A stretch of DNA of 64,000 nt from Dipteris shenzhenensis (Eukaryota), in the NCBI GenBank assembly GCA_047967505.1, contig CM106538.1. One strand, given 5' to 3'. Shown here piece after piece: positions 1 to 64,000 of this stretch; position 1 is the stretch's first letter; every line of letters begins with the position of its first letter. Made by a program: the position numbers and the translations under genes. The notes beneath the pieces are model-generated. The model had not been told where the DNA came from. It saw only the letters and a program-made list of their open reading frames with translations, and ran no database searches.

Positions 1-3000
1 CATCCTCATGATTGCAGCATATGATGCAATGGCCATCCTGCTTTCCAATGCAAGAAAGTCTCAGGTTGGTCCAAATAGCCTAATGTGATTTTGAGAAATC
101 ATCCATCACAAAGTCCCATGTTTTTTTTAAACATTTCGGTCCTAGGGTATTTTCCATACGTGCTTGCTTGCACATGCTAGAGTGCCCCCCCCCTTCCCTG
201 GAGAAGGAGTGCAAGCTACTCCCTCTAGCTAGAGATGATCACCATGTACAAGCAGAAGGGCACCTCAACACATCTCTCTTAGTGCCTGTTCATGAAGGCC
301 AAAACCACATTATCGGATCCCACTACACCTGGTGAAGTGGACGGCCCTCCCAAAACCAGAGATGCCATCATGATCCATCTTAACCCATCTTGGCCCACTA
401 TGATTAGTACTAGATAAATGGTCTATCCTTGCCGAAGAGGCCTATTATCTTGGTCCTTTGCCACTATAGCAAATCTAGAGATCCATTCATCTTTGGTTGT
501 CCATCTATCTTTCATTGGAGAAGGCATACTAGCCCCACTCTAGAGTGGAAGGATACAAGGGATCTATGCAAAAATTGAATCCTTAGATGCACTTGTATCC
601 TAAATAATTGACCATAATAATGTGAGGGAGACGAGGATCTATGCAAACCATCACTCCAATACTCAAGGATGGTGCAATCAACCTCTAACATCCTTTTACC
701 TTACCCCTTAGATGAGAGAGTGCTTGAACTTATTCCTTTGTCTTGGTGGGGATTTGGCAGCATGTTTTAAAAGAATTAGTCAGGCCACTATCCCATTGTG
801 TCCAACCAATGTGCATTCTCGCTGCCCTAACATGAAGCCCTTGTGATCTCAAACCTTCAAATGGTAGAGGAGGGGTTGGTGCTCAAAATCATCATGGCAC
901 CAAGGGATGCTAATAAGTCCCTCAAACAAATGTTACCACACTCCATGAATACTCTTAATAAGAGGTGAGCCCTTCCTTGTGAGGGCCCCTTTGAGGGGAA
1001 TATCCAAGGATGTGACTGTTGCCATTGACCTCCTATCAAAGGGGTGCTACTAAGAATCCCTCTCTGAAGCAAGAACTTCTAGAGCTCCCCTCTATACATC
1101 ACTAACAACCCACACAAAATATATCAAGTCTCTCTACCAGACCATCACAACCCACACAAAATATATCAAGTCTCTCTAAAAGACCATCATGCCACCACTG
1201 ATCAAAGGTTTAGTAGAGACTACCCAAAAGTTTAGGGAACTCCACCTCCTAGTCACAACCACCAATAATAAAGATGAAATGTGTCCAAGTACTTGGTATA
1301 AGGCCTTGTTGAGAAGGAGCTCCAACTTTTTTATCCTTCTCAAACTCTAGGGAAATCTCCTACCATGATTCATGAGTCAACATCCGAGAGGCTCTCCATA
1401 AATTCCCTTCCAAAAGAGGGCACCATTTTCTACAAGAAACGTCATAAAGTTTACAATCCCATTCCTAGAGTCTCCCATCCATAGGATGATCAATAACACT
1501 TGCACTCATAAGTTCTCTCTAATCAAACATATATGGGGCTAGATACTGGGCTACTAAGATGTTTACAGCGATGCTCTTTCCCATTTTTGTGGCGACACAC
1601 TTTAGGTCCTCTCCCCCCTAAGAGGAGGTGGCTCAGTTAGTTGTTGTCCATGGCTAGGAGCCTATCTTAAATCACAAGGGTATCTACCAAACATAGCCCT
1701 TTGTAACTCTTGACAAAGAAACATTTGTTGTGGTCGATGACATGCCTAAGCATGGCCATGCAGCACCTTCCAACCAAGGGAAGGAGGTGGTGGTAGTGAA
1801 CAAGGCCTTCTTGTGCATGGAAGCTTGTGTAATGATGGTGGATCTCTATGATTCTGGTGAGGTTTGGACACTAAATAGTTCATGCCAATGTGGTGGTGTG
1901 CCATAGGCATCACTAGCTCTATGCCCATACTCCGTGCTTAGCTAGTTTCTAGCATCCACTGTGCAACCTTGCTCCTTGGGTCCTAAGTAGGCACTAGCCT
2001 ATTGCAAGACCTAGGACATGCATGTTTCAATAGAAAAATATTGGAATGTAGCCATGTCTTTGTTTGTAATCCATAGGTCCTTCCCTTGCTACTCCAACCA
2101 CTCCACCATCCTAAACATATGATCCTTCGTCTCATCAGATCAAATAGTATGGTGTCCACAACTCCTGGGCCAATGGAAGAAAAGTTGAAATCCCAAATTT
2201 ATACAATATGGGTGCACAACTGCACCAATGGAGCCCTGTTTTTAGGGCTGCAAGATTAGGATAATTCCTTTAGAGCACTTGGGTAGTCATTTGGAACATC
2301 AACATCATTCTTTTGGGCCCTAGCCACTAGAACTCATGCATGAGGGGCTATCTTAATGAGGCTTTGGCCTTGTAGTTTGAGAGAAAGGAGAAGGCTCCTT
2401 TGTGACATGGGAGGAGTCTTAACGAGATCTTGCAAGGATGGCTCGAAGGATTAGGTAGAGGTGGGAACAAAGCAGTTGATGATGTGGGGGCCATGGAGAA
2501 TAGGTGATTGTGGGAAGGGGTGGGCAACAAGAGGCTATGTAGCGAAGGAGGGAGGGGAAGTGGGGGGGATTGGTGGGGGATGGGTAATGAGCGTGATCCC
2601 TAACTTTGCTACAATGGTAGCAGAGGGGCATGGAGGAGGGGGAGAAGGGTGACCCAATGGACGAGAAGATGAATAGAAAAGAGGGGGGTTGAAGAAGTTG
2701 GGGGCAAAGAGGGAAGGAGATTTGGAGGCAAGGAAGGTGGGGCGAGTGATTTAGGAGGGATGCCAAGGGGAATCCCTCCTAAGACTAAGCCTAAGGTAGA
2801 ATTCTAAACTGATCGGGAGCCCTAGGGAGTACTCAAAAGAATACGGTCTACTGCTCCCCCTTAGGTGTCTATGGTAACCTATGGAGGTCCTCTCAACTTG
2901 GTCCTTTTGAGTCATGGGAGCTAGAGAGGGCCATGCTTTCCTATTCGCAATGTCATGCCCAGCATCTAAAATTCTATGTACCTCATTTGCATGGTTTTCT

Positions 3001-3060
3001 ATGATCTACCCGACAAAGTCCCCCTTGGAAGGCTCAACTCTATCTCAAGCTACCGCCATT
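1..3060 (-). mobile_element. Highly degenerate LTR-retrotransposon internal region (probably Ty3/gypsy gag-pol side)
   Basis: No long ORF. A PBS-like TGGCGGTAG on the minus strand (plus-strand ctaccgcca, ~3050-3058) abuts a TGTG LTR-like end at 3061. A purine/pyrimidine-biased stretch (2430-2770) resembles a gag N-terminus. No clean catalytic motif read. Confidence 0.35.
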
Positions 3061-3142
3061 TGTGTGAGAAGGCCTATCTAGATGGGCCTCTCATTACTAT
3101 TTTGAATGAGGCAACGACTAGGCATCAATAAGCATAGGCACT

Positions 3143-4610
3143 TGTAACGTGCCCCATTTGTACATAGTGAAAGCGTTGCCCTGGGTGTCTTGAAACCTCA
3201 AACCTTTGATAGAAGGAGACCTCATTTAAGATCTCAAGAAAGATATCCTCAAGTAGGGACTCCAGGTACTTTACTATCACTTTGAGTCAAGGGGCCCCCT
3301 CATCCACTAATAACAAAGCCACTATTGGCAATGACTTTAATACTATAACAAAAGTCCCTTTGATATAATATAAGATGGAGAGATACACCTTTGGAAGGCT
3401 GAGGAATTAAAGAATCAAAGGAAATCATGACACATGGTGCATCAAATCCTTGTCATCCATAATGAAGGCATGGTAGCATGGTATGAAGAACACCATGGGC
3501 TAAGGAAGACCAAACTTTGCTACACAAGGGATTGGGTGATATTGAGGGAGCTAGCTAGAGAAGGAAGAAAAACACCTCCTATAGATGGTGACCCCTCAAT
3601 GTGGTCAACCTCTACAGTCAAACTTACCTATATCTAATAAAAAACTTGGATCCAAGTGGTGTTATGAATAAATTTGTCTAAGGAAAAGGCATTAATATGT
3701 GTGTGTGTTTGTATGTGTGGCAATAGTATAATAAAATATGGTGTGCATAGGGCCCAGGGTTGAGGTGGCAGGGCATGACCATGTGCCACCCTTCCACATA
3801 AGAGGACACATAAGGTGTGTTGTACATAATCCATGGTAGTAATATTATAAAATGTAAGGTGGCATGGCTCCTCCATGTGCCACCCCTCCACCTAGGCTGC
3901 ATTTCGTGAGATATGGCTCAAAGTCCATGGGAGAAGTAATATAGAATAGGTGGAGATGGATATTATATTGGGTTATTCCCTCCATATAGGATAGGCCCAT
4001 GTGGGGGAGGTATAGATGGTCCAAGGATGCAAGTTAAATAATGAGGAAAGTAGGATGAGGTGGCAAGATTCCTTGTGCCAATTGTCCTCCTAGAGGTTTG
4101 AACATATTATAAAATTGGGAGAGACCAAGGGAGTATCATAGACTTGAGATATGGGGCTTGGTTTATGTGGAAAAATGAGGCAAAGGTTTGTCGCACACAA
4201 TTGAGAGTGCGTAACTGCCTAGCCCACATGGGAGACTTTTCCACACACACCATACATGTGGGAGGATGCATTTATTGGAAGAGAGCCCCTCTCTTGGCTA
4301 TAAAAGGAGGGGGCTATTCCTTGATGAGACATGCTCATTCTTGTAAAGACACCTAGCTAGTACTTTGATTTCTCCCTTCCCTTCCTTTCAAAATAAAGCA
4401 TGGTCCTCTTCCCTTGATGTCTCCATCTTTACATTCCTCCTCCCATCATGTACATGCTTCTCTTCCCCTTCTCCCTTTCCCCTTGTGTCATAGTCTCCCT
4501 CTTCATTCCCTCCCCTTCTAATTCCTTTTCCCCTCCCATGATAACGTTTCACCCTCACGTTCTCCTTTCCTCTATGGCCCTCGAGTGTTGCCATGCTTAG
4601 CCTCTAGCCT
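3143..4610 (+). mobile_element. LTR-like segment (gypsy-type), right boundary uncertain
   Basis: Starts TGTAACGTGCCCC, a typical gypsy LTR start. A TATA-like CTATAAAAGGAGGGG at ~4298 is followed by a CT-rich tract. No partner LTR or TSD found. Confidence 0.4.
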
Positions 4611-4887
4611 CCGGTCCTGATTTCTTTTTCGGCTAATAGAAACGGTGTGTGGCTGTTGGGATCGAAATCTCCATGGCTAGTAGTGTAAAACCTGTTACTC
4701 CTACGACTGGATGCGGCTCTACAGCCTCTTCCGTGCACAATTGTCTACTTTTACACCTCCAAACTGTGTACCTTCCCTATCCCTACAGCTGCAAAACCTC
4801 CCTGCTTCTGCACTTTTAGTATGCCTGCTTTCTGCTCACGGTTCCTACGTGTATTCTGGCCAGCAAATCTTTTGCTCGTACTGGTCG

Positions 4888-5117
4888 CATCTACAAAACT
4901 ATAACATTTGTGCTACTTCTAAGTTCCTGCGCGCGCATTCGATTTGCGCATCTACTATGTTCACCCACATGATAGTTTTCTGGGCTCCTATGTCTTCTGG
5001 TCGCGGACAGTTTTCTTGCTTCGCGCATCTCCTATGTTCACCCGCACGATAGTTTTCTGGGCTCCTACGTCTTCTGGTCGCGGATAGTTTTTCTGAGTTT
5101 CTACAAAACTATAACAG
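4888..5117. repeat. Short direct repeats in a CpG-retaining non-coding segment
   Basis: GATAGTTTTCTGGGCTCCTA(T/C)GTCTTCTGGTCGCGGA occurs at ~4971 and ~5048. CTACAAAACTATAACA occurs at ~4891 and ~5101. Confidence 0.7.
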
Positions 5118-5204
5118 TAGATCTCGCGCCCCCCCTCTCTCTTCGCTTCTTCTTCTTCTTCTCTTTCTCTTCTCCTTCTCCTCTCCTCTCCTCTCTTTTT
5201 ATTA

Positions 5205-5274
5205 AAGAGTAGGATTTGAACCCAAGACCTCCCCCTTCACAAAAGGGAGACTTATCATTGGGCCAACAAGTTGG
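5205..5274 (-). pseudogene. tRNA-derived sequence (pseudo-tRNA or SINE head, His-like GTG loop)
   Basis: The minus strand reads A-box-like TGGCCCAATGAT, stem-loop CCCTT-TTGTGAA-GGGGG, then a perfect B-box GGTTCAAATCC. The acceptor stem does not pair. It is followed by AATAAAA and a GA-rich tail. Confidence 0.5.
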
Positions 5275-5473
5275 AAGTGATGAAAATGTAATGATTTTTG
5301 TTTATATATTGAAATCTCGGGAACTGTAACTCTCTAACCATGGGGAGTTTACTCTTGTTGTAAAAAGCAAAAGTAATTCATTTCATGTGCTCTATTCACA
5401 TCTCCTGCTAGATTGCTGATTCGGAACTATTCCAACTCCACTTCATGGACGCACGCCACACGAGGAGGGTGGA

Positions 5474-6060
5474 TATTTCCCTGACCTTTTTGCAACTAGC
5501 TACTGCCACCTTTGCCATGTGACTGCCATAGAACACAAGATAGAGCTGAAGCCTAATGCGAAGACTGTGGCTCAGAAGTATCGGAGATTAGGGCCCCTAC
5601 AGACTGATGGTTTGTGCTCAGAGTTGCAGAAACTTGTAGAAGCTGGGTTTATTGTTCCGGTTCACAATACTGAATGGGTTTCACCAGTGGTAGTCACCCC
5701 AAAGAAAAACAACAAGTGGCGGGTCTACATTGACTATAAGAAACTCAATGCAGCCGCCAAGAGTAACCATCATCCTCTTCCCTTTCAAGACCTCATTCTT
5801 GAGAAGGTAAGTGGTCATGAGATGTATACTTTTTGTGATGGTTACTCTGGGTTTTATCAAATCAAAATTGCCGAAGAAGATGTGCTTAAAACCACATTTG
5901 CCACACCCTGGGGGACATTTGCATTCAAAGTAATGCCATTTGGCCTCACCAATGCTCTTGCTACCTTTCAAAGATTTATGCAAATGGTATGTGCTCCTTA
6001 TTTGGGGGATTTCTTGGAGGTGTTTTTAGATGATTTTTGTATATTCTCGTCACGTAAGGA
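5474..6060 (+). pseudogene. pol: Ty3/gypsy reverse transcriptase fragment
   Basis: ORF 5519-6073 has WVSPVVVTPKK, DYKKLN, DGYSGFYQI, KTTFATPWG, MPFGLTNA and FLDDF (YxDD-type). It is truncated just after the DD motif. Confidence 0.92.
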
Positions 6061-6170
6061 TTTTCAACCATAGCTTTAAAAGCTTTGAAATGCCCAAACA
6101 CTTCACTTTTCTTTTTCATAAAATGCACCCAAACTTTTCTGCTGTAGTCATCAATAAAAGTGACAAAACA
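6061..6170 (-). pseudogene. Isolated Copia integrase fragment (family A-like)
   Basis: Closely matches ~16419-16527 of element A; encodes VTFIDDYSRKVWVHFMKKKSEVFGHFKAFKAMVE. Confidence 0.85.
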
Positions 6171-6199
6171 TGTGCCATCCAGATAATCAACTACAATTC

Positions 6200-6580
6200 A
6201 TCAAGTAAAAATTGAGCAAAAGAGATTATATCTATGATCCAATAACATGCTATATAAAAATTAACAATAACAATTTATACTGAGAGTAAAAATTGAACAA
6301 AAGATCTTACATTTATAATAACTTGGCAATTTTTTAGAGCCTTGGAGGCCAAAAGATTACATCTAGTGACTATAACCACTCAGCCATTGCTGAGTAGTCT
6401 ATATAAAAATTAACAATAGTTTATACTCAGAGCCTCAAATTGAACAAAAGAGATTCAATTTGTAAAAAATTGACAATTTTACTGAGAGCCTTAGAGACCA
6501 AAAGATTACATCCAATGAGCCACAAGATTGCTAAGAGCCTTAGAGGCCAAAAGACTACATCCAACCATTGCTGAGTGGTT
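6200..6580. repeat. Degenerate AT-rich direct repeats
   Basis: Recurrent AAAATTGAACAAAAGAGATT, TATATAAAAATTAACAATA, GAGCCTT(A/G)GAG(G/A)CCAAAAGA(T/C)TACATC and CCATTGCTGAGT blocks. Confidence 0.7.
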
Positions 6581-7214
6581 ATGAGCCTCGTTGAGCAAGA
6601 GGATATTTGTACAACTCAATTTTTTTGATTGCTGATAGCAAGAGGATATTTTTACAACTCAGTATTGCTGCTAGGCCCAGTTTGTTGCATTTGATTTTTT
6701 GGGGGAGCTGATGGAGGAACAATGGAGAGGCTGAAGACCTGTGCACATTGCCAGGACTCATATTACGACCCCCCCAACAAGACGAGAGTACTTTGCTGTG
6801 AAAATCATGAGCCCTTCGTCAACATCTAGGGGGAATCCATAGAGCACAACCATATAGAGGCCAAAGTTTTGCATGCCATCCAAGCTGGTGACATGCAGAT
6901 GTGGGGGCCATCGACCAAGGGAACGAAGACATTCCACAAGAGCCAGTATTTTTAGTGCTAAAGAGTGCAACACAATCACCTTATACGAGAAGGCAGACAA
7001 GATTGGGATCACGTTGCATCGAGGGGTGATAGTAGTAATAAGCATGGTGAAAATGAGTGGGTGAGCAGTGGAGTGGATGAGTAAGGGAGCAGATGAGTGA
7101 TGAGAGTTGGAGCAGTGAGTGTGGAGCAAAGTAGAGCAGGGACCCGAAGAGAGCTGGAGGAGGGTGCATGGAGCAAAGTAGTAGAGTAGGGGTGGATGAT
7201 AGCAATGTAGCAAA

Positions 7215-8700
7215 ATGCCAAATGCTAAATGCCACACACCTTATATATTACAAATTTTGAACCACTGTGGTGACTGGAGGCTCGGTGTTTCATCCAAATA
7301 ATCATGACTACCGCCTTAATTAATCAAAATCCAAGAAGGGTGCCATCCAAATATTCATGAGGCATTTTTAAGAGAAGAAACCAAATGCGAAATGCCACAT
7401 ACCTTAAATTAATCAAAGCTTGAGCCACCGGGGATCTTCTTCTTCTTCTTCTTTTTGCCTGGAGGCCTGGTGTGCCATCCAAGTAATCATGAACCATTTT
7501 AAACCACCACCTTAATTAATCAAAAGGAGGTGCCATCCAAATTTAATCATGATCCATATTAATTGTAGGCCACCGCAGTGGTTGGTAATTCATTGCCAGC
7601 CCGGTGGAATCTTAGGTGCCACCCTAGATGCCACCTCACCACCACCGATGATAGTGGCAATTAATATGACATGGCTGATAATCATGAAGCAGACACCACC
7701 ATCTAGGTAATTAACTGGTAATTAACTGCACTCTATTGAGCATGCAAGCCTGATGATTGGTAATTAAATGCACTCTACTGATCATGCAAGCCTGGTGGTG
7801 GTAACTGGTAGGTGAGTAATTGCAGGCCATTGCGATGGTTGGTAATTAACTGCCCCCTGGTGGAATCTTAACCACCACAAACATTGTTGATGAAGGCCAC
7901 CACCACTGAGCAGTACTTACCACAAATGTAAATCATGAAGCCTAATCACCTCTAATCACTCATTACCATGCACTCTACTGAGCATGCAAGCCCAATGATT
8001 GGTAATTAACTACACTTTAAGTAGCACATCTCTCAAGTTAAGTAGCACATCTCTCAACTCTTTCTTGCATATACCATGAAAAAATTGGTGCTCGAGGGAG
8101 ACCTGTGGAGGAATGTGTGAAAGACACATGGAGGAGGTGCAAAGGAGAAGAGACAATAGCAAACCCCATGCAAAGGGGCAAAGGTAGCATTCTTGGATGA
8201 CGTGGTGGTAGCAGCACAGTAAATGCATAACAAATATGGGTGATGTGGCAGCGATCTAGCGACATAAGGGAGAACTGTATAGTGTGTGCAGTAGATGCCC
8301 GCTCCAAGCTAACCTTGAATTTTCTTGATATGCATGGGGGTGCTGCCCGATGACAGGTGGCAAATCTGCTGCAAAATATTGGGTGATGATAGGTGGTCAA
8401 ATAGAGCCTGCACTGCGGTGGTGTTTAGAATGATTGATTGCATCTCATTATTATGCCAAGAAATAGCAAGGTGGTCTCTCCAAGCCAACCTTGAATTTTC
8501 ATGATCTGCATGGGTGCACTGCCCAGTGATAGGTGGCAAAGTTGTGGCAAAAGGTTGCACGATGACAGGTGGTCAAGTGAAGCAGTACAGAGATGCATGA
8601 TGTAATCAGAGACTACGCTACATGAAGCAAGGCACAGCTGCCATCTATCGAGCTTTGTAATGTTCATAATAAATAGATTGTGTCTCATTATTAATGCCAG
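7215..8700. repeat. Mosaic of degenerate direct repeats (probable TE non-coding/subterminal region)
   Basis: AAATGCCACA(C/T)ACCTTA at ~7226 and ~7390. TGCACTCTA(C/T)TGA(G/T)CATGCAAGCC x3 (7727, 7768, 7969). A ~176-bp pair starting CCAAGC(T/C)AACCTTGAATTTTC at ~8304 and ~8480. Confidence 0.6.
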
Positions 8701-9529
8701 TGTGGCATCATGACGTCAAGAAAATTTATGATGAGAGCATGGGTCCATCCCAAATTCAAAATCTCACCTAGGAGCGCGTTGTGTTGTGGCCCCAAAATGG
8801 CCCCAAAAATAGTTCTGTGATTGGCTACACCCAAGCAAATGTTGACCCATGACTTTGAGAAGGAAATATTTGCATCAAAACTTTTGGTCAAGGTCTAGGG
8901 AGTGCTTTATTTTCCAAACATCGCACCCCCATTCCCCTGTCCTCTCCCTCTCACTATGTGCCACCTTCCTACTCTCCCCCACCCCTCGCCAATAACTTGG
9001 CTCCTCCTTCCTATGATCACAATATTAACCACAATATTTAAGCTTGGCATCACACTAAGCTTTCCAGCCTAGTGTTGCATCCATGTTCTATGGCTGCCCA
9101 GGTCCTAGCTTCTTGTACCCTCATCCTACCATGTTTAGCACCCAATAATTGACACAATTTTTGGGCTTGTGTTATTCATTACATGCAATTCATCCTTCAT
9201 TACTATGCAGCCCCTTGCATGCCATCCATTCAATGGAATGTCATTAATTGCACTCAATTAGCTCTAGCTTCTCTAGAGATAGCTAGGGAAAAATTAGAGA
9301 ACTGTATGAGTTGATAGCAATAGCATTTGAGTTTCTCAATCTTCACGGAAAGAACTAAATTCTATGCAAGCATATATTCATGGTACATGAAGGACCCTTA
9401 ATTATGAATGCTCACCAATATTGAGAATTGCATGATAGAAGAAAGAGTACACAACATGGCATTGTGGCACTACCCATGATTGTTGAGTTGTTCACTTACT
9501 ACTCAAGGTTGTAGAGATGAACGTTTGTT

Positions 9530-10260
9530 GTAACACTCCCCTAAGTTCTTGTTTATATTACAAATTTGATGTCATGTGTACATAACTTGTTTTGAAACCC
9601 ACTCAAAGAAAAAGCAAACATGGTTTGAGGCTACAATTCCTTACAACCTTAGGAAGCACCTTTTTAAAAAGCCAAACAAAGGGAAAAAAAGTGTTCATGG
9701 ATGGTGATGCACAAGTGACCGACTTACAATGAAAATTTACAGATGATCATGGTTTTTCCCCCCCAGTGGCCTAGTCATAACTGTTACTCATGTTGATCTC
9801 TATTGCCATGTTGTTACATGTTACCTTTATGGTGCGTGTGATATTCATCACCAATCTTTGGCTCACTACTTGCCTATTTTGTTGCCATGCTCATTGCCTC
9901 ATGATGCACCTTCAAAAAAAAATTTCTTCCTAATTAGCTTCCATTTGGCTTGTCATTTGGTCGACTTTATTGCCAGAAAATTTGTGCCACACCTTGCTCA
10001 TGAAATCATTCTCCCTCATCTTACTCATGAAAATCAACTGGTATGCCATTCTTGTTTTCCATGCTTGCCAATACTTCACTCCCATGGTGGTGTCATGATT
10101 ATTTTATGCATCAAACTACTAGCTCAAAAACTGTGCCATGCTTGCAATCAACTTTCTCCAAGTTTGTACTCTCTATTGCACTGGCTATTAGTTGTTGTTG
10201 TCCTTGATTTCACATTCTTGCACCTCTGTGGAAAGCTTCTTACAATAGTCATATCAAATC
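9530..10260 (-). pseudogene. Very degenerate Copia pol remnant
   Basis: The minus strand shows a KVWHK pre-integrase-like motif near 9990 and a PPT-like TTAGGGGAG followed by TG at ~9535. Many stops. Confidence 0.35.
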
Positions 10261-10783
10261 AATTTCATGGTTTATTTGAGAAACACACACCTCTACCAAT
10301 AAAGTAGCGACAACACAAGAAGATACTACAAGCAAAGATAGAGACAGTGATTAGGAGGCTATTGAAGAAAGAAAATATATTGGTGATAGAAACCTAAACC
10401 AACATAGTAATGACTTGCAACTTGTGAATCGAGGAGCAAAAAAGTACCAATAGAGCTAGAAAAACAATGTAGCTTGAAGAACAATATGTGAACAGAAAGC
10501 AAAGGATCAAAAGAGGAATCCGTATGACAAAAAGATGTCTTCTATTTCCTTCATCATTTAGATTAAAGCCATGTGTCTATTTTGTTGTTGCACTCAAACA
10601 TCCCAAAAGTCCTCCATGTGCTCTTTTGCACTCAAAGGTTCAAAATCCTCGCATTTGCACAAATTGACTTCCTTATAGAAGATAATGAATCTTGGAGCAA
10701 GAATTTGGAGGTTGTTATTGTGCATTTTTAATTTGCGATGGCCAATGAGATTTGTTCAAGAGAAAAGTTTAATGGAGAGGGTT

Positions 10784-11108
10784 TGACAAAACATGTGTGC
10801 CTCAGGATCTATGGAGCACTCTAAGGTGGATGGAACCTATGTGGAAACATGATGAAGAGAGTGCTCATGACATGTACCTCAAGTCAATTAGGTTCCAAGA
10901 TAGATTAGCTTGGACTCATAAAGAGAATCTTGAGATAGTGCAAAGTGCTTGATTGATATTACTTCAAATGAACCTCCCTTTTATAGGTGGGGGTACTTAC
11001 ATCCATTTGCTTGCTCACATGTGGGATATCTCCTCCATGCCATGTGGCAGCTTGCCCTTTACTCATACCTTTGCTCTACATGTGCTCATGGCACCACAAC
11101 TCTCAACA
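10784..11108 (-). repeat. 3' LTR of element B
   Basis: TGACAAAAC...CTCAACA; direct repeat of 19577-19901. Confidence 0.93.
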
Positions 11109-11290
11109 CCTCCCCTTGGTGCCATGATCCTTTGGCTACTGCAAGGTGGTCAAATGTGAGTTACATTCCATCACCTCCCCTTAGTGCTTGCATTGCTCCT
11201 TAAGGTGGTCAAGTATGGCTTTTACATGATAATACCTCCCTTGGGTGCTTTCATAGCTACTCTTAGGTGGTCAGGCTTGATTTACAAAAT
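11108..11290 (-). repeat. Three ~62-bp imperfect tandem units, each carrying a PPT copy
   Basis: Units begin ACCTCCC(C)TT(G/A)GTGC at ~11108, ~11172 and ~11233, and each contains AGGTGGTCA. Confidence 0.75.
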
Positions 11291-13524
11291 ATAGGCAAGG
11301 TTGGCAAGGGTTTTTGTTTCTCAATACATTCCATTGATGTCACCATTTGGCTCATGGCTTGATGACGACTCCACGTAGTTGACCTGCTGGTTCTTTAATT
11401 TGCAATCTTCTTCCTTGTGTAGCTTCATGCATGATGCTTTGCTCTTCCATGTGCCTTGATGCTTTGTGTGTGGATGCCATGCTTTCTGCTATGGTCATCT
11501 CATGCACTTGTGCTTTTGGCATGCTTATGACAATGATGTGTGCATTCATGCTTTGATTTGTCATTTGTTGCAAAGGTCTTACCAATTGATTTCTTTCAAT
11601 ATTGGTAGTGTATAATTGCATACAATGATTCTGATTTAACAAGCACGTAGAGCTCAAAAAGATGATCACTTTTCCCTTTTGGAGCGTGTCCAAATTCTTC
11701 CTGGATTGGAAGTTACGGCTTGTGGAAGTTTTGATCAAGAAGAGGGCCCTTTGATGATGTGGCACAGGGATTCACATGCTGAATTCCATACTGTGCTTAC
11801 AAAGTGACTGTGCTTGGGTGGCACTATGGTGACCTTTTAACCCAACTTGGTTAACCCATGGTTACACAAATTTTACTATGGTTCAACTAACCCAGGCAGT
11901 TGAACCTAACCATAGTCAAAATTGATCACCTTATCTGCCACGTGTCCTAAGGTAGACCTTAGACAAGAATGAATGGAAAACTTTGAGATCTGCAGACGAC
12001 GTCGACGGAGATGCTTTGTGATAGAGATGCATTGGCGACGGATTGAGGGGCTGCTTTTTTTTTTGCTGCTTTGCCTCTTCTGCTTTTATATAGAGATCTC
12101 GTTGATTTGAAGGCTCGATGGAGATGAAGGTCGGGCATTGGCCAATGACTAGCAACGATGGCAGCTCAGGGCGGTTGCTGGAGCTATGGTGCCATGAAGC
12201 TTGTGGAAGCACTGGCACTCGTTGGAGAAGCTGATATCTATGAGCCAGGGAGCGTGTGTGGAGGCTGGCGTCGAGGTTGGAGCAGTAGGACTTCAGAGTC
12301 TCTTTTGGCCGCAGGCTACTTTCAAGTCTGCAAGCTACTTTCGAGTCCTCATATTTCTATTTCTCCCTTTGATTTGCTCACTGGAGGATTGGCTTGGTGC
12401 TTCTCATGATGGCGAAGCAAGTGGCAGTTCCTTCTCAAGGATTTCTTCTTCGGAATGGCAACTTTGCTGTACTGACTGTCGTAGAGGTAAAGAGCTGCGT
12501 AGAGGCTATTGTAGGTCAAGCCATTGGATAGGAGGATTGAATGGAATATTAAGCCGCTCCTCCCAAAGATAGACGAGCAACAAACAACAAAAAAGAATAG
12601 ACACCTGAGAACCACAATCCCCTTCAACAAGATCTCTTAACAATCTCTCAAGAGAATGAAGAACTCTTTTTTATAAGAAGAAGAACTCTCAAGGGCTCTT
12701 GAAACTCTCTAAAAAGAACGGAATTTTCATTCAATGGACGGAATTCTCTCAATCTAAAAACTAAAACTAACCTAGGAGAAAAACATGAGCTCCTAAGACA
12801 TGCCTACAACTAATCTAGGAATGGGAGCAATCCTAATGAGCTACTAATGAGCTAGACTAGGAGAGCTAAACCTATGCTCTGGGGGTTTCCACTTTCCGAG
12901 CAAAAACCCTCGAGCGACGAGCGGACAAAAGGTAGGAGGGGTCAAAATATATAGGCTCAAGTCATTTTTGGGGAGCAAAAAAATCCAAATTGTTTCAAGG
13001 AATATGTAAGTAAATATGAAATACTAATAAGTAGATATAGATATAAATATACCTTTATATAATATACATATATAATGTCTAAGTGGTGACTTATTTTATC
13101 ACTTTCAAAAATCCTTTCTTTTCCTTTCACCATTGGTTGGATCATGAAATTTTGAGCAAATATCCTCTTTATAGTTCCTTAGGATGACCTAAGAAAATAA
13201 TATAATACTTTTTTAATAGACCCTCTAAGTGTATTTTTCCAGAGGAATATGGTTTGAAGAGCTTGCCCCCCAACCCTATTCCGCCGGTGGAATACCCTTG
13301 GAGAGCCTACGTAGAAGGGGTCATAACTTTTGCTCCTTATCTCAGATTGAGGAGCTGTAAAAAGGAAAAATGTTCAAAATTTCATGATCTATACAATGGT
13401 AGGATTAAAATTATATTTTTCATAGTTATAAAAGATAAAAAGTAAAAATTTCAAGATGTATATGAGAGTTACAACTTCTCCCTAATTCATATTATGGTAG
13501 GAAGGAGTTCAATAGAGACCACAT

Positions 13525-13877
13525 TGTGAAGATTGTGGGAGAGAGGGAAGGAGTCTCACTTGTGGCTTTCTCACATGCACAATGGAGGAATACACACAAA
13601 GGTGGAGGCTGAAAACAGTTTTCCTCTTCTTAGTTGTGAAAGCCAAAAGAACTCAAGTACAAAGAAAATAGAAGAACCCTATATGTGGGTCTCAAACCAA
13701 ACTCAACTAACTAAGGTGGCATACTAACTGAGCCACGAACTAGTGTAGATAAGGATAGCTGTCATCCAGCTATTATTCGTGGGCGGTGTACCAACCGCAT
13801 CTCCAGCTAACAAGTCGGTGACATAAGTACCCAACGGTCACCCTGGCATATCTCGAGTGGAGCTCGATATCTCAACA
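13525..13877 (-). repeat. 3' LTR of Copia A
   Basis: Direct repeat of 18710-19062; abuts the PPT. Confidence 0.96.
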
Positions 13878-13890
13878 CTCCCCCTCGAGC

Positions 13891-16800
13891 TCAATCCCAA
13901 ATCCTGCACACACCAAGCAGGTCTCTGAACTTGCGCAGCTTCTTTGTGCCCAATGCTTTCGTGAATATGTCAGCTACCTGATCCTCTGTGCTGACATAAA
14001 CTAGATCAATAAGACCTAGTAAAACCTTCTCCCGCACATAGTGATAATGCACCTCAATGTGCTTTGTTCTAGCATGAAAGACTGGGTTCTTTGCCAAGTG
14101 TATACTGCTCATGTTGTCACAATAAATGACAACCGGCCCATCTGTAGACTGATGCATATCATAGAGTAGCTTATGCAACCAAGCTACCTCACATGCAGCC
14201 ATTGCTGCACCCCTGTACTCAGCCTCTGTGCTCGACAAGGCAACTGTAGGCTATTTCTTGCTGCTCCAAGTGACTGCAACACTCCCAAAAGAGAACACAT
14301 ATCCACTGGTAGATCGTCTATCAGAAATGCTACCAGCCCAATCAGCATCAGTGTATCCATGCAACTGTATCTGAACCCCAGCCTCATAAAATAGTCCATA
14401 CTGCAATGTGGACTTCACATACCTGAGTATGCGTCTAGCCGCATCCAAATGCGGTTTCCTTGGAGCCTGCATAAACTGACTTACCAACCCAACAGCATAG
14501 CTCAAATCTGGCCTGGTAATAGTCATGTAAATCAAACTTCCTACTATGCATCTGTACATAGTAGGGTCTTCCAGAAGCTCACCTGCATCTGTGCTCAGCT
14601 TCACATTCTGCTCCAAAGGAACTGAAATAGGCTTATAGCCTGTCATCCCATATTTGGATAGCATGTCCAATCCATACTGCCTCGGCAAGAGCTGTATCCC
14701 ACTTGGTGATCTAATCACCTCAATGCCCAAGAAATAACGCAGCTCTCCCAAATCCTTCATCTCAAACTTCTGCTTCAATAGCATTTTCACATGAAGGATA
14801 TCTTCATCACTATCACCTGTGATGATCAAATCATCAACATAAATGACAAGCAGCATAATCCCTTTCTCTGTTTTTCTCACATAGAGTGAGAAATCTGCCT
14901 TGGAAATCTGAAAGCCAATAGTGACAAGATACTGTCCTATCTTGTTAGACCATGCTCTAGGTGCTTGCTTCAAGCCATACAAGGCTTTCTTCAACCTGCA
15001 AACAAACTCAGGATGAATAGCATGAACATAACCTGCTGGCTGCTCCATAAAGACCTCTTCTTGCAAATCACCATGCAAGAAGGCATTCTTTACATCCATC
15101 TGATGTAAAGACCATCCCTTTGATGCAGCCATAGCAATGATTGCTCTTACGGTTGCCATCCTTGCAACCGGGCTGAAAGTTTCTTCATAATCAATGCCAT
15201 ATGTCTGTGCATACCCCTTGACAACTAATCTTGCCTTGTATCTATTCACAGAACCATCTGCATTGTGGTTGATCTTATAAACCCACTTGCAACCAATTGC
15301 ATTCTTGCCTTTAGGCAAAGGCACCAATTCCCATGTAGCATTAGCATCCAAGGCATCCATTTCTTCATCCATGGCTTTCTCCCATTTTTCATTTCCCATG
15401 GCTTGCTCAAAAGAAGTGGGTTCTGGTTCCTGTATCACTTTGACCATATAGGCATAGTGAATGGCTGTAAATCCATCATATTTCAGCCTATCCACAGGAT
15501 ACCTAACCCTGGTAGACCTGCGCAAAATAGGCTCACTTCCTGGTGCTCTCAAAACATCCCTGGTCTTCCTTACTCCAGGTGTAACAACAGAAGGAATACC
15601 CAACTCATCATCAATGCTCTGTTCTGAGCCACTGGATTCACCATCCACACAAGGGTGACCTGCATTCACATCATACATGGGCTGATCTACCTTCTCTTTT
15701 CCTTTTCGTGATACCTGCGTACCACTCTCTGCATTGCTTTGAGGGGATTCTCCTGATCTCAATCTGCCTGTCCATGGCGAAGTATGTGAACCACTAGTAG
15801 AGGACACTCCAGGTCCACTAATATTTTGTGATTGCTGCTGTGTATTCTGTGCAGCATTACCATTTTGTGCATCTACATCAATCATCACATTTACTGGTTT
15901 ATACCAGCTGCTCATCTCATCAAAGACAACATCTCTGCTCACTGTGAACTTATGTGTAGAAGGGTTATAGCATCTATACCCTTTCTGCTGCAGAGAATAA
16001 CCAATAAAGACGCACTTCTCAGCTTTTGGATCCAACTTGGACCTCAGCTCATCTGGCACATGGACATAGGCAATGCAACCAAAAATCTTCAAATGAGAAA
16101 TATCTGGTTTCCTACCAGTATACATCTCCTCTGGCGTCATGCCATGTATTGTTGCAGTGGGTCCTGTTCATTATATAGACTGCTGTAGCAACTGCTTCAG
16201 CCCAATAATAATCTGGTAGATCTTTTTCATTTAGCATAGCCCGAGATACCTCTCCAATATGCTTGTTTTTTCTTTCTGCAATTCCATTTTGCTGTGGGGT
16301 ATGACTGCATGAATATTGCTGCTTTATACCATGCTCCTGCAAGAACCTTGCAAACTCATTTGAGAGGTACTCTCCCCCTCCATTTGACCTTAGGCATTTT
16401 ATTTGCAGGCCTGTTTCTTTTTCAACCATAGCTTTGAAAGCTTTGAAGTGCCCAAACACTTCACTTTTCTTTTTCATAAAATACACCCATAATTTTCTGC
16501 TGAAGTCATCAATAAATGTGACAAAATAGTGACAGCCTCCAATAGATGCAGCTTTTGTAGTCCACACATCAGAGTGGATTAATTCCAATGGCTTTTTACT
16601 CTCTTGAACATGCCTAGGAAAAGGTTTCCTTGCCTGTTTCCCAAATTGACAGGCTTCACAAACCTTGTGCATTTCTGCAACCTTGAATTTAGGCAATCCT
16701 GCAACAATATTTTGGGCTTGCATTGATTTAAGTCACTGTATATTAACGTGACCAATGCGTTTGTGCCAGATATCAATATCTGCAACTACACCGGTCCCAT

Positions 16801-18202
16801 GTGCAAACATTGCTGCACTCAATTCAGGCATGTCTGCATCCAATGTAAACATCCTGCCCTTCTTCTTTCCTTTTGCTATCAAGCGACCATTATTTTTCAT
16901 ATCCTCAACAAAGCATCCATGAGGATTAAATCTGACCTGCAAGCCCTGATCAACCATCTAACCAACAGAAACCAGGTTCTTGGTGATGTTCGGGACATGA
17001 AATACATCAGACAAGTATTTCTTTTTCCCATCCTGCATAGACAAAGGAATTTTGCCAATCTGCACAATAGGATGTGCAGTATCATCACCAGTCTCCACAA
17101 ATCCTGGTTTTTTCATTTTTCTTGCATCTTGCATCCATTTTGCATGACCTGTCATGTGGTTTGACGCACCTGAGTCAACGTACCACACATCATTTTGTTC
17201 TTCTGCACTTGTCACAGAATTGGTCATATGCTGCACCATAAATAGATGCTCATTTCTGTCATCACCCTGCCTGCTAAAAGATGCATAATTGCCTTGCTGC
17301 AATTTTCCACTCATAATGTCATTCTGCTTTTTATAGCAGTCCTTAGCCATATGACCCATTTTGCCACAATAGTAGCATTCAACATTGCTGTTTGCATTTT
17401 GGCTTCTCTGCCATCCACCACGGCCTCTTTGGCTCCCCCTGCCTCTAGAGTTACCACGTCCTCCTGCATAGGACTGGTTTTCTTGCGTTTGCTGCATATT
17501 CTGATTTCTACCACGGCCTGCAGATCGGCCTCCTCTACCTCTGCCTCTACCTCTGCCAGCATTTGAGTAGAAGATAGTTTCTTTTGAAGTTCCTGCTGAA
17601 GAAGATGCACCACCATTTCTCTGCTCTTCAGAGATTAGAAGAGCAATCAGCTCCTCAAAATCAGGAAAGTTTTCACGGACGGCAATGGATGTCCGAAACT
17701 GTGCATAATCCTTTCCTAGACCATTCAAGGTCACAGAAACCAAATCATCATCATCCACTGGTGACCCAATGGAAGCAAGTGCATCTGCAATTTTCTTCAC
17801 TTTCATGTGGTAGTCATTTATGCTCAAATTTTCTCTCTGCACATTGTGCAACTCCTATTTGAGTTGCATTTTCCTGGCTTGCGTATTTGTGCTATACATT
17901 TTTGCCAAAGTATCCCATGCCTCCTTTGGCGTATTTGCATCCTGAATATGCACAATCATGGAGTCCGAAATACTGATAGATAGCTAGTACATAACTTTCC
18001 TGGCTCTCTCATGCCATCCTTTGAATGCCTGCATTTCCTGTTGACTGGGAACATTAGGAAGAACAGGTTCTTCTTCATTTCCTGTAATGAATTCCCAATA
18101 GCCTTTTCCCATCAAGAAATTCGTCATTCTAAACTTCCATGTCTGGAAGTTGTTCTTGTCAAGCTTTTCAGTGACAATCTGTGAAAGAGAATCAGATGCC
18201 AT
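13891..18202 (-). pseudogene. gag-pol: Copia A gag-pol polyprotein (5 in-frame stops, 1 frameshift)
   Basis: CYYCGKMGHMAKDC knuckle, WYVDSGASNHM protease, WHKRIGH/CEAC plus HSDVW and TPQQNGIAERKN integrase, QMDVKNAFLHG and YVDD RT, DADWAG and ADIFTK RNase H. Stops at 17984, 17855, 16958, 16733 and 14251; frameshift near 16140-16160. Confidence 0.96.
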
Positions 18203-18709
18203 TACAGAACACTGCAAAATATTCTGTCACTGCAAAAAACACAGCTTTTGCCTCACACGGGCAGATCTGCAAAACTTACGAAAGTGGTATTTCACCACAC
18301 AGTCACTTCCTAGTGACGATTTTGCATCAACAGGCAACAGGCATGAATCTGCAACTCCCAATATCTCTGCACACAGGCATACGATGCAATTTCTGCGGCA
18401 CCTTTCCACTGACTAGCCGCGCGCAGTGGTCGCACAGCAAAAAACAGGGCCTTTTTCTGAGTGCCTGCGAAGAACTTCCGCCTTCAAAACGGGCACCGAA
18501 ACGGCCTCAAATCAGAAAAAGTGTGCTCTCGCCACACTGCGAAGGGCGTCTCAATCTGAAACAGTGCACTCCTGCACTTCTAGCTGTGCTACCTACAGAG
18601 ATTTGCTCCCAAACTCGAAATAGGAAAGCAACACTTGTCCTCTTACCAAGACACCACGAACTTGGCTTGCTTTCTTGAGCTCCTTACCACGAACAAGGCT
18701 TTGATACCA

Positions 18710-19062
18710 TGTGAAGATTGTGGGAGAGAGGGAAGGAGTCTCACTTGCGGCTTTCTCACATGCACAATGGAGGAATACACACAAAGGTGGAGGCTAAAAA
18801 CAGTTTTCCTCTTCTTAATTGTGAAAGCCAAAAGAACTCAAGTACAAAGAAAATAGAAGAACCCTATATGTGGGTCTCAAACCAAACTCAACTAACTAAG
18901 GTGGCATACTAACTGAGCCACGAACTAGTGTAGATAAGGATAGCTGTCATCCAGCTATTATTCGTGGGCGGTGTACCAACCGCATCTCTAGCTAACAAGT
19001 CGGTGACATAAGTACCCAACGGTCACCCTGGCATATCTCGAGTGGAGCTCGATATCTCAACA
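18710..19062 (-). repeat. 5' LTR of Copia A
   Basis: Adjacent to the iMet PBS; repeat of 13525-13877. Confidence 0.96.
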
Positions 19063-19576
19063 CACATTTCCTTAAAAGTACTTACGTTTGGAGAATTGGG
19101 AATATTTTGAAAATTTGTTCCTTGCCTTCCCATATTTGATAATGTATTAGAGATTAATTTATGATCGATTATAATGGCCTCAAGTATGAGGTTTCCAATA
19201 TCTTTTTCCTACTCATCCAAGGAATGTGGTATACATTGTTATATGTAAGCTTCAAATATGGGATTGCTAAAGATTAGGGAAACTCTTTTAAATTAATTTA
19301 ATTACCATGATCCTCAAAAGAGAGTATGGTAGGGAGGTATTTATAGGAGTTTCTAAAGTGTTCACTATTTGTTCATATATAGATGATGTTCTCTAAAATG
19401 AGGGTTATAATGAAAAATAAGTAAGTATATGGTTCCATAAACGAGAAATTAAGAAAGAATTGTATATTCCTTTGAGAAATATACAAGCATGGTTGGTGTC
19501 AAAAATTATCGCTCGGACTTTTCTGCTCGTAGGTTTTTGCTCGGAAAGTGTGCACATCCGCTATGTTCTGATACCA

Positions 19577-19901
19577 TGGCAAAATATGTGTGCCTCAGGA
19601 TCTATGGAGCACTCTAAGGTGGATGGAACCTATGTGGAAACATGATGAAGAGAGTGCTCATGACATGTACCTCAAGTCAATTAGGTTCCAAGATAGATTA
19701 ACTTGGATTCATAAATAGAATCTTGAGATAGTGCAAAGTGCTTGATTGATATTACTTCAAAAGAACCTCCCTTTTATAGGTGAGGGTACTTACATCCATT
19801 TGCTTGCTCACATGTGGGATATCTCCTCCATGCCATGTGGTAGCTTGCCCTTTACTCATACCTTTGCTCTACATGTGCTCATGGCACCACAACTCTCAAT
19901 A
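19577..19901 (-). repeat. 5' LTR of element B
   Basis: TGGCAAAAT...CTCAATA (terminal CA mutated to TA); adjacent to the PBS. Confidence 0.93.
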
Positions 19902-21029
19902 GGGTTTCCATTCATGGAAAATCCAAGTTGAATCTGCTAATGTTTAAGGGTTTATGGCCATATGAGGTTGAGGATGATGAAAGAGCACAAGAAATTACCC
20001 TTGAAATTATTATGCTTACCATTAAAAAAAGCCTCATCCATCACATTGACGAGCTTGCAATGGCTAAGATTAAATGGGATGAGATGGTGCTACAAGAAAG
20101 AACTAAAAAATGGGATGTAAACAAATGGATGGATGTGGATGTAACCAAGTGGGTGGCTCATACACCACTATGGGGGAACTCTTGGCTCCTAATTAAAGGG
20201 GGCTCAATAGAGTCCTCATATGGACTAAAAAACAAAGTCTCTAATCTTTGTATAAGCCTTGTTTATTATTCTCTCCCTCCCCTTTCAAGTGGTCTCTCTC
20301 TAGCTTTTCATGCTCACCAGGGCTTTGCATTGTCCACTATCATCTATCACAAATTACAATGGATATGAGACTTATATTATGCTATTTGTATAATCTTTCA
20401 TATAAATATCATCACAAGAAATCAAGAAGTAAAAGAAGTTGCACCTATTGAGGAGGTTAGACATATATCATAGAACAAAGCAAACTCTAAAAACCATGAT
20501 ATGGTGTCTTAATGAGCCAAAAAAATTGTTCCTATCCTAATTGATTCTTGGGTGTGGCTAGAGATGATGAACTAGGGATAAAGCATGTACCACAAGTTTG
20601 AACTTATAAAATCTCATGATGCTTGCCCAATCATGGAAGCAACAAGATACAAACTAGTTACCCATGATACAAGGTCATCCAAAATTATGTAGCACTTTAT
20701 ATAGATAATATATCTTGTTAAATATATTTTATGCACGACATTTGTAATCCACTTCGTAGCATTTTGTATCAATATCATTCAGTTTTAAATTGTGTGTTTT
20801 ACACATTTGTTAAACGAGGATACATTATTGGCAATATAATCATTAAGTTTTAGGTACTATGTTTTCTCAATTGTTGTTGTGAAAGACAAACAATTTTGGT
20901 GGAGAGGGATTTTTGAAAAACAACAACGCACTAATGAATCAAAACATACAACTTACAGGCCCTTTGGAACTTTGATACTAAGAAGTTAAAGAATTTTTGT
21001 CCATAGTCGAGGATGCAAGACAACAAATT

Positions 21030-21156
21030 GCGGGGTTAATAAACTTCACGCACCTCTTCACTTGCTACTGCTTTCAAACTGAGTGATAGAGATATTTATA
21101 TCTGGGAAAGGGACATTGAAAAAAAGCTTTTATACCAAGAGACCACACCATACTTT
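21030..21156. repeat. Unclassified dispersed repeat, copy 1
   Basis: AACTTCACGCACCTCTTCACTT...TTTTATACCAAGAGACCACACCATACTT recurs with few changes at ~35808-35931. Confidence 0.8.
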
Positions 21157-21319
21157 CCTCCCTTAGATGAGAATGAAGATGATAACAACCCACAAGTGAT
21201 GTTGTACTCAAGCATAGGGAGAAGGAAAGGATCAGTAGAGGCCATAATCTCACCAAGTCGGTCTGTGCCAAAGAGAAGAGCGATATGTTGTTGAAAGAAG
21301 ATCTTGTAGCTCAACATGA

Positions 21320-22523
21320 CATGAACTAATATATATATAGAAGTTTGAAGGGGCTGATTGGGTCGGATGGTAGGTTCTGGGGAAACATTGCACCTCCTTC
21401 ATAGATACCTTTACAATTAGCTCAAAACACTCTCCATGCTTAGACTTCATCAATGATCCAAGTCCAATAGAGGTCGCCTAGGAGGGAAGGAAGAGCCTCC
21501 TTTGTGGCTTGGGAAATAGATAAACCATGTATGCAGGGCAATGAGCAACCGAATAGACAACACTTCTAAGCACTTTGGAAGAGAGCAATGGAAAAAGGGA
21601 AGAGACACTCAAGAGAGAGAACTTGAAGTGACCTTCATTACCAATAGAGTGAGATTCCACTCCAATGCAACTCAAAATACTACAAACACAAGGGAGAAGA
21701 AGAGGTTTCATATGTACAAGAGGGAGCGAAATCTCCAAGACTACTCATAGAGAGAGAATGAACTAGAGAGCGATGGACTCAAGAGTCTACATAAGAGAAT
21801 ATCTACAAGAGGGAGAGAAGGCTCATGGAAGAGGCTTGAGGAGACTAGAGCTACAGCAACATGAGGCCTAATGGTGGAAGAGATGATGAACAAGGGAGAG
21901 GAGGGCTCCTTTTATAGAGATTTTGTCACCCTCCTTCACCCATTTACAATTGCTGCCTATAGATTCCTTTCCCCATCAATTGCATAAGCCCATATGTCAC
22001 CATCCATGTCCTTTTTGGCTACTCTTGCCATGTGTCCCATCAAAAGATGCTCAAGACTCTTAAAATATTGAGAAAGTCAAGAGTCTCCCCAAATGGAGTC
22101 CATAGGGACCCTCTCTTTCCATATGTCCACATCCTCCTTATTCCACATAGGAATTCTAAAAGGATTTCTCTTGATTCCATAGTCCTCCAAATGCCTTCCA
22201 CACACTTGGCATGTGATCTCTCTTATATTATTGGAACACATGGACATGAGCCCACCTTTTTATATGACTCACTCTTCCTATTTTCTAAAAACCCCATAAT
22301 ATCCCATGCACAAATAATTCTCACCCCATACCAAGGTATCTATCATTCATACACATGGTATTTACAATGATTCATTCCACTCATCCTCTCAATCCCATAC
22401 AATATCTTAGAAAATAGAAATAAGTGAGAGCCGCTAGGCTATCACTTGATACTCAAACTCTTATCAAAGATAGAGAAAAACAATACCAATGCCAAATAAA
22501 AAATATTAATTTTTGGCATCACA
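21320..22523 (-). mobile_element. Probable 3' LTR of a gypsy element (left boundary uncertain)
   Basis: On the minus strand the PPT GGGGGGGGAAAGA (22524-22536) is directly followed by TGTGATGCC. TATA-like CTATAAAAGGAG at ~21905-21917. Confidence 0.6.
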
Positions 22524-22599
22524 TCTTTCCCCCCCCAGTAGATCCTCTCTAGTGAGAGTAGAGTAGGTTTGCTGGTCCTCAAGGTGGTCAAGCATAGAA

Positions 22600-23441
22600 G
22601 AATTTAAGGCGATACTCATTGGTGCATCCGGGTATCACCATGCTATCAACATCATCAAGTTGCTAGGTTCCATTGGTGAACTTCTTCTTGACTCGATATG
22701 GTCCCTCCCATCGGCCGATAAACTTTTTGTCTAGCCGCTTGTCCAAACGGCTATCAAATCTCATGACCAAATCTCCTTTTGCAATATCTTTCTTCTTGGG
22801 CAATTTGGTGTTAAAACGGGCCTTGCGCCTTTTTTGAGAAGCTTCCAAGTTTTGCGAGGGCTGTAATCTGCATTCATCCAAGGCTTTAGCTGTACCAAGC
22901 ATTGAGCATATGCATCCTCCTGTCCTTCTATTCTTGCAACAACAGTGCGAAGACTATGTATCTCCAATTCAATGGGCAAAATGGCTTCTATTCCATACAC
23001 TAGTTGGAATGGTGTAAACCTAATAGCTAGCTTGTGTGTGGCTCTATAAGCCCATAAAACTTCTGCCAAGTCCTATCCCAATGCCTTTTCTTGGTGTCTA
23101 ACAAGCTTTCCCATTGAATTAGACAATAATCCATTTGTTTTCTCAGCCAAGCCATTACATTAGGAATAGTATGGCGTGGACATGCTATGATTTATCTTTA
23201 GCCTATGCACCACATCTTCAATTAGCTCATTTTTAAAAGAGGTTCCTCCATCAGTGAGAATTTCCAAAGGACAACCAAAGCATGAACAAATTTGATCAAA
23301 GAGAAATTTTGCAATTGTGCTTGCCTTGCTATTGAGTGTGGCCTTGGCCTCTGCCCACTGAGTCGCATAATCTATGGCCAATGTGTGATAGATGATGTTT
23401 TCTTTTGATCTTCCTCCCGAAAACGAATTTAATACACACAA
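22600..23441 (-). pseudogene. pol: Ty3/gypsy integrase remnant
   Basis: AIDYATQWAEAKA, ILTDGGTSF, STPYY, VLWAYRAT..TPFQLVYGIEAILPIELE and WEGPYRV (GPY/F motif), spread over several frames. Confidence 0.9.
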
Positions 23442-24930
23442 TTTCCATAAAAGTCAAAACCCAATCTCATATGCTAGGATTGAGTCAGTCATATGCTTGT
23501 TCTCTATCCAAATTTGATAATACACAAACACTAACCAAGTATACGTGTGGATTATTGCCATCTCCATTTGGAACCATTGGCATAAGTGAGCTTGCCATCT
23601 CAATCATGGAGCATATATCCTCTTAATTTACATTAATCCTTCCAACTAACCATGCACATAACTAAATTAGCCACCATATTGTTGTTCTATTTTCCTCCTA
23701 GTCCCAAGATGAATCTAAATATGGAAGGGTTTGAGATTGTGCATCCGATTTAACCTTTTGTTGCTATCTTGATTAGAGTTCATCGGCAATCTCGATCTTG
23801 TCTATTCATACACCTAGTAACATGAAGAATTCTTGGAACCTTTGATAAGGGAATGCACTTTTCTTCAAAATCAATCGTATATTCAAATTAAGGATACACT
23901 AAATCCAAGAAATGAAACTCAATTATAATGAAAAACACCACCCATCTGGAAAACAAGAGAAACATATATTAAACTTTGATGTCTATACAATATTTATTGT
24001 ATATTGCATCCAATAGATGCACTTTGTACAAAATATTTGCTTGCTTAGCTTTAGCTACTATTGTTGCTCTCCTCTGAGTTGACAAAACAGTGGGTTCACT
24101 GAAAGATTCTACAAGCTTCCCAGCGTCATAAACACCCATCGAAGCACCCATTGTAGCAACCGCCATGATTCTTCCTGCTAGTTTCTGTCCAAAAGTAGAT
24201 AGTGCCATGTCCCACCTCACCAAAATACACTTGCGCATAGAAGGGGGTAAAGGCACAAGGCCCGACTAGCTTTGAAGTGCCCTTGACTTTATCATCTCTT
24301 CCTTCCCATAAGGGGAGAATAAAGTATGGAAGCACACTAGGCTATGGCACTCGAACATTCCCATGTAGTGTCCTAGAGCTGAATCCACACCGATGCTATC
24401 ACCTCGACCCCCTTTACGTGTCGCAAACTTATCAACTTCGATGATGTCCTAAAAATTGAGATAACATTAGTAATCTTTTCAATACTAAACTAAGAACATA
24501 AATTCATTCATATTGACAAAATGTCATGAACTTATAATGTGGGTAGCATCTTGTTCGTCCATTCCCGGTTGAGTGATATCGATGCAGCTTTTGCTCTCAT
24601 CAATTGCTGGAGGTGGTGCTCATGATGAGGCCTCTGCAGTATTCTCAAGTCTCTAGCTTTTGTTTTTAAAAGACCCTTGCAAAGTTTGGAGCTGAACCGA
24701 TGGTGGGATATACAGACGCAAATGTCCATTGTGCATTTTTCCTTCACATACATAGCATCCACATGCAAATATGGGCATTCGAATTCCATGGTGTCACATC
24801 TGGCATCCAATGCACCTTATACTTTGCAAGGACATTAGAACAACTTGTTTTAAGACCCTTGCAAAGTTTGGTACTGAACTGACGGTGTGGTATATGGATC
24901 TCAGTGTTCGTTGCACTTGTTTCCTTCATA

Positions 24931-25187
24931 TGACAAAATATGAAGAGGGGAGAGGAGAAGAGTGGAGATGAGGAGAGAGGGCACAGCTAGAGAGCACACC
25001 ACAAATGACTAACTGTACACTAGAATTAGTTGAAAAAATAGAATATATACAAACCCTTTTAGGGTTAGGGTTAGGGAAGCTAACCCTTTCCTTTATAGCA
25101 CTCTATAAGGTTAGTGCTATGCACATATGATCACGTGATGGTGCTATGCACACATGATCACATGATGTTGAGCGTGAACTCTCAACA
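24931..25187 (-). repeat. 3' LTR of Copia C
   Basis: No difference seen versus 30261-30517. Confidence 0.96.
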
Positions 25188-25275
25188 CCTTCCCTCAAGA
25201 TCAACATCATGAAGTAGGCCTTCCCTCAAGATGATGATTCTGGGGAATCGAAGAAGGACTGAGCATTACATTCCA

Positions 25276-27549
25276 TCACACCCCTTTAATGGGAATGTCC
25301 TTCCTCTGCATCAAACCAAGAGCTAGTCGGTGTTTCTCGAATAGCTCTTTACCGAGTGGTTTGGTAAAGATGTCTGCAACATTTTCTTTGCTATCACAAT
25401 GCTGCAGTGTGATGTCACCAAGTAACACTCTTTCTCTGATGAAGTGCTCTCTGACATCAATGTGCTTTGTTCTGGAGTGATATACTGGATTTTTGGCCAA
25501 TGCTTGAGCCGATTGATTATCACAGTATATTGTTGTTGGCTTTGACTCATCAAAGTAATCTGTTTCTGACAATAGTCTTCTGAGCCATATAGCCTCACAT
25601 GCACCTGTAGTGAGTGCCCTATATTCTGCTTCAGTCGAAGACAAAGAAACAGTTGGCTGTTTGTTTGACAACCATGATATAGCACCTTGACCAAGGAAAA
25701 ATGCATATCCCTGTGTCGATCTCCTGGTCTCATGATCTCCAGCATAGTCACTGTCACAGTATCCATGCAACCGTGGATGACTTCCTCTGTATTCTATCCC
25801 AAATTGTCTTGTACCTCTGATGTATCTCAAGACTCTTTTGGCTGCATTCCAGTGAGACTGTTTTGGATTTGCCATAAACTGTGCTAGTGAGCTTACTGCA
25901 TAACAAATATCTGGCCGTGTGATTGTCAGATATATAAGAGATCCAATGAGTTGCCTGTAGTATCTGTCATTGACTGTAGGCTTTTCTGAATCTTTAGTAA
26001 GTTTCAAACTCTGTTCCATGGGAGTGGCTGCAATCTTGCAATCTGCCATATGAAACTTCTTCAGGAGACTGTCAACATATTTGAGCTGACTCATGAATGT
26101 GCTATCTGAATCTCTCCAGAACTCAATTCCAAGACAATAGTGCATAAGTCCAAGATCTTTCATGTCGAACTCTGCAGATAAGTCTTGTTTTAGCTTTCTG
26201 ATGAAGCTATCCTTGCTTCCTGTCACAATCAGATCATCTACGTACAAAAGTGCAATAGTAATATCTTCCCCTTGAACTTTGTAGTAGAGAGTATGATCTG
26301 CATTGGACTTCATGTATCCCAGATCAGCAAAATACTTGTCAATTCTGCTGTACCAACTTCTGGGTGCTTGCTTTAAGCCATAGAGACTTTTCTTGAGATG
26401 GCAAACCTTGTTCTCCTGTCCTGGTTCAACATAACCGGCTGGTTGTTGCATGTAGACTTCCTCGTCTAGATAACCATTGAGAAATGCATTCTTGACATCG
26501 AGCTGATACACATTCCATTTACTGAGTGTCGCTAGTGATATCAAGAACCGTATGGAATCCATCTTTGCTACTGGAGCATAAGTCTCATCATAATCTTGAC
26601 CATATTGTTGTGCAAATCCTTTTGCAACTAATTTGGCTTTGTATCTCTGAATACTGCCATCTGGATTGTACTTCACTTTGTATACCCATTTGTTGGCTAT
26701 GGCCTTCTTTCCTGGTGGAAGGTCACATAATTCCCAAGTGTTATTTTTATACAAAGCATCCATTTCTTCATTCATTGCAGTTTGCCATTCTGGCTTATCT
26801 ACTGCGTCTTCGAAGTACACTGGCTCTTCTGTAGCCATGATGGTAGTCATAAGAGCATAGTTGGTGGTTTCCACCTGAATTGCTTTGCCTTTCTGAGCAT
26901 ATGTCAATCTGGCTGGTGGTCTGCTTTCCCTAGTAGACCGTCTGAGCTGCTGTGACGCTGATTGGGGTGTTGCTGGCAATTCTTGCTCTTCTTCATCAAC
27001 CTGTTCTGTAGATGACTGTGAAGTCGATGCTTCTATCTCCTGTGTAGGTGAGGTTTTCCATTCTGATTCCTCATCGAAGATTACATCTCTGGAGATAATG
27101 ACTTTGCGGTTGATGGGATCATACAATTTGTATGCTTTACTTTCTTCACTGTAGCCAACCATGATGCATTTGCGTGACTTCGCATCCAATTTCCTGCGAT
27201 GATCATCATGTATGTGGGCATATGCTATGCAACCAAATATGCGGAGATGCCCAATGCGTGGCTTGTGTCCAGTGAATGCTTCATAAGGAGTCATACCTTG
27301 TATCGGTTCGGTAGGAAGCCGATTAAGCAAGTAGTTAGCTGTAGCTATTGCTTCTGCCCAATACTGATTCGGAAGATGCTTTTCACTAAGCATTGCTCTA
27401 GCACTGTCTGCTAAAGTCCCATTCTTCCTTTCAGCTATTGCATTTTGCTGAGGAGTATCTGCACATGTGAATTGTCTTCGAATGCCGTGAGTTTTGCAAA
27501 AGTTCATGAAGGCTGAAGACATGTATTCACCTCCTCTGTCTGATCTCAT
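25276..27549 (-). CDS. pol: Copia C partial integrase plus complete RT-RNase H (757 aa, open)
   Basis: Begins at RSDRGGEY (second integrase D); then TPQQNAIAERKN, QLDVKNAFLNG, LYVDDL, DSDYAG, TEAEY and ADIFTK. No stops. Confidence 0.93.
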   Translation of the reverse strand: MRSDRGGEYMSSAFMNFCKTHGIRRQFTCADTPQQNAIAERKNGTLADSARAMLSEKHLPNQYWAEAIATANYLLNRLPTEPIQGMTPYEAFTGHKPRIGHLRIFGCIAYAHIHDDHRRKLDAKSRKCIMVGYSEESKAYKLYDPINRKVIISRDVIFDEESEWKTSPTQEIEASTSQSSTEQVDEEEQELPATPQSASQQLRRSTRESRPPARLTYAQKGKAIQVETTNYALMTTIMATEEPVYFEDAVDKPEWQTAMNEEMDALYKNNTWELCDLPPGKKAIANKWVYKVKYNPDGSIQRYKAKLVAKGFAQQYGQDYDETYAPVAKMDSIRFLISLATLSKWNVYQLDVKNAFLNGYLDEEVYMQQPAGYVEPGQENKVCHLKKSLYGLKQAPRSWYSRIDKYFADLGYMKSNADHTLYYKVQGEDITIALLYVDDLIVTGSKDSFIRKLKQDLSAEFDMKDLGLMHYCLGIEFWRDSDSTFMSQLKYVDSLLKKFHMADCKIAATPMEQSLKLTKDSEKPTVNDRYYRQLIGSLIYLTITRPDICYAVSSLAQFMANPKQSHWNAAKRVLRYIRGTRQFGIEYRGSHPRLHGYCDSDYAGDHETRRSTQGYAFFLGQGAISWLSNKQPTVSLSSTEAEYRALTTGACEAIWLRRLLSETDYFDESKPTTIYCDNQSAQALAKNPVYHSRTKHIDVREHFIRERVLLGDITLQHCDSKENVADIFTKPLGKELFEKHRLALGLMQRKDIPIKGV

Positions 27550-27926
27550 GACCTTGATTTTTCTGCCTGTCTGGTGTTGAGCTGTGCTAGCATGACATCT
27601 TGCACATTCTGCTTGATCAGGTGATAGGCATACTTGTCTTTCTTATCCCATTCTGCTTGAGCTCGGGCAATGGCAGGATCTGCTACTGGTGCGGAAACTG
27701 TTTGTGTAGATGTAGATCCCGATGTAGATCCCGTTGCTGGTGCTGTGACAACAGATGGAGTAGAGCTACTGGTGGCTGGATCTGCCAATGGTCTAGGTAT
27801 GGATCCATCGACATACTCCCATTTGTCCTGAAGCACAAGAATGGTCTCCATTCGGTATTTCCATGTACCGTAATTGGAGTTGTCTAACTTAGCAGATGCC
27901 TCCAGATTGAGGTTGCTAGTCGACAT
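27546..27926 (-). pseudogene. gag: Copia C truncated gag N-terminus
   Basis: MSTSNLNLEASAKLDNSNYGTWKYRMETIL...WEYVDG...WDKKD. It joins integrase-derived sequence out of frame near 27580. No knuckle or protease. Confidence 0.88.
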
Positions 27927-28779
27927 GGTGCAAACAATGTACTCAAAAAGTGTCCTGGAAAACTCTGTATGAATCAACTGCAAATACACTGAAGATGCCA
28001 AGTGAAATCTCTGTACCGTCGGTGAAGATAGAACTGCAGTAAATAAGATCTGACCTGTATTACAAGGCTTGTGGCAATGATGCCGGGAATAGCCAAGAGG
28101 CTTTACAAGGTTGAAAAATGATGTGCACGATGCCGTGAGATAGCCAAATAGGCTTTACAATGGTGGCATGTGTGTGTGAAATCAAGTGCTATCTGCCCAC
28201 TGAATCAATCTGCAATGCCTCTGAACTCTGAAGTCTGCTCACTGAACTGATGAACGTAAGGTTTCAGGTAATGCAATGATGTGAAATCGGATGTGAGCGT
28301 ATGGACTGACTCCGAGTAGGTACTAGTCGGGAATTTCGGGCATGGCTTAGATTGGCAACTTGGGGAATTCAAAGCGTCCCCTCTATGGCGATCTAGTCTA
28401 CTCTGATCTAGATCTAAACCAACCATCGATCGATGAAAGAACAGCAAATAATTCCTTTTCCTTTGTTCTTTTTAAGTGCTGGGTCAGATGCGTCAATGTA
28501 GAGGCAAATGTGCGTGAAGGAAGTGGTTTTGTCGGCGAGGATCAAATGTGAGTGTAACTTGCGTTGAAATGTGTGCATGATGTAACGAGCGCGTAGAGCA
28601 CAAAAAATCGAGCGACTTTCCTTTTTGGAGCACCCTCAAATTCTTCCTGGATCAAGAGATATGACTTGATCTAGGTGGAGGGGCAAAAGGAGTGCAAATG
28701 GTGCTCAATGATGATGTGTCACTGTGAGTCACATGCAGTGATGATGTGGCACTGTGCTTAGCAAGAGGTGTGCCAGTGA

Positions 28780-29275
28780 AGCTCTGTGCTGAGGTGGCAG
28801 TGCTGAGGTGTCACTGATGACGTGGCACAGATGACGTGGCAGATGACGTGGCAGATGACGTGGCCTGATGACGTGTCACTGATGACGTGGCAGGTGACGT
28901 GGCTGATGACGTGTCACTGATGACGTGGCAGGTGACGTGGCTGATGACGTGTCACTGATGACGTGGCTGATGATGTGTCACTGATGACGTAGCCAGATGA
29001 CGTGGCTGATGACGTGTCACTGATGATGTGGCCAGATGACGTGGTTGATGACGTGGCAGCTGACGTGGCTGATGACGTGTCACTGATGACGTGGCAGCTG
29101 ACGTGGCAGAGGTGACGTGGCAGCTGACGTGGCAGAGGTGACGTGGCCTGATGACGTGTCACTGGATAAGATGATGACGTGGCACTGTGGATAGGGTGCC
29201 ACGTGGCTGATCCTTGACCACACCTCTGTGTGTGGTGACCCTGGGTGGATAAGGTTGGGGATAAAGCCACGTGTC
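28780..29275. promoter_or_regulatory. Tandem array of ABRE/G-box/hex-like ACGT motifs in the Copia C leader
   Basis: About 26 TGACGT cores, mostly TGACGTGGC or TGACGTGTC, at 12-15-bp spacing (28818-29185). Also a palindromic GCCACGTGGC at ~29198 and GCCACGTGTC at ~29266. Regulatory function is inferred, not shown. Confidence 0.6.
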
Positions 29276-30260
29276 TCAAGGAGGGAGATCGGAATCTTTG
29301 AAAGATTCTGACGGAATCTTCGAGATTCCGTCTCCCTGCGGATTTCCGTCGACTTCGAAGCTCTGTGAGGCTTGGTGAGGCGGTTGACACGCTGATCGTA
29401 TACCGTATATCCTTCGCCTCAGGAGCTTTCGGACTCCTATCGAGCCTTCAGCTGCTCGACGCTCACCTTGTAGACGCGTTGACGTAGGAGCTTGGAGTCG
29501 GCTTTGGACGTTGCACTGCGTGTTGGAGCATCGTGAGCGGCTGAGATATGGTCTTTGTGTGTGCTTGGAGCTTGCGACGCCCTGTGCTAGTACAGAAAGC
29601 CGCAGAGGCGCTGCTTGTGGAGGTGCCACAGAGGCGCTGATTGCTGGAGACGCTGCGTGAAGGAGCTGCTGCTAGCGATGTTTGCTTTAAATGGTCAGCT
29701 GGTTGCCCGTGTGCTCTTGCAAAGAGCTTGAAGGAGGCAGAGCCAAGGAGCCAGTCGTTGAAGGAGCTGGCTATACACCGAAAAACTAAGAGCTGCTGTA
29801 GATGGAGAGGTTTTGGCGCTGGGCAGCAAGGCCGCTATGGAAGCGCTGCTGTCGATGGAGGCTATTCGTTGTTGCTACGAGGCTGTTGAAGAGAAGGCCG
29901 TAGTTGAAGAGCCCGTTGAAGGAGGGTTGTTGGCCGAGAAGCTACAGATCTAACTTCTCTCCCTCACACTCCCTAGAATCAAGCTAGAGCATATCTTTCT
30001 CTCAATAAACTCAGAAACTATCTCATGGGCTCTCTCTCTCAACTCAAGAGACACTCAAAGGAAGGAACTAAAAATCTCTCAAGAATGAACTCAAAGAAAG
30101 AAGAATGGACGGAAATTTCTTCTCAATGACGGAAATTTCTCTCAACGGAAGTGAAGGGAAAGATCTCACAATCACTCAAGAGAACTCTCAATCTCACAAT
30201 CTCTCTCACACTCTCAAGAAACTCAATGTCTCAACGGAAGACAAGGGAGCTCTGATACCA

Positions 30261-30517
30261 TGACAAAATATGAAGAGGGGAGAGGAGAAGAGTGGAGATG
30301 AGGAGAGAGGGCACAGCTAGAGAGCACACCACAAATGACTAACTGTACACTAGAATTAGTTGAAAAAATAGAATATATACAAACCCTTTTAGGGTTAGGG
30401 TTAGGGAAGCTAACCCTTTCCTTTATAGCACTCTATAAGGTTAGTGCTATGCACATATGATCACGTGATGGTGCTATGCACACATGATCACATGATGTTG
30501 AGCGTGAACTCTCAACA
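30261..30517 (-). repeat. 5' LTR of Copia C
   Basis: Adjacent to the PBS; TATA-like GCTATAAAGG on the minus strand. Confidence 0.96.
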
Positions 30518-31547
30518 TCATATACATTGCATCCACATGCAAATATGAGCATTCTTGTTCCCTGGTGGCACATCCGGCATCTGATGCACCTTACACTTTG
30601 AAAGGACATTAAAAAACCTAGTTTTAAGACCCTTGCAAAGATTAGTGCTGAACTAATTTATATGGATGTCGGTGTCCATTGCACATTTTTCCTTCATATT
30701 GCGTAGCATCCACATGCAAATATGTGCATTCTTGCTCCCCGGTGGCACATACAGCATCCAATCCACATGATACTTTGGAAGGACATTAAAACCATCTTTT
30801 CTAAGACCCTTGCAAAATTGGGTGCTAATACGATGGTGGGATATACAGATGTGGATGTCCACTGTGCATTTTTCCTTCACATACATAGCATCCACATGCA
30901 AATATGGGCATTTTAATTCCTCGGTGTTGCATCCAATATCCAATGCACCTTACACTTTGTAAGGACATTAAAACAACTTGTTTAAAGACCCTTGCAAATT
31001 TTGGTGCTGATCTAATGGTGTGGTATACGTATGTTAGTGTCCATTGCACTTGTTTCCTTCATATACATAGCATCCACATGCGAATATGAGCATTCTTGTT
31101 TCCCGGTGGTACATCCGGCATACAATACACCTTACAAGAGTAGATGACAGAGTTGGTTGTTTTTCTCGAAGTAGGCAGGACATCATTCCCCACAAGACAG
31201 CCAGAAGAGAAAGAGGAGGAAGGAGAGCAAAAAGAGAAGGAAGAAGGTATGACAAATGAGGTTTTGATGCAAACCCTTCCATATATTTTGATTGAAAAAA
31301 GAGAATATTTATTATTGATTGACATTCAATATATTGAAAAATTGAGAGAAGATGAAGTACAGGGGGCACTCTCCACTTGGGAGAGTAGTAGTAACTTAGG
31401 TTACCCAGAAGAGGGGTTGGATAGGTGCACAGATTTGGTACCTGCAAACACTTTGGAGCATCTGATCTTAACTGTGTGGGAGGAAATGCAACAGTTACAG
31501 AGACAGAGTTCCGTGAGGTCCAAGAAATATTGGAGGTAGAGAGGGCA

Positions 31548-32517
31548 TATGCTCTTATGACTACCATCATGGCTACAGAAGAGCCAGTGTACTTCGAAGA
31601 CGCAGTAGACAAGCCAGAATGGCAAACTGCTATGAATGAAGAAATGGATGCTTTGTATAAGAAGGATTTATGCGACCTTCCACCAGGAAAGAAGGCCATA
31701 GCAAATAAATGGGTGTACAAAGTGAAGTACAATCCATATGGAAGTATTCAGAGATACAAAGCCAGACTAGTTGCAAAAGGATTTGCACAACAATATGGTC
31801 AAGACTATGATGAGACTTATGCTCCAGTAGCAAAGATAGATTCCATACGGTTCTTGATATCACTAGCGACACTCAGCAAATGGAATGTGTATCAGCTCGA
31901 TGTCAAGAATGCATTTCTCAATGGTTACCTAGACGAGGAAGTCTACATGCAACAACCAGCAGGTTATGTTGAACTAGGAAAGGAGAATAAGGTTTGCCAT
32001 CTCAAGAAAAGCCTTTACAGCTTAAAGCAAGCACCCAGAAGTTGGTATAGCAGAATTGACAAGTATTTTGCTGATCTGGGATACATGAAGTCCAATGCAG
32101 ATCATACTCTCTACTACAAAGTTCAAGGGGGACATTACTATTGCACTTTTGTACATAGATGATCTGATTGTGACAGGAAGCAAGGATAGCTTCATCAGAA
32201 AACTAAAACAAGACTTATCTATAGAGTTTGACATGAAAGATCTTGGATTTATGCACTATTGTCTTGGAATTGAGTTCTGGAGAGATTCAGATAGCACATT
32301 CATGAGTCAGCTCAAGTATGTTGACAATCTCCTGAAGAAGTTTCATATGGCAGATTGCAGGATTGCAACCACTCCCATGGAATAGAGTTTGAAACTTACT
32401 AAAGATTCAGAAAAGCCTACAGTCAATGATGGATACTACAGGTAGCTCATCAGATCTCTTATATATCTGACAATCACATGGCCAGATATTTGTTATGTAG
32501 TAAGCTCATTAGCACAG
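31548..32517 (+). pseudogene. pol: Copia C-family RT fragment, inverted relative to element C
   Basis: Near-identical reverse complement of 25879-26859 (YALMTTIMATEEPV...QLDVKNAFLNG...LYIDD) with a small deletion, a frameshift and stops. Confidence 0.93.
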
Positions 32518-32879
32518 TGTGGGGGTTAAAGGTCACTGTGCCTTTACCCCGGTTATGTACAATACTCAAACACATATATAAATGAATGAAAAAGAAGATT
32601 AGGGTGGTTCTGCACCCACCAAAACTTGTGGCTCTCTGTCTCTCTCTCTGTCTCTGTCTCTCTCTCCTTCTTCCGTTCTTGCTTCCGTTGAGAGCACTCT
32701 CAACTGGTATCAGAGCCCGGGTGATCTAGCTGAGCGTGCGTGAATGCTTGAAGCTTAGCAGCTCTGTGGGAGGAAGGAGAAGCTCTGTGGGAAGCTTTGT
32801 GGGTGACTTTACTTACATCCGAGTGTGCAGATACCTTGGAGGAACCTTTGGAAAAGTTACTTTGGCTTTGCGAAGTGGT
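32518..32879 (+). mobile_element. Truncated Copia D-family copy: 5' LTR (32518-32702), PBS and start of leader
   Basis: Matches 47682-48028. The LTR is lengthened by a CT/GT microsatellite expansion. TGGTATCAGAGCC at 32705. Confidence 0.93.
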
Positions 32880-35115
32880 CTAGTATTTCATCTTGGAATG
32901 GCAAAGGAAAATGATCCCTCTTAGTGCGTGCATTCAAAGGACGAAATTCCACACAAACCCACAACTTATTTTCTTTGGTGTGACAACTACAGGAGATATG
33001 CATTCTGAATCATCAATAGGAAAGTTGAATCCTGCCTCAAGTAGTTGTTTTACTACTTTCTTTAGTGCCTCAGCTTGGATCACCCCCAATCACCTTAAGC
33101 ATTGCACAACTGGCTTGCTTTCTGGCTTCAACTCAATCTTGTGCTCCAGAAGAGAGATTGATTGAACCTGTGAATAGCTTGTTGCAAAGAGATATGGGAA
33201 ATCATCTAACATATCCAAGTACTAGACCTTCTCACTACTAGAGAATCACCAAGAAGCTCTTCATTGCATTGGCATCGTTTAGTGTGCTCCACATCCTCCA
33301 CATGAAGTGTCTCTACAGGATCTTCTTGTACCACCACCTTGTTCCTCCCTCCTGACTCTCATCCCGATCAGCACCAAGACAAAGACCAAAGGCCACTCCT
33401 TCCACCTCACCCTTTGAGCTGGACTCCTCGGAGCTACACCCTGTCTCTTCTTCTTCATCGATTGAACTCTTTGATGTTGAAGACTCCTCCTTGACAACTT
33501 CCTTTTTGTGACTTCAGATGTTGTAGCGCACCTTCTTATCATTTCCATGCAAAATCAATTCTCCAGTATCCCACTTTTGAACAACCTTCACCTTGCGTAG
33601 CCAAGGCCTTCCCAAATCAATGGATAGGCATGTGCATCTGGCTTGGTAGGGATCACCTGAAAAGTAGTCCATCCACTTCTAGATTCTTCACAACTCCCAA
33701 GGTCTTTACCCTAGTGTTGTCAACCAATTTGATGTGATAGGGAGAGGTAGTACTAGCGTCTTTTAAATCAACATCTATCATGCTCTTCTCACTCATGACA
33801 TTAATCGATGCTTCTTGTGGCAATCTCTTTCATAGTGTCCACACTTATGATGGTAGTTGCACTAGATGTTTGACACGTTGGTGGATGCATTCCCTTGTCC
33901 TTGAAATCTTTGTCAATTGGAATGATTTCCTCTTACCTCCATCAATGTAAACATTAGAAATCACTTGACCATCAATGATCACATCAACCATAGGTACATC
34001 ATCACCAACATCTATATCTACCTTGTTAACAACAAGAGTGGCACTTTTATTCTTTTTCTTCTTTGACACTCTTGTGCTTGCTAGCTTTCCCCATTCTTTC
34101 CGTAGATTTGGAAACAAAGCAAGTAATTGACCAAAGGTGATATGATCTTCCTTTTCTTTCAGGTCGGACAACAAGTCATAGCTTCCAATGCCTTGTCCTA
34201 AAGGAAAGTCTAACTGATGTTCCTCATCTACTTCTTCCTTGCTTTCTTCTTCTTCTTTTGCTTTACCACACCCTCGCTTATCCATCATTACCTCTCTTTC
34301 CTCATCCCCTGAAGAAGCTTCTAACAAGGATACTTGTTTTTCTTCTTTTTTTCTCAATCTAGGACACTCAGGGTGATTGTGACCTTTTTCATTACATTCA
34401 TAGCAAGTGACCCCACTCTTATCTCAAGGCCCTATCCTCACTCTTTGGTGCTCTAGGTTGTCGTGCATTAACCGAATGCAATTTCAAATTAGCAAACTCT
34501 GCCATCAATTGGGATATATTATGATCTAACTCAAAGGACTTTGGTACCTGAGGAGTTCCTATTACCTCCAACTTAGAAGTTGAAGACACAAAAGAGGATT
34601 CGATCTTTAGAGAAGCTTCTTTCTTGGTCGCAATGCAAAGTGCCTTCACATATGTCGTTGGATCTTTAATCATTACTTTTGAGCGAAGATGAGGCTCCAA
34701 AGCCATAACAAATTTTCTCATCTTTGAGTGCTCCATCCCTACGAGACTTTGAGGGGTTGATGATGTAGATGCCACAGCTCGCAAAGCTGCCTTTTCATAC
34801 TTTGTCCATAAAGTTTCATATCGGATTGCCAATGCAGAGACCATTCCACCATCTCCTTGATAGAACCGGTCCAACTACAACATCAAAGAATTTGGCGACT
34901 CCACTGCCCCAAATCTCTACTTCATTGCAGCCACCACTTGGTCCCGGTCCTCCTTGGTCGAGGCCTCATGCCAACTCAAGGCTACACCTTCAAGAAAATC
35001 AGGCAAAATCTCCGCCCGCCGATCCTTCATGGACCATCTAGAAAGCTAGCATCCTCGAACAAAATCCTGAAGATAAGACTTCGGGTCTTCCCCTTGGGTC
35101 CCTCGAAACACTAGA
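32880..35115 (-). pseudogene. gag-pol: Ty3/gypsy gag-protease-RT(N-term) remnant
   Basis: KFVMALEPHLRSKV (gag), a degenerate knuckle near 34390, VYIDGG|ASINVM protease, LGRPWL, and LEHKIELKP...ISPVVVTPKK resembling the 5519 RT. Confidence 0.82.
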
Positions 35116-35119
35116 ATCT

Positions 35120-35931
35120 TCACCATGATGAAACACAAAAAAGAAACACCAACATCCAAATAATATCCCAAACAAGATCCCACAGAGCCTTAGTATACCA
35201 AGACCAACTTATTATGCATAACCACTTGTTGGAAACCCTCCACAATGTGATCCTCAACAAAATCTTCAAAAATAAGTGACCAACCAGCACCATGAAAACA
35301 TTGTGTATACATGCATTCAAGAATCACCCTTGTCACAATTGAGTGTGCACATGACATCTTTAAGATATTGTACTCTTCATCATTTGCATAGCAAAAGAAG
35401 TTGAAAGCATTGAGAATCACCACTCCACTATCATAGTCAAAAACTATCCAAAGACTCAACTCTTCTTCACACCAAGTTGCCAGTGCATGAAACAATTCCC
35501 AATCTATCATTGTGCCTGCTAACAGCGTTGTCGATTACCAACATATTCAAGAGTGCAAACATAAATAATATGATCATGATGACTGTACGAATAGCTTGAG
35601 CATCACCTTCACAATCTTCTAGTTCTCTTAAACGGGGTGCAATCTCTTCTAACGGAGTTCTTCCAGGCATCTTCTTTATCACATCAAAAAACACATGCCT
35701 ATACTAGGCATAACATGCAATCAAGTACATGCGAGACCGTTTGGTAAGGTGGGATGAATCCAATACCAAACGTACCCGGCATCTCCACCAAAAGATGTGA
35801 CATGAAGTTGGGGGTAATAACTTCACGCACCTCTTCACTTCCTACTGCTTTCGAACTGAGTGATAGAGATATTTATCATTGGGAAAGGGACATTAAAACA
35901 AAGCTTTTATACCAAGAGACCACACCATACT
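35120..35931. repeat. Unclassified dispersed repeat, copy 2 (longer, with degenerate coding-like frames)
   Basis: The right end matches 21030-21156. It is cut at 35932 by a gypsy LTR. No recognisable domain. Confidence 0.55.
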
Positions 35932-38580
35932 TGTTACGTCAACTATAATACCGTGTGAGCACGGTATAAGGCGGGAAGCCAGCGGGCTTGACAGAACTTG
36001 CATTAATAGGGCCTAAAGGGCTTAGATCTAGGGTCACGCCTAGGTCTAGGCATTTATGAGGTGGTGCATAAGGAGTCCTAGAGAGGGCTATAAAGAGAGG
36101 TGTCCCTTGTGGGACATGTGGCACCAAAGTTGGAGGCCAAGTGGCAAGTGCTGGGCTAGGAGGGAGGATTCTAGAGGGAGCCAAAAAAAGAAAGGAGGTT
36201 TAGGGGGCTCCAAGAGAAGGGAATTTGTGGTCGGGTGGATTATGACAGCAGAAGCCCTCGAGGTTTGAGGACCTACAACATTGGTATCAAAGTTGAGTTG
36301 ATCTACAATTACAATGCAAAGTAGGTTAGAAACATAGCTCCCTATTTCGACGAGATGGAAGCCTTGAAAATTTGTGAGCTAAGTAGAGCAAAATCTCCGT
36401 TGTCACAATGGTTGAATGGGGTGTGTATTTTGTGGGTGCTATTCTAATCACTAGCAGCTTCCTTCCTACGCAATGCTCTTCCCTTTGAAACAATTGGAGT
36501 ATTCAAGAGTTGTGTGATCGATGCTATGAAGAAGCCTTCACCATCTTCAGTGTGAAGGAGCCGTCACGGGAGCTGCTATTAGTCTTGGGCCTCTTAGATG
36601 CTTGATGTTGCATTGCACTGTTGCATTACTTAAAAGAATCACTAGAGTTTGAGAACACCATCGCACTGCGCAATCCATTGCAATCAGATGGCCATTGAAA
36701 CTTGAGAAGGTCACCACTTGAGACTACTTATAGAGCAGCAGCTGCAAGATTGGCAAAAATTCAGAGCACAGGAAGTGAAAATGGCATGAGTGAGCTTGCA
36801 AAAGGTAGCGCAAATCGTTGCTCAAATCGTCTATTCGTTGCTACACAAATACACAGAGTCTAAGCATTTGTAAAAGCCACGTAATCTAAGGTTTTCAAAA
36901 CCTTAGAAAAAGCCAACTCAACACCTTTTTCTACCCCTCTCTAAAGTCTAAAGTCCCCTCTCTTTTCAAAGTCTTTTCACCCCCTTCTTCTTTCCAATCT
37001 CCTTAGCCTCACCAAACTCAAAGAAGAAGATAGAAGAATAGGTCGAAAAGTTCGAAGCAAAGAGTATAAAGAAGGGCGGGATCAAGATGAGAGATCAAGA
37101 ATTAAAAGCGTGAGAGGACGCGTCAGCTTCAAAGACAAATTCAAGACCATCGAACAAATACCAGGGAAGTGGGCATCATATTTTTCTCTCTGATATAAAG
37201 CGCTTTGCTTTACATTTTCTAGAAAATATACATTTTTAAAATGACAACTCCAAAAAGGGATGGTATGAATAGGGAGGCTGAGGAAAGGGCTAGAAAGGAA
37301 AAAGCAATGGTTGGAGAGGAAATACATGAGGAGGTACAAACTGAAACTCAAGAGGATAATGTAGAAATGGAGGATATTGATTATGGTGATTATGGAATTC
37401 CGTATACGGAATTCACTAAACTTGAAACTCGAACACAAAATATAGAAACACAGTTAGGGGTTATCAGTGAAACATTAAAAACCCTAGCTGAAGCTATAAC
37501 TAAGATAGTCGATTCTCAATCGGTATCTATTACTGAAAAATCACCGATTCCTCCTAATCAAGTTGAGAGGTCTACCTCTCGACTTAGAGAAACCTCGAAC
37601 ATCCTTAAGGACTTAAAACCACCAATTTTCAATGGGGAAGAAAAGGAGCGTAATAAAGATGCGATTAATACATTCTTGCAAAAATGGCAAGACTTTCATC
37701 GACTCAGGAATACACCTCCTGAAAAATCAAGTTGTGGAAGCAAGTCTTTCCCTTGGAAATAAAGCCTATAAATGGTGGATGAGGCTCAGGGAGAGTGATA
37801 AAATTCCTAGATATTGGAGTGAGTTTGAAAAAGCCTTCCTAAAAGAGTTTTTACTAGAAAATGAATTAGAAAGAGCATGGGAGGCTTGGGACAATTGCAC
37901 TATGGGTAAAAACACTCTAGTCCATAGCAAATTATAGGGAGGCAGTCCTCAAGCTGAAGGAAATTGATGAATTCCAAAAGATAAGGGGTTTCGTGAGAGG
38001 TCTCAAAGACACTTATAAGGTTGAGGTGAAAAGAAATGCTCCAAAAACCTTTGAGGAAGCCATTAAGTATGCCCAAATATATGATGATACGATGGGGAAA
38101 TTCAGAATTGGAACTTCGAAGCAAACAGGTTTTGTTCCAAAGTTCAATAAATTTTCCAATTTGAAAAGGAAGCGGCACTTTAAGAAGGAAGTTCCTCAGG
38201 CATCACCTAAGAAACCTCAAACACAAAATTATCCTCTCTTGAAGAAAGAGGATTATGAAAGGGCCAGGCAAGAAAATCTTTGCTTCAAATGTCTAGCCAA
38301 AGACGATGCTGCTTGGAACTATCCTAAAAATAAACCAGCGGGAGTGAAAGCCCCAAATAGACCTCCACAAAGACAAGTGCATGCGGTGCAAGTGTTACCG
38401 CTCAATGGTACTGAGAAGTACACTGAGGTAGAGGTCTATCATGAGGATAGAACCCATATGTGCTATCTATCATCGGCAATGTGGCAACCCACCTTTGGTC
38501 CTCATGATTTGATGAGGATGCATGGAAAAATTAAGGGGCAAAGAGTAAGAGTGATGGTCGATGATAGTGCAACACATAGA
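35932..38580 (+). mobile_element. 5' half of a Ty3/gypsy element (iMet PBS, chromovirus-like)
   Basis: LTR TGTTACG...CTACAACA at 35932-36280, PBS TGGTATCAAAG at 36282, ~950-bp leader, gag and protease start. Truncated at 38580. Confidence 0.85.
37241..38580 (+). pseudogene. gag: Gypsy gag and protease N-terminus (frameshifted)
   Basis: KPPIFNGE, AYKWW...WSEFEKAFLKEF, RGLK...PKTFEEAIKYA, LCFKC (broken knuckle), GKIKGQRVRVMVDDSATH. Confidence 0.85.
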
Positions 38581-38599
38581 ATAAGGCATCGCCATCTCG

Positions 38600-39430
38600 T
38601 GTACACAATATGGAATGAATGAAGTCATGAGGGCTAGTAGGAACCACTCCCCTATGACCATCAAGGGAATGGAATATGTCATACATCAATCCAAAATCCA
38701 CATGGTAGCAACAACAGCATGTGTCATGCTCCTGAGAGCATCGCACAAACCATGGCCTGCATCGCTCAAATGACCTCTACCCAATCCTGAACTCCGGGTG
38801 TGCCTCTACAAACTGAGTGTACAACTCAGTCTGGGTACACTCCAAAAAATATGCACCATGCTCAATGTACACACCGGATGACACCCTCTTCCACAATGCC
38901 TTCTTAAACATCGGGGATGCTCTGCAATGTTCCTCCCAAAACTGTTGTATGAAGGACCTAGTGGAATCATCCAACAATCGATCCCTACGAGGTGCATGAC
39001 CACTCGAAGCCCAAAGAGCATCACTCTCACTATCCTCTAGACTCTACCTCCTAATCATGCCTGCTCGCAATGTGCGTGGTGCAATCTAAAGAAGACGTGA
39101 AGCGGTACGCACATGGCCTATCATATGAGGTCTACTAATGGTAGCCACAATAGCACAACGTGCTGCCAAGGCATCACTAGAGTTCCTATGCTTAATAGAA
39201 GCATAGGAACATCGGACACTGCTAAGGACCTCACTACATACAACCCTATCTCTACGTGCACCAAGACCAGCAAGCCTCCTACACTCTACCAAGTCAGGGT
39301 GATCAATCAGGGACGTGAGAAGAGTAGATTGCAAAGCTGGTGTGAGGTCACTAAAAAAAGACTGCACGATCCTGCTAGTACGATGACTGATAGTGGACTT
39401 CGGCAAGTCACGTCATGAAGCAACACTGCT
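38600..39430 (-). pseudogene. N-terminal fragment of a Sola2-like DDE transposase (diverged second copy)
   Basis: LWA....RRDRL..FWEE, QTELYTQF..HPEFRIG, F..CRPWFVR and TCCCCYHVDF align with LWA....RRDSL..FWHE, QTELYIKF..NPDISIGQRSFEHCKPWYVR and VCCCKIHIEF at 47.1-47.5 kb. Confidence 0.6.
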
Positions 39431-39700
39431 GCTGCAAGGTGGGGCAAGGGGATCAATGGGAGGTGGTAGGGTGGAGGGGGGAAGGGAGGCACCAAGGGGA
39501 AGGGGGGGAGGGGGAGGGGGACGGGGGAGGGTGGAGGGGGAAGAGGTAGAGGTGGAGGGCAAAATGTAGGTGGCTAGGGGAAGGGCAGAGGCTGGAGGTA
39601 GGGGAGCGGATGAGGATGTGGAGGGGGGGACAATGGAGGTGGGGGTGGGGGTGGGGGTGGGGGTGGAGGTGGAGGTGGGATGTAGAGGTGGAGGTGGATC
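39430..39700 (+). repeat. G-rich low-complexity tract (poly-Pro on the minus strand; G-quadruplex potential)
   Basis: Many runs of 3-7 G, e.g. (GGGGGT)n at 39640-39665. Confidence 0.75.
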
Positions 39701-40067
39701 GGTGGTGGCAATGCGAGCTCTAGCACTAGAGGCTCTCTTGCGCTCACGAGCCTTCCGCTTGCACTCCTCGTCAATGAAATTTGGGGGGGGGGGTTCCTAC
39801 ATCTTTCACGTCTACTAGCTCTACGGCTTGGAGAACCCATTGTCAATGAAAGTAGGATGGAAGGTGTGACAAAGTGATGGGGAGGCAAGAATGGCTAAGA
39901 ATGGGTGAAATAAACCAAAATGTGGTGTCTTATAGAGAGCCTCAACTCATCCACTAGATTGCTCTTGATTATTTTTGGTGGAGAAGGTGCTAAGATTGAA
40001 AATAATTCGCTACTAAATTACGTTGGATTTTGTTTTGAAACTAATTTTTGTGGTTAATCCAAAATCG

Positions 40068-40342
40068 TGGTCGTAAACCTCGATTGAGGTATTCTATGCT
40101 TCGGTCATACACCTCGATCGAGGTATTCTATGCTTTGCTCATAAACCTCGATCGAGGTATTCTATGCCTCATGCACACCATCATCATAAACCTCGATCGA
40201 GGTATTCTATGCCTCGGTCATAAACCTCGATCGAGGTATTCTATGCCTCACACACATCGCGGTCATAAACCTCGATCGAGGTATTCTATGCCTCATGCAC
40301 ATCGTGGTCATAAACCTTGATCGAGGTATTCTATGCCTCACA
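40068..40342. repeat. Seven ~30-bp direct repeats with a 14-bp palindromic core and short variable linkers
   Basis: Consensus TCATAAACCTCGATCGAGGTATTCTATGCCTC; core ACCTCGATCGAGGT is a perfect palindrome. Confidence 0.9.
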
Positions 40343-41523
40343 CACTCAAATCACATGCATGTATAACTTACCATGCATGTTGATGATGTGGCTCGCCATC
40401 ATCATGATGTGTATACATGTGGCTGATGTGGCACCATGCATGGTGATGATGTGGCAATATGGTGTGGAATATATGAGCCTCTTCCATGACGTGGAAATGT
40501 GATGTGGCATGATGAGTTGGCATTCATGAGGTGGTAGATTGACATGACAAATTGAGGTGGAGGGATTGGTGACGTGGCAATGTTGACGAGGTATGCCAAG
40601 GTGGCAAGTGTGATGACATGGTTTCAAGAGTCCCTATGATGTGAAATGATGAGGTGGCACATGTAGCTGATGTGGCAGGACGTGTGGCAATCTAAGGTGA
40701 CATGGCATGGAGTGATGTCACATCTCCTTGATGACATGGCACCATGCGGTCTAACAACGTGGCATGGTTGCAAGGCAAAAATAGATGACTCAGCCTTCCA
40801 CCTGGGCAGGATCCACACTCCAATGGCTTGCCACTAGGATCGATGATGCTCCTAGCCTACCTCACCAATCCTAATACCAAGCCTACCTTGTCTCGGTATT
40901 AGGCTTGGGTGGCCCTTTTCCCCCCACAAAAGGGAGATTTCACTCTTGGAGGCCATATTGTATGTTTCCCTTACTCAACCAAACTTTTTTACTCGTATTC
41001 ATCATGCGGACGACTAAAAATATCGACATTTTTGAAATGTTTGGTCATGTTTGAGAATTACTAGATTTATTTTTAATATTCTTTGTTGATCCTCTAAGGA
41101 GTAAAAGTAAAAACAAAACTTCAAATCTTCCTAAATCTAACCGTTGGATTTGGGATTTGATTATTGAACCACACACCCTTATGCGCCTACTAACCTTCCA
41201 CTGAATTGGATTTGCTTAATTATTCAAAATACTAAAAAAATGTGGTGTGCTACTAAAATGCATGTATTTTATGACTTTATTTATTATAAATAATTATTTA
41301 TAATTAGATAAATCATTCAAATAATTACCAATAAATCAAGTTAAGCTCTACATAATGTAAAGAGACCACCAACAAAGTTTCAATAACATTTAATCTAAAA
41401 TGAGTGAGAAATTTAGAATTTAATATGACACTCTCTGTTCGTGACAAAGGTGTGACCATGCCATGTGACACAAAGACATTTTTTGTGTGTGCATCGAACT
41501 TTCAATCAGACTATACCATTGTG

Positions 41524-42122
41524 TGTGTAAGAAAATAGTACGCAGCGGAAGATAACAACAAAACGCAAGTACACGATGGAAAGCTGGAGAGAATACAAAA
41601 ATTCTGATATACCAAACTCTGCTGATACAACTGATGGTTGGCTGTCCACCCGTGCGCTCTACAGACAGAGCTTCGATGGTGATCTAGACAGATGCTGGAC
41701 GGAGGACTATGAGCGTGAAGAACTGGTGATCTGATGATAGGGGGTGGCCACTTATATAGTGTAAGTGGTTGACGGTCGGCCCTGTAATAGGCAGTCGGCC
41801 TAATAGACAGTCGGCCTGGAAGACCACCGACCCTTCAGAAAACATGCCGTCGGGCAGATGAAGGATCGCGCATAGGTCATACCGCTGGGGGCTTTGCCCC
41901 CAGACCCCCACCGGGGGCCTGCGCCCCCCGGACCCCCTGCTATCGGGGGGGCTATCGCCCCCCCGAACCCCCCCTTTGTGCAGACGGGTATCTACTCTTG
42001 GCTCCTAAGCCGTCTCATAACCATCTGGTCTACTCTAAGACCCCTTCCAGTGTCTAAACTGGGGATCCCTCCCAATATCCGATACCCATCATGGCTTCTC
42101 CTCATATGGGGGCCTTACAACA
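41524..42122 (-). mobile_element. Solo LTR (~600 bp)
   Basis: TGTGTAAG...CTTACAACA inverted termini. Flanks TTGTG/TTGGG (4/5 TSD match). TATA-like CTATATAAG on the minus strand at ~41750. No adjacent PBS, PPT or internal region. Confidence 0.7.
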
Positions 42123-45100
42123 TTGGGTACACAGAATATTGGTGGGTTACATGAGAGGTGGACATTTGAGCTAACTCTAACAGTGTGCGCAATAGCATGT
42201 GTGATGTTGTGTCTGAAGACTTCAAAGACTAGATCCATAGGGAAGTATGTGAGATTTGCATTTTTGTGTGCTAAAAAGCTTGTTTTTCCACCTCCTAAGG
42301 ATTGGGGAGTGAACAAAAAGCGGACACCCTTAGCTTGCTACTTCCCTTTGCCAACACGGAGCCTATTTAGCTTTGCCATGAATTCTTTGTTTTGTTGGTG
42401 CATTTGCATGTCGAGCTCATAGTACACGACATTGTCTTTCCAAATAAAAGGTGCCATTGCTAACGTTGAGTTCTTGGTTGAAAATATCCAATTATCCTTT
42501 GTGGGACTTGCCTGGCATAGGTCTCCGCACATTAGAATGTCGATTCCTCCAAATGGTTGCAAGTGGTTGTGTTTGATCTCACGCATGCACATGTCTGTTG
42601 CTATGAAAGTGTTTTTCCCTACAAGGGAGATCTCATCGAACATAATCATTTCCGCGTCTTTGTATGAGTGTGAGAGAATTTGTAGTTTTTCTGTGGTTAG
42701 GGCTTTGAGGGTTGTTGCAAGCAATGGCAAGTGGCTAAGTTAGCTTTGCAATTTTACTAGCCATAGACATCTCCTATTGGGTTTCATAGATCTTGTTCTT
42801 TTGAAGACACTGGCTTTTGTAGCTCCAAAAAGGAGGCCCTACAACTTAAGTTTCCTTGTGTGAAAGTTTATTCATAGTTATCTTGTTTGTTTATGCCTTG
42901 TGATAGATTTGTTTTGAAGTCTATTGGTTCTCCCTTGTCAGACTTCTTGTCACTTAGCTTGGACTATAGTAGCAACAACATGTGGGTTTTGCCTGTCCCT
43001 ACATTTCCTGACAAAAATAGGCAGAGAGGCGAAGCACTGTGAAGGTGTTTCTTTAACATGACATGTTCGACCAGTATTCTTTGTTGCAGATTCAATTTCT
43101 TGAGCTCTTGGAAGTATTTTTGATTGGGCATGAAAACTACAGAGAAGTTTCCAAGATTGTCATTCTAGCTTTGTGGTTTGCAGTTTTCGAGCTCTATGTC
43201 AAGGTTGTAGTCAGCTGCTTGTGGTTCTTGTATGCTGGAAGTATTGGTAGATGATGGTGCTCCTCTTGGACCCATGCTTTCAATATCGTTGTTAAATTTC
43301 TTAAAGTTTAGATTGATTTGTTGTCATGTATGCATGTACATGTCATGCCATGTTGGGAAGTCGTCGTTTGTACATGGTTCATCGCAAATGAATGGCATGT
43401 ATAGCAAACACAATTCTCTGTAGAGAACTTTTGGGTCTTTTTTTTTTGTCGTAGTTATTGAAGCAAACTACCTTTGGTCTTTTTTGTTTGTTTGCTCCCT
43501 GGCTGGCTGGGTTGTACATGCTAGTATACTCAGCCAAGCACAGATGTTGTAGGTTGATCGGTTTGTTTTTGTACTTTCCAATTATGTCATTGCAGGCCTA
43601 TTTGACTCAGTTTTGGAGTCATAGTGGTGCAGGAAATTTATTACAGTTTTGGGACTATTTATGCATTCAAAGGTGGAAAATATATGTGCTTTCAGGGTTC
43701 AATTTGTCAAGAGCGCAACACATTCTTAGAAGCAGAGTACATTCCTAGGGGGGCTTGTGTTGATGTAGCAAAACTCCCTTGTACTTTGTTAATGGCAAGG
43801 ACAACGATAGGTACACCGCTTTTGCTAGGTGCTGATGTGTTGTGTTCAAGATTGCGTTGCCAATATTTCATACATGCTCGTTCGCTGGAACATTTCCCTA
43901 TCTCCAAACATTAGACATAGCTTCCTTCACCATGGCAGTTGTAGCGTGATCGACTTTTGTCATGTATGAAGTGCAATACGATGTTGTCACATGGGGGTTT
44001 GTAACAAATCGGATGTCTGTGTTTGCTCCCCATAGGTAGGAGATGTCAACATTGAAATTGTTTGTGAATATCTCTCTCGGGTGGCATTGCAAGAATATTG
44101 TTGGATGTGTAATGCTCGATTACAGTGCTTTGATGTACTCTTCCTCTGACAATGAGAGAGCATGCAATATTTCATCAAAATCAAGTGTTTAGATGGGACT
44201 TTCTTGCAAATAAGAGTCGATTCTTTTGCAATTTTTCAAATCTAGCTTCAAGGATGTTGTTTCTTGTAGTGGGTACAAAATCTTTGTTGATCTTATGGGA
44301 GGGCATGGGAAATTGAATCAACATGCTCTTCCTCTTTTCCTGCACGTTCTCTTGTGCTTGTGTTTTTGCATGTCTCGTAAGTCATTAAGGAGCTTTAGAA
44401 TATCAGTGGTAATGTGTTTATCAACAAAAGCTTTGATCTTATGGGTAGGTGTGTTGCCGTAAATGGGTGAATCTTCTACCCATAGATGACTGTGATCGTG
44501 CTGGCTTCCCCTATTTTGAAAATTTGTGACAAAGAAGAAATTGAGTACTCTACCTAGGATGCTTGTGTCTTGCTTGAGAAGGTGCTTCATAGCTTGAAAC
44601 TTATGGATGTAGTACCTCACAATTTGCTAGCTTTAGGGATTGTTCTATTGTGTTCTAACAGTGGATTCATCTTATGCAGGCAAGACACCAGTGGTTGCCT
44701 TTTTTTTTTTTGCAGTTAAGAAAGTCAAGAAGAAGGTTGGTGGACCTAATTGTCTTAGCATTGTGAAGAGGGTTTTTTTAAGCTTATCCTTATAGTCTAT
44801 CAAAGTCTACAAACATTCAAAGTCATAGAAGCCAATTGTGATTGAAGAAGTCTCTCAATATTAGTGGCCATAGTTGCATCCTTTGCCTGTATATGCTTAC
44901 CATGCAGTTGGGATTTGCGCATCCGAACCCAAAATGATGATAGCACTTGCACAACGAGCACTTTCATTGTTTTGAAAAATAAAATTTTCATGCACAGTGC
45001 AAATCTCCTATCATTGTTTGTGAGCAGCATGCAATGCTCTGGTACGATGTGCAATCAGGTACATTGTACTCCCTCATGTGCTCGTAAAATAGTTGCGAGA

Positions 45101-46130
45101 ATCCAAGTTCTTCGTAGTGTTTGCCTTTGAAAATGCTAAGGGGACTAAACCCTTTGTCTTCGAAGTCAACAACCTATTGAGTTGTGTAGATGCCATGCAC
45201 AAGAGAATCTATTGGAATCTCTTCTTCCATTCCTTCTAGAAAGTCTTTTGTCAGTTGCTCCTTGTTTCTTTGTGCTTGTGTAGCCCTAATATGCCTAGCT
45301 TGTAGGGGGTTAATGGAGATGTTGTTTTGCTTGTATAGCAGTGTGGACAATAGCTCATTTGCTGCTTTTAGGGCCAAAGTGGGTCTCACAAGCCCACTCA
45401 TGTCATTGTGCATGAATTAAGCTTTTGCTTCAATGCAACCATGAGTGTTGACTGTCACTTAAGAAGCGGGGCAACACTTGTTGTGCTCTGTCAACATCTA
45501 CAAATACATTCACAATTGCACCGTGAAGGCCATATTGTCCTTCCTATGTTAATTCACAAATTTGCACAAAAGGGATTCTTATCACGACGATCAGGTGCAC
45601 CTCCAAAGTGTTTAGCATGTCCATGAAATGTTGTTGAGTAGGCAATGGCATGTTTTTTGAATCAAACTTGGGTTCTTTCCCTTTTTTGATCTGGGCATGG
45701 CATAGGTTGCATAATATGCTATGGTGTAGCATGATCGTTGTAGCAAGCTCATGTTGGATCATGAATGTAGTTGACACTGTTGAAACATGGTGCATTTTGC
45801 TCATGAACTCTAATGTTTGACAACAGACACAAGTGCAAGAAGGTGTGTCCTAGATGCTCTTCAAATACCTTAGCATAGGTTTACTTCATGTGGTTGCATG
45901 CTCTTGTGGCTCTGCTACATCAGATTGTGATTGGATGCATGGGAAAGGCATTATAGGAGAGCAAGATGTTGTCTGCAATGGCTTCGCAAGTGCTAAAGCT
46001 TTTCTTTGCTTGTAGATTCTTGTAATAATAGCTTGGACTGAGTGCTTGCAGTTTGGGAGCATGCTAAGGTAGCAAGTTGCAATCTCTTTTACTGTCGCTT
46101 ATGGCATAGTTTGTACTAAAGATAGCAAAG
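42123..46130 (-). mobile_element. Decayed Helitron-like Rep/PIF1 helicase, Helentron/Helitron2-type
   Basis: CTCVCCQ..LCNLC, LNTLEVHLI..RIPFVQI, LFTMLRQLGPPTFFLTF (~44710-44775), FQNRGSQHDHSHLW (HUH), QKHKHKRTCRK..CxFNFP, WGANTDIRFV..SYCTSYMTK, helicase FDEISLVG and PFGGIDILMCGDLCQASP. Many stops; Walker A region not found; termini not identified. Confidence 0.85.
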
Positions 46131-47681
46131 TGTCGTCTTGGCTTGTGGCCCATTGAATGTACAAGCATCAATTCTGCTGATGTGTATCATCGGAGGGAAA
46201 AAATTGACGGTTGAAATTTTGCTACTCCCACAAATTTTGAATTTTCACACCTCCAGCCCATCAAATCTTGGAAGATTAAGTACCTGCAACCTACCCCCGC
46301 CCTGCAAACTCCTTGCAACCCACACACACCTCGACGTGACCTTGTGCGAACTTTGGTTTGCCATTGTCTTCTTTTGAGTAAGTTGTCTTCTGTTCTTTGC
46401 TTGCCTCACCAGCTAGCTTCTCTAGATCTACTGTAGACTTATCGTGGCCGTGGCATCAATGATAACATGCAGCTTGCCATGGCTTGCAAGAGAAGTAGAC
46501 AGAGGTTGCGAGATAGGAAAGCCAAAAAGCTAAGTTAAGGCACAATGAACAAAGTGCGGGTCGAGGAAAGTGCTGGCACAGTATCGAGGTAAAACGAAAG
46601 ACACTTTTGCAACATTTGCAAAGAGAGAAACAACGAGAACAAAGAAGACTCCTTGACGAGCAGTAGCAAGAAGCTGTTGCAAATGCACACATTCGATCAT
46701 TGCCATCGGAGCAAAGAACATGAGCTGTGGTGTCATGATTGGTGGGAGCATTCGAGACAGCAACATTAGGCCATTCAGGTGATTACCAGTTTCGAGTCTT
46801 CACAAGTGTTAGCCTGCACCCTAAAGTTTATAGAGTAACAACCCTACCAACACCTCGGGAGATGCATGCCTAAGAGGCGATGCTCTCTAACCTAAGAAAT
46901 GGCCTACAGAAAGTGAAAGGGGTGCACAGCTTAGATCAACTAGCTACAAAGAGGGCGACATTAGCTATGTTGGTGTCCCCTGAAACAAAGGAGAAATGAC
47001 TTGGATGCACAATGTCGAATATGTTGTCAATCAGAAGGACCAATGTGGCTCTAGTGGCGGTTGAACGTAGAGTAGAAGCAATACACGATCATCCCAATAC
47101 GAGAAGTCTGTGGGCTGCAACAGAATGTAAGAAAAGGAGAGATAGCCTAAGTGCAGAAGTCATTCCTATAGTGATGATGTTTTGGCATGAAAATACAACG
47201 TGGTGGTTGAAAGTTGTTTTGATTCATTATATACTTTAATTAGACTATATTTTGTATTCTTTTAGTAGTAGCAAAAAGGGGGCTCATTGTTCTATTATTC
47301 CCACATGTTGGGTCAGCAGACGGAGTTATATATCAAGTTTGTGGATCAGAATCCGGACATTTCAATTGGGCAGAGGAGCTTTGAGCATTGTAAGCCCTGG
47401 TACGTCAGGAAACTCAAAGAAAGGAATGTTTGTTGTTGCAAGATACACATAGAGTTTGACCTGGCCCGGCAAGCTATGAATGACTTGAGATCTGGTATTG
47501 CTCCATGGGGATCGATGCCCATGCCTCCCCAATGAATGCACAGTTTGTAGGCCACCTGGTTCCTCATCATGTGTTGCAAGGGAGGGCAGGTTTTGTAGCC
47601 TAAGGTCTCTGTGGGAGCGAGTGGTTTGTCCAAAGGGAGACTGTGAGTGCACATGATTCAATGCATTCATGGCACATGAAA

Positions 47682-47852
47682 TGTGGGGGTTAAAGGTCAC
47701 TGTGCCTTAACCCCGGTTATGTACAATACTCAAACACATATATAAATGAATGAAAAAGAAGATTAGGGTGGTTCTGCACCCACCAAAACTTGTGTGGCTC
47801 TCTGTCTCTCTCTCTCCTTCTTCCGTTCTTGCTTCCGTTGAGAGCACTCTCA
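47682..47852 (+). repeat. 5' LTR of Copia D
   Basis: TGTGGGGG...CTCTCA; TATATAAA at ~47739. Confidence 0.96.
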
Positions 47853-49279
47853 ACTGGTATCAGAGCCCGGGTGATCTAGCTGAGCATGCGTGAATGCTTG
47901 AAGCTCAGCAGCTCTGTGGGAGGAAGGAGAAGCTCTGTGGGAAGCTTTGTGGGTGACTTTACTTACATCCGAGTATGCAGAGACCTTGGAGGAACCTTTG
48001 GAAAAGTCACTTTGGCTTTGCGAAGTGGTTTTGAGAGCCTGTTAAGAGCTTTCAAAGAAAAAGTCGTTTTTTGAGCTTTTCCCTGTTCCGTTCGATGACA
48101 GAGACTCCATATTGACTTGTAGAGGCAACTATTGCTTGCTTTTGGTGTCCATTTCACTTCAGGAGCTTGGAAACACCTTCATTCTTGAATCTGGGATCAT
48201 TTCATTGGATTTCTGACTCACTGTGTCAGTTCCTGCGTTTTTTGCCCGGGTGTTGGAACTCAAGTTTAGAGCAACCATTTGCAGATCTGTCAATTCCAGT
48301 GGACTCAAGAGGTCCTAAAACTTCTATGTTGCTCATCATTCGCACTCCGGTGGAGTTTACAGATAGCTCTATTTCCAAAAACGTTTTTCAGTCTGTGTGT
48401 TGGACCTAGTGATTGAGACCACGGTTTCCAAAACCGTCTGTCCCATTGCGTTCCAGACACCCAAAAACCCCTACCTATCAGTTCTTGCGTGATTCGGTGG
48501 AGGATTTTCAGAGTTATAAATCTCTGTGTATTCAATTTCGTCTCTCTGTTATGCATTTTTCATTCTAAGGTTTTGAAACCTTAGATTTATGCCACATGGC
48601 AGTGGATAAGTGTTGACTCCCATTTCTCACTCATCGGTTGGGATTGTGGAGTTCTGGCAGAAGAGAGATATTTGCAGATTTTCTTGCTGAGTCCGATTAT
48701 GCAATGGCGCCCATGTTTTGAAGCATCTCAGGTTTTTAGTAGCGCTCATTACCGTGGGACTATGATTTCTTGAGCATACCTTATGCAGATCACTCTGGTT
48801 GTAGTTTGAGTAGTGTGCGCTCATTCGTGGTATGCATTGGGTTGCAATGGATGATTTATAGGCCATTTGGATGCATTGCGGTCCTTGTTGGATGCGCTGA
48901 TAGGCCCAAATTGCCTTGTGGGATGCTATTTTTTATGGACGCTTTGCACATGGATGCTATTTTATGCTGAGGGACAGCTTTGAAACATTGCAGGTGATGC
49001 ACTGATAGTGCTATGCTCTCTTGGATGAGACATTATTGATGCATATGCCAGTGGACAGTGTTTATGCTTGAGTCATTTGGCACTTATTGGCATTTTCTTT
49101 TGGGCCAGATTTGCTCATATGGATGCATAGTATATGCACATGAGTCAGATGCATCTTTTGATGCTTTGAGCTTTGGTGATATTTCACTCTATTGTGTCAT
49201 ACACATTCGGGTGCACTTGGTATTTGGTGTGATTCTCTCTTGCAAGCACTAGCATTTGGGATTTTGCTTTATTCGCATC

Positions 49280-52200
49280 ATGGCATCCTCTTCCATGTCT
49301 GAAAAGGAGCTTTTCAGCATTAAAAAGTTTGATGGGACAAACTTTTCTTTGTGGAAAGAACAAATAAGGGATGTGCTTATTCAAAAGAAGCAGATTAAAC
49401 CCTTGGCAGGTATTGAAGCTAAGCCTACGGATATGTCTGAGGATGATTGGAATGAGTTGGATGCATTAGCAAAGTCTACTATTAGACTTCATCTTGCAGA
49501 GTCAGTTTATTTCACAGTAGTAAATGAGCAGACTACGGAAGATTTGTGGAAGAAACTGTGTGCCACTTATGAGAAGGAAACTGCCTCTAATAAAGTTTAA
49601 CTCATGAAGAGGTTGTTTGAGCTGCAGATGAAGGAAGGGGTCTCCATTGCTTCTCACTTGAATGAATTCAATATTATTTTCAGCCAGCTTCAGGCTCAGA
49701 AAATGAATTTTGATGCGGAGACTAAGGCAATATTTCTCTTATGTTCATTGCCATCCTCATGGGATACCTTCCGTACAGCTGTCAGTAACTCTGCACCTGG
49801 TGGAGTACTGAAATTTGATGATGTTGTGGGTAGCTTGTTGGCTGAGGAGATTAGACGGAAGTCTATGGATGGCAACAAGCAGGATGCAGCCTTAAATGTG
49901 CAAAGGGGCAGATCACAGTTCAGGGGGAAGTCCCAAGAAAGAGGGAAGTCTCGTAGCAAATCCAGGGCACGGAACATTGAGTGTTACCATTGTGGCAAGA
50001 AGGGCCATATGAAAAAGGATTGCTACAAGCTGAAAAGAGAGCAAAAGGATAAGAAAAAGAATGCAAATTGGGGTGCAAATCAAAAGGAAGAGAGCCCAAG
50101 GGAGGACAAAGGAAAAGTGAAGATCGAGGAGATCAATGCAGTCACACATGATAGTGACAATGACGTTCTCTTCATGTCTAGTTTATCTGCAGAGTTGCTT
50201 ACCACTTCAGATGATGCATATTCCCAGGATTGGATTTTGGATTCTGGTGCTTCATTCCATGTTACTCCCCATAAGGAATGGTTCTCCACTTATGACAGTG
50301 GAAAGACAGGTTGTGTGCATCTTGGAAATGACTATGCATGTGACATAGTGGGAGCAGGTGACATAAAGTTTTCTTTTGCAAATGGGTCTGCATTTGTTTT
50401 GAAACATGTGAGACATGTGCCTAAGTTGACCAAGAGTCTTATTTTAGTGGGTCAGCTAGATGATGCTAGTTTTCACACCACTTTTGGCTTTCAGAGTTGG
50501 AAAATTCAGAAGGGCTCTATGCTTTTGGCTAGGGGTGCCAAGTGTGGGACTTTGTATCCCTTACATGTATCAGGGGTATTTGATCATGTTGTTGCAATAA
50601 CCGAGCAGCCAAGCACTTCTTTGTGGCATTACAGGTTTGGGCACATGAGCCAGAATGGAATGAAACTCTTATGCCGTTTGGGTTATGTACCGCATTTGAG
50701 TTTCTCTGATTTTGAATTTTGTGAGCACTGTCTCTATGGGAAGCAGACTAAATCAGCCCATAAAAGAAGGGGAAAGAAAGAGTTTGAAATGCTTGATTTG
50801 GTGCATTCAGATGTATGTGGTCCCATGCCTACAAGGTCATTAGGCGGGGCTGAATACTATGTGACATTTATTGATGATGCAACTAGGAAAGTGTGGGCTT
50901 ATGCTATAGCTCGGAAGAGTGATGTGTTCCAGGTATTTCAAAAATGGCTGGCCTTGGTTGAGAATCAGTCAGGTAGAATGCTTAAATGCCTACGGACTGA
51001 CAATGGTGGAGAGTATCTCTCTCATGACTTTCAGCATTTTTGTGATACTCGTGGGATTAAGAGGGAGCTTACATCCCCTCGTACTCCAGAGCAAAATCCA
51101 GTTGTAGAAAAGATGAACCGTACCATTCAAGAAAGGTTGCAATGCATGCTTTCCAATGCAAGTCTTTCTGGTGGTTTTTGGGCTGAGGCAATGAAGACTG
51201 CAGTGCATGTGATCAATAGATCACCTAGTAAGAGTTTGGATGGTGGTATTCCTAAAGAGGCATGGAGTGGCAAGAAGCCCTCTTACTCTCATTTGCATAT
51301 ATTTGGGTGTGAGGCATATGCACATGTGCCAAAAGAGCTTCGAAAGAAGCTAGATCCTAAGTCTAGGAAATGCATCTTTCTAGGTTATGGTGAAAGTGGA
51401 GAGATGGGCTATCGTCTCTGGGATCCAGAAGCAAAGAAGATCATACGCAGCCATGATGTGGTCTTCAATGAGAAGAAGATGCATAAGGCACCCATGAGGG
51501 ATGTGGAAATGAGGAGAATCACTTTCCAGGATGTGAATCCACCTGCATATGTTGATAGACAGCAAGCTGTCCATGCACCAAATGTGCAAGAAATGGTACA
51601 ACCAAGTACTCCCACAGGTATACAATCAAGGGTAGATGATGGATCATCTATTGGTGGAAATGATGAGCCAAATGTGGCTGATATGCAAGTGGGACAGCAA
51701 GCTGAAATGCCCTTGAGAAGATCATCTAGAGTGTCTAGACCGCCTGATAGGTTTGTTCTAGGGGTAGACTATGTGATGCTTACTGATTGCAGGGAGCCTT
51801 CTTGCTATAGAGAGGCTATGATGCATGAGGATCAACGCAAGTGGGAGTATGCTATGCAATCAGAGATGAGTTCACTTATGAAGAATAAGACTTGGGACTT
51901 GGTTTCTTTGCCACATGGAAAGAAAGCATTGCCATGTAAATGGGTCTACAAAATGAAGCTCACAGGTGATGATGTGCCTAGGTACAAGGCCCGTTTGGTT
52001 GCTAAAGGGTTCAAGCAAGAGAAGGGTGTGGACTTTGATGAGATATTCTCTCCGGTTGTGAAGATGACCACACTTAGATGCATGCTTGGACTAGTGGCAG
52101 TAGAGGATATGGAGCTTATGCAAATGGATGTCAAGACAGCTTTCTTGCATGGGGATTTGCATGAGAAAATTTACATGGTGCAGCCGGAAGGCTTTGAAGA

Positions 52201-53344
52201 AAAGGGCAAAGAGCATTTAGTTTGCAAGCTGAAAAAGAGTCTCTATGGTTTTAAGCAAGCACCTAGAGAATGGTATCAGAAGTTTGATGCTTTCATTCGG
52301 TCCCAAGGTTTTAGAAGGAGTGAAATTGATCACTGCCTCTACACTAAAAGGGCTAAGGATAGTAGCCTGATAATCCTGGCACTATATGTGGATGATATGC
52401 TATTGGCTAGCAAGAATACTTATGAGGTAGATGCATTAAAGGCCAAGTTGCATGAGGCCTTTGATATGAAGGATTTGGAATTTGCAGGTCATATTCTTGG
52501 TATGCGCATCACGCGTGATCGGAGTAGGAAACTCCTTTGGCTTTCACAAAAAGAGTATGTTACAAAAGTATTGCAGCGTTTCAATATGGAGGGGGGGAAG
52601 GCAGTGAGTACTCCATTGCCTCCATATGTGAAACTGAGTCATACAGATAGTCCCAAATCAGATGAGGAGAGGGCCATGATGGCCAAGGTTCCTTATGCAT
52701 CAGTAGTTGGGAGTCTTATGTATGCTATGATAGCTACTAGACCAGACATTGCATTTGCAGTGGGAGTTGTTAGCCGGTATATGGCTAATCCAGGAAAGAG
52801 GCATTGGGAGGTAGTTAAGTGCATCATGAGGTACATGAAGGGTACCAAGGAGATGTGCATCTGCTTTGGTAAAGAAGACATGCGTGTACTTGGGTACACA
52901 GATTCAGACTATGCAGGGCATGTGGATAGTAGGAGATCCACTTCTGGTTATGTGTTCACCTTTGCAGGTGGTGCAGTGTCGTGGATGTCTCGCACACAGA
53001 AGTGTGTTACTTTGTCTACCACAGAGGCTGAGTATGTTGCAGCCATAGAGGGTTGCAAGGAGGCTATATGGCTTGATCGGCTAGTGGGAGATTTGGGGAT
53101 TCATACAGGTGTACCGACATTGCATAGTGATTTCATGAGTGCTATTCAGCTAGCATGGAATCTGGTCTTTCATGCAAAGACCAAACACATTGAGGTCAGG
53201 TACCATTTCATCAGGGAGGTACTTGAGGACAAGTGCATAGAGCTTGTCAAGGTTCATACAGATGATAACCCTGCAGATATGCTGACGAAGAGTCTACCTA
53301 GTCAGCGGTTTGAGTATTGTCGTGTATTGATGGGCATTGGATAG
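49280..53344 (+). pseudogene. gag-pol: Copia D gag-pol polyprotein with one in-frame stop (49598-49600)
   Basis: KFDGTNFSLWK, CYHCGKKGHMKKDC, WILDSGASFH, HSDVCGP/RTDNGGEY, QMDVKTAFLHG, LYVDDML, DSDYAG, ADMLTK. ORFs 49256-49600 and 49604-53344 are in the same frame. Confidence 0.96.
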
Positions 53345-53397
53345 TATGCTCACTGGTTGTTCTCCCTTAAAGGCACATTGTCCTTTAAGTGGGAAGT

Positions 53398-53568
53398 TGT
53401 GGGGGTTAAAGGTCACTGTGCCTTAACCCCGGTTATGTACAATACTCAAACACATATATAAATGAATGAAAAAGAAGATTAGGGTGGTTCTGCACCCACC
53501 AAAACTTGTGTGGCTCTCTGTCTCTCTCTCTCCTTCTTCCGTTCTTGCTTCCGTTGAGAGCACTCTCA
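53398..53568 (+). repeat. 3' LTR of Copia D
   Basis: No difference seen versus 47682-47852. Confidence 0.96.
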
Positions 53569-53799
53569 TGAAAGCATTGTAGTTTGAAGCTAAAGAAGAA
53601 GACATGTCCAAATGAAATGAGGGAAGACAACCACGTTGCTCTAAAATGGAGGAGATTTGAAAATGTCAATATTGAAGGATCCAATAAAAGGAGATGGCTA
53701 TTGTCATGTAAGAGCACTCAGCCAAGGGTCCAGCTTGTAGGTCATGTGGTTCAATCCACCCCAAAATATGTGCTTCACAATCTCACGGCTAGTTGGTAG

Positions 53800-54034
53800 G
53801 ATGTGCCTTGCCAATTTTCCCGGTGACACTATTGTATCTGTCATAGATTTTGCAAAAAATTATTCTTTTCAAGAACAAGATGAGATACAGAGTGCTCACT
53901 GGTGCAACAAGCAGTTCAAGATGTGCCTTGCCAATTTTCCCGGTTACACTATTGTATTTGTCATAGATTTTGCAAAAAATTATTCTTTTCAAGAACAAGA
54001 TGAGATACAAAGTGTTCACTAGTGCAACAAGCAA
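53800..54034 (+). repeat. 120-bp in-frame tandem duplication within the transposase
   Basis: GATGTGCCTTGCCAATTTTCCCGGT... at 53800 and 53920. Confidence 0.92.
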
Positions 54035-55329
54035 ATAACAATTCTTGTGCATATCACATATAGTCATTTGCTTGACTCTTCCATGCCTGATGCCAATCTA
54101 CTTGTTGACTCACAGGGGTCCAGGTCAGTGCAATGCACTTACCATTTCTACATTTCAGATGATAGGGAACATGACACCCTCTTTGTGTAGCATGCTTTTC
54201 TACTACATTGGGAATGGCTGAAAAAGAAAAATCCCCATGCAAAAAATATAAAACAACATTGGGTGTGGTTAGATGATGCTGCCTCTCAATTTAAATCAGC
54301 ACGTGGATTCTACTTCATCTTAAGGTTCAAATCCCTGACCGGTCTAGACATGATGTGGAATTTCTTTGGGTCTAGCCATGGCAAGGGTGAACATGATGGA
54401 TGCAGTGCTGTTATTAAACAAGCTCTGTTTAAACACCAATTAGCATGCCCTCAAGAAAAACTCAATGATGACCATGATGCTATAACATGGCTTATAGCCA
54501 ACCTCTCCATAGGTGCGCATTCAACATACAGTAAACAAAGCCTTAAGAATAATGTAGTACGTAGAGTGTTCCATGAAGTGAAAGTGGATGAAGTGCAAAG
54601 GAGAAGCCGGCATGATTGTGAGAAAATTAAAGGAGTTCATGGTCTGCACAGCATATGGGGCTTTTCAAACAACCAACTGATTGAAATGAGAAAACTTTCT
54701 TGTTTCTGTAGTGTGTGCACCGTAGGGGATCATGACGATTGTGAGAACATTGCAACTGTGAAGACATGGGAGTGAGTTCAAGTTTTTTCTCTATGTTCAA
54801 ATGGAGTGACAAACAATGGAGAGACAAATGACTCGCCACAGTTTGGGGAGAGTTTCAATTACCTCACTGACTATCTAGAATAGGGGGATAAGTTTGCAGT
54901 TGTCGCAGATTTTGGGGAGAATGAGGAAGATGACCCATACTTTCTGTTGCAGTGCATAAAACCTAAGTACAAGGTTGAGGAAACATTTGAGGATACTTGG
55001 GGAACAATCTATGAGAGTGGGATGTAGTAGTCGGAGCTTTTTGGTACAAAAAAACATCCAAGAGAGGCCGCAATTATGAACTGCTACATAAGAGTCCACA
55101 AACATGTGTACTCTCATCTAGTAAGAGCTATTAAGTTCCAGATGCAACCTGTGCCACAATGAAAGAAGGGCAAGAGTGTCTTCAAATTGGATTTCGACAT
55201 GCATGAGCACATCTTGGGTGTCTTGGAGTAGTGGACGAGGACGACTAAGATAGTACTAAGAAAATGTATGTAGTCTCAATGTAGGAAAACAATATGTCCA
55301 CTTGTCCTACAAAATGGAATTTGTATTGA

Positions 55330-55925
55330 GATTGCTTGTTTTTAGTATATCCCAAACAACCACCGTGTTGGTTTTATTGAATTATTTTTATAAATCACAA
55401 ATAGTAAAACCCATGCTTGTTTTTAGTATATCCCAACAACCACTGCATTGGTTTCCCATAATGAATCCACACACCCTATAAATCCATTCATCTTGTAATA
55501 ATAGAAGCAAACCACCGTGTTGGTGGTTGTTCATATCCTAGTGCAAACCAACCACTGCACTGGCAATAACTTATCCTGCACTACTACCGTGCTATCCCTA
55601 CACTACTGCTGTGCTATCCTAAAATTTGTTGCACAGTGCTATACTAAAACAGTGCCCTTTAGACTGCTTATCATTTTGTTAACCGTCACATTCCATCCCA
55701 TGCTTTATTTTAGTATATCCCAACAACCATCGTGCTGGTTTCCCATAACAAATCCATTCATCTTGTAATAATAGAAGCAAACCACTATGTTGGTGTTTGT
55801 TCATGTTCTAGTGCAACCAACCACTGTGCTAGCAATAACTTGTCCTGCACTACTACCATGCTATCCCTACACTACTACCATGCTATCCTAAAATTTATTG
55901 CACAGTGCTAGTGCCCTTTAGATTA
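55330..55925. repeat. Direct repeats (~270-bp period) downstream of the transposase
   Basis: AATCCATTCATCTTGTAATAATAGAAGCAAACCAC at 55481 and 55751; TTTTAGTATATCCCAA(A)CAACCA x3. Confidence 0.82.
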
Positions 55926-56681
55926 GGTATAGTTAACAGTCAGATTTCAACCACCGGGCTACTTAAAACATTTAAGTACTAACGTGGAAGCAAGTCGATA
56001 CAAAATCAGGTATTATGAGCACCATGAGAATATCCACAAGTTCAAACCATCTGCAATATTTTTATTATTTCAAAACACAATGATATTTTGCTTTTTCAAG
56101 GAAATTCCAGACTCCCAACAATCTTATCAACCTCTCTAAGCTCTTGAGGCCAGTCTGTTGCTCAATGGTAGACCTCTTCACACACTTGAATTATACTCTA
56201 TTTTCTTGACTCTACCGACTTATATGCCCATAGTAACTCTTCCTTTCACTGGGGGTCCTCTTCATCCTAGTCTTTGCGGTCTATACATCTTCGCACCTCT
56301 ATCATGTCCTGCCAAAAGAAACCTACATCATGAGCTTGACAAGTACCTTAAAGGAGTAGGAAAAACAATAGCCAGGGAAATTATTCACCGTCTGTGCCGA
56401 CTCCAAGTAATAAACCCACCACCAAAGCATGTCCTCCTTGCAGCTATTTTCCTCCTTCTCTGGGTCTGTTTCTCCGAGGATTTCATCCAACATCATTTTC
56501 AGATAGAACAAAAGCATTCCAAAGTCTTTTGGGTATGCCATAGATTCACAGTAGGTGGATCAACATACAAAGTTTGGATTGGTGTATAGAGTTTTGGGGC
56601 TAGATTTCATAATGGGCTCTTAGTTGTGTCTGCACTACACTTAAATAGGGAGAGAGTTCATTGAGCCCAACCTTCTCATTC

Positions 56682-56890
56682 TTCAGTCTCATGTTATTTG
56701 TCTAATCTAAGTCTTTCATCTCATATTAGTTGTCTAATCAAAATATATCGTCTCACATTAGTTCACTAATCGAAATCTTTTAGTCTCACATTAGTGATCT
56801 AATTTAAATATTTTGTCTCACATTACCTGTCAAATCGAAATCTTTCATCTCACATTACTTGTCAAATCGAAATCTTTCATCTCATTATTA
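56682..56890. repeat. ~32-bp minisatellite, about 6 copies
   Basis: Consensus near TCTCACATTAGTTGTCTAATCGAAATCTTTCA. Confidence 0.85.
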
Positions 56891-57025
56891 TCACCATGCT
56901 GGCGTGGATCAAAGGACACTATCTAGTCACTTAGCTGAGAAAACATTACGCCCAAGTAAACTTTGGAGAAGATTAACAAATCAATAGATTACAATCTCAA
57001 ATACTCCTTTACTTTAGATGACATC

Positions 57026-58860
57026 TTAAGGACTCCTTGTTGAGCTCCCTGATTGCAGGCGTAGCGCTCCTTGCTCCTTTCTAGAATGGGGCTGGTTCCT
57101 TCCTATAGGGGCTCGGCCCTTCCCTTCATACTGCTTCCTCTTTCCTTGATTTGAGCTTCCTGGTTGTTGCAAGCTCAGCCCTTCTTGCTCCTTTCTTGAA
57201 GGGGGCTGCTTCCTCCCTTCAGGCTCCTTTTCCTCGCAATCAGGTTCAGTCTTGGCCTTCTTCAATTTGAGCTCCTTGTCTTTAAGATCTTTTGCCCAAA
57301 TGGCAAATTGAGTTATAGCATCTGCTTTCTTGTCGTAGATAGTTGTAGTAGGCAAGCACATTTGATCTATCCATGACCTAGGCAATGGCAAATGGCATTC
57401 TCTACATAGAGATTTTGTATGCACAAAAACGTGCACAGGGTGGTAGCATCCAAAGTAGAAAACGTGCACAAGGTGGTAGCATGCAGGCCATCGGATATAG
57501 CAGTCATCTATGATGGGGTATGGTAGACCATGCATTTCGGACCTTGTTGTATAGCATGATAGGCATCCGATTTAACTATTGTGACCATCAATACCACAGT
57601 CTTGCTCTATACATGACGAAGTTGCTTCTTGATTCCTTCCTCCCTCATCCTAAGGCTATGGATGTTCTTCTTCATCTCCTCCACTTTTTGCTCACTGTGT
57701 GCAACAGCTTCATCTGAATCCCTCAGCATCTATTGAAGCTACATAAATTGATGAAAAACATCTAAATAGGTGGTTTCCAAGACTTCCACTCTAGTTTAGA
57801 AATCTCATAAGACGACAAACTGCATTTCATAACTGTTGAAAGCCATGGCAAGCTTGTGTAAACATCTATCCCGATCTTCTTGTAGGGTCTTGTAACTTGC
57901 TCTTTGGACTTCCAATCGTATTTCGAAAAAATAACCCTCACCGTGGCTGCTACAAATTGCTCCACTGTGGTGGCTGGAACTAGCTCCACCAAGGTGACTA
58001 AAACTAGCTCCACCATGGCTTGCTCCATCGTAGCTGCTCTCTGCATCCTTCCTAGCCTGGGGAGTTGCCTCGTTGTCTTCTCCACCTTGACAGCTCTCTA
58101 CCCCATCCTTCCTAGCTGTGAAGCTCTCTCGTAGTTCCTGCATCACCTTTTTGGTTTTTGCATTCTTCCTTTTCAACTCCTCCATCATCTAGTCTTTTTT
58201 AATACTCAATGCATTGTGCATATTGCAGAGCCATTTGTAAAGACCCTCCTTTTTGGCTCTTTGGTCTTCAAGCTCCTTTTGCATCTTTTCTAGCTCCTTG
58301 TCCATCATGATCTCCATCATTCTCACTTCTTCAAGCCTATCTCGGAGCTCCTTCATGTGCTTCTCTACTTCTTTTCTATGCCTTTCCATGTCGACCAATT
58401 TTATAGCGGCCTCCTCTACCTTGGCTTCTGCACCTTCCTTGAGACTTTTCTCAAGTTGCGCTACTCTGCTGCATCAGTGGCTTTCTCTTGTAGAGAAGTC
58501 ACCTTCTGAGATATTTAAATTCTTGTATTGCTCAAAAATCCCTTTGGGGGTAGATGCCATTAGGTGCATTGCAACTCCAATGGACTGAGATGACAATTGG
58601 GATTTGCCATCCATGCAATTCATGTTGGTTAACATGCTCTTGGAGATTGTCCTTGAGAAAGATACATGATGTCCTTTCAGTTGCTCTACTATTGCTTGAA
58701 CCTACCAGAACTTGCAAGTTCCTCTCGTATCAAGAGAGAAGTGAATGGTCTTCTTCAACCATCTTGGAGGTCTGTTGGCAAGCTCGAAATCTTTACTCCA
58801 CCATAGTTACTATTCTGAGCGTTCGGGTATACATCTAGAATATCTTGTCTCTTCCACTGC
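57026..58860 (-). pseudogene. Decayed gene: coiled-coil protein with a RING-H2-like Cys/His cluster
   Basis: E/K/R/L heptad-rich ORFs (58189-58398, 57805-58188) are followed by GPKC(frameshift)GLPYP...CYHPVHVF...LCRECHLPLPRSW and a charged tail. Stops and frameshifts throughout. Confidence 0.45.
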
Positions 58861-59329
58861 TTCTCAAAAAAGTGTGCTTCATTAGGGGAGAACTGGGGTC
58901 TCTAAAGGGCCCCCAATTAGTGTTTCCTAATTTCAAGGGATTAGTGAGGTATTTGAGATGTACCAATGGGAGTGCTCCTTTTTGTGGGGCAATGCCATGT
59001 TGAGGTGGAGGGTGGGCAGACCTGCAAATAGCCCCTATTGGTTACTTCTCTTACACCAGGGACCACTCAAAACATCCCCCCCCCTCAACTCATGCTTGAC
59101 CCTTCTCCCATATGCATCTCCCCCAAACAAACCTACAAGTCATTCAAGAGGCAGTGGCCCTTCTGGGCAAAATTTCCCCCCTCTCAGCTTGTTATAGGCC
59201 TAACCCCTCCTCTGTTCTAGTCCAGCTCCATTCTCCCTCTATTTTTCAAACATGGGAACTCATTTGGCATCTTCTCTGTCCCCTCTTGCTCTGGTCCACT
59301 GTGTTTCTCCCTCTCCAGCACCTCCTGTA

Positions 59330-59570
59330 GAAGTTGCTCATTCTCTCTGCATTCCTAGCTATAGCACCTCCTACAGTAGCAGCTGCTCATCCCCCTCTAC
59401 TCTTTCTCCCTCCAATCCTAGCTACAGTACCTCTTGTAGTGGCTGCTCATCCCCCTCTGCTCTTTCTCCCTCCATTCCTAGCTACAACACCTCCTGGAGT
59501 AGATGCTCATCCCCCTCTACTCTTTCTTCCTTCATTCCTAGCTATAGCATCTCTTGGAGCTTCTCTCAAC
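59330..59570 (+). repeat. 60-bp tandem repeat, about 4 units (Ser/Pro-coding potential)
   Basis: GCTCATCCCCCTCT(A/G)CTCTTTCT at ~59385, ~59445 and ~59505; CCTAGCTA x4. Confidence 0.85.
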
Positions 59571-59682
59571 CTTCAGTTGCACCCTCTATACCTTTTCCCT
59601 CTCTCTCCCTCTATCAGAGCTACTCTCTCCCTCCAAGTTGCACTTTTTAGTCCACTATTGCTGTTGTGACCTCTGTACAAGC

Positions 59683-61080
59683 ATGGTGAGGAGACCATAC
59701 ATGTACTTTGTGTCCCACAGGAGCAACAATACACTGGGTGAATGGTTGCCTTGCACCTACAGCTTGAATGATTGGATAGTCATGAGCGGATCTGCCAAGG
59801 GTCCACATAAGCTTCTTAAGAGAAAAAGAGGTGATATTTTGCATGAATGGAAGGGCCGCATCATGAAGTTCAAGCTTTGGAAGAAAGGATTACTTGCAAA
59901 TGTGCAACACATCTACATGGGGAAGGACATGTGCCTTCCTCCATCAAGCAATCATGAAGTTCAAGCTTGGGAAGAAAGGATTGCTTGCAAATGTGCAACA
60001 CATCTACATGGGGAAGGACATGTGCCTTCCTCCATCAAGCAATCAATCGACAATACCATCGCATTGTAAGTCTGCATTTTGTATAAGATTTTGAAGTGTA
60101 ATGAGTCAATTTGAAATTGTATTTTGAAATAGAACCAGTGTAATGAGTCAGTTTGAAATTGTATTTTGAAATAGCACTTGTGCATAGCAGATGCATTTCC
60201 TTCAGACTTTGAGGAGTGGGAACCAATCGAGTGCTTCTTAGGTAAGTTTACTACCATTCATGAGGATTTAGGAAGGCAAATGCATGCTGGAGAGAAGTCC
60301 TTTGCTTTCAAACAGAGAAATATCTATTGGTATAATGCCAAGTACATTACTCCAAGAACGACATCAGGCTATGGCCATCTTCAATGCATTGCAACACCAC
60401 AACTTGAAGACATGGATTGCAGCATGGTGGACACAAGAACAATGCAATTATATAAGGAAAAGATTGCAAAGGATGTGGGCATGGCCATGAAGTTTACATT
60501 TGGCTCTAAATGGGTAAGGTTGTCTTGGTTTATGCCTCTACACATTTTTGCTTCTTGTTTTTAGAATATCCAGATGCACAAAACAAAAACCATGTGGTCA
60601 TGCAAGTGCCTACATGAGAATTCCCTTGAGGAATTGCTTGGGGTGAATTGGGGACGCAGGTCAGGTGAACAAAAGGGTGATTTGTTTCTATGCCATGTAT
60701 GTAAGGACAATGTGGTTGTCAAGTACCACATCTCCTGCCAAATGTTATATTTTTCTTTCCAATATAGGTGTTGGAAGAAAATAGGTGGCAATTGGCTCCC
60801 CCTTCACTCTAACGATGATGATAATACCGGGGTAAGTTTATGTATTGCTTCTCATTTAGGAGATGTCAAGAATGTGACTGTCACATCACAATGGACTCTT
60901 AGGGACGTACGGGAACACCTATTTGTCATGGAGGATGGCATGTCTAAGTCCTTTCACTTTACCTTAAATGGTGAAAAGGTAGGAAAGCGTGCAGAGAAGC
61001 TCGTGCATAGTGCCACTTTTATCCCTCCTACAATATTGAAGATTGTAAACAATGTGGGGTGGAACAATTGTGGACTTTGA
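59683..61080 (+). pseudogene. Spliced gene remnant: BAH-like N-terminal domain and ubiquitin-like C-terminal domain
   Basis: Exon 1 is 59683-60065 and contains a frameshifting 91-bp duplication. A GTAAG..TAG/CAG intron at 60066-60187/60190 restores frame. Exon 2 is open to 61080 except for one TAG at 60562. Motifs: YSLNDWIVM, WKGRIMKF, VQHIY, FPSDFEEWEPIECFLGK and VTVTSQWTLRDVREHL..FHFTLNGEKV. Confidence 0.55.
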
Positions 61081-61302
61081 CATTTTCCAATTAATAGTGG
61101 TGCAATTAATTTTGATGTTTTGAATGGTTTTGTTTGATGTCAATGTCAAGTTTTTCTCAAAAATTTTATAATTCTTTTATTTTTTATATTTAGAACATTT
61201 GGGTATATATAGGTTATAAAGTTACTTTAGTTTCAAAGTTTCACTATCATAGCCATATTTCTCCTAGCTACCAAACTACCATGGATTCTGCTACGTCTTC
61301 CT

Positions 61303-63151
61303 TGTTGAGATATTGAGCTCCACTCGCGATGTGCCAGGGTGACCGTTGTGCATTTATGTCACCGACTTGTTAGCTATAGATGCGGTTGGTACACCGCCCA
61401 CGAATAATAGCTGGATGACAGCTATCCTTATCTACACTAGTTCGTGGCTCAGTTAGTATGCCACCTTAGTTAGTTGAGTTTGGTTTGAGACCCACATATA
61501 GGGTTCTTCTATTTCTTTGTACTAGAGTTCTTTTGGCTTTCACAACTAAGAAGAGGAAAACTGTTTTTCAGCCTCCACCTTTGTGTGTATTCCCCCATTG
61601 TGTATGTGAGAAAGCTGCAAGTGAGACTCCTTCCCTCTCTCCCACTATCTTCACATGGTATCAGAGCCTTGTTCGTGGTAAGGAGCTCAAGAAAGCAAAC
61701 AAGTTCGCAGTGTCCTGGTAAGAGGACCAGTGTTGCTTTCCTTTTTCGAGTTTGGGAGCAAATCTCTGTAGGTAGCACAGCCGGAAGTGCAAGAGTGCAC
61801 TGTCTCAGATTGAGACGCCCTTCGTGGTGTGGCGAGAGGGCATTATATGCTGCGGGAAAGGGCAAATCCCATCAGTGACTTTATTTTTCTGATTCGAGGT
61901 CATTTCGGGGCCCGTTTTGGAGGCGGAAGTTCTCCGCAGGCACTCAGGAAGAGGCCCTGTTTTTGTTGTGCGACCACTATTCTGTAGGTCGGTGAAAAGT
62001 TGCCACAGAAATTGCATCGTATGCCTGTAACGCAGAGATATTGGGAGTTGCAGAATCATCCTTATTGCCTATTGATGCAAAATCGTCACTAGGAAGTGAC
62101 TGTGTGGTCAAAAAACCACTTTTGTCAGGTTTGCAGATCTGCCCTTGTGAGGCAGAAGCTGTGTCTTTTGCAGTGATAGAATATTTTATAGTGTTCTATA
62201 ATGGCGTCTAATTCTCTTTCACAGATTGTCACTGAAAAGCTTGACAAGAACAACTTCCAAGCATGGAAGTTTAGAATGACGAATTTCCTTATGGGAAAAG
62301 GCTACTGGGAGTTCATTACAGGAAATGAAGAAGAACCAGTTGTTCCTAATGTTCCCAATCAACAGGAAATGCAGGCATTTAAAGGATGGCATGAGAGAGC
62401 CAGAAAATTTATGTACTGGTTGTCTATCAGTATTTCAGATTCAATGATTGTGCATATTCAGGATGCAAGTACGCCAAAGGTGGCATGGGATACTTTGGCT
62501 AAAATGTACAGCACAAATACGCAGGCCAGGAAAATACAGCTCAAGCAGGAGCTCAAGCAGGAGCTGCACAATGTGTAGAGAGAAAATATGAGCATCAATG
62601 ACTACCACATGAAGGTGAAGAAAATTGCGGATGCACTTGCTTCCATTGGGTCACCAGTGGATGATGATGATTTAGTTTCTGTGACCTTGAATGGTCTAGG
62701 AAAGGATTATGCACAGTTCCGGACATCCATTGCCGTCCGTGAAAAATTTCTTGATTTTTAGGAGTTGATTGCTCTTCTAATTTCTGAAGAGCAGAGAAAT
62801 GGTGGTGCATCTTCTTCAGGAGGAACTTCAAAAGAAACTGTCTTCTACTCAAATGCTGGAAGGGTTAGAGGCAGAGGTAGAGGAGACCGATCTGGAGGCC
62901 GTGATAGAAATCAGAATATGCAGCAAACTCAAGAAAACCAGTCCTATGCAGGAGGACGTGGTAACTCTAGAGGTAGGGGGAGCCAAAGAGGTCGTGGTGG
63001 ATGGCAGAGAGGCCAAATGCAAACAGCAATGTTGGATGCTACTACTGTGGTAAAATGGGGCATATGGCTAAAGACTGCTACAAAAAGCAAAATGACATTA
63101 TGAATGGAAAATTGCAGCAAGGCAATTATGCATCCTCTAGTAGACAGGGTG
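61303..63151 (+). mobile_element. Second Copia A-family copy (5' LTR 61303-61655, PBS, leader, gag), interrupted at 63152
   Basis: The LTR is the reverse complement of the element A LTR with scattered changes. PBS TGGTATCAGAGC at 61656. Confidence 0.95.
62201..63151 (+). pseudogene. gag: Copia A-family gag (stops, frameshift)
   Basis: MASNSLSQIVTEKLDKNNFQAWK...CYYCGKMGHMAKDC; near-identical to the gag of element A. Confidence 0.93.
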
Positions 63152-64000
63152 TGTTGGGATATCTCAAGGTGTATGCCTCAGGCACACCTTATGTTTCTAT
63201 GTGTGAGTGCTAGAGGCACAGTTAGGTGCCCACAAGCACAGTTAGGTGGTGGAAAAGCCACATAGGATGATTGAGTGAATCTAGGAGCAGATTGAGGAGA
63301 TGATTGTGGAGCTTTGAGGTCATCAGTGATGTCAGTGACCTTGTATGAGGTGCCTACTTAAGGACCTCTTTCTTCTTCATTCTATAAGCAAGTATTCTGA
63401 ATTTGTGTCAACTCTACTCTTTCCTTTCAGCATTCCAACATGGTATCAGAGCCATTTGATCCCCCTTGAGCCCATTTCTGCCACATCATCATCTTCTTCT
63501 TCATCTTCTTCTTCTCCATTTTCCTCTTTCTTCCCAAAATCTTTGAGAGCTTGGTTCTCCATCTACAAACGACCATTGCCCAAACCCTCTGAGCTGGAAA
63601 CTCCTCTAGTATGGGCGAACTTCCACCTGCAAGCAATTGAAGAAAAAACGTCTGTGGTGGCTGCCATTCTCCAAACAGCGAATTTCTTCTGTTGCTCAAT
63701 ACTCCCTGCCTGCTCTGCCATTGCCTGAGCCCTCTTAGGAGTAGATGGGCGACCTCAAGACGAAGATTTTGAGCCATTTTTCAAGTCATTTGGTTCAGTA
63801 ACGAGGGAGAAATCGTCAAAACTCAGTTTCAGCCTGTAGCAACTCTCCCGGGCAAAAGTGCGCACCATTTCGTCCAACCTCTGTGCTGGACCTTCTCTGG
63901 TATATGAGCTTTCTTTTGCTTCAGAAAGCCCTCTTTTCTTTGCTTTGAAGAGTGAGCTACAAGCCCTCCAAGTTCAGCTTTTCATTTTTGACAGTTTTGG
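63152..64000 (+). mobile_element. Start of another LTR retrotransposon nested in the gag (5' LTR 63152-63440, PBS, leader), running off the window
   Basis: TGTTGGGA...TTCCAACA inverted termini, then TGGTATCAGAGCC at 63441. The host gag breaks exactly here; predicted TSD GGGTG. Confidence 0.88.

Follow-up and report, generated by a model that had tools for sequence, protein, structure and literature searches.

Known BAH readers and the layout of the locus

BAH domains constitute a main class of nucleosome/histone-mark readers, and in plants they feed Polycomb and DNA-methylation pathways. In BAHCC1 and TNRC18, the BAH domain reads its mark via an aromatic cage of Trp/Tyr residues. UHRF1 carries an N-terminal ubiquitin-like domain (UBL), TTD/PHD/SRA reading modules and a RING ligase, and has no BAH domain. 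Proteins of the UHRF1 type combine histone/DNA-reading modules and a non-conjugated, partner-recruiting UBL in one chain, a design logic that they share with the family discussed here. In UBX domains, the FPR loop binds the N domain of CDC48/p97.

BAHCC1 and TNRC18 are very large animal proteins whose BAH domains, according to the titles of the PDB entries, read H3K27me3 or H3K9me3. These two proteins provide the best Foldseek and sequence-profile matches to the BAH part of the family; however, the aligned Trp is a His in the family (see below). The plant BAH readers EBS/SHL, AIPP3, and ORC1b are BAH-PHD or BAH-TFIIS proteins (PDB 5z8n, 5z8l, 7cce, 5hh7) that carry neither a UBL nor a domain of unknown fold, whereas the family has both of these C-terminally and lacks PHD and TFIIS. 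The family also differs from the plant readers in missing the Pfam BAH cut-off and in having His at the BAHCC1 cage-Trp position.

The gene lies on the plus strand at positions 59683–61080 of the window, by which we mean the whole analyzed stretch of 64,000 nucleotides from Dipteris shenzhenensis. A preliminary description of this DNA had proposed two exons encoding roughly 390 residues after repair of one duplication and one stop. Sequence and frame reading recovered all of its elements at the positions where it had placed them, and joining 59683–59859, 59951–60065, and 60191–61080 gives 1182 bases, i.e., 393 codons plus TGA with a single internal stop. The features are as follows.

59337..59556 (no strand assigned): 60-bp tandem repeat with 3.6 copies (TRF), ~130 bp upstream of the start codon
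59683..60065 (plus strand): exon 1, encoding the first two thirds of the BAH fold and containing the frame-shifting duplication
59860..59950 (plus strand): extra copy of a 91-bp tandem duplication in exon 1, 98% identical to its partner at 59951–60041
60066..60190 (plus strand): phase-1 GT..AG intron of 125 nt, lying in a Tyr codon
60191..61080 (plus strand): exon 2, encoding the last third of the BAH fold, the middle domain, the UBL and the stop
60191 to ~60393 (plus strand): last third of the BAH fold in exon 2 (approximate; transferred from the P0038 model via phmmer alignment)
~60394–60815 (plus strand): middle domain (approximate; same transfer from P0038)
60562–60564 (plus strand): premature TAG, codon 222 of 393, inside the middle domain
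~60820–61060 (plus strand): UBL (approximate; same transfer from P0038)
61078–61080 (plus strand): stop codon TGA, the end of exon 2

The start codon is the ATG at 59683; the MVRRP that it opens corresponds in the alignment to M..RRP(R/S), the conserved N-terminus of full-length relatives. Two relatives, P0015 and P0020, align over exon 1 (tblastn). The upstream 60-bp repeat accompanies the gene in the contigs of other sequencing runs with a varying number of units, and go-back joints and loose ends are present at 59504–59559 in contigs of all four runs that were compared (X1, X2, X3, and X12).

The locus belongs to a sizeable family. The exon-2 read-through (P0001, with X at the stop) matches the closest relative, P0002, with an E-value of 4e-115 and 58% identity (166 of 287 residues; counts from BLASTP), and P0002 represents a cluster of 61 sequences at 90% identity, several of which are truncated or frame-shifted. 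When all 1.84 billion cluster representatives (50% identity) were scanned with HMMER, 140 proteins had E ≤ 1e-3, of which 64 had E ≤ 1e-10 and nine had E ≤ 1e-30. The conceptual 393-residue product aligns with a profile built from 13 relatives (A4) over residues 12–370 in one stretch, scoring 341.5 bits, against a maximum of 7.0 bits among 200 shuffles. Only two members are named, P0163 from Adiantum capillus-veneris and P0120 from A. nelumboides, both as hypothetical proteins, and the other members derive from ENA, Logan, or JGI contigs.

Searches with Pfam of four pieces of the window, 14 relatives, and the full-length open reading frame of the metagenome contig L001 gave nothing above cut-off for any domain; P0015, P0009, and P0002, which are among these relatives, and the window pieces had no BAH match either. 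A literature search at the level of titles and the openings of abstracts found no description of a family with BAH plus ubiquitin-like domains. Both results agree with the "unfamiliar architecture" that the preliminary description had seen. Whole-protein leads from the ESM Atlas (DUF569/Ubiq_DUF_assoc and doublecortin) scored ≤ 0.84, below the trust level, and were discarded.

Two members of the family deserve separate comment. In the P0028 cluster (P0028 and P0174–P0187; 29 members, most of the listed ones 593–594 residues long, on contigs of ~2.2 kb), the complete BAH/middle/UBL protein is preceded by a fused N-terminal part of ~200 residues that contains a C4 zinc ribbon. The zinc ribbon scores 24.2 bits against Zn_ribbon_LapB, for which the cut-off is 25.7, and this part is, we presume, RadA-like. 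The cluster looks like an intact chimeric member that is probably transcribed. On L001, open frames at 1371–2051 (minus strand), with the pattern H..H...G.L..WS.QG.E..H, lie tail-to-tail with an intron-less full-length family gene; these frames match no Pfam family and have no counterpart in the window.

Predicted folds of the three domains

The folds were modeled on relatives of the window copy, to which they are 24–58% identical: P0038 (24% identical over exon 2) and P0085. P0038, a full-length intron-less protein of 418 residues, was folded by AlphaFold with an alignment of 114 family sequences, giving a mean pLDDT of 89.2 and a pTM of 0.77. The high pTM suggests that the three parts pack as one body.

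The preliminary description had read a BAH-like motif order in the N-terminal part, and the prediction for P0038 bears this out at the level of the fold. In Foldseek, the best matches of this part are the BAH domains of BAHCC1/TNRC18 (PDB 6vil and 8ds8; E 6.8e-6 and 1.9e-5). At the level of sequence, the profile match to the BAHCC1 BAH, which pairs the motifs V.(W/H).Y and (L)Y.S..ED, is not significant (E 0.042), and among 11 further relatives only P0101 matched the Pfam BAH family (PF01426), with 15.5 bits (E 0.017) against a cut-off of 30.8 bits. More generally, the sequence-profile matches of the family to solved BAH and UBL chains have E-values of 0.04–2.6, and none is significant. In the HMM alignment, the family sequence V-Q-H-x-Y falls on V-K-W-F-Y of BAHCC1, and the His is nearly invariant (H81 of P0101). 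The aligned BAHCC1 Trp is a cage tryptophan of the methyl-lysine-reading BAH; a His at this position makes canonical methyl-lysine reading doubtful.

The C-terminal part, for which a beta-grasp resemblance had been noted, is likewise predicted in the relative to be ubiquitin-like, with the order beta-beta-alpha-beta-beta-(alpha)-beta and superposition on known UBLs. Sequence profiles against SUMO2, ubiquilin 3, and the At2g32350 UBL gave E 0.09–0.27, which is not significant, and identity to the PUX5 UBX (9v9o), the FAF1 UBX (3qq8), SUMO, and the ubiquilin UBL is 5–16%; only the fold is shared. Conjugatable modifiers end in di-glycine or have a single exposed glycine. Of 57 family sequences selected by regex, one has GG within the last eight residues, in an unalignable tail; the window copy ends in ...NNCGL. 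UBX domains carry the FPR motif, whereas it follows the UBL start motif in none of these 57, a rough denominator since some sequences were picked up by the regex at a site outside the UBL. Lacking both di-glycine and FPR, the UBL is neither a conjugatable modifier nor a textbook UBX. No catalytic domain was recognized in the family protein.

Between the BAH and ubiquitin-like folds there is a third domain of ~140 residues (approximately residues 190–333 in P0038) that the preliminary description did not notice. A natural fragment consisting of this alpha/beta domain alone, P0085, was folded with 93 aligned sequences (pLDDT 93.3), and in the model a helix precedes a mixed sheet that has two long hairpins. 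Conserved motifs in the domain are MK..(T)GS......WF.P.HV, (M)D.GWD.K, and (R)YHI.RQ.LY..F.Y.R. Foldseek against the PDB returned a best match with E 0.05 and a TM of ~0.2, and the ESM Atlas gave no usable match. A sequence-profile match to ZW10 in the PDB (E 0.008 and 0.21) was not backed by a fold match and was taken as chance. At least among PDB structures, the modeled middle domain thus appears to be without a recognizable relative.

Splicing and decay of the window copy

Contigs from the four public runs were compared with the window over 59500–61300, where X12 covered one of 30 bins. The contigs are 88–99% alike to the window, and they may stem from paralogues or from other individuals and not from this very locus; X2 alone has 45 contigs that match the 1.8-kb stretch, at 88–99+% likeness.

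The donor of the intron, GTAAGT, starts at 60066, and the acceptor, TAGCAG, is of the NAGNAG type with AG at 60186–60187 and 60189–60190. In contigs of X2 and X3, which come from two studies, 60065 is followed immediately by 60191, and the 125 bases left out have GT..AG ends (X2 is guessed to be RNA and X3 DNA, such that the joined form may be a transcript or a retro-copy). Splicing has occurred at exactly 60065/60191, and given this joint, the distal AG is the acceptor seen in use. The junction codon T+AT encodes Tyr and restores the frame as ...SH-Y-AFPSD, in accordance with the frame-restoring phase-1 intron of the preliminary description. In one X2 contig, 29 unrelated letters instead abut exon 2 at its first base, 60191; this loose end at 60190 suggests an alternative upstream exon or a chimeric paralogue with the same acceptor.

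Conservation of the intron and the frame in homologues had been set beforehand as a test. In L002, a distant relative from a metagenome, exon 1 ends ...TGC AAC T, followed by GTATGT...TTTCAG and then AT TTG TAT CCA TCC, i.e., an intron in phase 1 in the same Tyr codon, with the motif C-N-Y-L-Y-P-S. P0015 and P0020 have read-through inserts at the alignment column of the intron, and P0172, an intron-less contig form of the P0017 cluster, has His-Tyr at the junction. The intron is absent at that position in P0038, P0161, P0157, P0032, P0063, and L001. The intron is thus real and old; it and the frame are conserved in distant homologues, and it is present in some lineages only.

The window copy carries two lesions. 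As 91 is not a multiple of three, the extra copy of the exon 1 duplication puts the frame that starts at the ATG out of register after ~90 native residues, and this frame stops at the TAA at 60067–60069. The second lesion is the TAG in the middle domain, opposite which P0002 has Lys. Position 60562 is a C in all listed contigs of X1, X2, and X3 that cover it, giving CAG or CAT rather than TAG. An X1 contig joins 59859 to 59951 and hence lacks the extra 91-bp copy, an X3 contig skips 97 bases at the site of the duplication, and the cluster member P0015 carries the 91-bp segment once. The duplication and the TAG are private to the window copy. With a 91-bp frame shift and a C-to-T change to TAG, a full-length product cannot be made from this copy; since other contigs are without the duplication and have C at 60562, the locus is a pseudogene with private lesions.

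Could splicing remove the TAG? A short candidate intron at 60514–60564 (GTAAGG...TTTAG, 51 nt) would hide it; however, P0002 and its cluster read through this segment as conserved protein. The GT..AG candidates at 60701–60767 and 60832–60859 are likewise read through as protein in P0002 and the cluster, and all three were rejected.

The intron contains a further tandem duplication, of 42 bp, at 60095–60178 (93% identical), and an X1 contig that joins 60094 to 60137 lacks the extra copy. Among the listed coding differences between the window and the contigs of other runs, 20 of 23 are non-synonymous and three are synonymous; this ratio is partial, the 23 being drawn from 40 differences shown, with 75 more outside the sample. 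A non-synonymous excess of 20:3 is close to the expectation for unconstrained change.

Two other readings of these data have to be weighed. That non-coding DNA resembles BAH and ubiquitin here by chance might be argued from the absence of Pfam matches to the window's own pieces. However, the match to P0002 at E 4e-115, the 140 relatives, a family score of 341 bits against a shuffle maximum of 7, and confident models of relatives with strong fold matches leave this reading with practically no probability, and homology, relatives and shuffle control can be said to have refuted it. Alternatively, the organism may have an intact gene, both the duplication and the stop having entered the record through faulty sequencing or assembly. 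Consistent with such errors, X1 and X3, runs that bear the same species label, have contigs with neither the duplication nor the TAG; but these contigs are only 88–99% alike to the window and may be paralogues or other individuals. Moreover, the two 91-bp copies differ at two positions and the intron has the second, 93%-identical duplication, while a simple stutter error would look otherwise, and the non-synonymous excess fits decay. We therefore regard errors in the record as improbable. The locus is a pseudogene, a decayed copy of a two-exon nuclear gene for a protein of ~393 residues from an undescribed multi-copy eukaryotic family; that it is one such copy among many had escaped the preliminary description. 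We consider it likely that the explanation holds as a whole, i.e., that this is a dead copy of a BAH/middle/ubiquitin-like family gene whose intact members probably act as chromatin adaptors.

Genomic surroundings and proposed role

The window is plant-type nuclear DNA with 38–51% G+C, and it is crowded with retroelements. The following features were identified outside the gene.

5420–6073: reverse transcriptase (Pfam)
25276–27642: Ty1/copia polyprotein (Pfam)
42338–42739 (minus strand): PIF1-like helicase fragment (PF05970, E 9.4e-13)
49601–53344: Ty1/copia polyprotein (Pfam)
62192–62578: gag open reading frame (Retrotran_gag_2, E 1.3e-12)

The helicase fragment at 42338–42739 is probably a Helitron remnant. 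Between the copia element and the gene, at 54191–54775 (plus strand), there is an open frame of 194 residues with an ...SSHGKGEHDG... motif and a Cys/His-rich tail, for which Pfam gives no match at E ≤ 0.1. Degenerate direct repeats of ~32 bp (family D1, five copies) form an array at 56650–56907, in the upstream spacer. Downstream, a Ty1/copia element at 61299–62578 begins ~220 bp after the stop codon of the gene. An X2 contig that matches the window to 61298 and then diverges marks the insertion point of this element, and TGGTATCAGAGC at 61656 is presumably its tRNA-Met-type primer-binding site.

These surroundings raise the question of whether the family is a host gene family or is borne by transposons, either as an accessory gene of an uncharacterized DNA transposon or as a host gene captured and amplified by, e.g., a Helitron or a Pack-type element. 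In the transposon scenario the BAH would serve chromatin targeting or counter-silencing, and the locus would be a dead copy of the element. The multi-copy nature of the family, with many decayed members (the 61 sequences of the P0002 cluster with truncated and frame-shifted forms, and the 45 X2 contigs on this stretch), is compatible with such an origin, as are the mostly non-synonymous coding differences (20 of 23 in the listed sample), the density of copia and other retroelements together with the PIF1-like (Helitron-type) helicase fragment, and the conserved tandem repeat that accompanies the gene upstream. However, there are no inverted repeats of at least 30 nt in 53000–64000, the neighboring open reading frames have no transposase domain in Pfam, and tblastn detects a single copy of the gene in the 64-kb window. 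Longer fused forms were absent among 5618 candidates, which is weak evidence, and no relative was found in viral contigs; in BFVD there were no matches at E ≤ 0.001, and the only hits were to giant-virus UBLs at E ≥ 0.009. Relatives down to ~24–35% identity retain the three-domain architecture and the intron position, which fits long-term selection on the protein, yet a long-lived element could equally keep both. For the other copies, the genomic context consists of three metagenome contigs of ≤ 2 kb. On balance, we judge transposon cargo to be the less favored origin, one that nevertheless retains a real minority share of the probability.

By analogy with the systems discussed above, intact members of the family are probably non-enzymatic chromatin adaptors. 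The BAH domain would dock on the nucleosome or a histone tail, and in view of the His its ligand may differ from methyl-lysine, while the non-conjugatable ubiquitin-like domain would provide a docking surface for a partner that recognizes ubiquitin folds; candidates are an E2/E3, a segregase, or another chromatin enzyme. A family-specific surface would come from the middle domain. The adaptor function is inferred from this comparison.

The family joins a BAH fold and a ubiquitin-like domain via a domain that has no solved relative, a combination absent from Pfam, and the His in place of Trp at a cage position hints that its ligand differs from the usual methyl-lysine. Ferns have very large genomes with a high transposon content. 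A speculative extension, which we put forward tentatively, is that an amplified BAH/new-fold/UBL family in ferns and some unsampled eukaryotes takes part in the conflict between genome and transposons, acting for the host as a heterochromatin adaptor or, if carried by transposons, as a chromatin-targeting/anti-silencing factor, with the middle domain representing a new fold. The locus in the window is itself dead, and its value is as a pointer to the family: a recently amplified, chromatin-reader-like family in ferns is a candidate player in genome defense or transposon biology.
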